64,000 nt of DNA, from positions 62,001-126,000 of the IMG/VR virus record IMGVR_UViG_3300020473_000011; one strand, written 5' to 3'. The notes under the pieces are model-generated. The model saw only the letters and a list, made by a program, of their open reading frames with translations, did not search any database and had not been told where the DNA came from. A program made the translations under genes and the position numbers. Below, one piece after another: positions 1 through 64,000 of the stretch (positions are counted from its first letter, which is position 1; each line of letters starts with the position of its first letter).

Positions 1-120
1 CGTTGTACCCTTCTCATATAGCTCTAGTTCATCTTGCAGCACTGAAACAACGCGGTCAGGGCACATTACTTCTAGGCGTGTTGCTAGCTTTAGCAGCACG
101 CGAAAACGATTGTTATTCAT
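1..120 (-). CDS. hypothetical protein, 5' part only (runs off window start)
   Basis: ATG at 120 preceded by GAGAGAC; open frame MNNNRFRVLLKLATRLE to window edge. Confidence 0.55.
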   Translation of the reverse strand, partial: MNNNRFRVLLKLATRLEVMCPDRVVSVLQDELELYEKGTT

Positions 121-146
121 CAGTAGTCTCTCTTATTTTAAAATTC

Positions 147-392
147 TTATTTTTCTTCAACCCAAGGGTGCGTTACGCCATACTCAACTGACATTTTCTG
201 TTTAAATACAGTATCAGGCTTCGCCAAGGCAATTTCATTCTCTTCAAAGCGGTCATCGCGTACAGAGAAGTACTTGTCGAATAATCGTTTTGGAATGCGC
301 ATTGCGGCCATGGCTTTAGGCTTGCTTGTTGCTGCCACCATGAAATTATTCACGCCGTCTTTGCTTCCATAGAATACTTTTAGCTTTGCCAT
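147..392 (-). CDS. hypothetical protein (81 aa)
   Basis: ORF 147-482; ATG at 392 (MAKLKVF) lies downstream of the promoter box at 463. Confidence 0.65.
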   Translation of the reverse strand: MAKLKVFYGSKDGVNNFMVAATSKPKAMAAMRIPKRLFDKYFSVRDDRFEENEIALAKPDTVFKQKMSVEYGVTHPWVEEK

Positions 393-454
393 GAGGCTGT
401 TCCCTTTAGTTGGTATTGTCTGTAAAAGGCTGCGGGGCAACCGACTTGGCACAA

Positions 455-482
455 ATTTATAGAATCGTTGTACAACCGTCAA
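455..482 (-). promoter_or_regulatory. promoter with TTGTACAA box (box A) in spacer
   Basis: AATCGTTGTACAA at 463-475; TTGACG on minus strand at 477-482. Confidence 0.55.
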
Positions 483-510
483 GTTTTATTTATGTTTTAA
501 ATGAAAGTAG

Positions 511-570
511 CTGCGCCGCAACGCTTTTCATTCAAAAAGTGTTGTACAACGATGTGAGTGATGCTATAGT
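511..570 (+). promoter_or_regulatory. promoter: box B CTGCGCCGCAA + box A as -35
   Basis: CTGCGCCGCAA 511-521; TTGTAC 542-547, 17 bp, TATAGT 565-570. Confidence 0.75.
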
Positions 571-609
571 CAGCCCTATTGAAAGCACTAACTAATTTGA
601 GATCCCGAT

Positions 610-1668
610 ATGGACACAAGTACGCCTGAATTAAACATTGTTGATAAGATCGTAAAAAGCGCAATTTTGACACACTTTTCTACGAACCCATCACGTGCCC
701 ATGTACTCAGCCACGTGCTACTTACGACAGGTAACTGTTACGAGTGGGTTAAGGATGCAGATGGTCTTTATGTACTAGAGTCTCCATTCGACGATGCTGA
801 TGGCACAACGACGCGCATCGAACCAGAAGAACATGAAGAACTCGATGGGGCATTCAAGCTCCTTGCACGCTTCAAGGACAGCAACGCGAGTATTACATTT
901 CGTAATATGATCACTGAGTGGATTTCTGACAATATCGACGTCTACTGTACGCGACGTTTCCAAGCTGAGCTAGGTGCAGACCTCAGCCCAACACGGGCTT
1001 ATACTAACTTTATGCCTGACTCGGCTGCGATCTCCACGATGCCTAACGTAGAAGAGATACACCCAGTTTGGGTGGCCGCCATAGAAGAGCTTATCTCTAA
1101 CCAGTTTGACCTTATCTGGGCGGGCGGTCTACCGAGAGGAAGCCGTGAGGCACTTGAACACGTAAGACAGTACGACCCTGCCTACGCACAGCTATACCTC
1201 GCGCTCATGAACGCACGCGAAAAGATAGAAGCTGCTAAGCCTGTGAAGAATAACCCGTATACGCAGAAGTTAGTAGAAAAGCGTGAGAAGCGTCTAGCAG
1301 AGAATTATGCACAACTGACTGCGAAGGCTGAGAACGCAGAATGGGAAGCGCCGAGCTTCGAAGAGTTTGTGAAAATAAGCGCAACCGACTTTAAGAAAGG
1401 GAACATCATTATCCATGAAGAACTAGTCTCTTTTGTGACTGGTCGTCAGGAAGATATGCACCGATTCTTCCCAAACGGTAAGCCTAACGCTGACTTTGAG
1501 CGCCAAGCTATGGCCGTCATTGAATCTTGCACAGCATTCACCAGATACCCACAGGCATCTACCCTAGTCTATGACATAAAGCGTGAGCTTGGTATACGCA
1601 CAGCCTGTGAACCTTTGATTGAGGTCTACGTCAATGACGTATTACCTATGCTTTTCTCAGCCTCTTAA
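610..1668 (+). CDS. hypothetical protein (352 aa)
   Basis: long ORF directly after a promoter; no recognised motif. Confidence 0.8.
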   Translation: MDTSTPELNIVDKIVKSAILTHFSTNPSRAHVLSHVLLTTGNCYEWVKDADGLYVLESPFDDADGTTTRIEPEEHEELDGAFKLLARFKDSNASITFRNMITEWISDNIDVYCTRRFQAELGADLSPTRAYTNFMPDSAAISTMPNVEEIHPVWVAAIEELISNQFDLIWAGGLPRGSREALEHVRQYDPAYAQLYLALMNAREKIEAAKPVKNNPYTQKLVEKREKRLAENYAQLTAKAENAEWEAPSFEEFVKISATDFKKGNIIIHEELVSFVTGRQEDMHRFFPNGKPNADFERQAMAVIESCTAFTRYPQASTLVYDIKRELGIRTACEPLIEVYVNDVLPMLFSAS

Positions 1669-1700
1669 AACCAATTAGAACTATTAGAAGGAAACTTAAA

Positions 1701-1955
1701 ATGACCGTAAGAAACGTAACACAGTACTTGATCGAAGCCTTCAAAAACAACGGCGTTGAGACTATCCAACCGAATGCAAGCGTGCGGTTTGTTACATCAC
1801 TTATTGATGAGCTACCGCGAAGCTGGCATGGGCTTGGGCGTGATGACCTAGTAAAGAAAATACGTGTAACCTGCGAGTTGGGTGCGAGTGGCGGCAAGCT
1901 TAAACGCCGCAGAGTTAAAGATGTTAAGGGCTACGTCTACGACATCTTAGTGTAA
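1701..1955 (+). CDS. small basic hypothetical protein, possibly winged-helix
   Basis: AGGA RBS; basic C-terminal hairpin KLKRRRVKDVKGYVY. Confidence 0.65.
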   Translation: MTVRNVTQYLIEAFKNNGVETIQPNASVRFVTSLIDELPRSWHGLGRDDLVKKIRVTCELGASGGKLKRRRVKDVKGYVYDILV

Positions 1956-1975
1956 CCTAAACCTGCTGAAATAAC

Positions 1976-2034
1976 CTGCGGCGTAGATATTTTCGAATAA
2001 AATCGTTGTACAATGATTTGGTCGGTGCTATAGT
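1976..2034 (+). promoter_or_regulatory. promoter: box B variant + box A as -35
   Basis: CTGCGGCGTAG 1976-1986; AATCGTTGTACAATGATT 2001-2018; TTGTAC-17-TATAGT. Confidence 0.75.
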
Positions 2035-2072
2035 GGCTGACATTGAGACATTGAGATTTATTTGAGCCTATT

Positions 2073-2414
2073 ATGAAATTGAACGATACGATCTACGCCG
2101 TGACTGACCAACATGTGGTGCTTACCTTGGTTGTGGCCAAAACCGATAGCATGATTGAAGATCTAGACGGTTGGACAAAAGTGACGACCGAGTTAGCAAC
2201 TGAAAATGCAGGTCACCATGCCAAGAGCCATCACAGCGCATACTTCACTGAGTTCTTCATAGAGCCTGATGGTACGCCAAATCGTACGGGTATCTACAAA
2301 ACAAAAGCTAATGCCGTAAAGGCTACTAGCGAGGCTATCCGTAAAGAACTAGACAACCTTGATAACCGTCGTGCTGTACTACTGGCCAAACAAGCAAAGC
2401 TGGCAGAGGTATAG
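2073..2414 (+). CDS. hypothetical protein (113 aa)
   Basis: ORF after promoter, coiled-coil C-terminus. Confidence 0.75.
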   Translation: MKLNDTIYAVTDQHVVLTLVVAKTDSMIEDLDGWTKVTTELATENAGHHAKSHHSAYFTEFFIEPDGTPNRTGIYKTKANAVKATSEAIRKELDNLDNRRAVLLAKQAKLAEV

Positions 2415-2417
2415 TAC

Positions 2418-3983
2418 ATGGCACGCGCACTAGACCTAGCTAAATTCGATGGCAAGATTAAAACGGTGTTGCTATCCGTATCGGGTGGCCGTACGTCACA
2501 CTACATGATCCGCTACTTCTTAGATAACCGTGAAGACGTAGCTCGCCGAATGGGCATCAATGAAAGTGAGCTTGAGTACATCTTTGTATTTGCGAATACA
2601 GGACTTGAGCACGATGATACCCTTCGCTTTGTTCGAGATACTGAGAAGTACTTCGGTATCAAAATCGTATGGGTTGAGGGCGTGCCTGTCTTTGGCGAGC
2701 GTACGGCGACACAGCACCGTATCGTTAACTACGACACTGCCTACCGTCTTGACCAGTACAAAGACGAGAACCACCCTTATACTGCGCACGTGCGTCGTTA
2801 TGGCGTACCTACGATTAGCAAAGTTAACTGCACACGTGAAATGAAGCGTAACGCTATCAATAGTTATATGAAGTCAATCGGCCATGATGAGAAGACGACA
2901 TTTATCACGGCAATCGGCATCCGTTTTGACGAAGAACGCCGCTGTGCAAATAAGCCCGAAGAGCGCAACCTTGTTTACCCAATGGCTCACTGGGTACCAA
3001 CCGTTGAAAAACAAGTCCTTGATTTTTGGAGCCAGTACGAATGGGATCTAAAAATACCGCGCTGGCTAGGTAACTGTGTACATTGCTATGAGAAAGCCGA
3101 CAGTGTTTTAGAACGTGCATATCTAGACTACCCTACAGCCTTTGAGATCGTGGACTACTATGAGAAGACCTATGCAGGTATAGGCTACGAGTTTACGGTT
3201 TACGACGACGCTGAGCCGCGAGCGACCTTCCGTGGTAATGAATATGCAGCTGACATGATTGCGCGCTTTAAGGTGGCACAAGACGACCGCACAGCGCGCG
3301 GTATTCCACTAGAAAATATCAAAGAACACCGTGAGATTTTGGCCGAAGAAAGACGCCTAGCCCGTACGCATATCAACACAGCGCTGAAAGCCTACAACAA
3401 GACGAGCGTGGGCAACCCATTAGCAGCTGCATGGTTTTTCGATAACTGGGATAACTTGAAGTCTGACAGCTTGTATAACGTATGTGAACGCATACTAACA
3501 GAAGTGACCCACCAGCAAAAAATCGGGATTGTTCAAAAGGGTCTAGCGCGTGTTATTGAAGAGTCTGGCCAAGCCTTTATGGTACGTACCCAAAAGCCGA
3601 AGAAGCCCGTTAAGATTGAAGAGTTTAAACCAAAGAAAGCGGCTAATAAGGTGGTTGCAGGCACACGCGCACTACTTGACGGCACGGCACACTTGTCAGT
3701 AGAAGAGGTAATTAAGTTAGTCGCAAAGTTCGCGTACAGGGACTATGCTGACCAACTGACGTACACGAGTGAAGAGCAGCTAGTGGCTACCCTTATCAGT
3801 TATGCGCCTGACATGAACGTACCGACGCCTCAGCGAACAGCGCTACTGATGTATGACATCCTTGCGGCAGTTGACGGTATTCGTGTTATGGATGTCGACG
3901 AGAGCTTACGCAGTGATGTGGCGGTGGCCATGACGAGAATCATGGATGAGGAAGCCTACGAGGACTTGAAAGACGTGGCTTAA
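2418..3983 (+). CDS. PAPS reductase-family (PP-loop) protein with C-terminal extension
   Basis: SVSGGRTS PP-loop, FANTGLEH, CTREMK, GIRFDE, GNCVHC motifs typical of phage PAPS-reductase-like proteins. Confidence 0.8.
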   Translation: MARALDLAKFDGKIKTVLLSVSGGRTSHYMIRYFLDNREDVARRMGINESELEYIFVFANTGLEHDDTLRFVRDTEKYFGIKIVWVEGVPVFGERTATQHRIVNYDTAYRLDQYKDENHPYTAHVRRYGVPTISKVNCTREMKRNAINSYMKSIGHDEKTTFITAIGIRFDEERRCANKPEERNLVYPMAHWVPTVEKQVLDFWSQYEWDLKIPRWLGNCVHCYEKADSVLERAYLDYPTAFEIVDYYEKTYAGIGYEFTVYDDAEPRATFRGNEYAADMIARFKVAQDDRTARGIPLENIKEHREILAEERRLARTHINTALKAYNKTSVGNPLAAAWFFDNWDNLKSDSLYNVCERILTEVTHQQKIGIVQKGLARVIEESGQAFMVRTQKPKKPVKIEEFKPKKAANKVVAGTRALLDGTAHLSVEEVIKLVAKFAYRDYADQLTYTSEEQLVATLISYAPDMNVPTPQRTALLMYDILAAVDGIRVMDVDESLRSDVAVAMTRIMDEEAYEDLKDVA

Positions 3984-3989
3984 AGTACG

Positions 3990-4020
3990 ACGAAAAGAGG
4001 TCTTAAAGACCTCTTTTCGT
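3990..4020. terminator. bidirectional intrinsic terminator
   Basis: perfect inverted repeat ACGAAAAGAGGTCT-TAA-AGACCTCTTTTCGT between convergent genes. Confidence 0.85.
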
Positions 4021-4024
4021 TAGA

Positions 4025-5590
4025 TTAGGTAGCATCATCCGTTATTAACCCAACGTACTGCAATGAGTGGTACCGCGATTCACTTGAGCCTTGGAACACT
4101 ACCCTAAAGAGGTTTGTACGCGGTGCAGGTGAACTGAACATTACCTCTAATATATCCTGCTGAGCAGCGTAGCCGACTACCTCATGGTAAACCCATGGAC
4201 TACTATCTGTAAGACCACTAGGGTCATCGGGAGACTTTGTGTAGAGTGTAACCCTGCGCCCCCATTTATGAGCTGGTCCACCGTTAGCAATACGCAACCC
4301 TTTAACTGTAACCTTCTCAGCTGTCTTAAAGCTTAAATTAGAATATGAAGCCTTTACTTGCGCCCACTGACCAGTGTTATTGGTAAACATCGTCATCGCG
4401 GTAGCCCCCTCGTAGAAGGCCGTCGCATTAGTCTCGGCCGCGAGGATGAAAGGTTTATCGTCTTGTTTAAAGCTCCGTGCGTCACCTAGTGCGAGAGGTT
4501 CCGTACTGGCAAGACTGCTATCTGACGGCGTATAGATGACTAGGTCACCGTAATTCTGTGCTGGGTCGTCTCTACGCCCATGGATAAAGGCACTGGTAAG
4601 GTGGTCAGAAAAGTGAGTAACCATCGCAGGGTCATATAAGTGCGAAGACTCGAAGGGCTGACCTTCTGTAGCATCTTCGAGCATTGATTGTTTAAAGCCA
4701 TTTGAGTGACCTACCCAGTGTGGCACAGCTATGTGTTTAAAATAATAGGTGAGGTTAACGTCACCTGATTCGCTGCTGTTGATAAGGCTATCAACATCAT
4801 CTGGGCACTCAATGGTGACAAGCACAACTGATGGGCAATGACGGGTAACCGTCATACTACTCAAATCGTCGAACCTTATGGGGTTCATGTCGGTGCTCGT
4901 GGGTATTGTAGCAGGAACAACATCGTGTCCATAGGTATTGGCTTGGAACTGCGCTACAGGGAAGCCTACGCGTCGGAGTGAGAGTGCCCCAGCCTTCCCA
5001 TCAGCTGAGATAATGTGCTGAGTGCCTAGTAGGTCTTTGATGGGGAAGCTACGGGCTTGATAGAGCAGGTTTTCTGCTTGGGCATCCCAGCTTGCTTCTT
5101 CATCGACAGGAATAAGCTCACGTCCTTTGTAGTGTGCAGTATAGACGTTGGTCGAGCTATGGCCATACGGCAAGCCGTAGGTCAAACGGTAGGCTTCCGA
5201 AATCACATTAAAGAGGCTGCTACTACGGAAGTTAGTACCCATCACACCAAGGCTAGGATAATCACTTAGATTAAAACCATAGGTTCTTAAATCCTGTAGG
5301 TTAACGGGCTGGTCTACTAATTTATCTTCGGTCTCGAAGACAGCTAACTCACTTAGGTGCATATCTGAAATGGTGCAGACACTGGTATGTCTAGCATTAT
5401 CATTTAGTGTGTCGAGCGAAGTGGTCGTGGGGGCGTAGTAAGCAAGACTCATCAAGCCCTGTAAAACAAAATGCTTGTATTGCTTACCCTCGGGGGCTTT
5501 ACCCACCAGCTCGGAGTGGTGACTTAGTCTTTCTTCGATGTAGTCACAACGCTTGTTAAGTAGCGCAGTGGCAGTATTAAACGTAGTCAT
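4025..5590 (-). CDS. putative virion fibre/adhesin-like protein, paralog of 5653-7257
   Basis: long identical blocks with neighbour (HYKGRELIPVD, QAENLLYQARSFPIKDLLG); beta-rich C-terminal domain resembling a discoidin/CBM fold (inference). Confidence 0.6.
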   Translation of the reverse strand: MTTFNTATALLNKRCDYIEERLSHHSELVGKAPEGKQYKHFVLQGLMSLAYYAPTTTSLDTLNDNARHTSVCTISDMHLSELAVFETEDKLVDQPVNLQDLRTYGFNLSDYPSLGVMGTNFRSSSLFNVISEAYRLTYGLPYGHSSTNVYTAHYKGRELIPVDEEASWDAQAENLLYQARSFPIKDLLGTQHIISADGKAGALSLRRVGFPVAQFQANTYGHDVVPATIPTSTDMNPIRFDDLSSMTVTRHCPSVVLVTIECPDDVDSLINSSESGDVNLTYYFKHIAVPHWVGHSNGFKQSMLEDATEGQPFESSHLYDPAMVTHFSDHLTSAFIHGRRDDPAQNYGDLVIYTPSDSSLASTEPLALGDARSFKQDDKPFILAAETNATAFYEGATAMTMFTNNTGQWAQVKASYSNLSFKTAEKVTVKGLRIANGGPAHKWGRRVTLYTKSPDDPSGLTDSSPWVYHEVVGYAAQQDILEVMFSSPAPRTNLFRVVFQGSSESRYHSLQYVGLITDDAT

Positions 5591-5652
5591 AGTCTCAATT
5601 TTCCTTAGTTAAGTAGTACGAGGCTGCACTTAGGCCGCCCCGTGCAACAAGA

Positions 5653-7257
5653 TTAAACAGCATCTTCTGGCGTGTCACTAGCAGTGATAAACGCAACGTG
5701 CTGCATAGAGGTGTAACCGCCCTCGTCTGAATCCGTGAACTCTACATAAAAAATATTTGTAGAGGGGGCTGCCTTGCTAAAGAATACATCCACAGCGGCT
5801 GTTGTTGGTGAGAAGCTGATACTCTCGTGCAACTCCCAGTTACCATCAAGTGAAGCGCCGTTAGGATGGTCGGCTGGCTTTGTGTAGAGGCTGACAGTTC
5901 TTCCGTACTTACGTGATGGACCACCGTTGGCGATGGTCAATCCGCGTACAGTGAACTGCTCCTTAGTCACAAATCGGCTGTGAATAGAACCCCCACTTTT
6001 TTGCATCCATTGGGTGGGGTTATCTGTAAATACTGTCCACTGAGTCGCGCCGCCATACCGCGCACTGGCGTTATAGGCAGCTGCTGCCACCTTGCCCTCA
6101 AGGCTTTGATGGTAAGTATACTGCTTGTTCTGCATAAAACTCCTCGCATCACCTAATGCAAGTGGTTCAGTGCTAGCAAGACTGTCGTCTGACGGTGTGA
6201 AGATGATTAGGTCACCGTGGGCATTACCATTGTCGTTATCAATGTCCCCGATTGACGCACTAGTCAACACATCAGCGAAGTGCGATACCATCGAGGGGTC
6301 GTAAAGGCGCGATTGCGAAAGTGGTTTACCTTCTTCCCCTTCACCGTTATTTTTATGGTCGAAGATATTAGCCAAACCCACCCAGTGAGGCACCATGATG
6401 TGCTTAAAGTAGTAAGTTAGTGCTACATCGTCAGTTCCCTCGCCTGCTATCAACTCGTCTAGGTTATCAGGGCACTCAATGGTGACAAGGATAATTGACG
6501 GGCAGTGACGCACAACGATAGGCCACGCCATGTCATCAAGAGGGCGAATAGCATCGGCAGGTGAATGGTAGACTGAGTGAGGACTAACATTCTTACCTTC
6601 TGGGTCACCTTGGAACTGTGGCACAGGGAATCCCGCTCGACGTAGCGAGAAAGCACCCGCCTTACCATCGTCAGCAATTATATGCTGGGCACCGAGCAGG
6701 TCTTTTATAGGGAAACTACGGGCTTGATAAAGCAGGTTTTCTGCTTGGACATCCCAGCTTGCTTCTGCATCGACAGGTATAAGTTCACGACCCTTGTAGT
6801 GTGACGTCATGTGCTCGTCTAGGGTGTAATTCGGCGTCATGCCGTAGGTACTATCGTAGGCATTCATGATCGGGGCGTACAATGCACTTAGGCGCATTGT
6901 CTGACCAAGGCCGTCATTGCTTGGGTAGTTACTTAAATCCAAACCAAAATCGCGCAGCGTCTGTAGTTTAACGGGTTGGTCTACAAGCTTCTCTTCGGTC
7001 TCGAATACAGCCAGCTCACTTAGGTGCATATCTGAAATGGTGCTTACGCCTGCCGATTGGGCTGTCCCAGCGGGTGTCTGTAGCCCACGATGAACAGGTG
7101 AGTAGAATCCAGCATGCACTAATCCTTGCAGTACGAAGTGTTTGTACTGCTTTCCTGCGGGGGCTTTGCCGATTAGTTCAGAGTGAAGGCTTAGCTTTCC
7201 TTCGATGTAGTCACAACGCTTGTTAAGTAGCGCCGTGGCGGTATTAAACGTAGCCAT
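5653..7257 (-). CDS. putative virion fibre/adhesin-like protein, paralog of 4025-5590
   Basis: as above; identical leader AATTGAGACTATG. Confidence 0.6.
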   Translation of the reverse strand: MATFNTATALLNKRCDYIEGKLSLHSELIGKAPAGKQYKHFVLQGLVHAGFYSPVHRGLQTPAGTAQSAGVSTISDMHLSELAVFETEEKLVDQPVKLQTLRDFGLDLSNYPSNDGLGQTMRLSALYAPIMNAYDSTYGMTPNYTLDEHMTSHYKGRELIPVDAEASWDVQAENLLYQARSFPIKDLLGAQHIIADDGKAGAFSLRRAGFPVPQFQGDPEGKNVSPHSVYHSPADAIRPLDDMAWPIVVRHCPSIILVTIECPDNLDELIAGEGTDDVALTYYFKHIMVPHWVGLANIFDHKNNGEGEEGKPLSQSRLYDPSMVSHFADVLTSASIGDIDNDNGNAHGDLIIFTPSDDSLASTEPLALGDARSFMQNKQYTYHQSLEGKVAAAAYNASARYGGATQWTVFTDNPTQWMQKSGGSIHSRFVTKEQFTVRGLTIANGGPSRKYGRTVSLYTKPADHPNGASLDGNWELHESISFSPTTAAVDVFFSKAAPSTNIFYVEFTDSDEGGYTSMQHVAFITASDTPEDAV

Positions 7258-7279
7258 AGTCTCAATTTTTCCTTATCCA

Positions 7280-7840
7280 TTAGCGTAAGACGCGAAATGG
7301 AATTTCAAGTTGATTGTTTTCGATGTACAACGGGCGGCCTAGCTTCCATTGGTCAAGGGCTTCAAACTCGATGTCAGCACCGCTTTGGTAGGTACCGACT
7401 GTGCCCACTATATAGGTGTATGGCACCTTCCTTGGGTAAGACGATGCTTGACCCTTTTCTTCTAACCCCATGTAGGTATCTAAGTCCGAGATAACTACGG
7501 CAAATGTACGTAGGGTGCCCTCGTCACTGGCCTGCCTTTTGTCTATCGCGGCATAAAGCGCCTCATTTTTATCGGCTGAGATAACTAGGGCTAAGTTGCC
7601 ACTCTCACTGACAGAAAGCCTATCCAAAAATGTCCCTCTGTTAGGTGATAGTGTCTGGTTACCTGAGAACATGTTTATGTAATCCGAACGCGTGTAGGTC
7701 TTATTTTCCAGCCGCGCTAAGACGTCTTCGGGTGAGTCCGTTGAGAAGAACAAAACGGGAAAATGGCCATGAGCCGTTGCGGCCATAGCGCCAGCCTCTG
7801 AGGCAAAACGCGGGTTTACCCAGCGTAGTTCGTCACTCAT
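7280..7840 (-). CDS. putative virion structural protein (GTVG..SGAD family)
   Basis: IVGTVGTYQSGADIEF motif shared with cluster paralogs; AGGAG RBS. Confidence 0.6.
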   Translation of the reverse strand: MSDELRWVNPRFASEAGAMAATAHGHFPVLFFSTDSPEDVLARLENKTYTRSDYINMFSGNQTLSPNRGTFLDRLSVSESGNLALVISADKNEALYAAIDKRQASDEGTLRTFAVVISDLDTYMGLEEKGQASSYPRKVPYTYIVGTVGTYQSGADIEFEALDQWKLGRPLYIENNQLEIPFRVLR

Positions 7841-7849
7841 AGTGTCTCC

Positions 7850-8437
7850 TTAAATTGGCAGTGTAAGCATTGAGAAGTCGCGAGACTTGGGTAATTCACC
7901 CAGTGCTAGCGCGCGTTTTAGGGTGACCATCCCTGTTGTCTGGTCACCCGTTAAATGAGCAACCTGCCCCACTAGATCTATCTGGGTGACGTCATCACTT
8001 ACGCCGTCGATTATACCAGTACCTGTTGCGGCGGTACCCGTGACAACAAACCATGTAGGTGTGTAGTCCTCTTCGGCTATAGGGGAATTAATAGTGCTCA
8101 CTAGTTTCCCTAGCTTTAGGTTCGTTGTGATCGACCATTCCATGTTATCGTGGTCGACATAGCGGATGAAGGCACTTGCAACATGCAACGGGTCGCTTGT
8201 TGTGTCTGCCATCTGGGACAGCGTATTACCCGTATTTGAGGTTAATACACGGCTCGTCTTGAACGTTGCCACCCAGTCGTCAGCACGACCCGATAGCAGA
8301 TTACTCAGCTCTTCCACTGGGCTTCCCTGATTAAGCTGAGGTCGGTCACCACGAAAGAAAACGATGTGTTTATTACGCGCGAAGTCAGAGGCAGCAACGT
8401 GTGTCTGTAACAGCAAGTTAACATTATTAAAGTACAT
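7850..8437 (-). CDS. putative virion structural protein (same family)
   Basis: IVFFRGDRP and PTWF motifs shared with 11513 and 18045. Confidence 0.6.
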   Translation of the reverse strand: MYFNNVNLLLQTHVAASDFARNKHIVFFRGDRPQLNQGSPVEELSNLLSGRADDWVATFKTSRVLTSNTGNTLSQMADTTSDPLHVASAFIRYVDHDNMEWSITTNLKLGKLVSTINSPIAEEDYTPTWFVVTGTAATGTGIIDGVSDDVTQIDLVGQVAHLTGDQTTGMVTLKRALALGELPKSRDFSMLTLPI

Positions 8438-8454
8438 AAAGAAACGCCCCTAAG

Positions 8455-9366
8455 TTAGAATTGGAAAATATAGTCTTGGTCTATCGACGTGACGGAAAGA
8501 CGCCTATGCTCTTGCTTCAAGCGTAACGTTGGCATACCCACTCGACGGCTGTGGCCATCACCTGCTGTGGCTTGATCACCTGTATAAAACATGGTTGGTT
8601 TAGCACGCGCCGCAACGAAGAAGTCGGGTACCACACTACTCGGATCAAGGTTGACGGTCATGACACTGTCATCCGTTTCAGCGACCGACCTGTACTGACT
8701 TAGGTCATCCTTTTCAAGCAATGCGTGGTCAGGCAGCGTCGCCTTTAACAGGTAGACGTCATCATTGTACTCGTTTGACGGAGTCAACGCGTTCGGCGTG
8801 ATACTGGCCATGTGATGGTCAAGCTGCATACGAGTGTAGTGATACCCGACTGTCAGTAGGGTCGCATCGTCTTTGTTAGCCGCATTATAATTAAGGCGTA
8901 GTCCAACAGGTTTGAAACCAGCTGTATCAATAGCACTTAATGTGGTATTTGCCTCATTTGGGGTTAACCTTAGTGAGCTTGACGACCAATTAGCCGCAGA
9001 CGTTGAGTTTGGGGCTGGTAACGAGGTTTCACCCAAAAGCGCTGCAATGAAGTGAGCGCTGTATGACGTACGTGTCATACTGGCATCTGTGCCAAAATCG
9101 TAGGCACTCAAATCATACGTTCCCACCAATGGTGAAGAGAGCTTTACGTTTTCCACATTAGACACGACTGTGCTGATAGTCTGTTTCTTTTCAGCGAGGT
9201 CATCTGTCAAAACGGTGATGCTTGGTTCGACTATAAATTGGTCGTTAATGCGCGGCTGTTCGGGCGTAAAGCGCACCCAGTGACTCGCTTGCTTTGCTGT
9301 GGGTTTAGCAACACCATCCCACACAGCACGAAGCGACATGCCGCGTCGTTTAATTACTACGTGCAT
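8455..9366 (-). CDS. putative virion structural protein
   Basis: in operon, S/T-rich beta composition, PDFFVA segment. Confidence 0.55.
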   Translation of the reverse strand: MHVVIKRRGMSLRAVWDGVAKPTAKQASHWVRFTPEQPRINDQFIVEPSITVLTDDLAEKKQTISTVVSNVENVKLSSPLVGTYDLSAYDFGTDASMTRTSYSAHFIAALLGETSLPAPNSTSAANWSSSSLRLTPNEANTTLSAIDTAGFKPVGLRLNYNAANKDDATLLTVGYHYTRMQLDHHMASITPNALTPSNEYNDDVYLLKATLPDHALLEKDDLSQYRSVAETDDSVMTVNLDPSSVVPDFFVAARAKPTMFYTGDQATAGDGHSRRVGMPTLRLKQEHRRLSVTSIDQDYIFQF

Positions 9367-10007
9367 TAGTTAGCCCCCTTGTAAGCCTTGGTTCTAAGCT
9401 CTTCTAAAAAGGTGGTTATGCCGTCGTAGCTCACATCAAAGCTACCATCCAGCATTAACTCTGAGTTTTTAATAATGCGTGTTGCGTCTGAGTAAGGCGC
9501 GATAAAGACCGTGTTGTGATCCATCAAATCGGAAAACGTGTCTTGTACAAGCATTAGCATAAAGACCTCACCCTCTTCGGGTGTATAATCCGAGAGCGCG
9601 AGCATGCGGTCGCTGTGTGTCCAGCCTGCCACACCATTATCAACCATCAGCTCAAAGCTACCAAAGCTGACCGAGCATGATTTCGCCGATTGGTTAAATT
9701 GAGGGTCTTGTAGCATTCCCCGATAGGCTTGCGTAAGCCTTGTACAGCCGATATTTGCTAGCGTCTCGTCAAGGTCTGCATCGGTAGACAGGCTGTAGGT
9801 TCTTACGGGAAGCGGTTGACCCGCAATCAGATAGGCAACGACGTGCTTACTCGCATCAACTTGTGTGAAATCAACGGGTTGACCTGCTACGCTGGCCACG
9901 TCCTTACGGGCGGCCGCTTGCGCTGAGTTGTACTTTGGACTATAGCGCCTGCGTCCAATTGAGGGCAGCATGTAGGCACCTGATAGGGGCTGTTTTCCTA
10001 TTATCAT
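9366..10007 (-). CDS. hypothetical/structural protein
   Basis: ATG 10007 (MIIGKQP) follows GAGGA RBS just after upstream stop; removes overlap in ORF track. Confidence 0.6.
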   Translation of the reverse strand: MIIGKQPLSGAYMLPSIGRRRYSPKYNSAQAAARKDVASVAGQPVDFTQVDASKHVVAYLIAGQPLPVRTYSLSTDADLDETLANIGCTRLTQAYRGMLQDPQFNQSAKSCSVSFGSFELMVDNGVAGWTHSDRMLALSDYTPEEGEVFMLMLVQDTFSDLMDHNTVFIAPYSDATRIIKNSELMLDGSFDVSYDGITTFLEELRTKAYKGAN

Positions 10008-10020
10008 ATCGTAGTCCTCA

Positions 10021-10692
10021 TTATGTTGTAATTGGGAAATCCGATGCAACTTTGACCAAGGCATCGGGTAATGTCGTGTTACATAGCCCTGTCGTAAAGC
10101 CATAGTTTCTGGGCGTAATTGCCATGGGCTGTGCGACACTGCCGTAGCGTTCGTCATCAAGCTTAAAGTCAATAAATGCAGGCTGCGAGCCGTCGTAGTT
10201 TGCTTCTAACGTACCTTGCATAAAGTTCTTAACGGGTGCCATTGTCCAGACGTGATGAAGAGAACCCTCAACGTCACCTTCGGCTTCGCTGATCCAAAGC
10301 AGTGTTCCTCGGTTCTTGTGTGCTAGCTGGTCGGCCACTCCTGTCTTACCATTTATCTGCATCGAAAGAATGGAACCACTTAGGTCGCTGACATAGTAGA
10401 CATGCCCCAACTTCTCGGTGTTCCGTCTTGCCGATTGAGTGAAACCCCAGTGTCCATTCGAGACCTTAGCAGGCATCAATAGATTTGCGATATGACCTAC
10501 ATACGTCAGCTCATTGATGCGAGAGACGTCTAAAGCATCAGGCGACGCTTGCCATACGGGCTGGCCGTCGGCGGGTCTCACGAGCAGCGTATTAAGCACC
10601 ACGTCGGGGTCTTCATCAAAGACAAGTACCTTCGTCTCAACCGTCCTAAAGGCTGTATTAAGTCCAAACTCGGTTGGTACATACCAAAGCAT
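10021..10692 (-). CDS. hypothetical/structural protein
   Basis: AGGAG RBS, in operon. Confidence 0.65.
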   Translation of the reverse strand: MLWYVPTEFGLNTAFRTVETKVLVFDEDPDVVLNTLLVRPADGQPVWQASPDALDVSRINELTYVGHIANLLMPAKVSNGHWGFTQSARRNTEKLGHVYYVSDLSGSILSMQINGKTGVADQLAHKNRGTLLWISEAEGDVEGSLHHVWTMAPVKNFMQGTLEANYDGSQPAFIDFKLDDERYGSVAQPMAITPRNYGFTTGLCNTTLPDALVKVASDFPITT

Positions 10693-10723
10693 GTGTTCGT
10701 ACTCCTAGTTGATATAGGGAAAT

Positions 10724-10747
10724 AAAGGGGCATAAGCTGCCCCTTTT
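10724..10747. terminator. intrinsic terminator inside structural cluster
   Basis: AAAGGGGCA-TAAGC-TGCCCCTTTT hairpin. Confidence 0.7.
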
Positions 10748-10756
10748 AACTAAGGG

Positions 10757-11500
10757 TTAAGCAAAAGCGATGGCTTCTTTGTCAGCAATCTCTTGCAAAG
10801 ACTTACCAAAGCTTGGCATGGCGGCTAGGCGAGCTTCCATCGCGTCTCGCATGGTTGACCAGTCGTGGTACATGTTCATAAAAAACATGTTGATGTAGCC
10901 ATCAGCCAGTTGTACAACAGATTCACTCTTGTCAACAGCTGTTGAGGTTAAGCGTACGGGCTGGTTCGTCGTAGTATCACCAATACCTAATTGAAGATGC
11001 TTAATTTCCTCTGGAAGGGCTGCCACATCAAATGGCGCAGTACCATCCCAAAGCTCAACCTCCCACGTGCTTATATCGGCTGTCGACCGCGTAGCATGTG
11101 TATCAACAATAAGATACGCTTTTGTGGCGGTTCCCGTGTTTCGGATGTCCGCCGTAAACTGCTCAGCGGGTGTAAAACGGAAGGCTGGGACAGTCGGGCA
11201 CAAGTTGCGCAGTGCATCGAGGTCTGTGTGGTATGATTCTATGTTACCAGCGTCGTGACGGAAGTAGCGGCTTTGGATAGCAAACTCATCGTTATCCATG
11301 TAGGCCAGATCCCATTTTGTCATACCCACAAGGGACAGAAGAATATTATTCGCCTCATCGGTAACCACAAGCATTGCAGGCTTGTTTTCCAAGTAGCGCG
11401 TTGGCTCGTTTGCAGGGTCGGTTTGCAAGAAGGCAAGCTGAGTGTCTTGCGTTTGCTTTTCTGACATGTAACTAATAAGTGGGTGAATATATACAGCCAT
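10757..11500 (-). CDS. putative virion structural protein, paralog of 12383-13231
   Basis: GTATKAYLIVD / LGIGD / VRL pattern matches GEVDKVYVLID / LPVGT / VQL of 12383. Confidence 0.6.
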   Translation of the reverse strand: MAVYIHPLISYMSEKQTQDTQLAFLQTDPANEPTRYLENKPAMLVVTDEANNILLSLVGMTKWDLAYMDNDEFAIQSRYFRHDAGNIESYHTDLDALRNLCPTVPAFRFTPAEQFTADIRNTGTATKAYLIVDTHATRSTADISTWEVELWDGTAPFDVAALPEEIKHLQLGIGDTTTNQPVRLTSTAVDKSESVVQLADGYINMFFMNMYHDWSTMRDAMEARLAAMPSFGKSLQEIADKEAIAFA

Positions 11501-11512
11501 GACAAGGTCTCC

Positions 11513-12301
11513 TTAAACGATATTACATTTGATGCGCAGTGATACGGGTGCCACCTGATCAGTGATTTGGTCGTGCCCCTTTGATAGCTCTAAGTCGGCA
11601 CCCGAACCCACACCACCGACTGTCCCGATCACAATTGGCTGGCGGTCTACATAAGCCTCGGGGCGCATAATAGCTAATGTGGCTTGATACTCATTGTTTT
11701 GTGTCGGGTGGTCAATGACATGGTCTGATGCGTGTATGGCGCTTGGTGACCCCGTGATAGCGAACCATGTGGGTCTGTCCTCTACGAGCTGGCCAGCGGC
11801 GCTGTAAGCCTGTAGGTTGGAGAACTTTGAACTCTTATATAACCACGCAGCCTTACTGGCGCTGAATGACCAATCGAGCATCCACGACAAGTCACTATTT
11901 GGGTTGCGTGGCACGGGTGGGAAGGTTTCACTCGTAGCCGACACAGCACCCTCGTGCATCTCTGCGCCATTTGCGAGTGCTGACACCCCTACGGCATAAG
12001 AGTACGAATCGTCGTCACCACTCGTGGTCAGACGAAAGTAACCAATACGGCGTTCATCTAAAGGGAGCGGAGCAAGGTCACTTGTTAGTGTGTCGCCACG
12101 GTTGTCAAAATACATACCGTAGTAAAATTCCTCGGGTGACGGCATGCGGCCTGTAAATAAGTGGATGTGCCAACCACGAGAGGCATTTCCGTTAGTTTTT
12201 TGGTTGGTCGGCGCATAAAATGCAGGTGAACCCCAGCGCTGCGCAATCATTTGAAGCGCTTCGGCTGGTAAGAGTGTATTCATGTCGTAAGTGTCTGCCA
12301 T
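11513..12301 (-). CDS. putative virion structural protein (FTG..P / GTVG..GSGADL family)
   Basis: IHLFTGRMPSPEE, PTWFAI, GTVGGVGSGADLEL. Confidence 0.65.
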   Translation of the reverse strand: MADTYDMNTLLPAEALQMIAQRWGSPAFYAPTNQKTNGNASRGWHIHLFTGRMPSPEEFYYGMYFDNRGDTLTSDLAPLPLDERRIGYFRLTTSGDDDSYSYAVGVSALANGAEMHEGAVSATSETFPPVPRNPNSDLSWMLDWSFSASKAAWLYKSSKFSNLQAYSAAGQLVEDRPTWFAITGSPSAIHASDHVIDHPTQNNEYQATLAIMRPEAYVDRQPIVIGTVGGVGSGADLELSKGHDQITDQVAPVSLRIKCNIV

Positions 12302-12382
12302 GATATAACCTTGTAAGTTTTTCTAAAAGTGATTAGTAGGCACCAAGTGGCACCTACCGCAATTATGTCGGGTCACAAACTA

Positions 12383-13231
12383 CTAGCTGTGGTTAACGAT
12401 GTTGTAGCCACGTTCAGTAGCGAGCGCCGTCATAGCGTTCATCAACTCAGTCTCACTCTCGGGGGTCATAACAGGCATCACAACGCGTATTGCGTCCTGT
12501 ATAATCAATCGGCTTTCATTTTGCAGATTGGACTCTGATAATTGTACAACATCGTCACCCAACGTGCCTACAGGAAGTTGTAGCCAACGCACATCAAGCG
12601 AGGCATCGCCTTCCTTTATTTGCTCAGGTGTTGCGGTTGCAAGCAGCTGCGGGTCAGGTGCATTAGGCAAGCGCTGTTGTAGTGGGTCTTCGTCAATCAA
12701 TACATAAACTTTGTCGACTTCACCTGAGCCAACCAGTGTCGAATGATAGATAACCTCACCGCTATCGAGCACACCCGCAGGGTCAGGGATCACATCTATA
12801 ACCAGCGTCAGCTTAGGGGCTGATAAGACAAAGCCACCAGCACCACTGGCACTACCAACGTTCATATCAAGATAGGGTTGGCTGAATTTACCAGCGCCAA
12901 GCCCTCGCAAACGCCCAAAGTAGCGCAGAGTGTGCGGTGTTACCGCAGGGTCGCTGTCGCGGCCAACATGGCCATTTTGTATTGAGACAGAGACACGCGG
13001 TGTCATGAGAAGTTGGCCAGCTGCATCATAGGCCAGCAAGCGCCCATAACCAAGAGTGCTCGTTATCTCGGTGTTATTGTTAAAACCTAGGTTGCCATCG
13101 CCCTTACCTGCTAAGTAAGAGATATTGGTATTCAGTGTCAGGGTCTTTGCTTGCGACGCCTCACGTACGATGCGCTGAGATTCTTTATTCGCCTCTAGCG
13201 TATAGTGTTGAATGTACTTAGATTCACTCAT
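12383..13231 (-). CDS. putative virion structural protein
   Basis: paralogous segments with 10757-11500. Confidence 0.6.
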   Translation of the reverse strand: MSESKYIQHYTLEANKESQRIVREASQAKTLTLNTNISYLAGKGDGNLGFNNNTEITSTLGYGRLLAYDAAGQLLMTPRVSVSIQNGHVGRDSDPAVTPHTLRYFGRLRGLGAGKFSQPYLDMNVGSASGAGGFVLSAPKLTLVIDVIPDPAGVLDSGEVIYHSTLVGSGEVDKVYVLIDEDPLQQRLPNAPDPQLLATATPEQIKEGDASLDVRWLQLPVGTLGDDVVQLSESNLQNESRLIIQDAIRVVMPVMTPESETELMNAMTALATERGYNIVNHS

Positions 13232-13235
13232 GTGT

Positions 13236-14006
13236 TTAAGATCCTAATTTTGGTATATTGATACGGCCGATTTCGACCGAGCTTGGGTACATGAAAGTCT
13301 TACCCCTATAGGGGTCAAGAATGACCCATTGTTCTCCTAGCCATATATCGGCCTCCGACCCGTAGGTGCCTACCGTCAGTGGGATGCCACCACGAAAGTC
13401 AAAGAGAAGGTAGTCAGCGGGGTAGGATGCTGAATACAACCCTGTGACCTCGCCGTCACCAAACCAACTGCGCAGTCGTGGGTTAAATGCACTTTTACGA
13501 GCCAGTACTGCCCACTTGTAAGGTGCAACGACCCATGCGTTAGCGTCGTCGGTACCACAGCACGTGAACGGGCTGTCATAGCGTATACTTGTCTTGTGCA
13601 TCTTGACGTCAGAGGCAGGTACGAGGCACAGCGTCGAGCTGCCATCATGGCCACTAGACACACCGTTCAGCTGACTAATTTTCTCGAAGTCTTCTAACCA
13701 CTCAGCACTAAGCAGTGTTGCTGCGTCGGTAAACCCCATGAACTCAGTACCGTAATAGTAGCGCGACCATGTGCCCGTATTTTTTCGTTCCGAATAAGCA
13801 TTGGGCGCAATCGGAAGAGAAGCAGGGTCAATAAGCTGAACACCGTACTTACACTCTGTTTCTGATGGCGGCTCGGAGTACATGAAGAACAGTGCCAAGT
13901 CGTCATCAGCCAAGGCATCTTTAAGCCACTTTCGAAGAGACGTGTTAGGGCTTAGACTCGTTACGAAGTCCTGTGATACCCCAATTAGCTCGGCCACATT
14001 TGACAT
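13236..14006 (-). CDS. putative virion structural protein, duplicate of 14008-14778
   Basis: same length (256 aa), near-identical scaffold, TVGTYGSEAD motif. Confidence 0.7.
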   Translation of the reverse strand: MSNVAELIGVSQDFVTSLSPNTSLRKWLKDALADDDLALFFMYSEPPSETECKYGVQLIDPASLPIAPNAYSERKNTGTWSRYYYGTEFMGFTDAATLLSAEWLEDFEKISQLNGVSSGHDGSSTLCLVPASDVKMHKTSIRYDSPFTCCGTDDANAWVVAPYKWAVLARKSAFNPRLRSWFGDGEVTGLYSASYPADYLLFDFRGGIPLTVGTYGSEADIWLGEQWVILDPYRGKTFMYPSSVEIGRINIPKLGS

Positions 14007-14007
14007 A

Positions 14008-14778
14008 CTACGATCCTACTTTTGGTATATGTACGCGGCCTATTTCGACCGAACTTGGATAGACGTATGCACCACCTCTTGGGAATGACCGAAAATGGTC
14101 AAGGTGCTCACCCAGCCAGACGTCAGCCTCCGACCCGTAGGTGCCCACGGTTAGTGGGATGCCACCACGAAAGTCAAAGAGAAGGTAGTCAGCGGGGTAG
14201 TTCGTCCCTTTACTGTGCGGTTGTTCGCCGTCACCAAACCAGCTGCGCAGTCGCGGGTTAAATGCACTTTTACGAGCAAGAACCGCCCACTTAAAGGCAC
14301 CTCGTTTATTCGCGTTCGAGTAATAGGTTCCGCAGCGTGTGTAACTGTTGCTGTAGCGCACACCTGTCTTGTGCATCTTGACGTCAGCCGATGGCACGAG
14401 ACACATCGTCGAGCTGCCATCGTGTTCAAGGGACGCACCGTTCAGTTGATTAATTTTCTCGAAGTCTTCTAACCATTCAGCACTAAGCAGTGTTGCCGCG
14501 TCGTTAAATCCCATGTACTCAGTACCACTGTACCACGGGGAAAAGCGGCCACCCCTCCATGAGTGATAGGCATTTACAGGCAGTGGTAATGCTTTAGGGT
14601 CAATAAGCTGTACGCCATACTTACACTCAGTTTCTGATGGTGGGTCTGTGTACATAAAGAACAACGCTAAGTCATCATTAGCTAATGCCTCTTTAAGCCA
14701 CGTGCGAAGAGACGCTTTAGGGTTTAGACTCGTTAAAAAGTCTTGTGAAGCCCCAATAGGGGCTGCATTAAGTGACAT
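14008..14778 (-). CDS. putative virion structural protein, duplicate of 13236-14006
   Basis: as above. Confidence 0.7.
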   Translation of the reverse strand: MSLNAAPIGASQDFLTSLNPKASLRTWLKEALANDDLALFFMYTDPPSETECKYGVQLIDPKALPLPVNAYHSWRGGRFSPWYSGTEYMGFNDAATLLSAEWLEDFEKINQLNGASLEHDGSSTMCLVPSADVKMHKTGVRYSNSYTRCGTYYSNANKRGAFKWAVLARKSAFNPRLRSWFGDGEQPHSKGTNYPADYLLFDFRGGIPLTVGTYGSEADVWLGEHLDHFRSFPRGGAYVYPSSVEIGRVHIPKVGS

Positions 14779-14792
14779 AGGAATCTCGCTCT

Positions 14793-15488
14793 TTAGGTTG
14801 TGCTATAACTGACTTGTTTGAATTGGCCTCGGTAGACATCCCCGTCGGCTGGATAACGTTGGCTCTCACAAAAGAGCGCCGTTGCATCAAAGTTCATATC
14901 AGTGAACTCAAGCATGCTCGCCACGTTAGCAGGATCGACGACAAAGCGTATATCGGGATTTGGTGACCCCACCCAGCTTTCGGGTACATCGGGATCGCTC
15001 TTATAACGCGCTGCGATGCACACCCTCAAAATCGGATGTATCTCGTAGATGATGGACGTCGAGTTTGGATGCTGCCTACGGTAGGAAAACATTTCCCATG
15101 AACCTAACTTATACGTTGAGCTAGTGAACAGCGCATGCACTGTTGAGGTTGTAATCCACCCCATTAGGTCAATTGACAAGTTTGCACCCTCTCGTTTGAT
15201 AATATCAGTGAGTGGGTCGATGTGGCTTTGGTCAGCAAATGGGTCAAAGGCTTCCCGCACTTCTTCCATGGGGATAATGTGAAAATTAATGTACGACAAT
15301 TCCGTAAGTTTTACGGGCTTGCCATTGCGCAGGTCTTCATGATGTATCAGTGGCTTTGTCGAAATAAGGTCTATGTCACTCTTTGTACCAGCCATCAATC
15401 CTGTTCCCAAGTAACCTTGCTGGTATGAACGATCATAGGCAAACTGGTTGCCGACGCGTCGCATTAATTCTGGGCTGTAAACGGCCAT
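14793..15488 (-). CDS. hypothetical/structural protein
   Basis: AGGAG RBS, in operon. Confidence 0.65.
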   Translation of the reverse strand: MAVYSPELMRRVGNQFAYDRSYQQGYLGTGLMAGTKSDIDLISTKPLIHHEDLRNGKPVKLTELSYINFHIIPMEEVREAFDPFADQSHIDPLTDIIKREGANLSIDLMGWITTSTVHALFTSSTYKLGSWEMFSYRRQHPNSTSIIYEIHPILRVCIAARYKSDPDVPESWVGSPNPDIRFVVDPANVASMLEFTDMNFDATALFCESQRYPADGDVYRGQFKQVSYSTT

Positions 15489-15500
15489 AACGAGACTCCT

Positions 15501-16088
15501 TTAAAGTACAGGGCTATAAACGTTTAGAACAGGCAGCTCAGGGTCGGCCGTGGTCAGTGTCGCGTCGTGCACCACAATTTCGGCATTACTGTCAAAGATT
15601 GTCCCGATAGTGTGCATCACATAGATTGCACGCGAGGAATCGGCTGTACCTGACCACAGCGTTAAAGCCCATGTCACCGTCTGGTCACCCAACGTCGTGT
15701 GGTCAAACCCTTGTACAACGGTAGCCTGTTGTGGTTCACCAAAGAGTGCGACGGGCGCTGTGTAATTTGAAGTGACGCCGTCAATGTCATCATTCAGGTC
15801 ACTCGTTAACGTAATTGTTTGGTCATGGTTCGACCATGACATTGACTTTAGAAAATCAGGGCAGTAGCCCACGAGCTGGCCATTATAGCTTGATAGTTCA
15901 TCCGTTGGTGCCAACGGCGACCCCGTAGGATTTGTCCATTCAGCATCGAGTACACTTGTTAGCTGTGCAAGTGTTGGGGCTGCTCCCGTAAAGAAGTAGG
16001 TCGTTTGTGTCGCTATGTCGTCTGAGCGCTCAAACACATTTTTTAAGTAGGTCAATAAGCTTGTGCGATAGGCTTTTGAAAATTGCAT
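15501..16088 (-). CDS. putative virion structural protein (same family)
   Basis: YFFTGAAPT, VTWAL, HTIGT..AEIVV. Confidence 0.6.
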   Translation of the reverse strand: MQFSKAYRTSLLTYLKNVFERSDDIATQTTYFFTGAAPTLAQLTSVLDAEWTNPTGSPLAPTDELSSYNGQLVGYCPDFLKSMSWSNHDQTITLTSDLNDDIDGVTSNYTAPVALFGEPQQATVVQGFDHTTLGDQTVTWALTLWSGTADSSRAIYVMHTIGTIFDSNAEIVVHDATLTTADPELPVLNVYSPVL

Positions 16089-16145
16089 TTTAGAGTCTCC
16101 AAGAGGGCAATGCTGCCCTCGTTAAAAGAAAGGATTAAGGTCTTT

Positions 16146-18041
<1,896 letters not shown>

Positions 18042-18044
18042 GGA

Positions 18045-18896
18045 TTAAGCTCCTTGTAGCATAATAGGCGCAGTTTTCGTTTTGGGCATCACGTACTTTA
18101 AGCGATGGATCCGAATCTTTCGGGGAGCTTCGGTTTGGCCTGACTCAGCCCCTTTATGCAAAACTAAGTTTGCTGTTGGCTCTTCGTGAATATCACCGAC
18201 CGTCAGGAAATAGTTACTTTCTGGCCGTACGGCCATCGCTGACAGCTTAATAGACTTACCATCACGGCGCGTGAACTCTTTGGGCACAAACCCTGTTGCG
18301 TCATGCGATATAAAGGTCGTGTATGACGTTTGGTGACCCCATGGGTACATCAGCGCCCATGTCGGAGCCGCACCATTACCCAGCTGCTGTATTTCGTCTG
18401 AGGGTTCAGCACCGTAGCTAACAGCTGCAAAGATTTCATTCCTTTTAAACTTATGATGGCGTACGGCATAACCATCTGTATCAACAAAGTCATCAGGGTT
18501 AACAGGTCTAAACTTGTTGGCCATAACATCTAAGCCATTAGGTGCACGCCCTTCAAGCGCAAAGGGGCTTTCTGTCGCCAGCTCAACATAGTCAGTTGCC
18601 TTGATATTAAAAAGCCCGCAAACGTGGTCGGATGGGCGACTACCATTAAAGAAGTAGATACCGTTCTCAACTTCTTCGGCTGAGGGTCTACGACCCGTGA
18701 ACAAGCAGATTGAATAGTTTTGGTACCCTTCAACCATATTACGCGTAATACCTTCGCGTATGCCTGCTTCTAGTCGTTCTTGCGACCCGAGGCTCATGTG
18801 TTCGAGCGTTAATTTGGGGGTATTTGGTTCGAGTGCCATTGCGGCAACCTCCGTCGTTAAACATGTAGTTAAACATTGGGTTATTGGCTCAGACAC
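18045..18896 (-). CDS. putative virion structural protein (same family); start uncertain
   Basis: ICLFTGRRPSAEE, PTWAL, LTVGD..ANLVL. Confidence 0.6.
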   Translation of the reverse strand: MSEPITQCLTTCLTTEVAAMALEPNTPKLTLEHMSLGSQERLEAGIREGITRNMVEGYQNYSICLFTGRRPSAEEVENGIYFFNGSRPSDHVCGLFNIKATDYVELATESPFALEGRAPNGLDVMANKFRPVNPDDFVDTDGYAVRHHKFKRNEIFAAVSYGAEPSDEIQQLGNGAAPTWALMYPWGHQTSYTTFISHDATGFVPKEFTRRDGKSIKLSAMAVRPESNYFLTVGDIHEEPTANLVLHKGAESGQTEAPRKIRIHRLKYVMPKTKTAPIMLQGA

Positions 18897-18910
18897 AAAT
18901 CACTGATTAA

Positions 18911-18958
18911 TTGTACAAGGATTTGCAATAGGTAGCAACGCGAGGGTGTTGTACAACG
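18911..18958. promoter_or_regulatory. two box A sites upstream of structural operon
   Basis: TTGTACAA 18911-18918 and GTTGTACAACG 18948-18958. Confidence 0.55.
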
Positions 18959-19005
18959 CTATGACGTTTGCACTGCTTAGTTTCTGTATTTAATACTTAA
19001 AAAGC

Positions 19006-19034
19006 TTGCAGTGCAGGTCATTTCGAGACAGAAT
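19006..19034 (+). promoter_or_regulatory. promoter with box B over -35
   Basis: TTGCAGTGCAG 19006-19016; TTGCAG-17-CAGAAT. Confidence 0.55.
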
Positions 19035-19092
19035 GACGGCCTAAATCGAACGATACACCGATACGAAATACAGATATTAAGAGACTGACCTG

Positions 19093-19497
19093 ATGGACAA
19101 CCGATTATTGAACGTGAATGGCCGCACGAAAGAGCAGCTTACATTGGCGTTGGCACTGGCATTTAAAAGTGAGTACAACAAAGATGTAAAAGCCGTGGGC
19201 TGGCGCGTAACTAACGAACATGGCTTAATTTTGTTTGAGCACGCGCCTGAGAACCGAGAAGGCTACAATAGCTTCATTGTGCCCCACACACCTGAGCAGT
19301 GTGCCACCATGATATGGGATTGGGTCAACTCACCCGACGCGAAAAACATCGAGCTATCAGACTGGTGTGGCAATATCGACCATGATGGCCATAACCGATT
19401 AGGCTGGCAGGTCTATCTTGAAAACTGGGGCAAGGTGGCAGGCGAACAGTTTGTGATTTGCGCTGCAAAACCAGCCTACTGTTGGTACGGGAAGTAA
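19093..19497 (+). CDS. conserved phage-type hypothetical protein
   Basis: MDN start, DHDG..GWQVY..WG, WYGK end; GAGAC leader. Confidence 0.75.
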   Translation: MDNRLLNVNGRTKEQLTLALALAFKSEYNKDVKAVGWRVTNEHGLILFEHAPENREGYNSFIVPHTPEQCATMIWDWVNSPDAKNIELSDWCGNIDHDGHNRLGWQVYLENWGKVAGEQFVICAAKPAYCWYGK

Positions 19498-19499
19498 TC

Positions 19500-19931
19500 A
19501 TGAAAACGAAAGACATCACAAAACACACTGAGCTGCCCGCTAAGGGGTCTTTAGCTGATGGGGCACTAAAGGTATTCGCAGCCTTCTTAGAAGGCCATAT
19601 AATCAAAGCTGGTGGGTCTGACTACCGTTACGCACGCAAAGACGACGAGCTTTTCGAAGACGATGACCGAATCTACGTGGCGACCGAGTCAGGCTTCTTC
19701 CAGCGCTACGATAGTTTTAGTGGTGGCGAAACAAAACCAAGCAGTTTTCGCTGGCTCCGCGTGGCGAACTCAGTCGACAGCTTCCTGCATATCTTCGGCC
19801 TGATGAGCGAAGAAGAGGTCTTCGTCGCAATCGGCAATCGAGCACTGACCAACATCAATGTTGAGGCCGCTCGGACACGTCGTATGCAGACGTCGAGCGA
19901 GAACCGCGTTAACACACCACGCTCGCGATAA
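19500..19931 (+). CDS. hypothetical protein
   Basis: ATG 19500 (MKTKDIT) just after upstream stop. Confidence 0.7.
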   Translation: MKTKDITKHTELPAKGSLADGALKVFAAFLEGHIIKAGGSDYRYARKDDELFEDDDRIYVATESGFFQRYDSFSGGETKPSSFRWLRVANSVDSFLHIFGLMSEEEVFVAIGNRALTNINVEAARTRRMQTSSENRVNTPRSR

Positions 19932-19976
19932 AGAATACTGGGCACAGTTATATGCAACGTTAATTAACTCAAACCC

Positions 19977-20000
19977 AAGGGAGCCTCGTGCTCCCTTTTT
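19977..20000 (+). terminator. intrinsic terminator (GGGAG stem family)
   Basis: AAGGGAGC-CTCGT-GCTCCCTTTTT. Confidence 0.8.
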
Positions 20001-20070
20001 CATTGTACAATGACCTAAATCAATAAATTAACTAAATCTCGTTGACAATTTAGTTAATTGCAATCAAAAT
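20000..20070 (+). promoter_or_regulatory. XRE gene promoter: box A + 12 bp inverted-repeat operator around -35
   Basis: perfect TCATTGTACAATGA 20000-20013; AATTAACTAAAT 20026-20037 / ATTTAGTTAATT 20048-20059 flank TTGACA; CAAAAT 17 bp later. Confidence 0.7.
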
Positions 20071-20105
20071 ACACGCAATTGAAACAAAGATTACGAGTAG
20101 CCCCT

Positions 20106-21095
20106 ATGGCCGACAGTCGAGAATACATTGAACTGGCTTTAAAGCTTTTAAAATGTAACCAAAAAGAATTAGCAGCGAAGCTAGATGTCTCCCCTGCCCA
20201 AATCACAAAGTGGAAGCAAGGCGAGAAAATGTCCGACGAAATGCAGCGTCGCATCGTAGCACTTGTAGATCTCGACCCTAACGAGATAGACTCCACTGGC
20301 TTCCCTCACATAAAGCTCATGACAGGTAGCGAAGAGACTGCCACCTTGTGGTGCGCCGTGATTAATTACACAGCCACGCTCGTACATAATGAATCAAAGG
20401 ATTGGTATGTGTGCGATGATCTTATGAAGGATGGGTACACGCTGGCGCGTAAGGTGCTCGACGTCGTGTCATCAGTTGGCATAGACATCACGATAAAACC
20501 TGATGGCCATCTTTATCTTGCGGATGTTGAGCCAATAGAAGAAAACCTACCGCTCATCAACGAAAAATACCGCATGTTGATCGAGTTGGATTTCATCAGA
20601 CGACTGCTTAGGGCTTATGTTTGCGTGCATGCGTGGGTGAGTACATTTATAGAGCCGACACTAGACGAACTAGGTGACATCTACCCGCTTGGGAACAAAG
20701 TCATCACAGACGTTTATGAGAACCTAATGCGTGTCGCGCTATTGAAAATTGTCTATGATCCAAACGACGAGTATCGGCACATACTTGACATAGCAAAGGC
20801 GAGTGCGCAGAACCTTGTTGATTACGCCCATGTAATTAAGCGCTTCAAGAGACTGGTAGCAAGCACCTCGTTACCGTTTTTAGCTGAGTACGACGAACTG
20901 CTTGTAAGTTCATATCATACGCTACGGGAAGACCTGCTACACGTACGTGATTCACTCCCTGCTAGTGGCCACCCAGACATTTACCAAAATGAGCTGCTAC
21001 GAAAGACCCGCGAGAATAATGCCATGCTACGGCTCGTGTGCGAAAAGCTCGGGATCCGCGAGGGCGACGTCTATAACCAGCTTAATAGTTTATAG
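20106..21095 (+). CDS. XRE/Cro-C1 HTH transcriptional regulator with large C-terminal domain
   Basis: CNQKELAAKLDVSPAQITKWKQG helix-turn-helix at N-terminus. Confidence 0.8.
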   Translation: MADSREYIELALKLLKCNQKELAAKLDVSPAQITKWKQGEKMSDEMQRRIVALVDLDPNEIDSTGFPHIKLMTGSEETATLWCAVINYTATLVHNESKDWYVCDDLMKDGYTLARKVLDVVSSVGIDITIKPDGHLYLADVEPIEENLPLINEKYRMLIELDFIRRLLRAYVCVHAWVSTFIEPTLDELGDIYPLGNKVITDVYENLMRVALLKIVYDPNDEYRHILDIAKASAQNLVDYAHVIKRFKRLVASTSLPFLAEYDELLVSSYHTLREDLLHVRDSLPASGHPDIYQNELLRKTRENNAMLRLVCEKLGIREGDVYNQLNSL

Positions 21096-21098
21096 CGC

Positions 21099-21399
21099 CC
21101 CGCACAGGACAGTCGCACTGATAGCTTAGGTTATTGGTCTTCTGTCCTTTTTGCTTATTGGCCATGGGCGATTGGCCTCGCGCACGTGAGTGCTCCCTTA
21201 TGGTCATTACCCATCATCACTTCATCACTTCTTTGTATCTTACCCTCTTTGATGTACACCTACTTGCATGCTTATCTTCTTACATTATTAGCGAATGCAG
21301 CGCTTAATAATGCCGAAAAAATTTTTTTCGACCCTATTAAACAGAGTTTAACGGTTTGGCACCGCAGGTTTATTGGTGCGCCCGCACAGGACAGTCGCA
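21099..21399 (+). repeat. 19 bp direct repeat pair CCCGCACAGGACAGTCGCA
   Basis: identical copies at 21099-21117 and 21381-21399. Confidence 0.9.
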
Positions 21400-21425
21400 A
21401 CCCCGCCTGTCGAAAACTCGCATAC

Positions 21426-21564
21426 AAAATTGGGAGCCTGCTGCTCCCAATTTTTCCACATTACGTGATCGACCTAACGTGATCGACCTAGCGTGATCGA
21501 GGCCAGCCACCTGCCCCCAGCCTGCGTCAAAAAAGAATGGGAGCAGCAGGCTCCCATTCTTTTT
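21426..21564. terminator. two terminator hairpins with an identical 19 nt core in inverted orientation, flanking a 14 bp tandem repeat
   Basis: TGGGAGCCTGCTGCTCCCA (21431) and its reverse complement (21538); CGTGATCGACCTA repeats at 21464, 21478 and partial at 21492. Confidence 0.8.
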
Positions 21565-21572
21565 CCATTGAG

Positions 21573-22022
21573 TTACGGCATGACGGCATACCAGACACAG
21601 AACATCGCCCCTTCCCCTATCAGCATGAGGATGGCCATAGGGAGCACAATACCGATGAGTGCCCCTGCCTTCGGGTCGCGGCCTGTATACCATGGCGCTT
21701 CGATGAGTCTCCATATCGGATGATTCATGAGGTTACTGTATCGGTAGAGGATGGCGAGTATTAACCCTGTGACGATGAATGAGGCACCCTGCGTGAACGG
21801 GACGAGCTGCCATAGGAGCACATGCAGTACAGCCAGTATGATTATATAGCCACCGAGACAGCCGTACAGCTTTTTAATAAGCTTACCGAGGCGGGTTCTT
21901 GGCTCGGGCAATCCGATTGGCTTCTTCTGCCTAGGCTCAGTCTGTTGGAATAGGCGTATTGTGTCGATCAGCTCTTCATGGCTCATGGCAGACTTCTTGT
22001 TATTACCATAGGGGTTAGTCAT
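21573..22022 (-). CDS. membrane protein, hypothetical
   Basis: three hydrophobic segments; overlaps upstream gene end. Confidence 0.7.
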   Translation of the reverse strand: MTNPYGNNKKSAMSHEELIDTIRLFQQTEPRQKKPIGLPEPRTRLGKLIKKLYGCLGGYIIILAVLHVLLWQLVPFTQGASFIVTGLILAILYRYSNLMNHPIWRLIEAPWYTGRDPKAGALIGIVLPMAILMLIGEGAMFCVWYAVMP

Positions 22023-22347
22023 GGTCGGGTTCCTCGTTATTCTTAAAGAGCGCATCAATCTCTTCGTTCAGGGCTTTCATCTTATCTGACGTAAAGTACT
22101 GCGCTAGGTCGTCGGTCTCGTTTATGTTGTTAGTATGCGCTACATGTGGGTTTGTCGGTGCAAGGTCTATACGAAGGTTCAAAGTTCGCAGGTACTTCTC
22201 TAGGTACTTAATACCACCCTCAAAGGTACCGTTCTCCATCTGGGAAATCTGGCGTCTACCAATACCAAGTATCTCGGCTACCTGCTCTTGGGTAAGCGAC
22301 TTCTTTTTACGGGCGGCGGCAAGTACGCTCCCATCATATAAGGGCAT
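22015..22347 (-). CDS. HipB-like XRE HTH protein
   Basis: ARKKKSLTQEQVAEILGIGRRQISQMENG...YLRTLNLRIDL; GAGGA RBS before ATG 22347. Confidence 0.75.
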   Translation of the reverse strand: MPLYDGSVLAAARKKKSLTQEQVAEILGIGRRQISQMENGTFEGGIKYLEKYLRTLNLRIDLAPTNPHVAHTNNINETDDLAQYFTSDKMKALNEEIDALFKNNEEPDHD

Positions 22348-22371
22348 GCTGAATCCTCGTCTATGCGCACT

Positions 22372-22447
22372 GTGCCTATATGGTAACAAACAGCTGTAAT
22401 GCGCCTATATAGTAAACTTTTAAGCGATTGTTACTATATGGTAGCAA
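22372..22447. promoter_or_regulatory. three CTATAT(G/A)GTA operator-like repeats at 29 bp spacing
   Basis: copies near 22372, 22401, 22430 upstream of HipB-like gene; last is a near palindrome. Confidence 0.6.
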
Positions 22448-22533
22448 TGCGCGTATCAAAGTGTCGGTGTACTGTCGTAGTATCAACGGGCGAAGAATAA
22501 CGGAAGGTGGGCAAGTTGTCTATGGGGGAAAAT

Positions 22534-22612
22534 AAAAACGACTGCAAGAAAACGACTGCACCCCTAGGATATTCGTAAATCTCAAAAAACGACTGCACAA
22601 AAGACGACTGCA
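22534..22612 (+). repeat. array 1 of AAAA(G)ACGACTGCA direct repeats (4 copies)
   Basis: copies end at 22546, 22560, 22597, 22612. Confidence 0.95.
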
Positions 22613-22630
22613 TGTTCTATGTGGGCAGTG

Positions 22631-22721
22631 CGTTGTACAATGATTGCGATGTAATGTGCGATGCCGCAGGGGGTTAGCTGTCGAGTAGGTCATTGACACG
22701 GCTATGGGTCGTTGCTAAAGT
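22631..22721 (+). promoter_or_regulatory. box A and sigma70-type promoter
   Basis: CGTTGTACAATGATT 22631-22645; TTGACA 22693-17-TAAAGT 22716. Confidence 0.7.
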
Positions 22722-22825
22722 GCCCGCCTGACTAATGCGCTGTGTAATGTACTAGGTGCTGTGCGTTAGTTATACCGAGACATAGATAACGTCAAAACGA
22801 CAATGAATAACATATAGGTTATTGT

Positions 22826-23554
22826 ATGAAACTTACGATTGCTAATGAGCTGCCGCCACTCCCAAATAGCGATAGACTCGTTCCGATGAAGCAAGCGCCC
22901 TCACGTCTAGTAAGAAGTAATGGCACGCTGGCTATAGTGAAAGACCCGTATCAGGATGAACACGGCGAACTACGTATGGATGTCCTGTGCTTACTCGAAC
23001 ATAAAATCAGTAAGGTGAAACTCAAAGGGAATGGCTGTGGTATCTGCTTCCAAAAAGGACGACTGCACTATCTCAAAGAGTTCGACAGTGTTGTGGCCTA
23101 TACGGAACCTACGCACTCTAAAGTGATTAATCTGGCTGAGGTAGAAGACGATGTCATGACCCTCTTGTCGGAGTTCTACACGGTTGGCGATGGCTTCGAC
23201 ATTGCGGGCATCACGTTACCAATCAGTGCTGACGAATCTGCTGACGATGCTCAGGCACTACATGACCTATTCACAGCCCCTAAACAGCCCCTAACGCTCA
23301 TTTACCACATCACCCCTCTGAAACGTACCAATAAACACAATAGAACGCTTGAGGTGCGATACAGCGTGGCTACCCGTTGCTACTCACTACGCTATCTGGT
23401 CTCTATGCAGGCTCCGACGGTACTCAGCCTTAAACTCGATGCTGACACGGCACCGAACGTTGTACGCAACTTTCTTATGATGGCGCTGGCACACTTTGAT
23501 GATGCACTCGACCAAGACCACGCTAACCCTGCGGGTACTGGGGACGCAGCATGA
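22826..23554 (+). CDS. hypothetical protein, paralog of 23750-24514
   Basis: shared SNG.LA..PY / DVL / VKL..N..G..F.K / HYL.EF blocks. Confidence 0.75.
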   Translation: MKLTIANELPPLPNSDRLVPMKQAPSRLVRSNGTLAIVKDPYQDEHGELRMDVLCLLEHKISKVKLKGNGCGICFQKGRLHYLKEFDSVVAYTEPTHSKVINLAEVEDDVMTLLSEFYTVGDGFDIAGITLPISADESADDAQALHDLFTAPKQPLTLIYHITPLKRTNKHNRTLEVRYSVATRCYSLRYLVSMQAPTVLSLKLDADTAPNVVRNFLMMALAHFDDALDQDHANPAGTGDAA

Positions 23555-23727
23555 AGACCTTGGAAAGCATGATTTACGATGCCGACGTAAAGCGTAGCCT
23601 GTGGGAAGACATCGCGAATGACCCACAAGCACTGGCAGATCGAGGCAAGACCCGTGAAGAAGCCCTGTACCAAATGAATTACTTTGAAGGTAGATTGGAC
23701 GCCCTGCGCGAGTTCCAGTCTCTTTAG
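23551..23727 (+). CDS. small hypothetical protein (58 aa, absent from ORF track)
   Basis: ATGA overlap with upstream stop; MKTLESMIYDADVKRSLWEDI...EFQSL. Confidence 0.65.
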   Translation: MKTLESMIYDADVKRSLWEDIANDPQALADRGKTREEALYQMNYFEGRLDALREFQSL

Positions 23728-23749
23728 AAAACGACTGCATAACGAGACG

Positions 23750-24514
23750 ATGATAATGATGAATGCAATAACACAAAGCCACTATATCGGCGTGGATATG
23801 GCCAATGGGCAAGACCAATCGGTAATGACACGCTTCCAACGATGTAAGAGTAATGGCAGCTTTGCACTGATAACAAAGCCCTACGAGAAGAAGCAGCACC
23901 CGAACCAACAAGGCGGGCTTGACCTGTATGTGGATGTACTCGACCACTACACGGGCAATATCAATAGCGTGAAACTGTACGAGAATAAGCGCGGCTTACA
24001 CTTTAAGAAGAGCGGCACACACTACCTTGATGACTTCACTAAAGATGCGGTCTATGTCCCGTACCAAACGAAAATCCTGTACGACGTGCAAACAGCGGTG
24101 GGTCACATCAATAGCATTGCAGTGGCGCTTGACTGCATCGTTGATACGTCACGTGTCACCATATCTGAGGTACCCCATGCGGATGAACTGTCTGTTGATG
24201 AGAGTGCGATGACACGGTTGGCCTTCTCAGGGGGTATGCCCCTCATGGCGTATCTTAAAAACACCCTTGTCCAACGCTACACCTTCGCGCTGACAGGCAC
24301 CAACAAAGACATCCGAATCAATATCGAGCTTTCGACAGGTGCACTGACGGCATACTCTGTGTCGACGAACCGATGGTACCAACTCGATGTCCTTGCGAAT
24401 GCCCCTGACTCAGCCCTACTGCCTGCATTGGTTCGCACTATCAATGACATTGATGAAGAGGCTATCCGTGATGATGTATTTTCGGTACACGGAGACAAAG
24501 CCTACATCGAGTAA
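23750..24514 (+). CDS. hypothetical protein, paralog of 22826-23554
   Basis: GAGAC leader; start may be 23750, 23756 or 23759. Confidence 0.75.
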   Translation: MIMMNAITQSHYIGVDMANGQDQSVMTRFQRCKSNGSFALITKPYEKKQHPNQQGGLDLYVDVLDHYTGNINSVKLYENKRGLHFKKSGTHYLDDFTKDAVYVPYQTKILYDVQTAVGHINSIAVALDCIVDTSRVTISEVPHADELSVDESAMTRLAFSGGMPLMAYLKNTLVQRYTFALTGTNKDIRINIELSTGALTAYSVSTNRWYQLDVLANAPDSALLPALVRTINDIDEEAIRDDVFSVHGDKAYIE

Positions 24515-24544
24515 AAGCTAGCCCCTTATTTGGCAGGTGGTGTG

Positions 24545-24784
24545 AAAAAGACGACTGCACTCAAAAGACGACTGCACCCCATCTGCCCTGTACCCCGCTC
24601 AAAAGACGACTGCATAACACGCTTCAATAAAACGACTGCATTACTGACACCTGTAACCCTGAAATAAAACGACTGCAAAAAGACGACTGCACTCATATTC
24701 TATAGGGGGTGGTGAAAAAGACGACTGCACTCAAAAGACGACTGCACCTGTAGACTGACCCCACCCCTCGAAAAGACGACTGCA
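24545..24784 (+). repeat. array 2 of AAAA(G)ACGACTGCA direct repeats (9 copies)
   Basis: copies end at 24559, 24576, 24614, 24640, 24677, 24691, 24729, 24746, 24784. Confidence 0.95.
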
Positions 24785-24792
24785 TATCTGCT

Positions 24793-24838
24793 AATCGTTG
24801 TACAAAGCTCTTGTGCCGCAGTGGTTTTCTGATACACT
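24793..24838 (+). promoter_or_regulatory. promoter: box A upstream, box B over -35
   Basis: AATCGTTGTACAA 24793; TTGTGCCGCAG 24811; TACACT 24833. Confidence 0.7.
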
Positions 24839-24886
24839 GGCGTCAACTAACCGACTAACACTAAACGATAATAGGAGCTGAGACCG

Positions 24887-25450
24887 ATGACAGCCATTAA
24901 CTATTCTGCGGGCTGCTTTGTTCGCGCCATCAAAAGCGGTGACCTCGATGCAGCCGCCCAGCAATCAAACGCTCAGTGCAGTATGACCAGTGGCCTTGCC
25001 CCAGTGCTTGCTGCTGAATACCCGCAAATCAAAGAGGCTGACGAAAAGTACAGTGCAGTCTTTAGCCCTGAGAAGAAAATGGGCACCTTCTCGCGCTGCC
25101 TGATGTGGGTCAACCAGAACCGCCCTGTCACCTTCTTTAACCTGTATGGCCAGCTAGACCGCAGCTCCAAACGAACGGCTGATGATGTTATCCGTGATTA
25201 TGCCTACCTTGAGCAGGCACTCGATACGATGGCAACTGACCTGCTTGATAACTTGAATGGGCGCTTGCACGTAGGCTTCCCGTTAATTGGCTGCGGCCGT
25301 GCTGGTGGTGATTGGGCTATCGTATCGCGTATGATTGAAACGGCCGTGTGTGCCAAAGGCATTAAGGTCACCGTGTTCGTGCCTGATGAAAAGTCCCAGC
25401 AAAAAGTGCGCGCTATCTATCCCTACGTCCACTTTGCTCAAGACGAATAG
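24887..25450 (+). CDS. macrodomain protein (Appr-1-p processing / ADP-ribose hydrolase-like)
   Basis: N...M.SGLA, NLYGQ, FPLIGCGRAGGDW motifs of phage macrodomains. Confidence 0.85.
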   Translation: MTAINYSAGCFVRAIKSGDLDAAAQQSNAQCSMTSGLAPVLAAEYPQIKEADEKYSAVFSPEKKMGTFSRCLMWVNQNRPVTFFNLYGQLDRSSKRTADDVIRDYAYLEQALDTMATDLLDNLNGRLHVGFPLIGCGRAGGDWAIVSRMIETAVCAKGIKVTVFVPDEKSQQKVRAIYPYVHFAQDE

Positions 25451-25501
25451 ACAAACGAAAGGTAAAAAACAAAGCTAAGTAATAATGAGGGTACGGGGGT
25501 C

Positions 25502-25635
25502 AAAAAGACGACTGCATCCAAAAGACGACTGCATGTTTTGGTTTAATGGCCAAGACAAAAGACACACTAAAGGGAGTATAGGCTCCCTTTCACACCCTCA
25601 CCTAGAAAAACGACTGCACTCGTTGTACAATGATT
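25502..25635 (+). repeat. array 3 of AAAA(G)ACGACTGCA (3 copies) followed by box A
   Basis: copies end at 25516, 25533, 25618; CGTTGTACAATGATT 25621-25635; GGGAG-stem hairpin 25569-25590. Confidence 0.9.
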
Positions 25636-25663
25636 TCTTTTACTACTAATCGAGACACTGACC

Positions 25664-26308
25664 ATGAGCAGAGCAACCCAAATCCTTGAGCGCGTATCTA
25701 TTATCTCTTACGACTTTGACATCAACAAAGTACTGGATGATGACGGCCGCCCACTTCCAAAAAAATTACTACGTGACATGGAGCGCGCTGATAAAGTTGA
25801 GCTTCGTAACCATGGCCAAGAGCTAACGGGTTACCGTGGCAACCGTATCGTATTTACGGCAGCGGGCTATGTTGAAGATGAAGGCTTAGACAAGGGTCAC
25901 TTCCTGATGGATAGCTACTTCTCAAAAGAGTTCGCGCTAAGCCAAACAATGACCGACGGCAAGCTTGTAGCAAACACCATCAATGGTGATAAGTTCAACG
26001 AAGCGTACGACGAAGAGCTTAAACACAAAGCGCTTAAATTTAAGCTGGTAACTGACACCGAAGCCAGTATCTCTGAGCTACTGACTAAGAAGCAGCTTGA
26101 CGCTGTCGTTACCGCGCATGACCTGTTCGATGGCAATAAGCGCGAAGTGTACGTGAATAGCTACGACAAGGAGACGCGTATTGGCTTCTCTGTGGCAATG
26201 AATGCGAGCTTACGTCTATCAGGTGATGACATCAAGAAACTTGATAAGTGTGGCTTTAAGTCAATCATCAAAGATAATGCAGGTGTGTCAGTTTACTTTG
26301 ACGCATAA
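25664..26308 (+). CDS. hypothetical protein (214 aa)
   Basis: GAGAC leader; N-terminus MSRATQILE. Confidence 0.8.
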   Translation: MSRATQILERVSIISYDFDINKVLDDDGRPLPKKLLRDMERADKVELRNHGQELTGYRGNRIVFTAAGYVEDEGLDKGHFLMDSYFSKEFALSQTMTDGKLVANTINGDKFNEAYDEELKHKALKFKLVTDTEASISELLTKKQLDAVVTAHDLFDGNKREVYVNSYDKETRIGFSVAMNASLRLSGDDIKKLDKCGFKSIIKDNAGVSVYFDA

Positions 26309-26328
26309 GCCTAACGGCCGTGCATAAG

Positions 26329-26354
26329 AAAGGGAGCCTTGCGCTCCCTTTTTT
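26329..26354. terminator. bidirectional terminator (GGGAG stem family)
   Basis: AAAGGGAGC-CTTGC-GCTCCCTTTTTT. Confidence 0.85.
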
Positions 26355-26355
26355 G

Positions 26356-26475
26356 TTAACTACCTAGTTTGGTCAGCTCACCTAACCCCATGATGATCAC
26401 CGAGCTTGCCAGTAAGCCAATCGCTGCACCGAGCAGCACCAAGAATACGTTGTTATGCTTGGGTGATTTTGCCAT
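26356..26475 (-). CDS. small membrane peptide (39 aa, absent from ORF track)
   Basis: MAKSPKHNNVFLVLLGAAIGLLASSVIIMGLG; single TM, fills gap before terminator. Confidence 0.45.
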   Translation of the reverse strand: MAKSPKHNNVFLVLLGAAIGLLASSVIIMGLGELTKLGS

Positions 26476-26728
26476 CTTTCAACTCACTTGGGTCTACAAA
26501 AACAAGCATCGGGACAAGCTTTAACTCATCTGTACATTCCATAAGGTGACGGACATCACCACCCCCGCCAATCTGCTCGGCATCTATGTTGATGGTGACT
26601 GCGTACTCGTTGGCACGGCGCTTGTGTTCTAGCTTCGTTGTGTGTCTTGCTAGAGGCTGGCAATAGACGCCAGCCAGTTGATTTAGCTGACGCATTAGCG
26701 CGTCGGTCTTTACTGCATTGTTACTCAT
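26453..26728 (-). CDS. hypothetical protein
   Basis: tightly packed operon ORF. Confidence 0.65.
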   Translation of the reverse strand: MSNNAVKTDALMRQLNQLAGVYCQPLARHTTKLEHKRRANEYAVTINIDAEQIGGGGDVRHLMECTDELKLVPMLVFVDPSELKDGKITQA

Positions 26729-26729
26729 T

Positions 26730-27032
26730 TTACTGTTCTTCCACTACTTCATTTTCGGCCAGTGCGTCGGCCACACGTTGTTCAAAAGGACTGCCCATGT
26801 AATCAATATTTGTCTGGCTAAAGGCATCGAACTCGCTTAGGAGCTGCTTATACTTTTCACCTTCGAGCTGTGCCTGTGCAAGGTCTCGGATCACGTTCGA
26901 TAACGCAAGGCCAAACAGACCTGCACTGATGTCACACCCGTCACCTTGCTCGTCACTGTCTACCGCCTCCGAAATGGTGCGGCACAGTTCAAGGGTTCGT
27001 TTTCTGTGCTCGGCTGTCATTTGGTTAACCAC
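26730..27032 (-). CDS. hypothetical protein (start may be 27020)
   Basis: tightly packed operon ORF. Confidence 0.65.
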   Translation of the reverse strand: MVNQMTAEHRKRTLELCRTISEAVDSDEQGDGCDISAGLFGLALSNVIRDLAQAQLEGEKYKQLLSEFDAFSQTNIDYMGSPFEQRVADALAENEVVEEQ

Positions 27033-27208
27033 GCTTGTACTTTAGCCTCGTCGGGTAGCACGTTGTTGAGGAAGTCTGCGCGCTTTTCCTTAACGGCCTG
27101 CTCACATGCAGCACCACATACAAAGTCACCGTCTTCACTGATAACACGCGCACTGAGTGAGACGTCGGGGTCTGCATTCTGTGTGCAGCCACTGTTAAAA
27201 CATCGCAT
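27017..27208 (-). CDS. small Cys-rich hypothetical protein
   Basis: C...C and C...C pairs; TAATG coupling. Confidence 0.65.
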   Translation of the reverse strand: MRCFNSGCTQNADPDVSLSARVISEDGDFVCGAACEQAVKEKRADFLNNVLPDEAKVQAWLTK

Positions 27209-27747
27209 TAGTGTACCGACTCCGTTGATGGGCTAAGGTTGACCGTCACACCCTCTACAAGGGGTTTAACTTCTAGGCCAATGGCGAGAAGCAGACGGCG
27301 GTTCATTTCGAACTCAGCAAGGAACTGCGTAGCGCGCTTGTCGGTGGCCACGAACATGTGCACGGGCTTCCCTGAATCGGCAACAAGACTGTCCCATGCT
27401 TCTTTAATCATCGTGTAGCCTTGGTCTGCGTAGTCCTGCGTCAGTTTAGAATTGGAGATAGCTGTGTCCATATCAATATCGAGCGACAACCAGTTCGTAC
27501 ACTCTGGGTATGCCTTATGATGGTCTTGCACGGCGTCGTAGTCATCTTCTAGGTCAGTCAGTTGACCACCCTCGCGAAGCATCTTGGCTGCCTTGGCAAG
27601 TAGGGTGAATACGGCCTCATCTTCTAGACCCTCTTTCGTTGGCCACGTTGCCGTGCAGGGTTCATTGATGCGGTCAAAGACAGGTACCACGAAGGTGTAG
27701 TCCGTCTCGCCCTGTGCGGGTGGTTTAATGCCTATATGAAATAGCAT
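27208..27747 (-). CDS. HicB-like antitoxin N-terminal domain protein
   Basis: MLFHIGIKPP...Y.FVVPVF...C...EA...M..EG...W.SLDID resembles gammaproteobacterial HicB N-domain (recalled pattern). Confidence 0.55.
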   Translation of the reverse strand: MLFHIGIKPPAQGETDYTFVVPVFDRINEPCTATWPTKEGLEDEAVFTLLAKAAKMLREGGQLTDLEDDYDAVQDHHKAYPECTNWLSLDIDMDTAISNSKLTQDYADQGYTMIKEAWDSLVADSGKPVHMFVATDKRATQFLAEFEMNRRLLLAIGLEVKPLVEGVTVNLSPSTESVH

Positions 27748-27790
27748 GGTTATTTCCTTTATCGGTTAGTTAATTAAGGCACCAGCCTGC

Positions 27791-29359
27791 CTAATGGCAA
27801 ACTGGTGTTTTAGCAAGCTCAACGCCCTGTACCGCATGGGATGCCAGCGCAGCCCCCGCCTCAGAGAGCGTCAGGTATGTCTTATCGGCACCTGCGGCCT
27901 CGATACCTTCAACATAGTCACTGTGCATCGCGTTGGCAACAATAAGCCCATCATAGCCACCTTCACGCAGTTTACGTGCTGAGATCATACACGCTTCATG
28001 ACAATCCATGGCTAAGATACAGACATCAAGGTTTGACGTGTCGAGGTCTGCCCATACATTACCGTGCTCAGCATCCCCGTAAACAGCATTAAAGCCAAGG
28101 TTATCGACAAGCTCTTGGACTTTGTCAGGGTTCGAGTCGATACCGATAACAGCGACACCCGTTGCGGCAGTCGAACGGTAAGCAGCACGGCCAACTTTAC
28201 CCAGACCCATGACCAGCACTTTTGCATCACCCAGTGAGATTGGCTCTTCGTCAGGGTGACGGACATCGCGCTGGTACTTATTCAATCGGCGCTCGAATTT
28301 ATCGAACAGTGGGTGTGCGAAACGGTTAAGCGGCGCTGACACTAAGAATGATAAGGCCACGGCCAATGCCAGTGTTACGCTATAGTCAGGCATCACGGTT
28401 GCTGCTGCAATTAAGCCGAACTCAGAGTAGTTCGTCAAGGTTACCCCTGTTAAGAATGCAGTACGTGATGTCAGTTTAAAGGCCACCAGTAAGCCAAAGA
28501 ATAAGGCCGCCTTAATCGGCAGTAGTACCGCCATCGTTAACGCAAAGACCCAGTCATTCGCCGTCGGTAAGCCCTTCATGCCGATGGTTAGGAAGAAGGC
28601 AATCAGGAACATTTCTTTTAAGCCCCACATCTTACCGCCTAGCTCACCTGCCTTCGGGTGGGATGCTGCAAGGACACCCATAATAAGGGCACCCAGTTCA
28701 CCATGACCAATCCCCACCGAGTAGAAGCCGTAGCCACCTACCACAAGCGCAAGGAATAAGCCTGCCAGTAGTAACATTTCATCGTGACCACTGACGTCTA
28801 GGATCTTATTAACCACAGGACGGGCAAAGAATAGCAGTAGTAGCGCAGCTGACCACACCGACGGGATTTCACCACCAGCGACCAACATGAACGTAATAGC
28901 AATCAGGTCTTGTACAATAAGTATGCCGATGGCGAGCTGACCATGAATAGCCTTTAACTCTGACTTACTGCCGAGCACCTGTGCTGCCAGTACGGTTGAC
29001 GAGAAGGTCAGCGCTATCGACAACATAAAGGCAGTATGCCACGCAATGTCGAACCCAAAGTGGATGACAGGGGCTGCCACCAGCGCAGAGATACCAAAGT
29101 GTAAAATACTGGTACCCGCCACATCGGCCTTTAAAACTTTCTTAGGCTTGAGCTTTAGACCCACCGTAAAAAGCAAAAGAAGTACCCCGACGTGGGCAAG
29201 TTGGTCAAGGGTTTCCTTGCCGTTATCTTTAAGCCCAAGGTGGTCAGTCAGAATGAAGACCGCAAAGCCTGCGGCAAGATAACCAATCAGGCTGGGTAAG
29301 CCGACACGTGTAGCCAGTAGACCCAGTACAAAGGCCATACTGATCCAGATAAGTTCCAT
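27791..29359 (-). CDS. Kef-type cation:proton antiporter (CPA2) with TrkA-N/RCK domain
   Basis: GLPSLIGYL, GVLLLLFTVGL, FSST, LIVQD, SEFG; C-terminal GLGKVG and YGDA; GGAGG RBS. Confidence 0.92.
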   Translation of the reverse strand: MELIWISMAFVLGLLATRVGLPSLIGYLAAGFAVFILTDHLGLKDNGKETLDQLAHVGVLLLLFTVGLKLKPKKVLKADVAGTSILHFGISALVAAPVIHFGFDIAWHTAFMLSIALTFSSTVLAAQVLGSKSELKAIHGQLAIGILIVQDLIAITFMLVAGGEIPSVWSAALLLLFFARPVVNKILDVSGHDEMLLLAGLFLALVVGGYGFYSVGIGHGELGALIMGVLAASHPKAGELGGKMWGLKEMFLIAFFLTIGMKGLPTANDWVFALTMAVLLPIKAALFFGLLVAFKLTSRTAFLTGVTLTNYSEFGLIAAATVMPDYSVTLALAVALSFLVSAPLNRFAHPLFDKFERRLNKYQRDVRHPDEEPISLGDAKVLVMGLGKVGRAAYRSTAATGVAVIGIDSNPDKVQELVDNLGFNAVYGDAEHGNVWADLDTSNLDVCILAMDCHEACMISARKLREGGYDGLIVANAMHSDYVEGIEAAGADKTYLTLSEAGAALASHAVQGVELAKTPVCH

Positions 29360-29399
29360 AAAGGGCACCTCCAATAATCAATAGTCTGTGGGAAGCGCC

Positions 29400-29630
29400 C
29401 TAGGTGGCACGCTTCGTCTTGAGAAAGGCGTCGTAATCCTCATTCAAATCACGCCAAAGCTGTGTCGGTGGGTAGTAGCCCTGTCCCGTTTCGCTTTGGA
29501 GTTGGCTGACCTTTGTACAAATGCCCTCACGTACATGTTTCATGTAATGCGCGTTCTTACCGAGGCCATTAGATGAACATGTTTGACCGCAGTAGGCGCA
29601 GACGTGTTTTGGATAGGTACTCTGTGACAT
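29400..29630 (-). CDS. small C2H2 zinc-finger-like protein
   Basis: CAYC-x12-HYMKH. Confidence 0.6.
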   Translation of the reverse strand: MSQSTYPKHVCAYCGQTCSSNGLGKNAHYMKHVREGICTKVSQLQSETGQGYYPPTQLWRDLNEDYDAFLKTKRAT

Positions 29631-29648
29631 GGTTGGCCACCTCTCTTG

Positions 29649-29927
29649 TTAGTGTGTATGCGGGTGCTTTCGGCGTCCACGCGTGAATGGGCGTGTAACG
29701 TAAGCTAACCCACGTTTAGGGTGATAGGCGAGCGCTTGTACTGTCCCGTCCGTTAAGGTCACTAGGGTCTCTCCACGGGCGGATAACACGGTGTTATCTT
29801 TACGCAGGGTACACCCATGCTTTCGCAGGAGCCTGATGGCGTGACCACGACCCAGTTTATCGGTCATGTGCCATTGGCGATTAATGACAAAGTTCTTGTC
29901 CAGTACAGTTCGTTTAAGAGTACGCAT
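29649..29927 (-). CDS. basic hypothetical protein
   Basis: GAGAC leader. Confidence 0.65.
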   Translation of the reverse strand: MRTLKRTVLDKNFVINRQWHMTDKLGRGHAIRLLRKHGCTLRKDNTVLSARGETLVTLTDGTVQALAYHPKRGLAYVTRPFTRGRRKHPHTH

Positions 29928-30020
29928 AGTCAGTGTCTCAGTTGCTTTAATACGTGACGCTCTACCTACCGTTTAAAGCGCCGCCAGTATACCGAAAGTG
30001 GTTCATTTTACAAATGAAAG

Positions 30021-30518
30021 TCACTCTGTTGCAGTGGCTGGTGGTACGGCTGCAAAGTGCTGGTACGTGCCACTGACGACATCACCGACACTCTCGTCAT
30101 AGATGCGCAGTTCACCGTGGCAATGGTTGCAGACTTGTGCCATTGAATACTCGCGGGCAAGCACCTTGGTGTTCGGGTCTTCCGCACAGCCGTCGTAAAC
30201 CACCTTGTTGTTTTCTTCAATGAAGGTTGGTTGAATGTCGTCACACCCCTTCACGTGACACATGTAGAGCTGGTTTTGTTTTAGCTCAGGTAGCTTGTAG
30301 AAACCAGTGAACGTGCTGATACCGACGTCGTACTGAGGCTTAGGGGTTGTCTCGACAGCCACAAGGCTATTAACAAGCTGAGTGATGCAGCTGTTAGCAC
30401 TGTGGGTCTGCGCGTCAAGATTCGCAATTGTGATCTGTTCACGCAGTGACTGGCCATTCGAGAACAGGGCAAGTACGCTGCGCAGGTTTTCTTTATTAAC
30501 TAAAACCATGTCTTTCAT
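30021..30518 (-). CDS. hypothetical protein with Cys motifs
   Basis: CHVKGC, CNHC. Confidence 0.7.
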   Translation of the reverse strand: MKDMVLVNKENLRSVLALFSNGQSLREQITIANLDAQTHSANSCITQLVNSLVAVETTPKPQYDVGISTFTGFYKLPELKQNQLYMCHVKGCDDIQPTFIEENNKVVYDGCAEDPNTKVLAREYSMAQVCNHCHGELRIYDESVGDVVSGTYQHFAAVPPATATE

Positions 30519-30554
30519 TCTGGGTCTTCCGTTGGTTTATGTGTAATGGGTGCT

Positions 30555-30809
30555 CTACGCGTCTTTAAGCATAGGGCTGTTATTTGATTCGGTGTTTAGC
30601 CAGACATCGAAGTCGCGAGAGGACTTCTCAGGGTTGGCCGCCAGCCATTCATGCTTGAGGCTGGCGCGGATCTCTTTCTTACGTTTACTAAGGGCTATCT
30701 GTACGTCTTCGGGTGTATGACCATAGTGTGAATTGGCATACATTAAACGGGTGTCGTCAAGCAGTGCCTGTAGCTCGTGCTCAATGGCACGGTTAGTTAC
30801 GACAGGCAT
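30555..30809 (-). CDS. hypothetical protein
   Basis: operon ORF. Confidence 0.7.
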   Translation of the reverse strand: MPVVTNRAIEHELQALLDDTRLMYANSHYGHTPEDVQIALSKRKKEIRASLKHEWLAANPEKSSRDFDVWLNTESNNSPMLKDA

Positions 30810-30810
30810 G

Positions 30811-31311
30811 CTACTTCACTTTGTACTTACGACCGTCTGTAATCGCAGGCACTTTTCGATGTGAGTCAGTACGGCCGATTGATACACGGTAGGCGTCAGT
30901 TACACCACACTCGTAAAGGTCATAAGGGTCTTCATCAGCCAAGCCATAGGTTTTCTTGAGAGGACAGTCAGCTTCCCAGCCCTTTACAATCGAAGCGTGT
31001 TCATTGGCGGCTGTTAGCTTGTCGAGGTTTGCATAACCCCACTTGAGTCCCATGGCCACAGCCATCGCATCTTTCTTACGGGCATAGTTAGCCTTACCTG
31101 AGCGGCAGTTGTTCCCTGACTGGTAGCCACCGTCTAGGACGTTACCGTCGCGGTCAACGATGTACCAACATGGGATATAACCGTGATGCTCTCCCATACC
31201 GAGAGAATTAACGCGCCATACGTAGGCAGGTTTGTTTACTACAAAAATTTCAGACGTGCGTTCAAGAAGGTCGTTAAGTTTGTCTTGTGTCAGTGCTGCG
31301 TATGCCATCAT
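30811..31311 (-). CDS. hypothetical protein
   Basis: GAGGA RBS, follows promoter. Confidence 0.75.
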   Translation of the reverse strand: MMAYAALTQDKLNDLLERTSEIFVVNKPAYVWRVNSLGMGEHHGYIPCWYIVDRDGNVLDGGYQSGNNCRSGKANYARKKDAMAVAMGLKWGYANLDKLTAANEHASIVKGWEADCPLKKTYGLADEDPYDLYECGVTDAYRVSIGRTDSHRKVPAITDGRKYKVK

Positions 31312-31351
31312 ATCCTCGGCTTGGTATCATCGTAATCAATTGTTACGCAGC

Positions 31352-31393
31352 ACTTTACAGGGAATGTTAGGTTATGTCAATCGTTGTACAATG
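31352..31393 (-). promoter_or_regulatory. promoter with box A abutting -35
   Basis: minus strand CATTGTACAACGA-TTGACA-17-TAAAGT. Confidence 0.8.
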
Positions 31394-31696
31394 CTTTTTA
31401 AGGTGGTCGTTGACTATGATTTTATTCGCGGCCTGTCCCGCCATAAGCGAGGTGCCGATAAATAGGACGGCGAGCGGTGTGACCAACCAGTACACCCCTG
31501 TGATAGCAGCGGCGGTTGCCGCTATCACTAGAGCACCTTGTATCAGGATAGATAGACGGTACCAGATATTCTTGTTGTAATAGAGATTTGCGCGCCTTAG
31601 CATAAAGACCGTCGCATAGGCACACCCTACGGCCACCAGCCCGTAAAGAGCAGGCATACCGTATTGTGCTACTTGGCCAATTAAATCAGAGTTCAT
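31367..31696 (-). CDS. membrane protein, hypothetical
   Basis: three hydrophobic segments. Confidence 0.7.
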   Translation of the reverse strand: MNSDLIGQVAQYGMPALYGLVAVGCAYATVFMLRRANLYYNKNIWYRLSILIQGALVIAATAAAITGVYWLVTPLAVLFIGTSLMAGQAANKIIVNDHLKKHCTTIDIT

Positions 31697-31724
31697 ATCG
31701 GTCTATCCTTCTATATCGGTTTAG

Positions 31725-32756
31725 TTACTCGTCGCGCATTGCGGCGAAGTACTCGTATACTTCTTTAGAGCGTTCGTGGCCTTGAGCTGGCATCAATTCG
31801 TTTGACCAGTTAAAGAAAGGCTTTTTCACATCGCGGATCATACTATCGACAGCCCAGACATACATCCAAGGAGACTCGAAGCGGTGAGGCTCTTTATTGT
31901 CCGTACGCATCTTTTGTAGTGCGGTCACTAAGCGGTAGCTTGGACACTGACGACCTTTCTCTGTCTGAGGCATCAATTCTTGGAATGTCATCATGATACT
32001 GTGCGCGTGGTTCTCATCCATCAAGTCTGCAACGAACCACCCTAAGATAACGCCGCTGATGTTAAAGGCTTTTGAGATAGTGGCAAGCTTGTACTTATCG
32101 AGTTTTGAAAGGCGCTCAATGATTTCAGGGTTTGCTTTGATGAACTTATACAGCTCTAATGGCGTTGGGCGTATGCTACGCGATTGACTAAAAGAGTCGA
32201 TACGTTGTGAGTTTGTGTTTGAGTTCTTCGTTAGTGCATAACGGCGCAGGTAGAAAAGACCGACGGCGATGGTCGCTAAGCGTGACTCAGTCAGACCCTG
32301 TGGCATTTCAAGCTTATTGATAACAAACAGATCCGCCAGTGTACGACGCTTACCCATATCCATTGTTAGGAGTGCTGAGTCATCAAGCTCACGCATGACC
32401 ATCAGTATCTGTGCTTCCCCTGATGCGATGACACTGCGTAGGCGGTGCTGACCATCCATAAAGCTACCACTCATACCGAACTTAACGCTTTCTCCGTTAT
32501 CGTACTGCCAGTTATTTTCTTTCATCATGCGAGAGTATTGGGCAACTAGGTTAACGTCTAGGTTACGCTGGTCGTCGTGATTGCAGTCTAGCCAGCGCTG
32601 TGCAATTTCAGGTGTGACACGTTCAAAGCTGATTGTAATGAATCGGTTTGGGTCGTGCGGTACAGGTAGTTGAACTGACGTTAAAACGTTCTCGGGTAGG
32701 TTGTTAGTCCCAAGCTTTCCCATATAGAAAATCCTCGTTAGTGACGGCATGGCCAT
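31725..32756 (-). CDS. ParB-N-like / DGQHR-motif protein
   Basis: VTPE.A..WL..N...R, Y..MM....W..NGE, DGQHRL, D.G..R..AD. Confidence 0.8.
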   Translation of the reverse strand: MAMPSLTRIFYMGKLGTNNLPENVLTSVQLPVPHDPNRFITISFERVTPEIAQRWLDCNHDDQRNLDVNLVAQYSRMMKENNWQYDNGESVKFGMSGSFMDGQHRLRSVIASGEAQILMVMRELDDSALLTMDMGKRRTLADLFVINKLEMPQGLTESRLATIAVGLFYLRRYALTKNSNTNSQRIDSFSQSRSIRPTPLELYKFIKANPEIIERLSKLDKYKLATISKAFNISGVILGWFVADLMDENHAHSIMMTFQELMPQTEKGRQCPSYRLVTALQKMRTDNKEPHRFESPWMYVWAVDSMIRDVKKPFFNWSNELMPAQGHERSKEVYEYFAAMRDE

Positions 32757-33017
32757 CGTGTTTTGGTTAGTGTGTTTGTCTACAACGTATTAGACTGCAT
32801 GTGTCAGTGTTATTGACTAAATACGCTGTGACACAGGTATTTATACCCTATTTTCGGCGATTGTACAAATCTTTGCGGTTTCTCGTGGTGTTCTCCGTAT
32901 TAGGGTCAGGGGTGCCTGCCCTCGGGTCAGTTAAGGATTGTGTAACGGGACGTTACGGAGCTGTTAATGGTGCTTGTGCAGTGTGAGTCTATGGGGTGAT
33001 AGTGTGGTGTATTTATA

Positions 33018-33062
33018 AATCGTTGTACAATGATTGACAGGTAGTGCTTACTCGCGTAAAGT
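33018..33062 (+). promoter_or_regulatory. promoter with box A abutting -35
   Basis: AATCGTTGTACAATGA-TTGACA-17-TAAAGT. Confidence 0.85.
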
Positions 33063-33104
33063 GCTGCAACATAACCGATTAGAAAAGAGACAGAGAGGTT
33101 CCTA

Positions 33105-33371
33105 ATGAGTAAACGGAATTATAAGGGCATGCCGAAGTCCGTACCCCCTGAGAACGAGTGTAAGGCGTGGTACGCATGGCTTGTTAAATTACCTGAGCGC
33201 CGCTTTAAAGCCTTAAAGCGTGCCAGTCTGGTGCGGCAGAAACGCCTTGAGTCTGAGCTTAAAAAGGGCTTCTTAAAGGATGAGCGTAAGTTTAACCAAG
33301 CCTACAACGAGCATACAGAGATACTGCTTGCTGAGCAGGCACGTCAACGCCTAGCCGCGCAGGCAGCGTAA
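33105..33371 (+). CDS. basic hypothetical protein
   Basis: GAGG RBS after promoter. Confidence 0.75.
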   Translation: MSKRNYKGMPKSVPPENECKAWYAWLVKLPERRFKALKRASLVRQKRLESELKKGFLKDERKFNQAYNEHTEILLAEQARQRLAAQAA

Positions 33372-33403
33372 GAACCGAATAACTATTTAAGAGTGAGAAT
33401 ACC

Positions 33404-33760
33404 ATGACACACAGACGCGGAAGCATTGGCGGTGTGACAGTCGGTGACGGCTGGTTACGTAATAACCCTGACTTAGCCTACCCTGATGGGCACGAGTCAA
33501 TGAGCGATGCCGAGTTAAAGGATGCGCTCAAGAAGCCTGAGACTGATACTGAGTTCCCATGGGGTGAGCTGGTGGACGTCGAACAGGGTATACCCGTTGG
33601 GAAAGTGAGTGACGTCTTGAGCCGTCAGGACAACGTGAGGTTTCTTGAGACAGCGGGTAAGTCAAACATACTGCACACTCACTATGTGCCGATTGAGTCT
33701 GACAGCCTCCCGTGCCCCGTTAAGAACTGTAATGCGAGTAACACCCAGAAGAAGGACTAG
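33404..33760 (+). CDS. hypothetical protein
   Basis: operon ORF. Confidence 0.65.
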   Translation: MTHRRGSIGGVTVGDGWLRNNPDLAYPDGHESMSDAELKDALKKPETDTEFPWGELVDVEQGIPVGKVSDVLSRQDNVRFLETAGKSNILHTHYVPIESDSLPCPVKNCNASNTQKKD

Positions 33761-33763
33761 GCC

Positions 33764-34072
33764 ATGAGTGACCGACTAACAACCGTCAGCGGTCAATGCA
33801 AAGAGCAAATCGAATTAATGACACCCCGCCAGAAGCTGGCAACGATTGAAGAACTGACGACGAACGTACAGGCGCTTCGTACGCTAACAGGGGCAGCCAA
33901 CCAAGTCATGGTTGATGCACTCGACGACGGTGAGATCCGCGAAGTCAACATGATGGGTGTAAGAGCAACGAACCTCATCTACACGCTGACTGAAAAGCTA
34001 GCCCTACTGCGTGAGTCACTAGACTTACCGAACACATTTAAAGAAGGTACCGACCATGACACTACAGGTTAA
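33764..34072 (+). CDS. helical hypothetical protein
   Basis: operon ORF. Confidence 0.7.
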   Translation: MSDRLTTVSGQCKEQIELMTPRQKLATIEELTTNVQALRTLTGAANQVMVDALDDGEIREVNMMGVRATNLIYTLTEKLALLRESLDLPNTFKEGTDHDTTG

Positions 34073-34532
34073 CGTCGCCGATTTAGAAGCCCTCATCAAT
34101 CAGGTGATTGTCTTACAGTCATCTACCCAGAATGCGAGCATCTTTCACATACCTGAGACAGAGGAAATCATCACGGAGCTTGAGCAACAGCACACGCGTG
34201 AAGCCCTGTTAAACGCCGCAGGGTGTGTTCTTGTGGCAAACAGTAACGTTGAAGAGCAAGCCCGTGGCCGACTTTTCCACGTTGTGAAGGGCAGCGAGTT
34301 CTTCTGTGAGAAGCGTATGGAAACATTCGGTGCGATTTATCAAAAAGTATTGGGGTCACGCCCTACCCTAAAGGAACTGATTGAAGCGTACAACATCATT
34401 AAGCCTGACGGACTGCGTAACAAGGCAATGCGCTCAAAGGCCAAGACTCTCCCTCAGTTCGCTGAGCAGACGGTGGCCAGTGCCTTTGCCCGTTACGGTG
34501 TTGCCCGTCGGCGTCAGAAGTACAACAGCTAG
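34056..34532 (+). CDS. hypothetical protein
   Basis: operon ORF. Confidence 0.7.
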   Translation: MTLQVNVADLEALINQVIVLQSSTQNASIFHIPETEEIITELEQQHTREALLNAAGCVLVANSNVEEQARGRLFHVVKGSEFFCEKRMETFGAIYQKVLGSRPTLKELIEAYNIIKPDGLRNKAMRSKAKTLPQFAEQTVASAFARYGVARRRQKYNS

Positions 34533-34598
34533 TTCTCAACCCCAAAAGAGTGTGGTATCTTTACATCTTTGTACAACGATTGTTTTGAGAAAGATGTA

Positions 34599-35159
34599 AT
34601 GAGCCACCAGCTACCACGCGCAAATGCTATCCTAGAAAAGTTAACTTGGGGTCGCGGTAAGAAGAACCATGCCACCTTCCTACCCATGCTTGATGAAGTA
34701 GCCAACTACTTTCTTGCTGAGCTAAACGTCCCTTCACGTACCAAGCTTAAAATCAGCTTCGAGAAGATGCCTTCGAACCAGAAAGGCTACCTAAACCTCA
34801 GTCCCAATCAGACAGACAACTTTGAGATCAAGCTTAACACGGCCTTTAGCTTCCGCTTTATGGTGTCAACACTGGCACACGAAATCACGCACTTAGCCCA
34901 AGTGGTACGCGGTGACCTTTCAGTCAATACAGACGGCCAGATTGTATGGAAAGGTGACGTTGTTGTATTACCCGAAGGCAGCCAAGCAGGACTGACTCAC
35001 CCCGACACCCCTGCGTACCACAAAGCCTATAAGCGTATGCCTCATGAAGCCGAAGCCTATGGCAATGAAGACACCTTCTTTGCTGCTGCCAAGGCGAAGT
35101 TTGACCGCCCAATAGAATCCATGGCCGAGCTTGGTATAGACATCAATTACTTTGATTGA
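34599..35159 (+). CDS. HExxH zinc metallopeptidase-like protein
   Basis: TLAHEITHLAQ and PHEAEAY; box A (TTGTACAACGATT 34569-34581) upstream. Confidence 0.75.
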   Translation: MSHQLPRANAILEKLTWGRGKKNHATFLPMLDEVANYFLAELNVPSRTKLKISFEKMPSNQKGYLNLSPNQTDNFEIKLNTAFSFRFMVSTLAHEITHLAQVVRGDLSVNTDGQIVWKGDVVVLPEGSQAGLTHPDTPAYHKAYKRMPHEAEAYGNEDTFFAAAKAKFDRPIESMAELGIDINYFD

Positions 35160-35195
35160 CCCTGTGGTTAATCCTACCAACGAGGAACTGAGACG

Positions 35196-35387
35196 ATGAC
35201 ATCACCTAATGCGATAATGAAATACTTTGCTTATGCACACCTACCTGAGCACCTACAAGCAGTCAGCAAGCCGTTTGGCGAGTTAGCTGAGCACATGGAC
35301 AAGACACTGCCTAATGGTGCAGAGAAGTCCGCAGGTTTGCGTAAACTACTTGAAGCAAAAGACTGCATGGTTCGCGCTTCACTGTAA
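35196..35387 (+). CDS. small helical-hairpin protein, Acb2/Tad1-like candidate
   Basis: FAYAHLP...LPNGAEKSAGLRKLLEAKDCMVRA. Confidence 0.5.
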   Translation: MTSPNAIMKYFAYAHLPEHLQAVSKPFGELAEHMDKTLPNGAEKSAGLRKLLEAKDCMVRASL

Positions 35388-35421
35388 CCCATAACACAAC
35401 CTACAATTTGGAATTGAGACT

Positions 35422-35805
35422 ATGACACAAGTAACATCACGCGCAAGCGCACTATTAGGCCGCACTGAACTAGCAGAGCGTAACCAAGACGCGCTAGAAG
35501 CCATTAAGAACCTAAACAAGGTGCTAGGCAAGAAAGACCAAGAGCTATGGACTCACATGCTTCAAAACATGCTTGAGAAAGACGGCAAAGACCTTAAAGA
35601 GGCACTAACAGCCCTTCAAGAGCTATCAGGTAACCTTGTTGAAATCGTGGATGACCTAGCACTGGGCTTAGACGAAGCGGAGCTTGCAGGCGAGTCGGCT
35701 ATCCATAACTTAGACGACATCAATAAGTATGCCGCAGGTGCAGCTAATGCACTAACGTCAATGGACTCTGAAATCACAGCGGCGCTACAACGCATCAAGG
35801 CGTAA
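35422..35805 (+). CDS. acidic helical hypothetical protein
   Basis: AATTGAGACTATG leader identical to those at 5590 and 7257. Confidence 0.75.
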   Translation: MTQVTSRASALLGRTELAERNQDALEAIKNLNKVLGKKDQELWTHMLQNMLEKDGKDLKEALTALQELSGNLVEIVDDLALGLDEAELAGESAIHNLDDINKYAAGAANALTSMDSEITAALQRIKA

Positions 35806-35835
35806 GCACTGTCGGCGATAGAGAGCCACACGACG

Positions 35836-35864
35836 AAAAGGGTCAGCCATGTGCTGGCCTTTTT
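35836..35864 (+). terminator. intrinsic terminator
   Basis: GGGTCAGC-CATGT-GCTGGCCTTTTT. Confidence 0.75.
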
Positions 35865-35959
35865 AGTTTAAATAACCGTCCTAACCGCTTGCACCCCACC
35901 CGTTTTTAGCATAAGCTGATTGAAAATGTATCGACACTGCCTCTCTCACACTTCGGTGT

Positions 35960-37186
35960 ATGGCCACTGATACGTTGACTTTAGATAGTCAAAACCTTTT
36001 AGCTTTCGACCTTAAAAACAAACGTTACGGTTGTCAGGCTCTAAGGAGAGAAACAGCCCAAGTCATAGAAAAGACCGTAACCTTATTTTTAAGGAACAGT
36101 ACCATGCTGCCTAAAAAGCAATTTAATAGTGCTGTCGCGCGCCTGCGTGACATTGCAACAACAACCGACCTTATTCAGATGCTAGCCCACCAGCTTATAA
36201 GAGCCAACGACAACGGTGAGCACAACGAACTACTTGCCCTACTTAGTAAGACATCCCCGCAGTTTGAGGGTAAGCCCCTACTCGACCGCCGACGTGCCGA
36301 GAACTACCTTGCTAATGCACTCTATGGACGTAACCATAGTCAGATAGCACACTTGCTGCCAAAAGAGGATGAGACCTTACCCGAGCAAGTATTTGAGGAA
36401 CCCCCTGTGTACGACCGTCGCCTTGAAGAGGCGCACTATGAGCGTAAGAATCGCGATCTGTTTGAGCGCATGACGGCCATGCACAACCTTCTCGCTTATA
36501 AGCTATATACGGTACCGTCAGCGGCGGGTGACCGAAAAGAAGGCGACACACTTAGGCTGACGCAGGTTGCCGCTAAATACAACCTAGGTGAGGGCGACGC
36601 GTATAACGATGCGAGAGACTGGATCTGTAATACCCTAAAGAGCTTCTTTGTTACAAACCTTAGCACGTCTGATGACCCTACCGTAAAGAGCTTTGTAGCT
36701 ACACTAAAACAGACCTTAGCTGAACTACGTAATAAAAGGGCTATGCGATGTGAGGGTACTACGTTTTTTGAAGCGATGGCGCGCGTTCGTAAAGAAGCTA
36801 TGGAGACTGGACGGAATCTATACGACCTCGACTCAATGACTGCATGGAAGCTACACGACCACGACTCCGTACTACCACGCGGAGCGAAGCAGTACCACGC
36901 CTCGATAGAGCTTGGTGGCAATAAGTCTGAACAGCACATTCTTATTAGGCTAATCGCTTACGATACAAAAGATGCGTTGTCTCTCGTTGACAGCAACCGA
37001 GAGCTTCCTGACCAACCGCCTGCGCATGTTTTAGTAAAAGGCGAAGTCTATGTCGACGGCATGCTTTACAGTAATAGCGAGGCACATCCTGAGTTCTGGT
37101 TACTGGTCATAGCAGACCTTCTATGGCGTCTACCGCTCTTTTGCATGGTGATCGGTCTAGACCTAGAGACCGATATGACCCACTAA
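35960..37186 (+). CDS. hypothetical protein (408 aa)
   Basis: long ORF; TTGCAC-17-TAAGCT upstream. Confidence 0.75.
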   Translation: MATDTLTLDSQNLLAFDLKNKRYGCQALRRETAQVIEKTVTLFLRNSTMLPKKQFNSAVARLRDIATTTDLIQMLAHQLIRANDNGEHNELLALLSKTSPQFEGKPLLDRRRAENYLANALYGRNHSQIAHLLPKEDETLPEQVFEEPPVYDRRLEEAHYERKNRDLFERMTAMHNLLAYKLYTVPSAAGDRKEGDTLRLTQVAAKYNLGEGDAYNDARDWICNTLKSFFVTNLSTSDDPTVKSFVATLKQTLAELRNKRAMRCEGTTFFEAMARVRKEAMETGRNLYDLDSMTAWKLHDHDSVLPRGAKQYHASIELGGNKSEQHILIRLIAYDTKDALSLVDSNRELPDQPPAHVLVKGEVYVDGMLYSNSEAHPEFWLLVIADLLWRLPLFCMVIGLDLETDMTH

Positions 37187-37297
37187 CCGCTATAACTACA
37201 TAACTGAATGCTCCACCAGAAAAGGTCAGTATTTGTGAGCTGGCCTTTTCTTTTCCATTAGCACTTCCTTTTCAATACCACCAGCCCTACCCTAAAT

Positions 37298-37343
37298 AAT
37301 CGTTGTACAACCTATTGCGCCCCAGTACTTTTCGTGATTTAAT
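37298..37343 (+). promoter_or_regulatory. promoter: box A upstream, box B over -35
   Basis: AATCGTTGTACAA; TTGCGCCCCAG; TTGCGC-17-TTTAAT. Confidence 0.75.
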
Positions 37344-37391
37344 GCACTCAATTGAACTAAATTAAATCGAACTGAGACACTAGGGACAACT

Positions 37392-38162
37392 ATGACTAAT
37401 TATGAACCGTCTGAGATCCTGCTTAATCCGAATGAGCTGGTGGCTTACATGGATGCAGTAGGCTTTGACTTCCAAAACTACCCTGACACACCGCTTGACC
37501 TCGATGATGGCTTGTCCCTGCATGTAGGCGGCGACGCGAAGAGTCACTACATCTTTCGCTTTAAAATCGAAGGTCTGGGGCTTGTCACTGAGCTGTGTAT
37601 CAGTGACCTTACGAAGGGTGAGCACAGACTGAATATCACGAATCACGACGAGCACAGCTTCTTCCTTGATATGGGCGGCGAGTTACGTGACTATGAGGCA
37701 ACGCAGTGCGTTATCTTCCGCGCACGCTTCTTAGCAATACGTCTCGCGAAGCAGCTGACGGAACCTGCGCGACTGGCCGAGCTTAAAGAAGCAGCACAAG
37801 CTGAACGTCGTGCACGTGAGGCCGAGGCTAAGCGTCTGGCTGAAAAGGCCGCTCAGGCCGTCTCAGAGCGTATCACCTCGTTTGAAGAGCATCATGCCCG
37901 TGTCGGTGAAACAAAAGCCAAAGCCATTAAGGCCGACATGGAAACTACCTTTAGCCTACTGAGTGAGGGTGAGCGCGTTACCCGTACATTCTTGTTTCTG
38001 TTACTAACAGGCTACCCAAGGCAACGCGAGCTACACTTGTCGTGTGAGAAAGGCGGCCAAATGGCATGGCGTGACCATCGCAATAATCTCATTGACCCTG
38101 CTATCGTGGTTGACCTTATTAGTAAAGCGTGGGAACCCCGCATCGCCGAGGGCGTCTACTAA
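37392..38162 (+). CDS. hypothetical protein with coiled-coil linker
   Basis: ORF after promoter. Confidence 0.8.
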   Translation: MTNYEPSEILLNPNELVAYMDAVGFDFQNYPDTPLDLDDGLSLHVGGDAKSHYIFRFKIEGLGLVTELCISDLTKGEHRLNITNHDEHSFFLDMGGELRDYEATQCVIFRARFLAIRLAKQLTEPARLAELKEAAQAERRAREAEAKRLAEKAAQAVSERITSFEEHHARVGETKAKAIKADMETTFSLLSEGERVTRTFLFLLLTGYPRQRELHLSCEKGGQMAWRDHRNNLIDPAIVVDLISKAWEPRIAEGVY

Positions 38163-38494
38163 TGGCACTCTCAACGTATGATCCTAACCTTATGTTAAGC
38201 GGGCGCACGGCGACCCAGACGGTACAACTAACCTTTCAACAGTGGGAGTACACCGTCACAGAAGAAGTTTCGGTCGGGGGCAGTTGCGGCGGCATGTCTG
38301 TGATGGAAACGGCGCTTGAGTACGTTTATGACCGTCTGCCCGTTGATGATCATGGGTATGCTTCTCTTGTAATGAAAGATGCTAACCAGAATGAACTAAC
38401 GGTCGAGGATGACGATGACGGTCAGTACGACTGGCTGCGTGACATGCTTGTTAAGGTAGAAATAATTAAGGTAGAACTCGACCCGCTTGAGTAG
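38162..38494 (+). CDS. acidic hypothetical protein
   Basis: TAATG coupling, start MALSTYD. Confidence 0.75.
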   Translation: MALSTYDPNLMLSGRTATQTVQLTFQQWEYTVTEEVSVGGSCGGMSVMETALEYVYDRLPVDDHGYASLVMKDANQNELTVEDDDDGQYDWLRDMLVKVEIIKVELDPLE

Positions 38495-38527
38495 GCCGAG
38501 ACCCCGAACCAAATCCCATTACTTGCC

Positions 38528-38592
38528 AAAGGGAGACCTGTGTGACGACAGACTCCCTTTTTTGTTGCCTGCGTATTTTGTTGCCTGCGTAT
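38528..38592 (+). terminator. terminator (GGGAG stem) followed by 16 bp tandem duplication
   Basis: AAAGGGAG...CTCCCTTTTTT; TTTGTTGCCTGCGTAT x2 at 38561-38592. Confidence 0.75.
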
Positions 38593-38777
38593 GGCGTACT
38601 GACTAGTACTCACCACCGAATAAGACACCTGTGTTACGTAAATGTATGACCGTTGTACTACGTATGTAACCCATTATCCCAAGAACACGCATTATCTCAT
38701 CACTAAGGCTTAGTCTGTGTTAATCACTGACCACCAGCTGTTTGCAATTAATTCCAACAAAAGTAGTATTTTTGCAG

Positions 38778-38823
38778 ATCGTTGTACAATGCTGTTGCGC
38801 CGCAGCGGTTTAGGGCGTATAGT
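38778..38823 (+). promoter_or_regulatory. promoter: box A upstream, box B over -35
   Basis: ATCGTTGTACAATG; TTGCGCCGCAG; TTGCGC-17-TATAGT. Confidence 0.85.
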
Positions 38824-38915
38824 CCACCCATCAACAGAGATTTGATAAAGACGTACACCGATACTCAACGATACTGAGGCGTGTACAACGAAAAGAGACT
38901 TAGAAGGATATTGCT

Positions 38916-39329
38916 ATGCAGCACACTGTAAAAGAACAGCTGGCTTTTGCTGACTATGCGTTAGAACGCCTAGAAGTCGCATTCGCCCAAGAGAACTACG
39001 GTCACATAACTGGCCTAAAAGTAGTTGAGGCCATTGGCCACATTAAGCACCTTGATATGAAGGTCACGTACGAAGACAGCAAAGGCGAGCACGATGTTAC
39101 CTTGCATGCAGCTCTGACTGAGCTGAATAACCGCCTTGTTGCTTTCTTCAACTTTCAAATTGAAGCCAACGACGCGATGAAAGCACACGACCGTGGTGAA
39201 GAGACTGAGTTCGACCCTTTCCGTATGGAGCTTGAACTCGACCAAGACCGCGACTGCCTTGCTGAGGCGTTTGATACGCTACGCCTTGCCTTTGACCAAC
39301 TAAAGGAGACCACCGTATGGACTCCCTGA
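38916..39329 (+). CDS. hypothetical protein, paralog of 39317-39709
   Basis: shared LDM...Y.D / AL..L..RL / ELDQ..D blocks. Confidence 0.75.
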   Translation: MQHTVKEQLAFADYALERLEVAFAQENYGHITGLKVVEAIGHIKHLDMKVTYEDSKGEHDVTLHAALTELNNRLVAFFNFQIEANDAMKAHDRGEETEFDPFRMELELDQDRDCLAEAFDTLRLAFDQLKETTVWTP

Positions 39330-39709
39330 TGTTTCACCGCATGCAATCAGCCAACGCCGTGCTTAATCTCGTTGGCCTTGCTTTAGGCCGCAGCCGTCTA
39401 AGCCGCCCACAGAATGACAGTGCAGTAGCCAACCTAATGATGTGCGATAAGCTTGATATGATCATCAACTACGATGACGGTATCGAGCAGCGCACAACAA
39501 CGTATTACAAGGCGCTTGTACGCTTAATCGAAAGACTACAAGACCATAGCACACAGCACGTACATTACCGTATGCGCCTTGATGCAGGAGACGCCGACAC
39601 TGAACACCTTGCCAGTATGAAGGCTGAGCTAGACCAAGAGCTAGACCACATCAGGACGATGTATAAATCACTGCGTGAAAACCACACGCGTTTAACTAAC
39701 ACACTCTAA
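39317..39709 (+). CDS. hypothetical protein, paralog of 38916-39329
   Basis: AAGGAG RBS. Confidence 0.75.
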   Translation: MDSLMFHRMQSANAVLNLVGLALGRSRLSRPQNDSAVANLMMCDKLDMIINYDDGIEQRTTTYYKALVRLIERLQDHSTQHVHYRMRLDAGDADTEHLASMKAELDQELDHIRTMYKSLRENHTRLTNTL

Positions 39710-39737
39710 CTGATGATCCGATAAAGGAAGAACACCC

Positions 39738-40013
39738 ATGACCGAATTAACCGCAAACCAGCTTGTGCTTTTATTAGATGTTTTTGGCGGCGACCGTGTC
39801 GCTTCCCAAGACACACTACAGCCCCTTAAAGAGAAAGGGTTAGTCGAGCGCATCCATCGTGCCGACGATGGGCTGTACGGCGCATACGTCACCCCTCGTG
39901 GCTACAAACAGCTACGCGAGCGTTTAATCGACCATGCTAATTCACTCGAACGTTTACATGCTGTGCTAGGTGGGACACAAGCAGCTTCGCTCGTAGACTC
40001 GGCTGTGAACTAG
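39738..40013 (+). CDS. small protein, possibly winged-helix
   Basis: LT..Q..LL...L..KGLVE...VTPRG pattern. Confidence 0.65.
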   Translation: MTELTANQLVLLLDVFGGDRVASQDTLQPLKEKGLVERIHRADDGLYGAYVTPRGYKQLRERLIDHANSLERLHAVLGGTQAASLVDSAVN

Positions 40014-40046
40014 AACTCGAACTAGAATAACAACGTTTAATCTGCC

Positions 40047-40077
40047 AAAGGGAGTCGCTACGTCGGCTCCCTTTTTT
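40047..40077 (+). terminator. terminator (GGGAG stem family)
   Basis: AAAGGGAGTCG...CGGCTCCCTTTTTT. Confidence 0.8.
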
Positions 40078-40186
40078 GTTGGGTGCGCTCACAGACGGTC
40101 TACATACAGACAGACTCTAAATTTATTTCTACCTGCCCCGCCCCAGTGCCAGCTTACCCAATGGTGCGTAGCCTGCCGTTTGGTAA

Positions 40187-40234
40187 AATCGTTGTACAAT
40201 ACTTCTTGCGCCGCAGGGGTTTTGCCGTTATAGT
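40187..40234 (+). promoter_or_regulatory. promoter: box A upstream, box B over -35
   Basis: AATCGTTGTACAAT; TTGCGCCGCAG; TTGCGC-17-TATAGT. Confidence 0.85.
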
Positions 40235-40287
40235 ACGTCTCACTAACCGAACAGAATTACTAACCGATTACAGTGAAGGAATGGAAC

Positions 40288-40683
40288 ATGTCACAGGACT
40301 TAACAACACTTGCTCGCCAATGGGTTGCACAAAACGTTGTGCTGGCTGAGCACTGCGACATCGAGTACGATGATGTTGAACACGCGCTGGTAAAGCTACT
40401 TCAAGAGGCTACAAAACCAAAAGAGCCAAAGAAGGTCTTCATTATCCAGCACTCGATTAAAGACCCTGACGGTTCGTTCCGTGTTCTTCGTAATGATGTA
40501 TACAACACGATGGAACAAGTACGCGCTGTACTGGCGGAATCACACCGCGCACACAACACCGACGACATGCAAAATGCGGGCTACTATGCTAAGTACGTAA
40601 ACAGCTCACGTGACCTTCATATCGCGAAAGATGGTTTTTGCGTTGAGTTCCTAAAAATCTGTGAAGAAGAAATTAAATACTAA
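40288..40683 (+). CDS. hypothetical protein
   Basis: start MSQDLT after AGGA. Confidence 0.75.
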   Translation: MSQDLTTLARQWVAQNVVLAEHCDIEYDDVEHALVKLLQEATKPKEPKKVFIIQHSIKDPDGSFRVLRNDVYNTMEQVRAVLAESHRAHNTDDMQNAGYYAKYVNSSRDLHIAKDGFCVEFLKICEEEIKY

Positions 40684-40696
40684 GAAGGCGAAGACT

Positions 40697-41176
40697 ATGT
40701 ACTCAGGAATTAATAACCGTAACGTCATGACCGCATTTGCAGGTATTATCTGCCCTGCGAACCGCTGCATCAGCTCGGACTATCGCATGATCGTTCAGTG
40801 TAAGCCGTACCTTGATAAGTACGACGAGGTAGATAAAGCATTCAGTGAGATTGACTTCGATAGCGCAGATGCTGCCGAGCGCTTACTTGAGGGCTTAGAG
40901 GCCATCGAAAAAGCATGGGAACTGGTTGTGATAGGCTGGGCGACGGCCACACAAGCAATCAACCCAAGCCTGCGCGCTGACATCAAGCGCATTAGTGAGG
41001 CTAACCCTTTGTTTCACGTTGACCACATCCGCAAGCACATCCAACAGGCCATGGACTACCTATGCGATGAACAAGGCAACTTGATTGATGAAGAGCAGGT
41101 CAATAAGGCCATTGAGTTTCAGCGCAGCCTAGAAGCTGACGCGAAAAAGACAGCCGAGAGCCTACGCGCTCGATAG
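40697..41176 (+). CDS. hypothetical protein, paralog of 41192-41677
   Basis: shared RMI..CKPYLDKYD, W..ATQ.INP.L, AM.YLC.EQG. Confidence 0.8.
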   Translation: MYSGINNRNVMTAFAGIICPANRCISSDYRMIVQCKPYLDKYDEVDKAFSEIDFDSADAAERLLEGLEAIEKAWELVVIGWATATQAINPSLRADIKRISEANPLFHVDHIRKHIQQAMDYLCDEQGNLIDEEQVNKAIEFQRSLEADAKKTAESLRAR

Positions 41177-41191
41177 ACACGGAGAGACACC

Positions 41192-41677
41192 ATGACCTTA
41201 ACGCAACCCGAGCACGCAAAGTGGATGTCATTTAGCGGCATCGAGTGTGACGCCACCCGCGTGATCAGCGCTGACTTTCGCATGATCACCATGTGCAAGC
41301 CGTATCTTGATAAGTACGATGCAGCCCAAGAAGACTTCAACCGTATCGACACGTCGAGTGAAGATGTTACCGAGCGCTACGTCGAGGCGCTTAAACGCCT
41401 TGAGACTGCATGGTGTCAGATTGCCGCAAGCTGGGCACTGGCTACGCAGGAAATCAACCCGAACCTGCACCGTGAACTACGTACCATTATGCGTGACCAC
41501 CCAATGGATTACTTGCCTAAGATCCGCGAGCATATCAACGATGCAATGGCTTACCTGTGCACTGAGCAAGGTGTCCTACGGGATGAGCAACAAATTAGAC
41601 GCGCTATTGAATTACAGCGCGAGTATATTAAGACTGAACGTGAAGCGTTCGATAACTACTTAGAACAAGGCAATTAA
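41192..41677 (+). CDS. hypothetical protein, paralog of 40697-41176
   Basis: as above. Confidence 0.8.
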   Translation: MTLTQPEHAKWMSFSGIECDATRVISADFRMITMCKPYLDKYDAAQEDFNRIDTSSEDVTERYVEALKRLETAWCQIAASWALATQEINPNLHRELRTIMRDHPMDYLPKIREHINDAMAYLCTEQGVLRDEQQIRRAIELQREYIKTEREAFDNYLEQGN

Positions 41678-41678
41678 T

Positions 41679-42209
41679 ATGGCTGTATCTTGGGGAACTC
41701 AATGGGGTTATGTCGTATCGACTAACCCAAGCAAATGTGCTGTCTTCTGTAAGGACAAGCGTCCGTCAGCTATTCCGTCAACCGATGAGTTAGGCAATGA
41801 GACCGTCGATATTGGCGGCGTACCAAAGGCGACCACTACTGCGCGTGTTGTGCTGGTGGAAAGTGAGCGCGAAGCCTACGTACAGGCGAAACTTGCCCAG
41901 TTTGAATCACTTATCCCACTCATTCAGGCGTACGCAAACGAAGAATGCGAGATTAAGCTTCGCACCGAGCGCAACAACTTTCAGCTTCGTATGGACAAGC
42001 AGCTCGACGAAGCACTGCGCGACGAGCTTGAACAGCGCATTGCCGAAGACCAGAAAAAGAAATTTATCTTTATGCAAGCAGGACTAGAGCTGCTACAACT
42101 CAAGCGTACCCGTGTTAAAGAGCGTGAGCTTGAGGACATTTGGGCTGAGTCTGACGACCCAGCAACGATTATTAATGCCATTATCGCGAAGGAGACCGCC
42201 GATGCCTAG
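41679..42209 (+). CDS. hypothetical protein, coiled-coil
   Basis: operon ORF. Confidence 0.75.
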   Translation: MAVSWGTQWGYVVSTNPSKCAVFCKDKRPSAIPSTDELGNETVDIGGVPKATTTARVVLVESEREAYVQAKLAQFESLIPLIQAYANEECEIKLRTERNNFQLRMDKQLDEALRDELEQRIAEDQKKKFIFMQAGLELLQLKRTRVKERELEDIWAESDDPATIINAIIAKETADA

Positions 42210-42492
42210 CTCGACCTGCATTAAGCTTGTGACCTTCTGTGATGAAGACGCTTTGGGCGTGATTGATGCAATGAAGGCGGGCACCGATGATGTCACCTTC
42301 ATGGAAGACCACGACGACACGTACAGTGGACTCACTGCTTATAGCAGCTCAGGTCATTGTCTAAGCAGTGACCGTACCAAGGCACTCATTGAGGCATTCC
42401 AACATTACGCCTTCAACGACCCTAAGTATGCTGTCCTTGTTATTAACGATGACAAGATAGACGAGAACGACGGCGTGTATGTCCCGCTGTAG
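42202..42492 (+). CDS. acidic hypothetical protein
   Basis: AAGGAG RBS before ATG 42202. Confidence 0.7.
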   Translation: MPSSTCIKLVTFCDEDALGVIDAMKAGTDDVTFMEDHDDTYSGLTAYSSSGHCLSSDRTKALIEAFQHYAFNDPKYAVLVINDDKIDENDGVYVPL

Positions 42493-42556
42493 CTTTACAG
42501 GCAATGCAAACCCACATAGGCTCTCACTTAGAGCCTTTTTTAATGGTTAAAACAAA

Positions 42557-42946
42557 ATGATACTGAAATACTTCTTACACATGGGCGTATGCCTCGCCTG
42601 TGCCATTCTGAGCATCGTAGCCCTAGAACTAGGACAAAGTTATGCTGGTAACTCCCAGCAAGGCGCTCTGTTAATCTCAGGCGTGCTAGTGGCCATTGGG
42701 GTTGTTGCGACGAAGCTTACTGATAAGTCACCGCGCAAGTTATTCCAGAACCTCACACTGCGTGGCTTCTTGGATGATTACCTCGTGACGATTATCGTGG
42801 TACTGCTGGTGCTAAATGCCGCGTTTGGTGGTGGGTTCAGTGAAGAGCCTACACGGCTCATTGTGCTGGGTTTATTATACATAGCGGTGAAGCACTTACT
42901 TCGTGCGAATGAAGCACGCTTCACCATGATGGGTCAGCTTAAATAG
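42557..42946 (+). CDS. membrane protein (4 TM), hypothetical
   Basis: hydrophobic segments. Confidence 0.7.
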   Translation: MILKYFLHMGVCLACAILSIVALELGQSYAGNSQQGALLISGVLVAIGVVATKLTDKSPRKLFQNLTLRGFLDDYLVTIIVVLLVLNAAFGGGFSEEPTRLIVLGLLYIAVKHLLRANEARFTMMGQLK

Positions 42947-43367
42947 TACTGAGGTAATCCTCTAGTCCGTCTTCCAAAACCTCGGCCAACTCGTCGGGGT
43001 TTTCGCTCATTATCGCCAGCGTTGTCCACGCTATCTGCGACCACTGCTTGTATGCCTTCCCTTTTTCCATTCGACGTGTCACCTCTGCATGGATGTAAGC
43101 AGCGCCTTCCTTAATGGTGCGGTACAAGCCTGCCTGTGGTGGCAGAAGCTCTGTGAACTCGACTGACTCACTCACGCGAGTGCCCTCGCCTGTGCCTGCC
43201 GCACCGACTGAAAGGCGGTAACAGTTCGTGATAAGCACAAGGCGGTCGTCTGAGGTGATGGCCACAATGTCATCTTCCGTTTCAGAGTCGATGATCTGAG
43301 TGGCCGTCAGTGGTTCACCCTGCTGGGTGATGTAGTCCAGATCTTTGCGACATTCAGGCTTAGTCAT
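42939..43367 (-). CDS. hypothetical protein
   Basis: operon ORF. Confidence 0.7.
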   Translation of the reverse strand: MTKPECRKDLDYITQQGEPLTATQIIDSETEDDIVAITSDDRLVLITNCYRLSVGAAGTGEGTRVSESVEFTELLPPQAGLYRTIKEGAAYIHAEVTRRMEKGKAYKQWSQIAWTTLAIMSENPDELAEVLEDGLEDYLSTI

Positions 43368-43674
43368 TCGATGCTCGCAGTCGGCTGGCCAGTACGTCTT
43401 GGTACCCGATCATGTCTGCCCACCATTCACTCGCGGTCGCATCCGCATGGGTGGCTGAGTTAATCACTGTGATCGTGTCGAAGGTCTCTTGGATATTCGC
43501 AACGTTATCAGGGTTTGGGCAGGCTGACTTGACCAGCTCCCAACAGTCACGCGGCGAGTTCAACTGCACGTCGATGCGGTCAGCCGTAAATAAAGCAAGT
43601 GTTTGCACCTCAAGCTGGGCTAGTTCGTCGGCACACGACCAACCCAATGCAATGTTTTCCTCAGCGCTACGCAT
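43360..43674 (-). CDS. hypothetical protein, paralog of C-terminus of 43667-44182
   Basis: shared CPNPD.V..IQE..D.I / WW.DM..YQ.VL..RL. Confidence 0.75.
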   Translation of the reverse strand: MRSAEENIALGWSCADELAQLEVQTLALFTADRIDVQLNSPRDCWELVKSACPNPDNVANIQETFDTITVINSATHADATASEWWADMIGYQDVLASRLRASND

Positions 43675-44182
43675 TTGTGTTGCCCTGTGCCTGTAGACGC
43701 TTACCCAGTACACGCTGGTAGTTGCTCATATCAAGCCACCACTGAGGCTCAGACACTGACCACACCACATCTTTATCAATGGCCTCAATCAAGTCGTAGG
43801 CTTCTTGGATAGCGATAACGTCGTCAGGGTTAGGGCATAGGTCTTTCAGTGCCTGCCAGCGGGCTTGGGGTTCACGCTTCGAGTCGTTCATACTGTTGAT
43901 AAAGAAACGCTGACGTTTCACGTGGTTTTGCTCTTCCAAGAACGCAGTATACCCTTCACGGGTACCACCTTGCTCGAAGAACTGGATCTCATCATCAAGC
44001 TCTTGTAGGTACTCGGCTAAGCCGTTATCAAAACCTGATGACTGCGCATTACGTGCGTAGACGTCTCTGTACGCTTTCTTGAACTCAAGTGAGTCTTCGT
44101 CAGCCTTATCACCTACTGCGTGCTTAGCGGCAGCCCGTGCTGCGGCCATGGCCATTGTGTCTGGATGACAATACCATCCCAT
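43667..44182 (-). CDS. hypothetical protein
   Basis: GAGG RBS; see paralog. Confidence 0.75.
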   Translation of the reverse strand: MGWYCHPDTMAMAAARAAAKHAVGDKADEDSLEFKKAYRDVYARNAQSSGFDNGLAEYLQELDDEIQFFEQGGTREGYTAFLEEQNHVKRQRFFINSMNDSKREPQARWQALKDLCPNPDDVIAIQEAYDLIEAIDKDVVWSVSEPQWWLDMSNYQRVLGKRLQAQGNTNA

Positions 44183-44224
44183 ACTGGTTACCTCTTATTC
44201 TTTTACTGTGTTGGGCACTTAACG

Positions 44225-44512
44225 CTAGTTAAGCACTCGAACGGGGATTAATTCTTCGAAGGCCACCACACGGTAGCTATCGTGCTCGCCAATACCCTGA
44301 TTGATTGCCCCATGCACGCGATGACGTGGATGGTCATTGTCATACTCAGTATAGCTCACGCAATACATTGCACTTAGCGCACTGTGATGTACAACGTTCA
44401 GCACCTGCACCACACGCGTACGCAGCGGTGACCACGGCGTCGGGTACCCTATCCCTTCTTTAATGCGGTAGGATGTCCCCGCCTTGAGAGGATTAACGGC
44501 GCTCAGCATCAT
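44225..44512 (-). CDS. hypothetical protein
   Basis: start MMLSAVN reduces overlap. Confidence 0.6.
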   Translation of the reverse strand: MMLSAVNPLKAGTSYRIKEGIGYPTPWSPLRTRVVQVLNVVHHSALSAMYCVSYTEYDNDHPRHRVHGAINQGIGEHDSYRVVAFEELIPVRVLN

Positions 44513-44852
44513 CGTGAGACTGCTTAATAAGCTCTTCATTAAACGCAGCCACATGCTTATCAAAGTCTGCCTTCTGCGCCTCAATAAGCTTTTTAGTTTC
44601 GCGATTACTCTTCGTAATAAGGACAGCGAAACACAGGCAGGACAGTGCTCCCCACATCCACTCGTCAAAAGGATCAAGCGCTGCGTAGCCTGTTAATACA
44701 GCCGCAATTTTTAGCATGTGGACTGAACGCATAAGCCATGGGTGTTGGTTGAATGAGTGGTGTCGATGCGCCGCGAGGGCACCTGCTAGATAGCCTAATG
44801 TCACAGCCATAAACAGAAGCATGATCTGTAGGGTTGCTTGGAGCATGACCAT
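44493..44852 (-). CDS. membrane protein
   Basis: 3 TM, similar layout to 44852-45136. Confidence 0.65.
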   Translation of the reverse strand: MVMLQATLQIMLLFMAVTLGYLAGALAAHRHHSFNQHPWLMRSVHMLKIAAVLTGYAALDPFDEWMWGALSCLCFAVLITKSNRETKKLIEAQKADFDKHVAAFNEELIKQSHDDAERR

Positions 44853-45136
44853 TATGACTGCCCCACTCGTTCACGTGTCACACGACGGCTCTTTGCTGAG
44901 ACCACCACATAGAGAAGCGTCGCTACCGTGACAGGTAACGCTGACATTTCAGGCTTGATAGCCATGTGACCAAACAGAAGTGCAACCATTGTTAGCAGTA
45001 TGTTCGAGGCGGCATACCAGTTATGGTCGTACTGCGGGAGCTTACTGAATGCCATGAACTTACCAGCTGTGACCCCAATACCAATGGCAACTATCATCAT
45101 CAGTGATGGATAGACGGTCATCATAAACGTGTTCAT
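44852..45136 (-). CDS. membrane protein
   Basis: 3 TM, coupled start/stop. Confidence 0.65.
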   Translation of the reverse strand: MNTFMMTVYPSLMMIVAIGIGVTAGKFMAFSKLPQYDHNWYAASNILLTMVALLFGHMAIKPEMSALPVTVATLLYVVVSAKSRRVTRERVGQS

Positions 45137-45762
45137 ACTAAAGGTTCCTCATCGTTTTTTAATTGTGCTGCAATCTCAGGATGCAGGCACTGTGCTTTTG
45201 ATTCTAGGATAATACTATCAGGCCGCGTACGGAGCTGGTGACTACGCACAAGCTCAGCCTGCCGATGTTCAATCATGTTAGCTTGGCACTGAATCATTTT
45301 AGTGAGTGTCTGCTCAACAGTTAGCGCACCGAGGCTGTACTCGGTGAGTAAGGCACTGATGATTGGGTGCGTCTTGGCCAGCTCAATAATAGCGGGATCA
45401 AAGACATCGTCAACGCGTTTAGGGTGACTATCGCCCTCTCGGTTAAAATACGTTTTAACGAGGCTAACAAGGTATGCCGCCGTCGGGGTCTTTATCTCTG
45501 TGTTGCGGCCATGGTCTCGATACACGGTCGCATACGGCACAAAGTGAAACTGTCTAATGCAGATTTGACTGCGCTTATCGGCAACCGCCAAGCAAACATG
45601 GTCACCGTCGTCTATCGTACAGCTAACCTCAAGCTGTGGGCATGTCTTAACCAGTATTTCGGCGGCTTCATCGAAGATGAGCTTTAGCGCCCCTAAGCTA
45701 ACAAACTCACCGACACGCTTATACTGGCGCTGTAGTTGTGGGTGTATATCGTTCTTATCCAC
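45133..45762 (-). CDS. hypothetical protein
   Basis: operon ORF. Confidence 0.7.
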   Translation of the reverse strand: MDKNDIHPQLQRQYKRVGEFVSLGALKLIFDEAAEILVKTCPQLEVSCTIDDGDHVCLAVADKRSQICIRQFHFVPYATVYRDHGRNTEIKTPTAAYLVSLVKTYFNREGDSHPKRVDDVFDPAIIELAKTHPIISALLTEYSLGALTVEQTLTKMIQCQANMIEHRQAELVRSHQLRTRPDSIILESKAQCLHPEIAAQLKNDEEPLV

Positions 45763-46522
45763 CGTAATACCCTATTGCTGCTTTGTGTGCAGGTGATACC
45801 GTATCAAGCATGTTGCAGTCATTACACTGGCTGCACTTAACAGACTGGTAAATGGTCTCATCCGTATCAACGACAGACACTTCCGTCGGACACTCGTTAG
45901 ACTCACCCATTGAAATCGAACCATTGATGTTCACTGATGGCTGACAGAACTTACCCATGCTCTCAAGCTGACGGATAGCCGCCCCGATAGTATTAAACTG
46001 CGGATGGTTTGCGATGCTGCGTAAGTTGAAACAGCGTGTACCTTTGCTGGTGGTTGTCTTCTCAGACACCTTCAAGCGTGTACGTGCTCGACCCTGCGGG
46101 TAAATTGGAGCCGAGATATAATCAAAGAACTTCGCATTAGGATGCGCTGCCAGTGTACGCGCCAGCCCGTCTTTATCAAGGCTACGTGGGTAGTACAGTG
46201 GGTCGTTCACGATCTGGAAGTTGACTTTAGGGTACGGCGTCATGTACTTGGCCACCAGCTCAGGGTCTTTCACCCACTCGCCATGAGTACACACTGACAC
46301 GCTGCCTTGGAAGTTCAATAGCAAGTAGTTCATCATGTCGTTATACGCTTGGTGGTCTGTCGGCTCACCACCGCTGATTATGATGACACGGACGCCGTTA
46401 CGCACTGCAAAGTTCACGCTCTTCATGAACGTACCAAAGTCCATGCTACCGCTCGACGGTAAGCTATCAATCATGCAGTGGCTACAGCCCATGCTACACT
46501 TGTCGGTAATACGAATAATCAT
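45755..46522 (-). CDS. radical SAM protein with Cys-rich C-terminus
   Basis: CSMGCSHC (CxxxCxxC), SGGEP, later C..C..C; AAGGAG RBS before ATG 46522. Confidence 0.9.
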   Translation of the reverse strand: MIIRITDKCSMGCSHCMIDSLPSSGSMDFGTFMKSVNFAVRNGVRVIIISGGEPTDHQAYNDMMNYLLLNFQGSVSVCTHGEWVKDPELVAKYMTPYPKVNFQIVNDPLYYPRSLDKDGLARTLAAHPNAKFFDYISAPIYPQGRARTRLKVSEKTTTSKGTRCFNLRSIANHPQFNTIGAAIRQLESMGKFCQPSVNINGSISMGESNECPTEVSVVDTDETIYQSVKCSQCNDCNMLDTVSPAHKAAIGYYGG

Positions 46523-46532
46523 TAGCGGCTCC

Positions 46533-47345
46533 TTAAAAAGTCCAAAGCTGAGTTGCACGGTCACCTTCTGAGGCATTAATAATACTAGACGAGACAAACG
46601 TGGTTTCTCCCGATGCCAACCGTCGTATGTGCGCTCTTCTTAGATGCGTAACAGGACGCTTGTGCTGCACTGCTCGCGTGGCAGCGCCATCACGCGAACG
46701 TGCTGGTCGGTCAAGCTGTACCGTGTAGAAAGCAACAGGGCGTGCTGCCTTTTTGTTACGTTGAGCATTAATACGGTCACGCGCTGTATAGGCAGGTGCG
46801 TTATGCTTGAGTGTCACATTGTTTGTTGAAATCGTCAGTAGTAATGAAATCAACCAGTCTCGAATGCTGTCTGGGTTGACGGAGCTTAGTATTTCGGCCT
46901 TATCGGGGTCGGTGTTCTTTTCGCTTCGGATCCAACGCCAATCGTCTGTTGCCTCAAGGGTGATCATCATAGGAAGGACGACCACTTCGTCGTCTTCGTA
47001 GACAACCGCAATACTAACACTCATTGTACGGTCAGCCACGTGGCACATGTAGTACATACGCTGCTTGTCATTGTCCGTATTAGGGAACTCAACTGTAAAT
47101 TGCTCGAAGGGCGGTAGCGCCGAGCAAGACTCTATGGTATCTGGTTCAACCGTAGGCACAGACGATGTATTTTTAACGAGGATAACGGGTACATCACGGG
47201 TACGACCCTTATCAATGTAGGGAGCAGCATCTGGATTCTTAGCAACCATGCGGTCGATGTCCGCTGATAGTTTAGCCGCCAGTATATGATAACGGCTCGC
47301 TAATGGATGGCGCATAGTCTTGTTTTTGTTCTTATTCTTCATCAT
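46533..47345 (-). CDS. phage-type conserved protein
   Basis: C-terminal PVTHLRRAHIRRL..G..FV motif; AGGAG RBS before ATG 47345. Confidence 0.7.
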   Translation of the reverse strand: MMKNKNKNKTMRHPLASRYHILAAKLSADIDRMVAKNPDAAPYIDKGRTRDVPVILVKNTSSVPTVEPDTIESCSALPPFEQFTVEFPNTDNDKQRMYYMCHVADRTMSVSIAVVYEDDEVVVLPMMITLEATDDWRWIRSEKNTDPDKAEILSSVNPDSIRDWLISLLLTISTNNVTLKHNAPAYTARDRINAQRNKKAARPVAFYTVQLDRPARSRDGAATRAVQHKRPVTHLRRAHIRRLASGETTFVSSSIINASEGDRATQLWTF

Positions 47346-47352
47346 CTTACTC

Positions 47353-48126
47353 CTATACCATAATGACTTTCTGAGGCACCAAGTAAAAGTTTGTAGTCTC
47401 TTCGTCATTGCATGGGTCAATGTATAGCACCTCGATGCGGCGGTTGTTTCGGCTATCAAATTCGCAAAGCGTAACGTCAATGATTGACGTGTAGTAGCCC
47501 GCACAGTGATCAGTGCAATGAAGACGGACAGCCTCAAGTACATCGGCTTTCTCACCTGTGCATACAAAGTCAGTCGCGTTCTCCGCATACAGACTATCGT
47601 GGTAGAGCGTATACAGCGTCTTACCGAGCGGACGATACAATGGGTCGTCCTTCGGTAGCAGCGCTTGGAACTGATGCGTGTAGTGCATGTGTGCATCAAA
47701 GTGAGGCTTAACCAGTGTATGAGCACGCTCGTAGGCATCTTTGTACTGACCTTGTGTTAGTGACTCAAAGAAGCCTCCACCTGACAGTTGATGCTCTGCG
47801 TATTGGTCACACGCATCTTTGTGCTGCTCACTAACGCCAGCATGGTAGCGAGCATCAATCAGGGAGCGGATAGTTGGCGCTGTACCACCTTCTGTTAATA
47901 AGCGCTGTGGGTTCACTGCCAGTGCCCCTGTGATAATATTTACAAGCGTGGCTTTAACCGACTTCGGTGCAACCTTGTTATCACTGGTTGAGCGCCAGCC
48001 ACGGACAGTCGCTGCATTCACGAGGAACAGCGACGCCACTTGGCTATTACTTAAATTAGCGAGCTTCTGTAGCTCGAAGTATTCCAGTTTCAGTAACTCG
48101 ACTGGGTTCATTGATGTTGCTAGCAT
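47353..48126 (-). CDS. protein with N-terminal HTH
   Basis: LSNSQVASLFLVNAATVRGWRS. Confidence 0.7.
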   Translation of the reverse strand: MLATSMNPVELLKLEYFELQKLANLSNSQVASLFLVNAATVRGWRSTSDNKVAPKSVKATLVNIITGALAVNPQRLLTEGGTAPTIRSLIDARYHAGVSEQHKDACDQYAEHQLSGGGFFESLTQGQYKDAYERAHTLVKPHFDAHMHYTHQFQALLPKDDPLYRPLGKTLYTLYHDSLYAENATDFVCTGEKADVLEAVRLHCTDHCAGYYTSIIDVTLCEFDSRNNRRIEVLYIDPCNDEETTNFYLVPQKVIMV

Positions 48127-48689
48127 AGTTCGCCATGTTCCTGTTCAAAGGCTTCAATGTCTACGTTCAAACGACGTAGGTTATCTTCGGCTTTTTTCAG
48201 CCGTGTGCGAGCGAGGGCTTCTTGATCTTTGTCGCCTTTCACAGAGGCCAGTAAGGCTCTTTCATCTTCGACGTCATTCACGAACTGGTCTCGGCCTTGA
48301 ATGTAACTGGTACGCAGTATTGCAAGCGAGCGCTCAGACTGAGCAGCCGTAGGGTCTTCGATGTCAGCACGTTTCATCACGACTGGCTCGTCTTCACGCA
48401 GTGAGACCTTATCAGCGCGGATAACGTAGGCTTCGTTTGATGACACGTGATAGATAGCATAGTACTGACACGTAACAGGGTGCACAGACACTTGAATGTT
48501 TGAGTCATTCGAATGTGAAATGATGTCGTTATAGATGTCATCACCGAAACACACATTCTCAAGCAGTGGCATCTTACGTGATGAGATTTCGCTAAGTGGC
48601 ATGACGTTCGTCATTGGCACAAGGTCTACACGGTAAGGCGTGTTACCTTGGCCTTTAAATTCAAAGCGCTTGGTTAGTGGTAAGCTCAT
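48120..48689 (-). CDS. hypothetical protein, coiled-coil C-terminus
   Basis: GGGAG RBS. Confidence 0.75.
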   Translation of the reverse strand: MSLPLTKRFEFKGQGNTPYRVDLVPMTNVMPLSEISSRKMPLLENVCFGDDIYNDIISHSNDSNIQVSVHPVTCQYYAIYHVSSNEAYVIRADKVSLREDEPVVMKRADIEDPTAAQSERSLAILRTSYIQGRDQFVNDVEDERALLASVKGDKDQEALARTRLKKAEDNLRRLNVDIEAFEQEHGELC

Positions 48690-48719
48690 AATTGACTCCC
48701 TCGTCAGGCACTACTCGGG

Positions 48720-49214
48720 TCACACCGAGTAGTTGCGGCCGTCTTCAAAAGCTTCCATCACGCGGTCGCGCTGGGTGCTCTCGAAGTTGTCGTAGTCTTC
48801 TTTGCTTACTAACTCATGCGTACATGCGCCCTCAGCCCAGTGGTAGAAGTGCTCGATAGCCTTGTTGGCTTCGCGTAATGACTTATACACTTCCATTGAG
48901 TCGCCTTCGACGCAGTCACAGTCACGTGACCAGTAGTAGACGTAAACAGGCTTGTTGAAGTAGCGCAGGCGTAGTTTTAGGTTCTCGCGAATGGCACGGT
49001 ATGAGCCGACGATGCGTAACTTACGACGCATTACGTTATCGAGGTTAATGCGCTTCTTGTCATTAATACGGACACGTAGCATCGCGTCGGTGTGGTCTGA
49101 TACCACGTTGATTTGGTTACCAAAGATAGTTACTTGGTACAGGGTTAAGCAGTAGCCATTGCCATGCTTCTTAAAGTTGATCTTATCTCGGATCAGGCTA
49201 GTCAGTTTATTCAT
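48720..49214 (-). CDS. hypothetical protein
   Basis: follows promoter 49275; RDCDC motif. Confidence 0.75.
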   Translation of the reverse strand: MNKLTSLIRDKINFKKHGNGYCLTLYQVTIFGNQINVVSDHTDAMLRVRINDKKRINLDNVMRRKLRIVGSYRAIRENLKLRLRYFNKPVYVYYWSRDCDCVEGDSMEVYKSLREANKAIEHFYHWAEGACTHELVSKEDYDNFESTQRDRVMEAFEDGRNYSV

Positions 49215-49274
49215 CGTCTTGCATCCACAAGTTAAAGGTATGCTCTCGGGTCAATCCCAAAAGCGTATGACGTC

Positions 49275-49341
49275 AGTATATATCGTTGTACAATGATGTC
49301 AATACGTTTTCTAAATAAAAATAGCTGCGGCGCAGCTATTT
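49275..49341 (-). promoter_or_regulatory. promoter: box A in spacer, box B upstream
   Basis: TTGACA-16(box A)-TATACT; palindrome AAATAGCTGCG-G-CGCAGCTATTT 49319-49341. Confidence 0.8.
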
Positions 49342-49434
49342 AGGAAGATATAGTAGATGAGTTTAGCGAGTGTGTCTAGCTATTAAGCATGAGGTTCGGT
49401 GATCCGTCGTGTTTGGCCAGCTGTACGGCGGTCA

Positions 49435-49806
49435 TTATTTATATTTAGCAAGGATGTCTGCTAACTCACGCGTTAATTGCGGGTTGTTACGCGCCATCGC
49501 CTGCAAACCACTGGTAACACGTAAGTGATTGTCGTGGTTCCACACAGCTTCTTGATGCTCGGCGTCGGTTAACGCAAATTCCATTGGGTCACGCTTAGCT
49601 GCGTTCTTCGGCACTTTAACACCGTTGCTGAGTACATAGCTTCGACTTGTTTCCTCAACAATAGCCACTTTCTCCCACTGCAACTCCCAACGCTTTTCAG
49701 CGGGTACGTCGTACACACGCTTACGGCCGTTGTGGTACCAGATGTGTGTCAGTGCATCTTGTTCAGTGCTTGATTTATTAAGCGTCTTATCGGTTACGGT
49801 AGTCAT
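49435..49806 (-). CDS. hypothetical protein
   Basis: follows promoter 49842. Confidence 0.75.
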   Translation of the reverse strand: MTTVTDKTLNKSSTEQDALTHIWYHNGRKRVYDVPAEKRWELQWEKVAIVEETSRSYVLSNGVKVPKNAAKRDPMEFALTDAEHQEAVWNHDNHLRVTSGLQAMARNNPQLTRELADILAKYK

Positions 49807-49841
49807 GTTACTCGTCTCATGTTTAATCGGTTAGTGTGCTC

Positions 49842-49897
49842 AGTATAAATCGTTGTACAATGATTGCAAGCATTTATCCTAATTAATTGCGGCGCAG
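49842..49897 (-). promoter_or_regulatory. promoter: box A in spacer, box B upstream
   Basis: TTGCAA-16(box A)-TATACT; TTGCGGCGCAG 49887-49897. Confidence 0.8.
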
Positions 49898-49983
49898 GCT
49901 GTCACGTGAAAAGGCGACTGCGCGCTTATGCACCATTGGGTCACAGCTGCCAGTGCCGACCTATGCCAGTTTTTAGGTATCGA

Positions 49984-50616
49984 CTAAGGACGCACCTCCG
50001 TGATACCAAAGTGCTCAGCCAGCGTGTACCAATCCTCAAGGTGACCCACCAGCTGACGACGGCGCTTAGCCAAGAACGTGCGCAGTCTCGGTCTGGGTGA
50101 CTGGCTGATCAACTGGTCAATTAAGCGCAGGTTCCCCTCCCCGATAAGGCTCGCAAACTTGAAGTAGTCGTGATGCTCTTCACTGTCCAGCGTGGCCACC
50201 GTGTCTTTCAGGTTCTCGTAAATCTTGATGTCCTTCATGAGCTGGTCGGGTTCACGTTTCGTCGGGAGCATGATGGCCGTGCATAGTGCCACGTTCCTGT
50301 CGTGCTTACGTAAGGTCACTGCACTGGCCTCATGACGCTTTGCAAAGAGTTCCGTGATGGTTGGGTCATTCGGAAAGAACGGCGCAGCATCGTTCATCCC
50401 ACGGCGTGTGAGATCAAGCTGACGCCCTATTGTGAGGTACACAGTATCAGCATCCGCCTTATGATTGGCACAGCGCTGCACCTCACGGGGTGTCGCGCCC
50501 AGTTCACTCATACGGGACACAAAGCCCGACCGTTGTACGAGGATAACTTGCAGGTCGTTACCCCCTTCAAAGATTTCATTATCCACGATGCGTGGACGTG
50601 CCAGTATTCGGCTCAT
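49984..50616 (-). CDS. hypothetical protein (4-gene paralog family)
   Basis: ALCTAI..P, L.LID.L, RRRQL. Confidence 0.75.
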   Translation of the reverse strand: MSRILARPRIVDNEIFEGGNDLQVILVQRSGFVSRMSELGATPREVQRCANHKADADTVYLTIGRQLDLTRRGMNDAAPFFPNDPTITELFAKRHEASAVTLRKHDRNVALCTAIMLPTKREPDQLMKDIKIYENLKDTVATLDSEEHHDYFKFASLIGEGNLRLIDQLISQSPRPRLRTFLAKRRRQLVGHLEDWYTLAEHFGITEVRP

Positions 50617-51296
50617 TCTGCCGCCTTACGTAGCTTATCACCTAAACGACTGCGCAGCTCATTGATGACACCGACGTGGTCTAGTAGCTGCTTACGTCGC
50701 GTACGCAGTTGCTCACCCTGTGACGCATAGCGGTCTTGTTTAAGTAAGTTATCAATGACACTCAGCTGTGCCTTGGCGACCATCCACGCCATTTGCGCAC
50801 GTTGCATAGCAATCGGAATGAAGGGCGCTGCGAACGTCTCAAGGCGTTTAGTAGTGTCACTAATGTAATCACTCACAAAATCACCGTAATCACCGTCAGG
50901 GAACGTTACAAGGCTACACAAGGCACTTAGGTCGCCACTGCCTGTCAGGTAGCACGGGAAGTTCGCATTTATCTGCAAGTCCGACCCTTCGTAGTCGTCA
51001 TCCATCATGTCAGGGGTGACGAGTTCTCTAAAGTTAATCGACCACATTGAGCACTCGTGAGACATACGGAACATCGCAGTTGCAAAGTCGTTCTCATGGG
51101 CAATGTGCTTCATGTAAAACGCAGGGGTCAGCCCACGCTCAGTATCATCAGTGGCAAGAAAGGAAGTCGCCGACCGTGATTTACCATAGTCAGTTATACG
51201 TACCAGCATACGCGGGATAAGCTTCCCTTTCTTTCGACTGTGCGGCGTTTCACATTCCGTCGCTAAAATTTCAAAGTTATCGAGTGCTCTACTCAT
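50613..51296 (-). CDS. hypothetical protein (4-gene paralog family)
   Basis: ALCSLV..P, QLSVIDNLL, RRKQLL. Confidence 0.75.
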   Translation of the reverse strand: MSRALDNFEILATECETPHSRKKGKLIPRMLVRITDYGKSRSATSFLATDDTERGLTPAFYMKHIAHENDFATAMFRMSHECSMWSINFRELVTPDMMDDDYEGSDLQINANFPCYLTGSGDLSALCSLVTFPDGDYGDFVSDYISDTTKRLETFAAPFIPIAMQRAQMAWMVAKAQLSVIDNLLKQDRYASQGEQLRTRRKQLLDHVGVINELRSRLGDKLRKAAE

Positions 51297-51408
51297 GGGT
51301 TGACCTCATTTGGTTTGTACACATACCTCAGCGTATGTCACTTTTTAATTATCATTTAAGGTGTCTGCGTCTCAGCGGGCGATACGATACAGGACAACCG
51401 TCGTATTG

Positions 51409-52185
51409 TCACGACCCTGCTTCATGGGCAATGGCATCCGCTGCACGACGTAGCTGCTTAACCAGCTGAAACTGATGCTCAATAAGCGAGACCTTCGTCG
51501 ACGTGTAGAAGTCTTCTATTTCGTCAAGAATGTCGGGGGTTAGGAAGGGCTTGTTGGCCTCGGCCTCCGCGCGAAAGTGTTGACCATCGAGTGCCCCATT
51601 TCGCATCATGCGCTGTATTATCCGTTGGGTGCCCTCACCCATAATGCACAGGTTGTTGAGGTAACGCTTCGTCTGATCCTTGAGCGTATCAAGGTTTACC
51701 ATACTCCCGATGTTTGTCGTAACCAAAGTAAGTTGATCAGGCGTTGTGCTGGTGGGTATATAGATGGGCATGGCGAGACAGGCTCTTGGTTGTTTAGCAT
51801 AACGGTCAGTCTCACGACATACAGCAAGGTAAGCCTGACTAGCGTCCCCATTGAAGTAGCCACGCGCCTTTGTCAGGCCGACGGCGTCTGAAAAGGGAAT
51901 GAAGTAATACGTTAACGGTGTTGCCGTAGACAGTAGCGTCTCATCGCAAAGGGCTTCAATCCGCTTTTTATCGACCTCGTAGACACACGCATATTGCAGT
52001 TGGTCTGCTAAGTCCATAAACGCGTTCGTCACACTTAGGACACTCTTCTGCATTAGCGCGAACGGGTAATACGGCGTTAGCTTCACAAAGATGACGGATG
52101 CGCCCCCTTCCTCAAACCAGTGGGCTTCGGTCAGCCGTGGCTCCACCAGCTCGGGTGTATAGTCCTCCCAACGATACTTACTCAT
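51409..52185 (-). CDS. hypothetical protein (4-gene paralog family, distant)
   Basis: RACLAMPIYIP. Confidence 0.7.
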   Translation of the reverse strand: MSKYRWEDYTPELVEPRLTEAHWFEEGGASVIFVKLTPYYPFALMQKSVLSVTNAFMDLADQLQYACVYEVDKKRIEALCDETLLSTATPLTYYFIPFSDAVGLTKARGYFNGDASQAYLAVCRETDRYAKQPRACLAMPIYIPTSTTPDQLTLVTTNIGSMVNLDTLKDQTKRYLNNLCIMGEGTQRIIQRMMRNGALDGQHFRAEAEANKPFLTPDILDEIEDFYTSTKVSLIEHQFQLVKQLRRAADAIAHEAGS

Positions 52186-52846
52186 AGCTTGAAGCCTTTA
52201 CCGCCTCAAGCGCATTGATCTGACTTAGCAGGTACCGACGGCGTGAGACAAATAAGTCCTTGATGTCACTCTCAGCTGTGTCGAACAGCGCTTTGATGAG
52301 GGCGAGCTGATTTGTGGCCAGTGCTTTAGAGGTATTAAGACGGCGCTCTTCACTTGGACGTAGGTAGCCCTGTGTATTCGCGTGGTCGGCATAGTTATAG
52401 ATGCTTTCAGCGAGACCATCTTGAATACCGCGTGGGACATCAAGCACTGCTGTGCAGATGCACGCACGGTTGTTACGCTGGCGGTAGATCAGTAGTCCTG
52501 TGTAGCTGCCTGAGTTACCGTAGCGACCCTTAATGGCGGCTTTGCTTGCCACCTTATAGGCTTCTACTTCGCTCACATCGTGGTAGCTGTTGTCATGGAG
52601 AATGTTGGAAACAGCCAGTGCATCGCGCTCATCAAGCAAGTAGTTCAAAAAGGTAGCACCTTCGAAGAGCGTATCTGTTTTTAGGCGGAACTCGGTATAG
52701 TCGAACTCATCGGTCAGGGGAAGCAGTAACGCACGGGAACCTGTCTTCTTATCGGTAAAGACATGATTAGTTAGTGTGTGGTCTGGGTGGTCTAACGATG
52801 CGCTTAGCATATCGGTCATTCCTTCGGGGCTGCCATAGGCGGCCAA
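52178..52846 (-). CDS. hypothetical protein (4-gene paralog family); start uncertain
   Basis: RACICTAVLDVP, QLALIKALF, RRRYLL. Confidence 0.7.
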   Translation of the reverse strand: MAAYGSPEGMTDMLSASLDHPDHTLTNHVFTDKKTGSRALLLPLTDEFDYTEFRLKTDTLFEGATFLNYLLDERDALAVSNILHDNSYHDVSEVEAYKVASKAAIKGRYGNSGSYTGLLIYRQRNNRACICTAVLDVPRGIQDGLAESIYNYADHANTQGYLRPSEERRLNTSKALATNQLALIKALFDTAESDIKDLFVSRRRYLLSQINALEAVKASSYE

Positions 52847-52865
52847 TTAATCGGTTAATGAGGTC

Positions 52866-52938
52866 AGTATACATCGTTGTACAATGATTGCAATGGGTTG
52901 CGTTGAAAAAGTGAGCGATAATCGACTGCGGTGCAGTC
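52866..52938 (-). promoter_or_regulatory. promoter: box A in spacer, box B upstream
   Basis: TTGCAA-16(box A)-TATACT; GACTGC-GGT-GCAGTC 52924-52938. Confidence 0.8.
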
Positions 52939-52979
52939 TATCTGACAGAAAGCGTGTCTGGTATAAAGCGGGTCTGATA

Positions 52980-53097
52980 GAAAGAGAGTGCCTAGCCCGC
53001 AGTTAGGAGCAACGGGAAGGCACTCGTAAGTTAGAAGGAAGACGCCGCAGCCCGTGGATTTTTGCGTATGATGTGGTTGGGCTGCGACGTGTTTTTT
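52980..53097 (-). ncRNA. candidate two-hairpin small RNA
   Basis: stems 52986-52993/53018-53025 and 53042-53053/53079-53090 with C-rich loops on minus strand. Confidence 0.35.
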
Positions 53098-53124
53098 CGG
53101 TTTAGTTAATACTTAGCCACGCTA

Positions 53125-53772
53125 TTACATGGCATTGCATGACGGGTCGTTCCCGTCGTGGTCGTCTTTCTCGTGCTGGTACTGTGCATATAGCCCCGCC
53201 AGTTTCATGCGTGTTGTACAGGCTGGCATGAAGTTGAGTAAATCACTCAGTGCTTTGATGTTGCCATCAGCGAGCATTTCTTTTGCCTTGGGTAAAAAGT
53301 ACGCATCCATTTCTTGGGCAAGTACTTGGCGGTCACCCTCAATTGCGTTGACACGCTCATAGAAGGCTGCTTTGATGTCTTCACTGCTCGTGTTCGCAGC
53401 ACGGTCGGCCGCATTATTTGCATAGCGCTTCAAGGTCTCGTCAATCACCTGCTGAACGACCGTCGTTACGCTCGTATGCAGATACGTCATGATGAAGTTA
53501 CTATCAAGCGACTGACGCTGACAGAACAGTGTGATGGCACGTAGGATAGCGTTGCTGACCATGTTCTCAAGCTGCGGGCGATAGATGCCATCGTACTGAT
53601 TGAATGACTCACTCACTGTAGATGCGATCACTTCTTCACCCTCAGTGTGTAAGAACTCATGTGCTGTACGAATATGAATAACAGCCTCTGAACAAATATC
53701 CACGAGTGCTTGTTGAATGGCTTGTTGTAACAGCCCTTCTACTTGGGACTGACTAATATCAATTGGTTTCAC
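53125..53772 (-). CDS. helical hypothetical protein
   Basis: GAGGA RBS, GTG start. Confidence 0.75.
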   Translation of the reverse strand: MKPIDISQSQVEGLLQQAIQQALVDICSEAVIHIRTAHEFLHTEGEEVIASTVSESFNQYDGIYRPQLENMVSNAILRAITLFCQRQSLDSNFIMTYLHTSVTTVVQQVIDETLKRYANNAADRAANTSSEDIKAAFYERVNAIEGDRQVLAQEMDAYFLPKAKEMLADGNIKALSDLLNFMPACTTRMKLAGLYAQYQHEKDDHDGNDPSCNAM

Positions 53773-53834
53773 AGTTCAATTCCTCTTGCCTTGCAAGACT
53801 TACTTTCGAGACAGCCGAAAGCTTATGGGTACCC

Positions 53835-53894
53835 ATCTTAAAGCGTTGTACAATGAAGTCAACACTTATTTTTACAAAAACGACTGCGCCCCAG
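53835..53894 (-). promoter_or_regulatory. promoter: box A in spacer, box B upstream
   Basis: TTGACT-16(box A)-TAAGAT; AAAAACGACTGCGCCCCAG 53876-53894. Confidence 0.8.
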
Positions 53895-54092
53895 TGCATT
53901 ATAGCAAATCCTAAACCCTTACTTACACAGAGTATAGTCCCAGTCTGCACCATTGGCTATACACGCTGTCTGTGTGGACTGGGTGTACCATTAAGCAGTG
54001 TTAGGCGGTGACAGGTATCTGGTTGCCAGAAATAAAAAAGGCCACCATGGGTGACCTTTACTGTTTCCGTTCATAGTGAAAGCGGTGGAGAG

Positions 54093-54323
54093 CTAGCGCT
54101 GGTTAAAGCCATTGTTGCTTACATACATCACATAGCGGTTGTCGCTGCGATTCGACTGCATGTATTGGACATCGAAACCTGCGTCCAGTGCTTCTTTCAT
54201 GAGGCTATCGCGCTCAGTGACAGGGTACTGCGCCCCATGGCGGATGCGGCCTTGGTTCTTTCGCTCGTCTAAGCGGTAGTGTGCTACTAGGATGACGGTG
54301 TCGTTTGCTTGTGAGTCAGCCAT
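54093..54323 (-). CDS. hypothetical protein
   Basis: operon ORF; terminator hairpin 54035-54059 downstream. Confidence 0.65.
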   Translation of the reverse strand: MADSQANDTVILVAHYRLDERKNQGRIRHGAQYPVTERDSLMKEALDAGFDVQYMQSNRSDNRYVMYVSNNGFNQR

Positions 54324-54332
54324 AACAGTGCC

Positions 54333-54563
54333 CTATACTCGTTGGATTTTAAGCACACCGTTGTGAGGCAGGCGCTCACGGATGTTCTTGTGCACGTTAT
54401 ACGTTACGTGCTGGGCATTAATATGGTTCTCATGAAAGAACGCCAGCGCTTGTTTGATTTCGTCGGCGGTGAAGTCGCGAAGACCAATAATCGCCCAGCC
54501 ACGACGGTTAAATTTTTTAATAGCATCTTGTAGTGAAGCAAGCGTTTGTTTTGATAAGCTCAT
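54333..54563 (-). CDS. hypothetical protein
   Basis: GGAG RBS. Confidence 0.7.
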   Translation of the reverse strand: MSLSKQTLASLQDAIKKFNRRGWAIIGLRDFTADEIKQALAFFHENHINAQHVTYNVHKNIRERLPHNGVLKIQRV

Positions 54564-54666
54564 GATTAGCTCCGTGTCTCATTTAATAATCATGTGCGCA
54601 GGCAGTGTCTCTCGGTGCCCACCTGCGCCGTTGTTTCTTAGGGTTGTTTAATAATTGGGTTATGGG

Positions 54667-55113
54667 TTACTTAGTGCGCTTCTTACGCGGCGCACGGTCA
54701 GGGTCGATGACCATGGCCAGTTGGCCTGCCAGAAACTTGCCTTTGCGGCTGAGCATAAAATACTTACCGATTTCTTGTGATCCTGAGTTCACTTTTGCAA
54801 CGAGGTCGTTGCCGTCGACTGAACTGTGACGGAACATAGAGCTAAAAGCACGCCCCTTTGGTAAAAGACCCGCAGCTACTAACTCATTCAGGCTCACGCG
54901 CTCTTTACCGTGCATGTACATCAGCGCCAGCATACCTTGCTGATTAAGACCAAGCTCTTTGGCCTTGTCTAAGAGGTGCAGGAACAATAAACAGACCTTA
55001 TCAGGGGTCAAGCCTAAGTCGCGGCCTTCGCTCTTACGTTTGATAGCGGTCTCGTGACTGGTCAGTGTGTCAATGACTTGGCGTAATTCGGTCAGTTGGT
55101 TTACTGGGTTCAT
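54667..55113 (-). CDS. winged-helix-like protein
   Basis: GLNQQGMLALMYM...SLNEL...LVAK...FMLSRKGK (MarR-like layout). Confidence 0.55.
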   Translation of the reverse strand: MNPVNQLTELRQVIDTLTSHETAIKRKSEGRDLGLTPDKVCLLFLHLLDKAKELGLNQQGMLALMYMHGKERVSLNELVAAGLLPKGRAFSSMFRHSSVDGNDLVAKVNSGSQEIGKYFMLSRKGKFLAGQLAMVIDPDRAPRKKRTK

Positions 55114-55114
55114 G

Positions 55115-55840
55115 TTATGCTCGCTTCTTGTCATGAATGTAAAAATCACGTTCCATCGAGAACGTCGGTGCTTGCTGTGGTGCCCCTGCGTTTAGTGCAT
55201 TAAGGCGGTCTGCCATGCGGCTAAAACTGATTGCCATGTTGAAGATGTCACGGTAGTCGGTCATGGTATTGATAATGGCCACCAGCTCTTTGAGGTACTT
55301 TTCGTTGTACTTGCCTTGGTGACCTTTCACCTCGTCGTGGTACCAGTAGAATTTGTGGAACTCGCACAGGGCATCTTCAACGACGTTACGACGGTACAGG
55401 TTATCGGTAGGCTCGCATTCCCACTCGCGAAGCTTACGTAAGTACTCAAGTAGTGCTAGTGCATGCGGGTCACGTTGTGCTTGCATGCCCTGCGTCGTTA
55501 GGCGGTTGTAAGCTGCAATACGTAGTGCCTGTGTACACTGCTCAATCTCGTGGTTAAGGTGGTCTAGGTACTCTTCCTGATGAGGTGACGGTTTACCCTC
55601 TTCAACGTGCTCCCACGTAAAGGCGATGTTCTTTCGGTAAGCACGGATATGCTTAACATTGGCCTTAACCACTTCACGCCAAAACTGCTTGTTCTCACGT
55701 GTGAACGTACGCTCAATCGGATGAAGCCCCAGCAAGCCATTTTTGAAAAGCTCAGGGGTGAAGCAATACGCATGGTTCGTATTGACTGGGTAATCATGCA
55801 GGTCTTTTACCAGCACCTTACTTGGAAATAAAGCGTCCAT
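55115..55840 (-). CDS. hypothetical protein
   Basis: AAGGA RBS after promoter. Confidence 0.8.
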   Translation of the reverse strand: MDALFPSKVLVKDLHDYPVNTNHAYCFTPELFKNGLLGLHPIERTFTRENKQFWREVVKANVKHIRAYRKNIAFTWEHVEEGKPSPHQEEYLDHLNHEIEQCTQALRIAAYNRLTTQGMQAQRDPHALALLEYLRKLREWECEPTDNLYRRNVVEDALCEFHKFYWYHDEVKGHQGKYNEKYLKELVAIINTMTDYRDIFNMAISFSRMADRLNALNAGAPQQAPTFSMERDFYIHDKKRA

Positions 55841-55871
55841 TGTTTCGGTTCCTTATCGGTTAGTGACGCCT

Positions 55872-55931
55872 ATTATATTTCGTTGTACAACGTTTGCAAG
55901 TGTTTATTTGTTAAAATCGACTGCACCGCAG
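55872..55931 (-). promoter_or_regulatory. promoter: box A in spacer, box B upstream
   Basis: TTGCAA-16(box A)-TATAAT; AAAATCGACTGCACCGCAG 55913-55931. Confidence 0.85.
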
Positions 55932-56051
55932 GGGTCTGCACCAATAAACCCCTATCCTAGTCAAGCACAGCCACAGGTACAAACAAAAAGGCCACCGCGT
56001 GGGTGACCTCTTCTGTGTGGCTAAATTCGACTGCACTGTGCAGGCAAGGCG

Positions 56052-56297
56052 CTACTCAAACAATGCAGTAACCTCATCGTTACTCAGACGCATGCTCTCA
56101 ACAAAGAGCGGTCTGCCATTTTGAAGCCCATCGTCAAGCACCTCAAACGACACGCCGACAGACGTGTACACAACATCACTCACAATACAGCGGTCGTGGT
56201 GCTTTTGTCTGGCCAGCTCGGTCAGCCTTGTGTTGATGGCGCTTGTACTTTCGTGCGCAGTCTCAAGGAACTGCGCGATTGTGTCTTTGCTATTCAT
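56052..56297 (-). CDS. hypothetical protein
   Basis: GGAG RBS. Confidence 0.65.
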   Translation of the reverse strand: MNSKDTIAQFLETAHESTSAINTRLTELARQKHHDRCIVSDVVYTSVGVSFEVLDDGLQNGRPLFVESMRLSNDEVTALFE

Positions 56298-56324
56298 ACG
56301 AACTCCGTTTGTATTTGATGAGTG

Positions 56325-56519
56325 TCAGTCCGATGGTACGGGCTGACACTCTATTTTGCCACGAATAAACATGCTGCCTGTATGCCCACGCTCAGCGCAG
56401 GACAACAGTATAGCCTCGCCCATGACCAGCCTTATCAGAAAGCTGGTGGCCAGCGCCGTGACCAGCATGGTAATGACAATATGCTTAAAGTGCCTTACGC
56501 GAGGGCTAGTCCCAGTCAA
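56325..56519 (-). CDS. small membrane-anchored protein
   Basis: single TM then C...C. Confidence 0.55.
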   Translation of the reverse strand: MTGTSPRVRHFKHIVITMLVTALATSFLIRLVMGEAILLSCAERGHTGSMFIRGKIECQPVPSD

Positions 56520-56907
56520 GTTCTTTTACCTCAATGTCTTTTAAGAGGGTACTTTCGAGTCGCTTGGCAGCGGCCAGCTGCTTCTCTAGCGACGCTACAA
56601 GGCGCACTGTAGACTCATGAATATACTGCTTGGCCGTGTCAATCGCTGCGTTGAAGTTACCACCTTCTGGCACCACAATACGACGTGAGGTGTAGGCGTT
56701 GCCTACGTTCACCACCGTACCCAACGTGCCTTGGTTAAAGCGGTGGCCATCGACGTTGAAGGTCTTATCCCCTGCCTTATCAACGACCGCTTTGTGCAGT
56801 ACGCGTATACGCTTTTGGTAAGCTTTCAGGTGGTCTGCCGTTGGCACTGAAAAAACAATAATGCTTACGCGGTCATCTACGTTTACTTTGTTTGTGTTAC
56901 CCGACAT
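56506..56907 (-). CDS. hypothetical protein
   Basis: GGAGG RBS. Confidence 0.75.
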   Translation of the reverse strand: MSGNTNKVNVDDRVSIIVFSVPTADHLKAYQKRIRVLHKAVVDKAGDKTFNVDGHRFNQGTLGTVVNVGNAYTSRRIVVPEGGNFNAAIDTAKQYIHESTVRLVASLEKQLAAAKRLESTLLKDIEVKELDWD

Positions 56908-57328
56908 GATCAGCCTCCCCTGCTAGGCAGCCCTGTAACCAGTTGTGCAGGTCTTTCACATCACGTGCCACCAGCGCAAAGCCTAGGTGCTCTAAGTCAT
57001 CTGGGTGCTTATGGAACGCAAAGACTAAGCCTTCATCGTATGGCTCGCCCCAGTTGGTTGTTGCCATGGTCACCTCTGGCAGCCCTTGTGAGCGTTCGTG
57101 CGGTGTTGTGTACTCAAACTTACCGTCGACAAAGAAGCGTGACAGGCTTTCGGCGAAGTACTTTATCTCTTGATCAGTGAGCAAGACATAACCTGACGGC
57201 ATCATTTCACTTTCAAACGACAGCATAAGCATGCGGCGGTCACCGTCGACAACCCACAGGCTCATTAATGTGTTGTCACGGCTGCTGTACACGCGTGACA
57301 GTTTATTTGATTGGTCTACTAATAACAT
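56897..57328 (-). CDS. hypothetical protein
   Basis: AAGGA RBS. Confidence 0.7.
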   Translation of the reverse strand: MLLVDQSNKLSRVYSSRDNTLMSLWVVDGDRRMLMLSFESEMMPSGYVLLTDQEIKYFAESLSRFFVDGKFEYTTPHERSQGLPEVTMATTNWGEPYDEGLVFAFHKHPDDLEHLGFALVARDVKDLHNWLQGCLAGEADHVG

Positions 57329-57340
57329 CGCACAGGTTCC

Positions 57341-57673
57341 TTAGAATAATTCAATTAGTAGTTTATTAAGGATAAGTGAATCTGGGTGTAGATAGTCACT
57401 CATACCATCTTGGTCTATGTTGACAGTCTTACCGTCTTTGTACACTAAGGCCACATGGCCTGCGGGCAAGCCCATCGTTTTCACGCCGTGACGAAACGCG
57501 GTTACCATGAGGTCAGCACCCACACTTTGCTCAATGGTCTCGTTACTGGTTAGACTGCGCTCAAGGATGTCCTTGGCCAGTGACTCCACCTGCTTGTCAG
57601 GGACGACAGTGCCGTTGTCATGGTCAACGTGTAGGATGACCTTTGGCTGCTGTGTCGGTTGTTGCGCTGGCAT
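57341..57673 (-). CDS. hypothetical protein
   Basis: AAGGA RBS. Confidence 0.7.
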   Translation of the reverse strand: MPAQQPTQQPKVILHVDHDNGTVVPDKQVESLAKDILERSLTSNETIEQSVGADLMVTAFRHGVKTMGLPAGHVALVYKDGKTVNIDQDGMSDYLHPDSLILNKLLIELF

Positions 57674-57679
57674 AGAGGG

Positions 57680-57868
57680 TTAGTCCTTTTTTGCTTTCTC
57701 AGCGCGTAGCGCTTCAAGGTGGTCAGCAAGCACCCGCAGGTCATCGGGTGTGACGAACTGTGTGTCTAAGCCCACCAGCATGCTAGGACACTGAATGAAG
57801 TAGTTCTCTTCACGCAGGCCACTCTCACTAAACTTGATGTTACCGCTTATCGTTTTTTCGGTGCTCAT
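57680..57868 (-). CDS. small hypothetical protein
   Basis: TPDDLRVLADHLE; AAGGA RBS. Confidence 0.7.
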   Translation of the reverse strand: MSTEKTISGNIKFSESGLREENYFIQCPSMLVGLDTQFVTPDDLRVLADHLEALRAEKAKKD

Positions 57869-57897
57869 AATTGCATCCTTTTAATTGTAATTCGGGG

Positions 57898-58254
57898 TTA
57901 GTTTTTACCTAGATAGATTTCAACGCGTGGCTTGTCGCTTTCAGGATCAACGTCGTCATACAGCTGACCGTCAGCACCCTTACCGTTCATTAGGTAAGGG
58001 TAGCTTCGTACAAGCATCCCTAGCAGGGCAACGCCCATAAGCCATGGCATAACGGCGTCTAGCTTATCAAGGCCAACGACGGTCTCAGGAAACCAACGCG
58101 TAATAATATCTTCGAGCGACAAGAAGAAACACATGAACACAAGGCCAAGCTGAAACCCTGTCTTGTGTGAGTCCTCACAATAGAACGTACCCTGCTCGAC
58201 CGTCTTGGTCGATGCCTTACGAAGCGCGTGTGCTGGTTTATTCTGTGATGACAT
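57898..58254 (-). CDS. membrane protein (2 TM)
   Basis: follows promoter 58291. Confidence 0.7.
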   Translation of the reverse strand: MSSQNKPAHALRKASTKTVEQGTFYCEDSHKTGFQLGLVFMCFFLSLEDIITRWFPETVVGLDKLDAVMPWLMGVALLGMLVRSYPYLMNGKGADGQLYDDVDPESDKPRVEIYLGKN

Positions 58255-58290
58255 GCTGTATTCCTTTTGTGTATCGGTTATCTGGAACCC

Positions 58291-58350
58291 ACTATATCAG
58301 CATGAAAATCGTTGTACAATACTTTTTTAATTAAATCGACTGCATCGCAG
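58291..58350 (-). promoter_or_regulatory. promoter: box A as -35, box B upstream
   Basis: TTGTAC-17-TATAGT; AAATCGACTGCATCGCAG 58333-58350. Confidence 0.8.
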
Positions 58351-58394
58351 CTGAATAGGCGTCATCTACTATCAGTCCAGTTACCAGTCCAGTT

Positions 58395-58661
58395 TTAACG
58401 GTGTACCCCAGCCCAGTAAGGAAGCAGCGACGCCTTCTCACCATTGACCTGTCGACGTGACAACGGCATGTACACACTCACCTCATAGCCGACCAGTTTG
58501 GCCAATGCCCGTAGATAATTATTCTGGCGCAGGGTGATGGCTTGCATGCGACTACGGGTCATATCCTTTAGAAAGCGCTGGTCGTACGGTGTCAGCTGAT
58601 CAGGCTTGGCCACTGCCAAGATGGCACGGGCTACCTTACTGATATTCTTGGGGTCACCCAT
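58395..58661 (-). CDS. small phage-type hypothetical protein
   Basis: LT.YD..FL.DM...IT.RQ..YL; GAGG RBS. Confidence 0.7.
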   Translation of the reverse strand: MGDPKNISKVARAILAVAKPDQLTPYDQRFLKDMTRSRMQAITLRQNNYLRALAKLVGYEVSVYMPLSRRQVNGEKASLLPYWAGVHR

Positions 58662-58784
58662 ACAGTACCTCGCTGGTTAGTGACTACGGTTATACAAAAA
58701 GAAAAGGCCGCCAATGGCAGCCTTTGGGCGGAGAATATAAAGCGGAAATAATGGTATACCAGCTCTATACTTTAACTTAATTCG

Positions 58785-59093
58785 TTATTGACTCAGGGCA
58801 CCGTAGCGGGTCTCAAGTCTGACAGTCCCGTTGTTTATCTTGGCCATCCCGTTTTGTACAAAGGTTGCTGTAAAACCGAAGTTCGTTGCTTCAACCATGG
58901 CACCGTCTTCGTGCTGGGTGATGACAACCATCTGCTTCTTGGCCAGTGACTCAATGGCCACACGGTCACAGCCACCAAAATCGGCCAATGCCATTGCTGC
59001 CTTTGGTTGACTTAATTGGTCGCCTTCAAGGTGCAGGGTCTCTTCCACTATCTGCTTTAGCAGACGGCGTTGAGGCGGTGATAACTTTGTCAT
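58785..59093 (-). CDS. small protein, possibly winged-helix
   Basis: KLSPPQ..LL...IESL.KK.MV...T..G; TTGACG-17-TAAGCT upstream. Confidence 0.65.
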   Translation of the reverse strand: MTKLSPPQRRLLKQIVEETLHLEGDQLSQPKAAMALADFGGCDRVAIESLAKKQMVVITQHEDGAMVEATNFGFTATFVQNGMAKINNGTVRLETRYGALSQ

Positions 59094-59221
59094 TGTTCAT
59101 TTCTCTAAATATGTGCAGTGCAAGGCACTACGTACGCCTAAGTCTCGCCGTCAGCTTACCGCCCACGGCAAAGACCGTCAATTACTTTTACTTACTTTTT
59201 TAGGCAAGTACCCGAAGGCAC

Positions 59222-59728
59222 TTACTCTTCTGGGATGCTGCCGTGTTCAGCGATAGCCGCGTTAACACGGTCATAGATAACAGCGCGAAGCTTAGACAAT
59301 TCATTCGATACATAGACAAAGCGCTGTGTTTGTGCGAACTCTTCGTCAGTCTGCTCACGTGAATAGCTTACGGTAACACCTAAACCATCTTCACCTGTGT
59401 AGAACTCGTAGTCAGTGACTGAGTCCAGTGCAATCCCTTTCTCGTAAAGGACATCGTTCATTTCTTTCTCGATGTCGAGCGTCAGCGACATAAGGCTGTT
59501 ACCTGAGACAGGTGGAATAGTAAATTCAAGCTGCTGTGCAACCCTCCGACGCTTCGAAGCATCTAGCATCTGCGTGTTCTCACCCATGATGAAGCGGCGA
59601 AGTGCGCGCTGATCCGCACTACTTTCTAAGTCGACTTCCAGTCCCAGCTCAGCAAGCAGGCGGGTTAGCCATGGGTTTGTCGCGTAAACGCGGTCTCGAT
59701 TAAGGTTTCGTCTTTTTGGCGGTAGCAT
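59222..59728 (-). CDS. hypothetical protein
   Basis: AAGGA RBS. Confidence 0.7.
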   Translation of the reverse strand: MLPPKRRNLNRDRVYATNPWLTRLLAELGLEVDLESSADQRALRRFIMGENTQMLDASKRRRVAQQLEFTIPPVSGNSLMSLTLDIEKEMNDVLYEKGIALDSVTDYEFYTGEDGLGVTVSYSREQTDEEFAQTQRFVYVSNELSKLRAVIYDRVNAAIAEHGSIPEE

Positions 59729-59738
59729 TTGTTAGTCC

Positions 59739-59915
59739 TTAGAGAAGACCTAAGCGGTCTTGCCAGTCTGTTATTTTGTTGTTGATGCGTGACAGCTCAT
59801 CGGTCTCAGCATCCGTGAGGTCACGGTCTAAGGCGGCAAGCTGGTTACGTCGAGCCACCAGCACGGCGAGTGCTGGGTATTTCTTACAGGCGTCTGCCCA
59901 CGGCGTTGTGTTCAT
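59739..59915 (-). CDS. small hypothetical protein (58 aa, absent from ORF track)
   Basis: ATGA overlap, GGAGG RBS; MNTTPWADACKKYP...DRLGLL. Confidence 0.65.
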   Translation of the reverse strand: MNTTPWADACKKYPALAVLVARRNQLAALDRDLTDAETDELSRINNKITDWQDRLGLL

Positions 59916-60214
59916 GACTTACCTCCCATGTAAAGCTCAGGCATGAACTTCTGTACGGTAACACGGGCGTTCTCTTTCGCGGCAGCAACCTCGACAGGGT
60001 AATCTGAGATCAGGTCATCTTCGAAGTTATAGCCATAGTCAAAAAGATGGGCGTTAATCGCTTCTTTCAGGGCTTTCTTAGACGTAATGTCGCGCGTACT
60101 GCGTGCCACGATATACTCCACGTCGTCTGCATACACAGCAAAGGTTACCTGCGACTTAGCGAAGACTTGATGACTGATTTTGTGCTTAAAGTAAGAGAAC
60201 AGGCTCATGGTCAT
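59912..60214 (-). CDS. hypothetical protein
   Basis: TAATG coupling. Confidence 0.7.
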   Translation of the reverse strand: MTMSLFSYFKHKISHQVFAKSQVTFAVYADDVEYIVARSTRDITSKKALKEAINAHLFDYGYNFEDDLISDYPVEVAAAKENARVTVQKFMPELYMGGKS

Positions 60215-60756
60215 TACTCCGAAAAAGGTTTGCTAGTGAAGCCTAGCACGCCGTAGTCTTTAAGTGTTACCACTTGTGTGTCCCAATTAATACGCTCATC
60301 GTAGCCGTATTCCTTGAACTCTAGTGACTCAACCGTAACGGGTACTGTCAGAAACGAGTAACGCTTTTTGATAGCGTCCACCAGCGCTTCTTTGCTTGAT
60401 ACTTCAACAGCCAGCTCAAGTGAGCCTTCTAGGTTTGGGCGATGTGGTCGGAAGATGACGGCACCCGCTTTTGACTTAGACTTGGCCAGCGAAGCTTCAT
60501 AGCGTGCCTTGAATAAGTACGAGTCCTCACATAAGACCTCGATACCTGCATCGGTCAGGATATATTTGCCTGTGCTACTACTGTTAGCTACATTGGCCAC
60601 TAAGCCACGCTTTAAAAGTGCTTCTAGTATACGCACGGTACCGCTTTTGGTATTCCAAAGCCAACCACAGCCTGCATACCAGCCATGATGTCTGTAAAGA
60701 GAGTTCAGCATGTCTAGCTGCGTTTTGCCTAAGCCGTTTTTGTTCACTTCTGCCAT
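60214..60756 (-). CDS. two-domain protein with N-terminal winged-helix-like domain
   Basis: T.RILEALLKRGLV...YILTDAG; C-terminal YGYDERINWDT. Confidence 0.7.
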   Translation of the reverse strand: MAEVNKNGLGKTQLDMLNSLYRHHGWYAGCGWLWNTKSGTVRILEALLKRGLVANVANSSSTGKYILTDAGIEVLCEDSYLFKARYEASLAKSKSKAGAVIFRPHRPNLEGSLELAVEVSSKEALVDAIKKRYSFLTVPVTVESLEFKEYGYDERINWDTQVVTLKDYGVLGFTSKPFSE

Positions 60757-60786
60757 GAGGGCTACTCCGTATCAATTAATAGCGTC

Positions 60787-60848
60787 ATTATATACATCGT
60801 TGTACAATGATTGCAACAGTTAATTGCCCAAAAACGACTGCGCCCCAG
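60787..60848 (-). promoter_or_regulatory. promoter: box A in spacer, box B upstream
   Basis: TTGCAA-box A-TATATAAT; AAAAACGACTGCGCCCCAG 60830-60848. Confidence 0.8.
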
Positions 60849-60906
60849 TCTTTTACAACTAGGGCGCGGGTCAGGTAAGGTCAGGTCAGGTGCCAGCCAC
60901 CAAGGG

Positions 60907-61227
60907 CTAGTAGCTGTGATACACGTGGTAGTAGGTTTCTGTCAGCGCCCCTGCATGGCACGCAGCGGCAACAACGTCATGGATGTGAAAGCCTGTATAG
61001 TTACCACTTGGTAGGCTACGCGCGAGCAGTTGTGCTTTGCTGAGTGTCACGTCGACGTCAACGGCTGCAAAAGCCGCTGACTGGCCAGTGCAATCCCAAG
61101 GCGTGTCAGGTTGAAGAACAAGGGTATCAGCCTCGAAGGTATCACTCAGGAAGTTAATAAGCCATTCTTTAAGTGATTCACCGTCGATGCACGTTGGGTT
61201 AGATACTTCGATTGATACACTCATCAT
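60907..61227 (-). CDS. hypothetical protein
   Basis: TAATG coupling. Confidence 0.7.
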   Translation of the reverse strand: MMSVSIEVSNPTCIDGESLKEWLINFLSDTFEADTLVLQPDTPWDCTGQSAAFAAVDVDVTLSKAQLLARSLPSGNYTGFHIHDVVAAACHAGALTETYYHVYHSY

Positions 61228-61484
61228 TAAAGCTTAATAATACGGTAAGTCCAATCGGCACCACGTACACTGCCTTCTTGCTTAGCTTCTTCTAAGTCGT
61301 CAGCGTCGTAATTGTAAAGGCGGATGCAGCCCTTGTCTTTAATCTCTTGCTTTGCCACGCTAAGCGTTACTTCGCTACCGTTAGCCGTTGTGTAACCTTT
61401 TGCGTAATCAACAATGCCTTTGTAACCGTCAATGCGTGTTACGTCATAGCCTTCGTCTACCGCTGCGAAAATTGTTGCTGCCAT
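61227..61484 (-). CDS. hypothetical protein
   Basis: operon ORF. Confidence 0.7.
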   Translation of the reverse strand: MAATIFAAVDEGYDVTRIDGYKGIVDYAKGYTTANGSEVTLSVAKQEIKDKGCIRLYNYDADDLEEAKQEGSVRGADWTYRIIKL

Positions 61485-61533
61485 TGCCCTGTCCCTTTAA
61501 TGTTTTGAAAATTGTTCTGAGTCACGTAGGCGC

Positions 61534-61689
61534 TTACAGCGTCTCTACGTAACCACCCACTGATCTTGCCGCGCGTGATGCTGTTTCGTAGCATGTAAAG
61601 CGCGTTGCTTGGTTGTGGTCATACGTATGAAAACCACGCTCGTCTACAAACCATCGGCCTGATTTTGGATCATGAATAAAATAGCGCAT
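61534..61689 (-). CDS. small hypothetical protein (51 aa)
   Basis: ATG 61689 (MRYFIHD) downstream of promoter. Confidence 0.65.
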   Translation of the reverse strand: MRYFIHDPKSGRWFVDERGFHTYDHNQATRFTCYETASRAARSVGGYVETL

Positions 61690-61726
61690 TGTGTAAACCT
61701 GTTTAAGTAATGAGTTGATGAGACCT

Positions 61727-61786
61727 AGTATAAATCGTTGTACAACGATTGCAAGCATTAATTTCACAAAAACGACTGCACCGCAG
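61727..61786 (-). promoter_or_regulatory. promoter with perfect 18 bp box A and box B upstream
   Basis: AATCGTTGTACAACGATT 61733-61750; TTGCAA-16-TATACT; AAAAACGACTGCACCGCAG 61768-61786. Confidence 0.9.
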
Positions 61787-61916
61787 GCGTCTGCACCATT
61801 AGGGTCTGAGCAACTAAGCAGGCTGAGGTCGCAAAAAAAATTAAAACAAAAAGGCCACCCGAAGGCAGCCTTTCTACTTGGCATGTTGTGTTTGGCTTGT
61901 CTGTGCTAATTAAAGA

Positions 61917-62285
61917 CTAGTGACCAAAGGCATACAGTGGCTTAACGTCGCACTCGAAGTCAGCAAACTTGTACGCGTTGTACTGCCTTTGAAGTTCTAA
62001 CCACGTGCCCATACCTATCCCTGTTGCTTTAGCGAGACGCACAGCGAACGCAGGCTCGATATTCACCTTCTCATTAAGGAAGTTAGACAGGTGCTTCGGC
62101 GTGACGCCTAGGTGCTCGGCCACGGCTTTATTCGTCATATTGCCTACACGCGTTAGGCAATGGCGTTTAAAGAAATCAGACGGGTGTTTACGGAACCCAC
62201 CGTCTGGGCGCTTCTTAACCTCTAGGCCGTCAAGCGGCAAACGAGGTGCCAGCTTAACGAAGTCAGGAAATGTAGAGTTAGTCAT
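61917..62285 (-). CDS. higA: HigA-family antitoxin (XRE HTH)
   Basis: HP..F...L, VAEHLGVT..HLS..LNEK..I...A.RL.KA.G....WLELQ..Y; AGGAGG RBS. Confidence 0.85.
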   Translation of the reverse strand: MTNSTFPDFVKLAPRLPLDGLEVKKRPDGGFRKHPSDFFKRHCLTRVGNMTNKAVAEHLGVTPKHLSNFLNEKVNIEPAFAVRLAKATGIGMGTWLELQRQYNAYKFADFECDVKPLYAFGH

Positions 62286-62295
62286 TGTGAACCTC

Positions 62296-62661
62296 CTATG
62301 GCTCGTTTTTGTGCAGTTGCACTTCGATTTTGTACAGGCGGTCAGGCTCTATCTCAAAGTCAGTCTTGATGTCGGACTTTGCCAGTACAGAGCCGAGTAC
62401 GCAAACAAAGGTAATTGCAGCAAGTGGCTCAGCGCCGTTGATTGTGATCACCGCACAATAGCGGTCAGGATCAGACGCATCGTGATTGTATGAAGGAAGG
62501 TCTTGCAGTTCCTCAATCTCTTGAATGGCATCAAGATCATTAAGGATGTCGTATGCCTTTACCTGTACAAGATACGGCGCGTCTATCAAACGGTACGAGT
62601 CAGGCTGCTGTTCAAAGAACGCAGCTTCTAGGTCTTTCGAAATAAAGTGGATTACTGCCAA
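62296..62661 (-). CDS. divergent HigB/RelE-like toxin candidate
   Basis: I.F..KDLE..F, IL..LDA...EL..P.Y.H; upstream of higA. Confidence 0.55.
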   Translation of the reverse strand: MAVIHFISKDLEAAFFEQQPDSYRLIDAPYLVQVKAYDILNDLDAIQEIEELQDLPSYNHDASDPDRYCAVITINGAEPLAAITFVCVLGSVLAKSDIKTDFEIEPDRLYKIEVQLHKNEP

Positions 62662-62693
62662 GTGTGTCGCCCTTATTTAGTTGATTATTGCTG

Positions 62694-62763
62694 TTAACCT
62701 TTGAGGTTATCTTAGCAAGGCACACGGGTACCGTCAATTAAAATTAACCTTAGAGGTTATCTT
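62694..62763 (-). promoter_or_regulatory. higBA-like promoter with two palindromic operators
   Basis: TTAACCTT(T/A)GAGGTTATCTT at 62694 and 62744; TTGACG-17-TAAGAT between them. Confidence 0.75.
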
Positions 62764-62929
62764 TTGGGTCTGACCCGAGGACAGACAGGTCAGCACCATT
62801 AGGCTGTGCTACTTGGGTTACTGCAAGTTGTACTCTGTAATGTACAAGGCGATGTACAAAGCCGCTGGTTTCTACTTGGATGGGGTGAGCCTGCCCCGAG
62901 GTCAGACGGGGCAAAAGAGGTGAACAGCC

Positions 62930-64000
62930 CTACTTAGGTTCGAACTGTTTGTGACAGGTGATGATATGGTCGGCCAAGACAGGGTCTAGTTTGTGCTCTT
63001 TGGCCAAGTCGCCGAATTTAGCGACTGCATTACGTACCTCGTCGATGATGGTCTCGGCGCGGCGCTTAGGCACATTACAGTACTGGGCAAACGCGTGTAT
63101 ATCATCCAGCGTATGACCAGCACTCTTACCATTCAGCGTCAGCTGGTGGCTCTTCGTCCAGCGCCCGCTAGGGTCGTATGAGAATGTCATATCGTAAGCA
63201 GGTGATAAAGACCACTGGCCACGTTTGTTCATCAAAAAGCCGAAGTTCTTAGAGTGGTCGTCAAAGTTAACTGCAAAGTGATTGAACACCGTGCGTCGAA
63301 ACTGTTGCTCAATATCAACTTGCGGTAGTCTTAATTCTCGCATCGACATAATCAATTGTTCGTAGCTATACGCGGCGACATCATCACGGTCGATATGCGC
63401 CAGCCCGCACCAGCTAACGAAATGTACCTTATTGCCACGCTCATCACGGTCGAAGCGCTCGGTAACAAAGTGGCGGGCGCTGCCATCATCCAGTAGCTCA
63501 CAATGCGCCATGTTGATCCCCGCCTCTGCGCACAGTAGCGAATAGATGTATTCAACCACCGTCATATCATTCGGGTCGACGCCGTCTCGGTCTTTATTAT
63601 TAGATATTCCATCGAACTTAATAAGATAGTAGCCAAAACCCTCGGGTGCTTTTACTTGGCCTGAGCGAACTTCGTTACGCTCTTTGTGCCATGCAATCAA
63701 TGCCTTTGCTCGTGCGCCACCAGCCCCTGACGTACCAACACGAATAGCATCACTTAGGTTATCATGCTGATCTGCGGCCAGTGTTGTCTGGAACGCTTCA
63801 CGCTCATTAACGATGTCATTCGCGAACTGGGCAAGGTCGGCCACGTCGAACGCTTCACTTGTTTCCAGTGCACGTGATGACGGGTCGAACTCAAGTGCAC
63901 CCATACCACGCTGACCGATGTAGCATAGTTTCTCTACAGGGTTCAACGAGTCGGGCTTGCGACCGTTCTTGGCCAACCACTGGTTAATGATTTTGTTACC
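62930..64000 (-). CDS. hipA: HipA-family Ser/Thr kinase toxin (5' end beyond window)
   Basis: RGMGALEF, GTSGAGGARAK P-loop, LIKFD, ERFDR, N.DDHSKNF, LSPAYD; frame open to the edge. Confidence 0.92.
   Translation of the reverse strand, partial: GNKIINQWLAKNGRKPDSLNPVEKLCYIGQRGMGALEFDPSSRALETSEAFDVADLAQFANDIVNEREAFQTTLAADQHDNLSDAIRVGTSGAGGARAKALIAWHKERNEVRSGQVKAPEGFGYYLIKFDGISNNKDRDGVDPNDMTVVEYIYSLLCAEAGINMAHCELLDDGSARHFVTERFDRDERGNKVHFVSWCGLAHIDRDDVAAYSYEQLIMSMRELRLPQVDIEQQFRRTVFNHFAVNFDDHSKNFGFLMNKRGQWSLSPAYDMTFSYDPSGRWTKSHQLTLNGKSAGHTLDDIHAFAQYCNVPKRRAETIIDEVRNAVAKFGDLAKEHKLDPVLADHIITCHKQFEPK

What the first reader, a model, noticed from the sequence alone, without database searches (positions are those of the whole stretch)
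13236..14778. Duplicate pair with constant scaffold and four hypervariable aromatic-rich loops
Seen: two 256 aa proteins nearly identical over long blocks but unrelated in four short segments (AYSERKNTGTWSRYYY vs AYHSWRGGRFSPWYS; DSPFTCCGTDDANAWVVAPY vs SNSYTRCGTYYSNANKRGAF; EVTGLYSAS vs EQPHSKGTN; QWVILDPYRGKTFM vs HLDHFRSFPRGGAYV). Inference: CDR-like ligand-binding loops on one face under diversifying selection, i.e. alternative receptor-binding tips. Conserved blocks would allow recombination to swap loops between copies.
Basis: partly seen in the sequence, partly recalled or inferred. Interest (0 to 1): 0.6.

Follow-up and report, generated by a model that had tools for sequence, protein, structure and literature searches.

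The report
Megaphage twin proteins with swappable loops
Two neighbouring genes of an uncultured marine giant phage encode the same new protein scaffold with four very different tyrosine-rich loops, are predicted to dock on one conserved partner protein, and are visibly reshuffled by recombination between phage strains, which fits an exchangeable binding (probably host-recognition) subunit whose target is unknown.

Summary
Genes A (14008-14778, -) and B (13236-14006, -) encode 256-aa proteins that are 83% identical in the scaffold and 23% identical in the four quoted segments. The same four segments vary in eight independent homologue pairs.

The window lies in a 282-kb fragment of a ~416-kb marine myovirus. 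The family is tiny (12 clusters among 1.8 billion representatives) and has no Pfam, PHROG, PDB-sequence or convincing fold match, although the model is confident (pLDDT 85.8).

New findings:
- Gene B is an exact chimera of copies 2 and 3 of a sister phage's three-copy array, with the crossover at 13807-13832.
- Copy number ranges from 1 to 3, and both the two-copy and three-copy forms occur in independent metagenomes.
- Scaffolds are homogenised within a genome, whereas loop types are old.
- The gene is always followed by a conserved ~280-aa gene. A modelled complex supports binding (ipSAE 0.74, best control 0.00), uses the conserved blocks and leaves the variable cores out.
- There is no sign of a DGR.

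Not shown:
- Positive selection. Both substitution classes are saturated in the loops.
- Co-location of the four loops. No model coordinates were available.
- Any ligand or presence in the virion.

The best reading is a gp38-like modular binding subunit from a new family. Its receptor-binding role is inferred.

The parts
14008..14778 (-). Gene A. First copy of the 256-aa scaffold-plus-loops protein.
   Evidence: ORF. It is 96% identical to copy 1 of the sister phage. AF2 model has pLDDT 85.8 and pTM 0.84.
13236..14006 (-). Gene B. Second copy, and a natural chimera. Its 5' ~174-200 nt match copy 2 and the rest matches copy 3 of the sister phage's three-copy array.
   Evidence: All 39 informative sites are copy-2-like up to gene nt 174, all 228 are copy-3-like from nt 201, and none is discordant.
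13807..13832 (-). Crossover interval of the copy-2/copy-3 recombination. It lies in the conserved block just upstream of V1.
   Evidence: A contig from an independent study (X5, record 16, 13601-14387) spans it.
14527..14571 (-). V1 of gene A (aa 70-84). Loop between strands 69-74 and 91-96.
14293..14352 (-). V2 of gene A (aa 143-162). The variable core is aa 151-160.
14200..14226 (-). V3 of gene A (aa 185-193). Short hairpin.
14062..14106 (-). V4 of gene A (aa 225-239). Tip of the long C-terminal hairpin.
13752..13799 (-). V1 of gene B (aa 70-85).
13518..13577 (-). V2 of gene B (aa 144-163).
13425..13451 (-). V3 of gene B (aa 186-194).
13290..13331 (-). V4 of gene B (aa 226-239).
14539..14710 (-). 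Mosaic patch in gene A. All 31 nucleotide differences from the sister phage's copy 1 fall here, and the remaining 3' 531 nt are identical.
   Evidence: The same differences appear in metagenome contigs X2 and X6.
12383..13231 (-). Conserved 282-aa partner gene, always immediately downstream of the 256-aa gene(s).
   Evidence: Adjacency holds in the window and in L003, L005, L006, L007, L009, L011 and L013. In L005 the two-gene cassette is duplicated. The predicted complex has ipSAE 0.74 against 0.00 for the best control.
4025..18896 (-). Co-oriented module of 16 genes without known families that holds the pair. Its gene order is conserved in distant relatives.

Best explanation
Genes A and B are alternative versions of one binding subunit from a previously undescribed protein family of marine giant myoviruses.

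**Architecture.** Each copy has a conserved core: the N-terminal helices, the KWAVLARKSAFNPRLRSW block and the DFRGGIPLTVG block. I infer that this core docks on the invariant 282-aa protein encoded just downstream. Four Tyr/Arg/His/Ser-rich loops lie outside that interface and are free to contact a variable ligand.

**Likely role.** The module also carries lectin-type domains and a second patchy duplicate pair. From this I infer that the heterodimer sits on the virion and contributes to host-surface recognition, so a phage with two or three copies displays two or three specificities. This step is not shown.

**How diversity arises.** It comes from homologous recombination in the conserved blocks, not from targeted mutation. 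Three processes are visible:
- unequal crossover changes copy number (1-3) and creates chimeras
- gene conversion keeps the scaffolds of co-resident copies alike
- old loop types persist and are re-assorted

**Shown:** the variable and conserved architecture, the recombinant, and the copy-number variation. **Modelled:** the fold and the heterodimer. **Inferred:** virion location and receptor binding.
For: - **Architecture.**
- **Rarity and novelty.** There are 12 clusters at 50% identity among 1.84 billion representatives. No Pfam, PHROG, PDB-sequence or phage-GenBank hit was found.
- **Fold.** The model is confident, and the four segments fall on loops and hairpin tips with lower pLDDT.
- **Loop composition.** Tyr is 4x enriched.
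- **Partner.**
  - The ~280-aa gene is adjacent in every context found. L005 has the arrangement [255][282][257][282].
  - The complex scores ipSAE 0.74, best of 3 controls 0.00. That mark was reached by 58 of 80 solved complexes and 2 of 110 mismatched pairs. The runs agree in at least 69% of contacts and the partner's pLDDT is at least 79.
  - Interface residues are the conserved ones (entropy 0.49 vs 1.09, p 6e-7). Only 2 of 43 hypervariable core residues touch (p 1.6e-5). A and B are 87% identical at the interface and 61% elsewhere.
- **Recombination.** Gene B is an exact chimera. The three-copy form occurs in X2 and X6, and the two-copy chimera occurs in the independent X5.
- **Concerted evolution.** Third-position identity of the A and B scaffolds is 0.72, against 0.39-0.49 to other alleles. 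Their loops are only 24% identical, yet A's V1 and V3 are 56-80% identical to L5_1 and P0005.
- **Scaffold selection.** dN/dS is 0.08-0.17.
- **Binding-type context.**
  - A relative's orthologue of the 186-aa module protein is fused to discoidin domains.
  - The mid-domain of the 631-aa protein weakly resembles ConA/LamG lectins.
  - The 534/521-aa pair is also patchy.
- **Possible expression.** RNA-library contigs identical to gene A exist, but DNA carry-over is not excluded.
Against: - No homology or fold match links the pair, the partner or the module to any virion or tail-fibre protein. The best VIA Z is 3.9, far under the tool's stated noise level of 7-8, and the best Atlas TM is 0.32.
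- The locus is about 115 kb from the sheath and gp25 genes. It lies next to HTH regulators and auxiliary genes.
- Positive selection cannot be demonstrated. pS in the loops (~0.8) is as saturated as pN.
- Co-location of the four loops could not be measured.
- The interface list contains only low-error contacts, so flexible loops may be missing from it for technical reasons.
- The complex used my own shallow alignments (9 and 22 rows).
- The partner alone folds poorly (pLDDT 54).
- Only gene A was modelled with the partner, not gene B.
Confidence: 0.5

Rival explanations
1. The proteins are intracellular host-takeover or anti-defence binders. The variable loops would track variable host proteins, such as defence or surface-biogenesis factors, inside the infected cell. 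The 282-aa protein would be a cofactor.
For: The locus is far from the tail module. It lies beside HTH regulators and auxiliary genes. No structural-protein homology was found. Tandem variable paralogues are also typical of counter-defence loci (general knowledge).
Against: - The pair sits inside a tightly packed 16-gene co-oriented module whose order is conserved in distant phages.
- A relative's module proteins carry discoidin sugar-binding domains.
- The large obligate-looking heterodimer interface (about 300 contacts) suits an assembly subunit better than a soluble inhibitor.
Confidence: 0.2
2. The protein is an ordinary structural subunit, for example a peripheral baseplate, 'garland' or decoration protein. 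Its four loops would be unconstrained surface, so the variability reflects relaxed constraint and drift rather than ligand recognition.
For: - Synonymous and non-synonymous differences are both saturated in the loops.
- The loops have lower pLDDT.
- The weak best structural rows are small phage tail, neck and fibre-complex chains: 9rkv_A Z 3.9, 8jou_a Z 3.0, 9c39_K Z 2.9 and 6hhk_B Z 2.1. 9RKV holds the tail fibres and garland protein of phage 7-7-1 (PMC12796354).
Against: - Tyr, Arg and His enrichment is not what drift in free loops usually gives.
- Loop types V1 and V3 are kept at 56-80% identity across phages whose scaffolds are saturated at synonymous sites, so the loops are under constraint within a type.
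- Several divergent copies are retained side by side, and copy number turns over.
- The structural Z scores are below noise.
Confidence: 0.2
3. A diversity-generating retroelement or another targeted mutator writes the variable segments.
For: The only support is the general picture of localised hypervariability on a constant scaffold.
Against: - No reverse transcriptase was found in the 282-kb record (the record is about 67% complete).
- No template-like repeat of any part of the array exists elsewhere in the record.
- The differences affect all four bases and include indels, so they are not adenine-specific.
- The four separate segments span 500 nt.
- Loop types are stable across phages.
Confidence: 0.02
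4. The protein is an enzyme, for example a sugar-modifying enzyme. The invariant E51, Q57, D202 and R204 would form an active site, and the loops would set substrate specificity.
For: The language-model feature search listed 'glycosyltransferase'-named clusters at 0.92-0.93. There is a strictly conserved DFRG motif.
Against: - Those Atlas hits share only 121-128 features, which is in the chance range by the tool's own statement.
- There is no Pfam or fold match to any enzyme.
- The conserved motifs lie in the predicted protein-protein interface.
Confidence: 0.05

Closest known systems
gp38 adhesin of T2/T6-type (Straboviridae) phages
   Same: - It is a small protein (~250-260 aa) with four hypervariable segments set between conserved motifs that form the structural core.
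- A conserved part attaches it to a partner encoded next door (the tail-fibre tip).
- The segments are exchanged by recombination (PMC3157838 abstract; PMC12032242 abstract).
- The present proteins share the four-segment layout, the adjacent predicted partner and the recombination.
   Different: - There is no sequence or family match.
- The conserved blocks are not glycine-rich motifs.
- The variable segments are spread over aa 70-239 rather than confined to a C-terminal domain.
- The partner is a 282-aa protein of unknown fold, not a long fibre.
- The genes occur as tandem arrays of 1-3 copies.
- Virion location is unproven.
Alternative tail-fibre cassettes (phage Mu G segment S/U vs S'/U'; P2-type fibre plus chaperone pairs)
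   Same: Two-gene units consisting of a specificity determinant and its partner are present in alternative versions within one genome (general knowledge). L005 carries [255][282][257][282].
   Different: There is no invertible segment or invertase here, and all copies are co-oriented and apparently co-expressed. In the window and in L003, two or three variable genes share a single partner gene.
DGR variable proteins (e.g. Bordetella phage Mtd, C-type-lectin fold)
   Same: A constant scaffold displays localised hypervariable ligand-binding residues, often rich in Tyr (general knowledge).
   Different: There is no RT, no template repeat and no adenine-specific pattern, and indels are present. 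Diversity is allelic and recombinational, not generated anew in each generation.
Tandem multi-RBP arrays of large phages (e.g. CBA120 TSP1-4, hyperbranched fibres of jumbo phage phiKp24)
   Same: Several paralogous host-recognition proteins are encoded side by side to widen or alter specificity (general knowledge; phiKp24 is cited in PMC12796354, reference 52).
   Different: Those are large trimeric tailspikes or depolymerases with swapped whole domains. Here the units are 256-aa proteins that differ only in four short loops.

Membership tests
T-even gp38 adhesin | Sequence membership (a family-model hit). | tested here: not met
   No Pfam or PHROG family at E <= 0.1 / 0.01. No PDB sequence hit with the family profile. 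No tblastn hit in 50,697 phage records.
T-even gp38 adhesin | Hypervariable segments separated by conserved glycine-rich motifs that form the core (PMC3157838). | tested here: not met
   Four variable segments are present. The intervening conserved blocks (e.g. KWAVLARKSAFNPRLRSW, LLFDFRGGIPLTVG) are not glycine-rich repeats.
T-even gp38 adhesin | Binds the tip of the tail fibre encoded next to it. | tested here: inconclusive
   A neighbouring conserved partner is predicted to bind (ipSAE 0.74, best control 0.00). That partner has no recognisable fibre features, and its own model is poor (pLDDT 54).
DGR variable protein | A reverse transcriptase in the element. | tested here: not met
   PF00078 finds nothing in the 281,557-nt record. 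The record is about 67% complete.
DGR variable protein | A template repeat nearly identical to the variable region, with differences at adenines. | tested here: not met
   blastn with word size 7 of the array against the genome finds only the two copies themselves. The substitutions involve all bases and include indels.
Tail-tube-fold superfamily (tube, terminator, completion, Dit-type proteins) | Significant structural similarity of the core. | tested here: not met
   Atlas rows for Phage_tube_2, Tail_completion_gp17 and Tail_tube give TM 0.26-0.31 by query and at most 0.49 by row. The best VIA Z is 3.9. Foldseek against PDB and BFVD gives nothing at E <= 0.001.
Discoidin / F5_F8_type_C lectin domain | A Pfam PF00754 match or the fold. 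| tested here: not met
   The 256-aa proteins have no hit. Discoidin occurs only in other module proteins of the relative L009.

The most novel reading that the evidence does not exclude
The 256-aa and 282-aa pair would be a new, structurally unprecedented class of heterodimeric phage adhesin. The surrounding conserved 16-gene module without known families would build a separate host-recognition organelle of marine megaphages. The module may be made largely of distant paralogues that share an N-terminal strand-PPSxEE motif and a C-terminal GTxGxxSGAD motif. Specificity would be re-programmed by cassette-like loop and copy exchange.
Probability: 0.3. Interest if true: 0.65.

Novelty: new variant of a known kind. 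Interest (0 to 1): 0.5.

Why it matters
Almost nothing is known about how uncultured marine giant phages recognise hosts, and their structural genes are largely unannotated. This locus offers three things:
- a compact, testable candidate specificity determinant with a predicted partner
- natural recombinants that show which boundaries tolerate exchange
- a confident model that matches no known fold

If binding is confirmed, it would add a second, unrelated example of the gp38-type design of conserved core plus interchangeable hypervariable segments. It would also give a handle for linking these phages, found in at least 10 seawater studies, to hosts.

Tried and rejected
- **Family and sequence searches.** Pfam and PHROG scans of the pair and 14 neighbours found nothing useful. 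A PDB sequence search with profiles of the 256-aa and 282-aa families and with the 631-aa and 534-aa proteins found nothing.
- **Phage GenBank.** blastn and tblastn with the region, gene A, the 282-aa and the 631-aa proteins gave no match. A viral contigs pattern scan found nothing.
- **Fold searches on the gene A model.** Foldseek PDB and BFVD, VIA wide, VIA second look and Atlas all stayed below noise. The recurring small tail, neck and fibre-complex chains are kept only as a lead.
- **The 282-aa protein.** Its model was too poor (pLDDT 54) for its σ1-head-like rows (Z 4.0) to mean anything.
- **Atlas feature search.** The 'glycosyltransferase' label is in the chance range.
- **dN/dS in the loops.** Saturated and uninformative.
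- **Paralogy of module proteins.** hhalign E-values of 0.0008-0.007 over short motifs, from 78 comparisons, and an HMM search of all genome ORFs (262-aa protein at E 1.1) do not reach significance.
- **Records behind L007 and L009.** They could not be searched because they are not held.
- **Co-location of the four loops.** Not tested, because the tools return no model coordinates.

Full report
**1. Observation**

The window holds two adjacent 256-aa ORFs on the minus strand, gene A at 14008-14778 and gene B at 13236-14006, separated by one base. An AGGA motif inside the end of A lies 9 nt before B's ATG.
- BLASTP gives 69% identity, E 1e-129.
- At the DNA level, blocks of near-identity alternate with stretches that do not align.
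Identity is 23% inside them and 83% outside, Fisher p 3.6e-17.
- The segments were chosen on this pair, so I tested them on eight independent homologue pairs. Identity was 0.10-0.40 inside and 0.35-0.81 outside, all p < 1e-3.
- In 11 close homologues, entropy peaks at aa 72-84, 151-160, 186-191 and 226-239. A minor fifth patch lies at aa 115-118.
- In the 22-member family alignment, 61 of the 101 gap-containing columns fall in or within two residues of these four segments.
- The loops are tyrosine-rich (12.2% vs 3.0%) and enriched in His and Arg (about 2x) and more mildly in Thr and Ser. They are poor in Leu, Ile, Met and Lys. Trp and Phe are not enriched.

**2. What the sequence belongs to**

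- The window is positions 62001-126000 of a 281,557-nt IMG/VR virus record estimated to be 67% complete.
- Near-identical proteins sit on contigs of 416-419 kb. NCBI files these under a MAG labelled Aestuariibacter sp..
- The record encodes a tail sheath at 211.9 kb and a gp25-type baseplate protein at 191.6 kb, so it is a giant myovirus.
- The pair lies at 75.2-76.8 kb, about 115 kb from those genes.
- It sits inside a block of 16 tightly packed co-oriented genes (window 4025-18896). None of the 12 scanned has a credible Pfam or PHROG match.
- The order of these genes is conserved in distant relatives L007, L009, L011, L013 and L014.
- Contigs of the phage occur in seawater and marine metagenomes from 10 studies.

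**3. Family and fold**

- The word search found 9 relatives.
- An exhaustive profile search of 1.84 billion representatives found only 12 clusters.
- An AF2 model built on the 22-sequence alignment is confident: pLDDT 85.8, pTM 0.84.
- The model has N-terminal helices followed by a mainly β core. V1 is the loop between strands 69-74 and 91-96. V2 runs from strand 136-140 through helix 153-158. V3 is a short hairpin at 186-195. V4 is the tip of the long hairpin 220-251. Each has locally lower pLDDT.
- No library gives a convincing match:
  - Foldseek against PDB and BFVD gives nothing at E <= 0.001.
  - The best VIA Z is 3.9 (9rkv_A), against a typical noise level of 7-8.
  - Atlas TM is at most 0.32.
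- The weak rows recur on small phage tail, neck and fibre-complex chains and on tail-tube or completion-type clusters. 9RKV contains the fibres and 'garland' protein of phage 7-7-1 (PMC12796354). I treat this only as a lead.

**4. Recombination, shown directly**

The sister phage (L003 and L004, two NCBI assemblies) has three copies where the window has two.
- Gene B is 100% identical to copy 2 over its first ~174-200 nt and 100% identical to copy 3 over the rest.
- All 39 informative sites up to gene nt 174 are copy-2-like, all 228 from nt 201 are copy-3-like, and none is discordant. This places one crossover at window 13807-13832, in the conserved block just before V1.
- The simplest reading is an unequal crossover that deleted one unit. 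This direction is inferred.
- Metagenome contigs confirm both forms:
  - X2 and X6 carry the three-copy joint, 14779 to 13798 with 565 foreign letters between.
  - A contig from the independent study of X5 runs uninterrupted across 13601-14387, which is the chimera.
- Gene A differs from sister copy 1 at 31 sites, all within gene nt 69-240, and 17 of these are shared with copy 3. This suggests a conversion tract.
- Elsewhere the family is single-copy (L006, L007, L009, L011, L013) or occurs as a duplicated two-gene cassette [255][282][257][282] in L005.

**5. Mode of evolution**

- The scaffold is under purifying selection, with dN/dS 0.08-0.17.
- In the loops both pN (~0.5) and pS (~0.8) are saturated, so positive selection cannot be demonstrated.
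- The scaffolds of A and B share 72% of third positions, against 39-49% with other alleles. Their loops are only 24% identical.
- A's V1 and V3 are 56-80% identical to those of L5_1 and P0005, which come from phages whose scaffolds are synonymously saturated relative to A.
- This is the signature of concerted evolution of the scaffold with retention of old, constrained loop types. It is not the signature of hypermutation.
- A DGR is excluded as far as the data go. There is no RT, no template repeat and no adenine bias, and indels are present.

**6. Partner**

- A conserved ~280-aa gene follows the 256-aa gene or genes in every context found. It is 100% identical between the window and L003 and evenly conserved, without variable loops.
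- The modelled complex of the 282-aa protein with gene A supports binding. ipSAE is 0.74 (runs 0.80, 0.74, 0.69) and the best of three controls is 0.00. The tool states that this mark was reached by 58 of 80 solved complexes and 2 of 110 mismatched pairs. Contacts agree at 69% or more, and the partner's pLDDT is at least 79. My own alignments were used, so these counts hold only roughly.
- The 77 interface residues on gene A are the conserved ones:
  - mean entropy 0.49 vs 1.09, p 6e-7
  - only 2 of 43 hypervariable-core residues, p 1.6e-5
  - A/B identity 87% at the interface vs 61% elsewhere
- The 282-aa protein alone folds poorly (pLDDT 54) and gains confidence in the complex (65-74).
- Caveat: only low-error contacts are listed, which may under-represent flexible loops.

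**7. Context hints for a binding function**

- The 186-aa module protein (7280-7840) corresponds to the N-terminal 200 aa of a 703-aa protein in L009. That protein ends in two discoidin (F5_F8_type_C) domains, E 2e-22.
- The Atlas's own low-confidence model of the 631-aa protein has a mid-domain resembling ConA/LamG-type lectin folds, TM 0.52-0.54 by row.
- The 534/521-aa tandem pair in the same module is also a mosaic of 80-95% and 15-40% identical patches.

**8. Interpretation**

The most likely reading (about 0.5) is a modular binding subunit that works like the gp38 adhesin of T2/T6-type phages. gp38 has a conserved part that attaches to a neighbouring partner and four hypervariable segments that set specificity and are exchanged by recombination (PMC3157838).
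- The present family is not a member of the gp38 family. It has no sequence match and no glycine-rich motifs.
- Virion location and receptor binding are inferred.
- The rivals are an intracellular host-takeover binder (0.2), a structural subunit with merely unconstrained loops (0.2), an enzyme (0.05) and a DGR target (0.02).

**9. Verdict**

- The recombination idea is confirmed and extended.
- Co-location on one face, diversifying selection and receptor binding remain untested.
- Novelty: a new variant of a known kind, meaning a gp38-style design in an unrelated family with no known fold and a predicted obligate partner.
- Interest: 0.5.

Noticed in passing
window 4025-5590 and 5653-7257 (-): This is a second tandem duplicate pair in the same module (521 and 534 aa, 56% identical). 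It has the same alternation of 80-95% identical blocks and 15-40% identical patches. The 534-aa copy is 100% identical to the sister phage's.
   Followed up: partly
window 7280-7840 (-); L009:8528-10639: The 186-aa module protein matches the N-terminal 200 aa of a 703-aa protein in a distant relative. That protein carries two C-terminal discoidin (F5_F8_type_C) domains. A separate 213-aa discoidin protein lies beside it.
   Followed up: partly
window 18045-18896, 15501-16088, 13236-14778, 11513-12301, 7850-8437, 7280-7840 (-): Several module proteins share a short N-terminal motif, a hydrophobic strand followed by P-[ST/P]-x-E-E (LALFFMYTDPPSETE, IHLFTGRMPSPEE, ICLFTGRRPSAEE, TYFFTGAAPT). Some also share a C-terminal [IV]GTxGxxxSGAD[IL] motif. 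They may be distant paralogues. Profile E-values were 0.0008-0.007 over short stretches and are not significant after multiple testing.
   Followed up: partly
window 12383-13231 and 10757-11500 (-): The C-terminal half of the 282-aa partner family aligns weakly with the C-terminal half of the 247-aa family (hhalign E 0.005, 114 columns).
   Followed up: no
window 16146-16200 (-), C-terminus of the 631-aa protein: The protein ends in a (Pro-Glu)n repeat, PPEPEPEPEPEPEPAT. Its mid-domain weakly resembles ConA/LamG lectin folds in the Atlas's own low-confidence model.
   Followed up: partly
window 27791-29374 (-): A 527-aa Na+/H+-exchanger (Kef-type) membrane protein with a TrkA-N domain is encoded in a phage record (Pfam E 3e-23 and 1e-16). 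This is an unusual auxiliary gene.
   Followed up: no
window 2418-3983 (+) and 45755-46597 (-): The first is a PAPS-reductase-like gene (phrog_424, E 8e-40). The second is a radical-SAM/Fe-S oxidoreductase-like gene (phrog_16999, E 2e-7).
   Followed up: no
window 9366-10172 (-): The listed 268-aa ORF (TTG start) overlaps the upstream gene by about 150 nt. The orthologues are 207-214 aa, so the true start is probably further in.
   Followed up: no
window 13601-13700: Run X5 holds a second short contig (101 nt) over this scaffold stretch of gene B, with 12 differences and 2 gaps. It may be a minor variant or another copy in that population.
   Followed up: no

Follow-up and report, generated by a model that had tools for sequence, protein, structure and literature searches.

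The window, the whole stretch of 64,000 nucleotides analyzed here, belongs to a 281-kb IMG/VR contig on which a T4-superfamily tail sheath is encoded, and the genome is that of a giant marine T4-superfamily jumbo myophage, not a plasmid. At the locus under study, arrays of short direct repeats bracket a series of plus-strand genes. The first gene of the bracketed operon, ORF242 (22826..23554), had no Pfam or PHROG match. It is followed by the small ORF58 (23551..23727), also without a family match, and by ORF254 (23750..24514), a paralogue of ORF242 with 29% identity. Farther along are ORF187 (24887..25450), which encodes a macrodomain protein of the ADP-ribose hydrolase type (phrog_335; PDB macrodomains at E about 2e-4; weak match to the DarG macrodomain), and ORF214 (25664..26308), to which no function was assigned. 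The strand switch of transcription is located at the leftmost array (array 1). A sigma70-type promoter, TTGACA-17-TAAAGT (22693..22721, plus strand), lies in the ORF242 leader and is conserved in two related lineages, L221 and L223. The promoter-like cassette of ORF187 (24794..24838, plus strand), conserved in L221, consists of a box A, TTGTGC (-35), a 16-bp spacer, and TACACT (-10), with the -35 element overlapping a CCGCAG dyad half. The T4 late promoter word TATAAATA was absent from positions 1-27 kb of the window.

ORF242 and ORF254 have in common an N-terminal domain of about 80 aa, modelled confidently as all-beta (pLDDT 88.5) and without a match in PDB or BFVD. As modelled, the domain has neither a winged-helix nor a ribbon-helix-helix fold. 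The AlphaFold model of full-length ORF242, which covers the C-terminal half, was too poor for use (pLDDT 52). Neither protein was assigned to a Pfam or NCBIfam family, tblastn with the N-terminal domain against cultured phages gave no match, and the ESM Atlas was uninformative for ORF254. Stand-alone relatives of the domain occur in dense small-gene clusters without intergenic gaps. The preliminary description had placed no Rep or ParA gene adjacent to the repeats; this was borne out, and no DNA-binding fold was adjacent either. The adjacent helix-turn-helix genes (20058-21095 and 22015-22347) do not neighbour array 1 in L221 or L223, two short contigs that retain the arrays.

The repeated element is an asymmetric 14-bp word, E1, composed of an A-tract and CGACTGCA. 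ACGACTGCA occurred 19 times in the whole window, with 18 copies, all on the plus strand, within 22538-25618 (expectation, 0.85). The longer form AAAA(G)ACGACTGCA was present in 18 same-strand copies across 22533-25618, where chance predicts fewer than one, and AAAANACGACTGC, with up to one mismatch allowed, gave 23 matches versus 0.42 by chance. Sixteen of the same-strand copies form three arrays (4, 9, and 3 copies) and two stand alone (23054 and 23726), as had been described. The basic unit is a head-to-tail pair of E1 sites 14-18 bp apart, and a step of 37-38 bp leads from each pair to the pair or single site that follows. Every second E1 site is thus about five helical turns from the last; the repeat units measure ~51-55 bp, and only these alternate sites are in phase.

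Array 1 (22533..22612, plus strand) occupies a divergent intergenic region and contains two E1 pairs with start-to-start steps of 14/37/15. Array 2 (24546..24784, plus strand) has nine copies with steps of 17/38/26/37/14/38/17/38, and within it two exact copies of a 37-nt block carrying an E1 pair start 170 bp apart (at 24542 and 24712). Array 3 (25503..25618, plus strand; steps of 17/85) comprises an E1 pair (25503 and 25520), a terminator-like hairpin (25569-25590), and a single E1 at 25605. The spacings given previously for arrays 1 and 2 were exact as figures but are start-to-start periods, not end-to-end gaps. One single copy lies inside ORF242 (23054..23067, plus strand) and is probably incidental, since it has no counterpart in the L221 homologue. 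The other lies between ORF58 and ORF254 (23726..23739, plus strand); it is degenerate in L221 and absent in L223.

Mapping of the motif over the contig confined tight E1 pairs to two loci in 281 kb. The repeats extend beyond the 3-kb locus described earlier: five further copies were found 2.3-2.9 kb past the right end of the window (L212 2768-3397). At this second locus, 44 kb away, arrays lie on both sides of a 90-aa gene, ORF90. The gene is bracketed in three lineages (L212, L357, and L372), with 2/2, 4/6, and 4/at least 4 copies, respectively, and the steps are again 17/37. Downstream of ORF90, the intergenic region is convergent, and no promoter follows the arrays there. Every one of the 23 array copies points in the same direction as the bracketed genes. 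A resemblance of ORF90 to TAL effectors was attributed to chance: the whole-sequence E value of 6e-12 adds up 19 target repeats, none of which alone does better than an i-Evalue of 83, and the L357 and L372 homologues do not retain the HGLT signature.

The E1 word, its position, and its geometry are kept in four or five diverged lineages, while spacer sequences drift. In L221, L223, and L362, the 14-bp word is nearly letter-for-letter the same although their proteins are only about 49-60% identical, and the four-copy layout of array 1 recurs in all three. Across lineages, the short step is 14-18 bp and the long step, which includes a 23-24 bp spacer, is 37-38 bp; the long spacer had this length in 10 of 11 comparable cases, a constancy that suggests a structural constraint acting on the DNA itself. 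Array 2 has nine copies here and in L217, six in run X5, and three in L218 and L221. Copy number differs by whole units (170 bp in L218 and 107 bp in X5), with the caveat that L218 is a short-read k-mer contig and some of these differences could be assembler collapse. Single-word scans of IMG/VR were swamped by chance matches, and the paired pattern was usable; several paired-word matches in metagenomes were coding repeats.

Each array ends beside a box A palindrome, as previously noted, with TTGTACAA cores at 22633, 24798, and 25623. The box A after array 1 (22629..22644; core at 22633-22640) is conserved in L221 and L223, and that after array 3 occupies 25619..25634. The -35 and -10 elements of the array-abutting box A cassettes are conserved in relatives. 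Box A was found in every other contig piece examined. Strict TTGnnn-box A-TAnnnT promoters number nine in the window, and every one has a dyad and a T-run upstream. E1 shares with a subset of these distant cassettes the word AAAA(A/T)CGACTGC, which forms the left part of a second element, box B, at 52924, 53882, 55919, 58338, 60836, and 61774; both the sharing and the six promoters agree with the preliminary description. Within box B this word makes up only one arm of a dyad, accompanied by the T-run, and its orientation relative to transcription is opposite to that in the arrays; it is present in only 5 of the 9 strict cassettes.

The box B at 52920..52938 is a GACTGC-N3-GCAGTC dyad upstream of a minus-strand TTGCAA/box A/TATACT promoter in a PeSL-type cassette. 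Those at 53876..53896 and 55913..55933 are dyads in PeSL-type cassettes, and that at 58333..58352 adjoins a box A site. The box B of the PeSL-type cassette at 60830..60850 follows a strong hairpin on the minus strand and has a U-run, and the one at 61768..61788, also in a PeSL-type cassette, has its dyad centered about -61 from the inferred start site (manual count). Box B as an intrinsic terminator was convincing at only two of seven sites.

PeSLs (promoter-early stem-loops; Arbiol 2010, PMC2839356; Comeau 2014, PMC4122927) are strong sigma70-like promoters with AT-rich DNA upstream and a stem-loop or palindrome that differs by lineage and often falls between -35 and -10. The box A/box B promoters have sigma70-like -35 and -10 elements, an AT-rich upstream region, and a palindrome, and in this T4-superfamily phage they recur in intergenic DNA ahead of small ORFans. 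They are best explained as PeSL cassettes of the kind already known from T4-type phages (PMC2839356, PMC4122927). The preliminary description had invoked a KorB-like global regulator at the distant promoters; with PeSL-type cassettes as the best explanation, no such regulator is needed. The E1 arrays lie next to such cassettes and have a word in common with them but consist of head-to-tail direct repeats at fixed steps, lack stem-loop potential, and are not promoter-coupled stem-loops; E1-type arrays are not mentioned in the PeSL passages of PMC2839356 and PMC4122927.

A conserved, strand-specific word in constrained geometry fits repeated binding by one protein, as had been proposed from the sequence pattern. 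From the observed sites, their conservation, their geometry, and their positions, we infer protein binding and an effect on transcription, including its direction. In the reading we prefer, the arrays would be geometry-constrained sites for one putative DNA-binding protein that insulates or regulates early-gene cassettes, and we assign this reading a probability of about 0.45. The arrays would serve as reiterated docking sites for a single sequence-specific protein, probably phage-encoded; the bound protein would form a cooperative nucleoprotein block acting in cis on cassette transcription, and this block may insulate cassettes from read-through, set the activity of the adjacent promoter, or both. 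The bracketed cassettes are ORF242-ORF58-ORF254, the macrodomain gene ORF187, ORF214, and, 44 kb away, the 90-aa gene. Ahead of a downstream gene, the array units directly precede a PeSL-type sigma70-like promoter. Between the last E1 site and box A the distance varies (about 8, 17, 24, 35, and 46 bp by manual counts) without helical register, which argues against a classical activator. The convergent arrays downstream of ORF90 serve no promoter, so a pure promoter role fails and only an insulator or roadblock version of the reading survives. The opposite orientation of E1 in box B and the weak RNA evidence from k-mer contigs were counted against it.

The stoperators of mycobacteriophage L5 are asymmetric sites of about 13-14 bp in short intergenic regions, with one orientation relative to transcription; they are present as single sites genome-wide in a temperate phage, read by the immunity repressor (gp71), and proposed to block elongating RNA polymerase. 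E1 is likewise asymmetric, lies in short intergenic regions, and has one orientation relative to transcription, whereas its pairs cluster at two loci in 281 kb and no repressor was assigned to it. E1 also resembles the T7-type promoter word TAATACGACT, most closely in L357. A T7-type promoter was rejected because no conserved initiation region follows the word, nine copies in 240 bp would be implausible, and T4-type phages use the host polymerase. Hairpins around E1 pairs, formed by a left-hand G-run and a right-hand C-run, occurred in some units only and inconsistently across lineages, and were dropped.

Replication origins with iterons, in which an initiator would polymerise on arrays at two loci 44 kb apart, are an unlikely alternative, though they fare best among those considered. 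SPP1 oriL/oriR, P4 ori/crr, P1 incC/incA, and the T4 oriE iteron cluster are the likenesses. Clustered direct repeats in syntenic positions flank an operon much as in P1 incC-repA-incA, array 1 sits at the strand switch, and the arrays in the convergent intergenic region serve no promoter. In both P1 and P4 (ori/crr), an operon lies between arrays of one word, with another set at a distance, but here no initiator family, unwinding element, or plasmid state was detected. No AT-rich unwinding element adjoins arrays 1 and 2 (minimum 40-bp GC, 0.275-0.35), and near array 3 GC drops to 0.25, a level reached at about 20 other places in the window. Steps of 14-18 and 37-38 bp do not follow the helical phasing of classical iterons (about 21-22 bp), GC skew showed no clear turn, and no winged-helix initiator gene was found; ORF242 and ORF254, with their all-beta domain and its stand-alone relatives in gapless clusters, offer no initiator family. 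T4 oriE, beside antisense repEA/repEB, has evenly spaced 12-mer iterons inside gene 5 (PMC3016281). Like the E1 arrays, these are a cluster of short direct repeats, syntenic in relatives, near an early-type promoter and a transcription strand switch in a T4-superfamily genome (PMC3016281). The layout here is another one, with intergenic, paired 14-mers at two loci and no repE-like genes, and the oriE iterons, the only such cluster known in T4, are still without a proven or defined role (PMC3016281).

That the arrays are recombination boundaries of mobile cassettes, acting as PeSL-like homology or as a recombinase target with no regulatory role needed, seems to us somewhat less probable still. 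Same-orientation arrays bracket the cassettes, copy number shifts by whole units, homology with relatives stops about 45 bp left of array 1, and in L221 an extra radical-SAM-like gene is inserted exactly at the single-E1 junction (23726). PeSL repeats mediate gene shuffling and mini-circle formation in T4-type phages (PMC2839356). Passive homology, on the other hand, would not keep every 14-bp copy nearly invariant while spacers drift, nor hold the spacer at 23-24 bp; no recombinase was found near either locus among the ORFs scanned, and assembler collapse could account for some of the copy-number evidence. A hybrid, in which a predicted dedicated factor would bind the paired half-sites flanking a cassette on either side, insulate its transcription, and promote excision, insertion, or amplification at protein-defined, integron- or attachment-site-like boundaries layered on PeSLs, is improbable.

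Similarly doubtful is a titration sink, in which the arrays would soak up a factor that also reads the box B word and so impose a threshold or delay on that regulon. The presence of the shared 11-12 nt word in six or seven promoter cassettes, the excess of 23 array copies over about 7 promoter copies, and the varying array copy number would suit it. A sink has no need of the fixed 37-38 bp geometry, and the box B word, a dyad arm with T-run in opposite orientation, reaches only the subset of strict cassettes given above.

An RNA-level element, whether a Rho-loading (rut-like) region, a protein-sponge RNA, or a guide array, is very unlikely. In several lineages, arrays located 3' of genes have long spacers that are rich in C and poor in G on the plus strand, a rut-like trait, and an E1 pair taken as one repeat (~31 bp) with a 23-24 bp spacer has CRISPR-like dimensions. 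Against this, the arrays showed no RNA secondary structure on either strand (fold z-scores of +0.89 and -0.36, no better than shuffled) and no match to Rfam, box B copies lie upstream of promoters, and rut sites need no exact spacing. RNA contigs cover the flanking gene bodies and not the arrays, which is weak evidence because k-mer contigs break at repeats. The guide array named in the preliminary description as a contrary outcome did not emerge: the spacers are homologous between lineages or near-duplicates of one another within an array, not unique foreign acquisitions, and no Cas family was found among roughly 60 window ORFs scanned.

The omega heptads of pSM19035 and the ParR/parC system of R1 are contiguous 7- or 11-bp repeats on plasmids with an adjacent ParA or ParM motor, and in such systems one small protein both regulates and organises DNA. 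The E1 arrays are similar in being short direct-repeat arrays upstream of several promoters but differ in lying in a phage genome, with no motor and with sites spaced in pairs. The least probable reading is a partition centromere of a plasmid-like prophage with a ParB-, ParR-, or omega-type binder: its units of about 51-55 bp recall F sopC, its three arrays upstream of three promoters recall omega sites, and a DGQHR-motif gene does lie 6 kb away (motif at 32456, ORF 31725-32756), but that ORF matched only phrog_5931, a family of unknown function, and no Pfam family, ParB included, six-frame translation of the window held no ParA Walker motif (KGGxGK[ST] or G..G.GK[ST]), and neither adjacent NTPase motor and binding-protein genes nor a low-copy plasmid or prophage state was found in this T4-like myophage genome. 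A search of 185,579 bacterial species genomes (GTDB) turned up no relatives, the nine paired-word matches there being coding repeats or chance, and megablast of the locus and tblastn of a 631-aa neighbour against phages and plasmids returned nothing. Given the tail sheath, the absence of relatives in bacterial genomes, and the lack of a ParA motif, the earlier analogy with KorB/ParB and iteron-Rep plasmids is not supported.

T4-type phages shuffle accessory genes by means of repeated promoter/stem-loop cassettes, whose insulation and timing are poorly understood. The locus offers a clean, conserved cis-element of fixed geometry in an abundant marine jumbo phage, and its arrays bracket ORFans together with a macrodomain gene, a candidate for a counter-defence function. 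Finding the binder would establish a new regulatory or architectural protein of phages, and its identity would show whether the arrays control transcription, replication, or cassette mobility.

The window spans positions 62001-126000 of the 281,557-bp contig IMGVR_UViG_3300020473_000011, other parts of which code for a tail sheath (phrog_23, E 4e-73), a helicase, and a tRNA nucleotidyltransferase. The sheath has thousands of matches among T4-type phages and shares 39% identity with its counterparts in T4-like Rhizobium phages. Judged from this protein, the replicon is therefore a distant jumbo myophage of the T4 superfamily, from seawater. Several public runs and an NCBI MAG contig contain near-identical copies, and the binning of one copy with an Aestuariibacter MAG provides a weak hint of the host. 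No match to the replicon was obtained among the plasmid sequences searched, and no relative was found among 185,579 bacterial species genomes. The window contains no tRNA genes or Rfam families.

Several genes of the window lie outside the locus analyzed here. A full Kef-type cation/proton antiporter with a TrkA-N domain (27791-29374, minus strand; Na_H_Exchanger E 3e-23, TrkA_N E 1e-16) is unusual phage cargo, and a HipA-like kinase gene (HipA_C, E 3e-48) is present at 62930-63976 on the minus strand. A DGQHR-motif protein (31725-32756, minus strand; phrog_5931) and a 521-aa PAPS-reductase-like protein (2418-3983, plus strand; phrog_424, E 8e-40) could have DNA-modification or ParB-like nuclease-superfamily functions. 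Two adjacent 256-aa genes (13236-14006 and 14008-14778, minus strand) are tandem paralogues with 69% identity. They belong to a 15-kb minus-strand operon of ~16 genes (4025-18896), in which neighbors of similar size may be members of the same family; none of the seven operon genes scanned had a Pfam or PHROG family.

The preliminary description proposed that a 14-bp A-tract word, hereafter E1, forms phased arrays serving as a centromere, origin, or titration locus. The repeat itself is real. The sequence ACGACTGCA occurs 19 times in the 64-kb window, with 18 copies at 22538-25618, all on the plus strand, versus 0.85 expected, and the longer form AAAANACGACTGC gave 23 matches with one mismatch or fewer versus 0.42 expected. 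Word scanning placed E1 in three intergenic plus-strand arrays of four (array 1, 22533-22612), nine (array 2, 24546-24784), and three (array 3, 25503-25618) copies. Array 1 precedes, and arrays 2 and 3 lie among, five plus-strand genes at 22826-26308, namely ORF242, ORF58, ORF254, ORF187, and ORF214. Single plus-strand copies are located at 23054, within ORF242, and at 23726, at the junction of ORF58 and ORF254. The alternating spacings reported earlier agree with the start-to-start steps (array 1, 14/37/15; array 2, 17/38/26/37/14/38/17/38). A box A comes after each array, as had been noted, with cores at 22633, 24798, and 25623. By our own counts over these and other arrays, the distances from the last E1 site to box A are ~8, 17, 24, 35, and 46 bp, with no helical register.

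Box A consists of a core, TTGTACAA, inside a palindrome of ~16 bp. With ~22 copies in the window and one to nine in every other contig piece examined, it is a genome-wide element. Nine copies sit exactly in the 16-18 bp between the -35 and -10 elements of promoters of the form TTGCAA/TTGACA ... TATACT/TATAAT, upstream of which lie, in order, a dyad (box B, CTGC-N3-GCAG type), a T-run, and AT-rich DNA. In four of these nine strict promoters, exactly 21 nt separate the end of the dyad from the -35 element. This arrangement fits the description by Arbiol et al. and Comeau et al. of promoter-early stem-loops (PeSLs) of T4-type phages (PMC2839356; PMC4122927). In those papers, PeSLs are strong early promoters of the sigma70-like type, in which AT-rich DNA lies upstream and a lineage-specific stem-loop usually falls between -35 and -10; copies recur ahead of ORFans in hyperplastic regions and bring about modular shuffling. 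The distant promoters, previously read as a KorB-type global regulon, thus represent a known kind of phage cassette. At six promoters at 52.9-61.8 kb, the E1 word does make up the left portion of box B, as proposed, and it is shared by five of the nine strict cassettes. Read on the other strand, the common word comprises one dyad arm, TCG, and the T-run. Box B hairpins were convincing as intrinsic terminators at only two of seven sites.

Across the 281-kb contig, the paired pattern was detected in three pieces only, two covering the window arrays and one, L212, immediately past the right end of the window. In L212, an E1 pair lies 50 bp upstream of the box A promoter of an intact 90-aa gene, ORF90 (L212 3032-3304), and a second pair lies just past its terminator-like hairpin, where the following genes converge. 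ORF90 homologues in two other lineages are bracketed alike, by four and six copies in L357 (86% identity) and by four and at least four in L372 (80%), once more with steps of 17/37/17. No further cluster and no minus-strand copy was present in the ~131 kb of contig examined. Residues 9-51 of ORF90 resemble a TAL-effector repeat (HGLTAEQ ... VLKSHG, 32 aa from LT to HG). We consider this a chance resemblance, because the phmmer E value of 6e-12 sums 19 target repeats, no single repeat reaches significance, and homologues have lost the signature.

Homologues of ORF254 and ORF242 were found in a few uncultured lineages only: ORF254 on contigs L221 (55% identity) and L223 (57%), and ORF242 on L362 (49%) and L223 (P0007). 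Array 1 has the same four copies, spaced 14-15/37-38/15, in L221, L223, and L362. Array 2 comes after the ORF254 homologue in L221 and L223, where a conserved box A/-35/-10 cassette lies directly downstream of it; L362 is too short for this to be seen. In alignments, the words are nearly invariant and the intervening spacers have diverged by substitutions and indels. Of 11 comparable long spacers, 10 measure 23-24 bp and one, in L221, measures 31 bp. Array 2 changes by whole units, with nine copies in the window and L217, six in a 40.8-kb contig of run X5, and three in L218 and L221, the L218 value being a possible assembler collapse. The X5 contig lacks 107 bp of array 2, with a 9-nt overlap at the joint. 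The arrays are something other than PeSL promoter cassettes, and they are conserved.

In arrays located 3' of genes, the long spacers of several lineages are rich in C and poor in G on the plus strand (e.g., 14 C versus 3 G), with differing sequences (window 24576-24600 and 24746-24769; L221 5114-5144; L357 677-699 and 731-753). They might constitute a rut-like or second recognition feature. L221 also carries a 325-aa gene with a radical-SAM-like CxxxCxxC motif (3318-4295) between the ORF58 and ORF254 homologues, inserted exactly at the position of the window's single copy at 23726. A short tandem repeat, GTGATCGACCTAGC (2.5 copies, L221 1081-1110), and other short repeats occupy a non-coding gap corresponding to the 345-aa HTH gene, which that lineage lacks.

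In the window, that HTH_3 gene (20058-21095) and an Xre-type HTH gene (22015-22347, minus strand) precede array 1. This adjacency is not conserved, since the short L221 and L223 contigs keep the arrays without either gene adjoining array 1. Upstream of the Xre-type gene are copies of a CTATATGGTAACAA-like word at 22376 and 22434 and, on the other strand as a near-palindrome, at 22428 (22376-22447 overall), which are probably operators of the Xre-type repressor itself. An RNA contig ends at 22469. Few stretches of the window are as AT-rich as 19992-20093 (40-bp GC 0.20), which lies just upstream of the HTH_3 gene and holds a box A, a TTGACA -35 element, and an inverted repeat, TTAACTAAAT...ATTTAGTTAA.

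The near-invariant words, the spacers kept in length but free in sequence, the strict co-orientation with the bracketed genes, and conservation at ~50% protein identity argue for repeated, geometry-dependent binding of one putative protein to the array DNA. Small cassettes are flanked by E1 sites, which adjoin a PeSL-type promoter wherever a gene comes next; one array set is located in a convergent gap. Because of that set, and because the distance to box A varies without register, we favor, at somewhat under even odds (roughly 0.45), an insulating/roadblock-type effect on transcription of the cassettes, or a cooperative regulatory one, rather than classical activation.

The arrays may instead form a replication origin resembling the T4 oriE iterons. 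The oriE layout differs from that of the E1 arrays, and the role of the oriE iterons is itself undefined (PMC3016281). No AT-rich unwinding element was found beside arrays 1 and 2, and the lowest value near array 3 is equaled at ~20 other places in the window. The arrays may also be cassette boundaries, passive or recombinase-driven, or a titration sink. They may act at the RNA level; predicted folding of either strand was no better than that of shuffled sequence. Metatranscriptome contigs (100% identity) cover the flanking gene bodies and leave the arrays and the ORF242 leader uncovered, which is weak evidence, as k-mer contigs are interrupted at repeats and, at this depth, are fragmentary.

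A plasmid-type centromere is least likely. The window contains no ParA-type Walker motif, in line with the earlier remark that no ParA is adjacent. The paralogous proteins ORF242 and ORF254 (29% identity) have a common N-terminal domain of ~80 aa (22895-23134 and 23807-24094; motifs SNG..F, PY, KQHPNQQ.GLD, and KLY.N.KGLHFKK). It was confidently modeled as all-beta (pLDDT 88.5), and searches of PDB and BFVD with the model returned no match. Many uncultured phage sequences also encode the domain by itself, as a small stand-alone protein; among 48 representatives, the 10 scanned had no Pfam family. Two stand-alone relatives lie in packed small-gene runs without intergenic gaps, so the domain has no intrinsic link to repeat arrays and lends no support to a Rep or Par role. 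ORF187 belongs to the macrodomain proteins, and family searches with ORF58, ORF214, and ORF90 returned no family. Because its spacers either have homologues in other lineages or are duplicates from the same array, the locus was rejected as a guide array.

The promoter system around the arrays is of a kind described before (PeSL). Paired, fixed-geometry direct-repeat arrays bracketing cassettes are not mentioned in the portions of the PeSL papers and T4 replication review available to us, and we rate the E1 arrays as a novel variant among the protein-binding repeat arrays or iterons of phage genomes. The finding would gain interest if the putative binder proved to couple insulation with cassette mobility.
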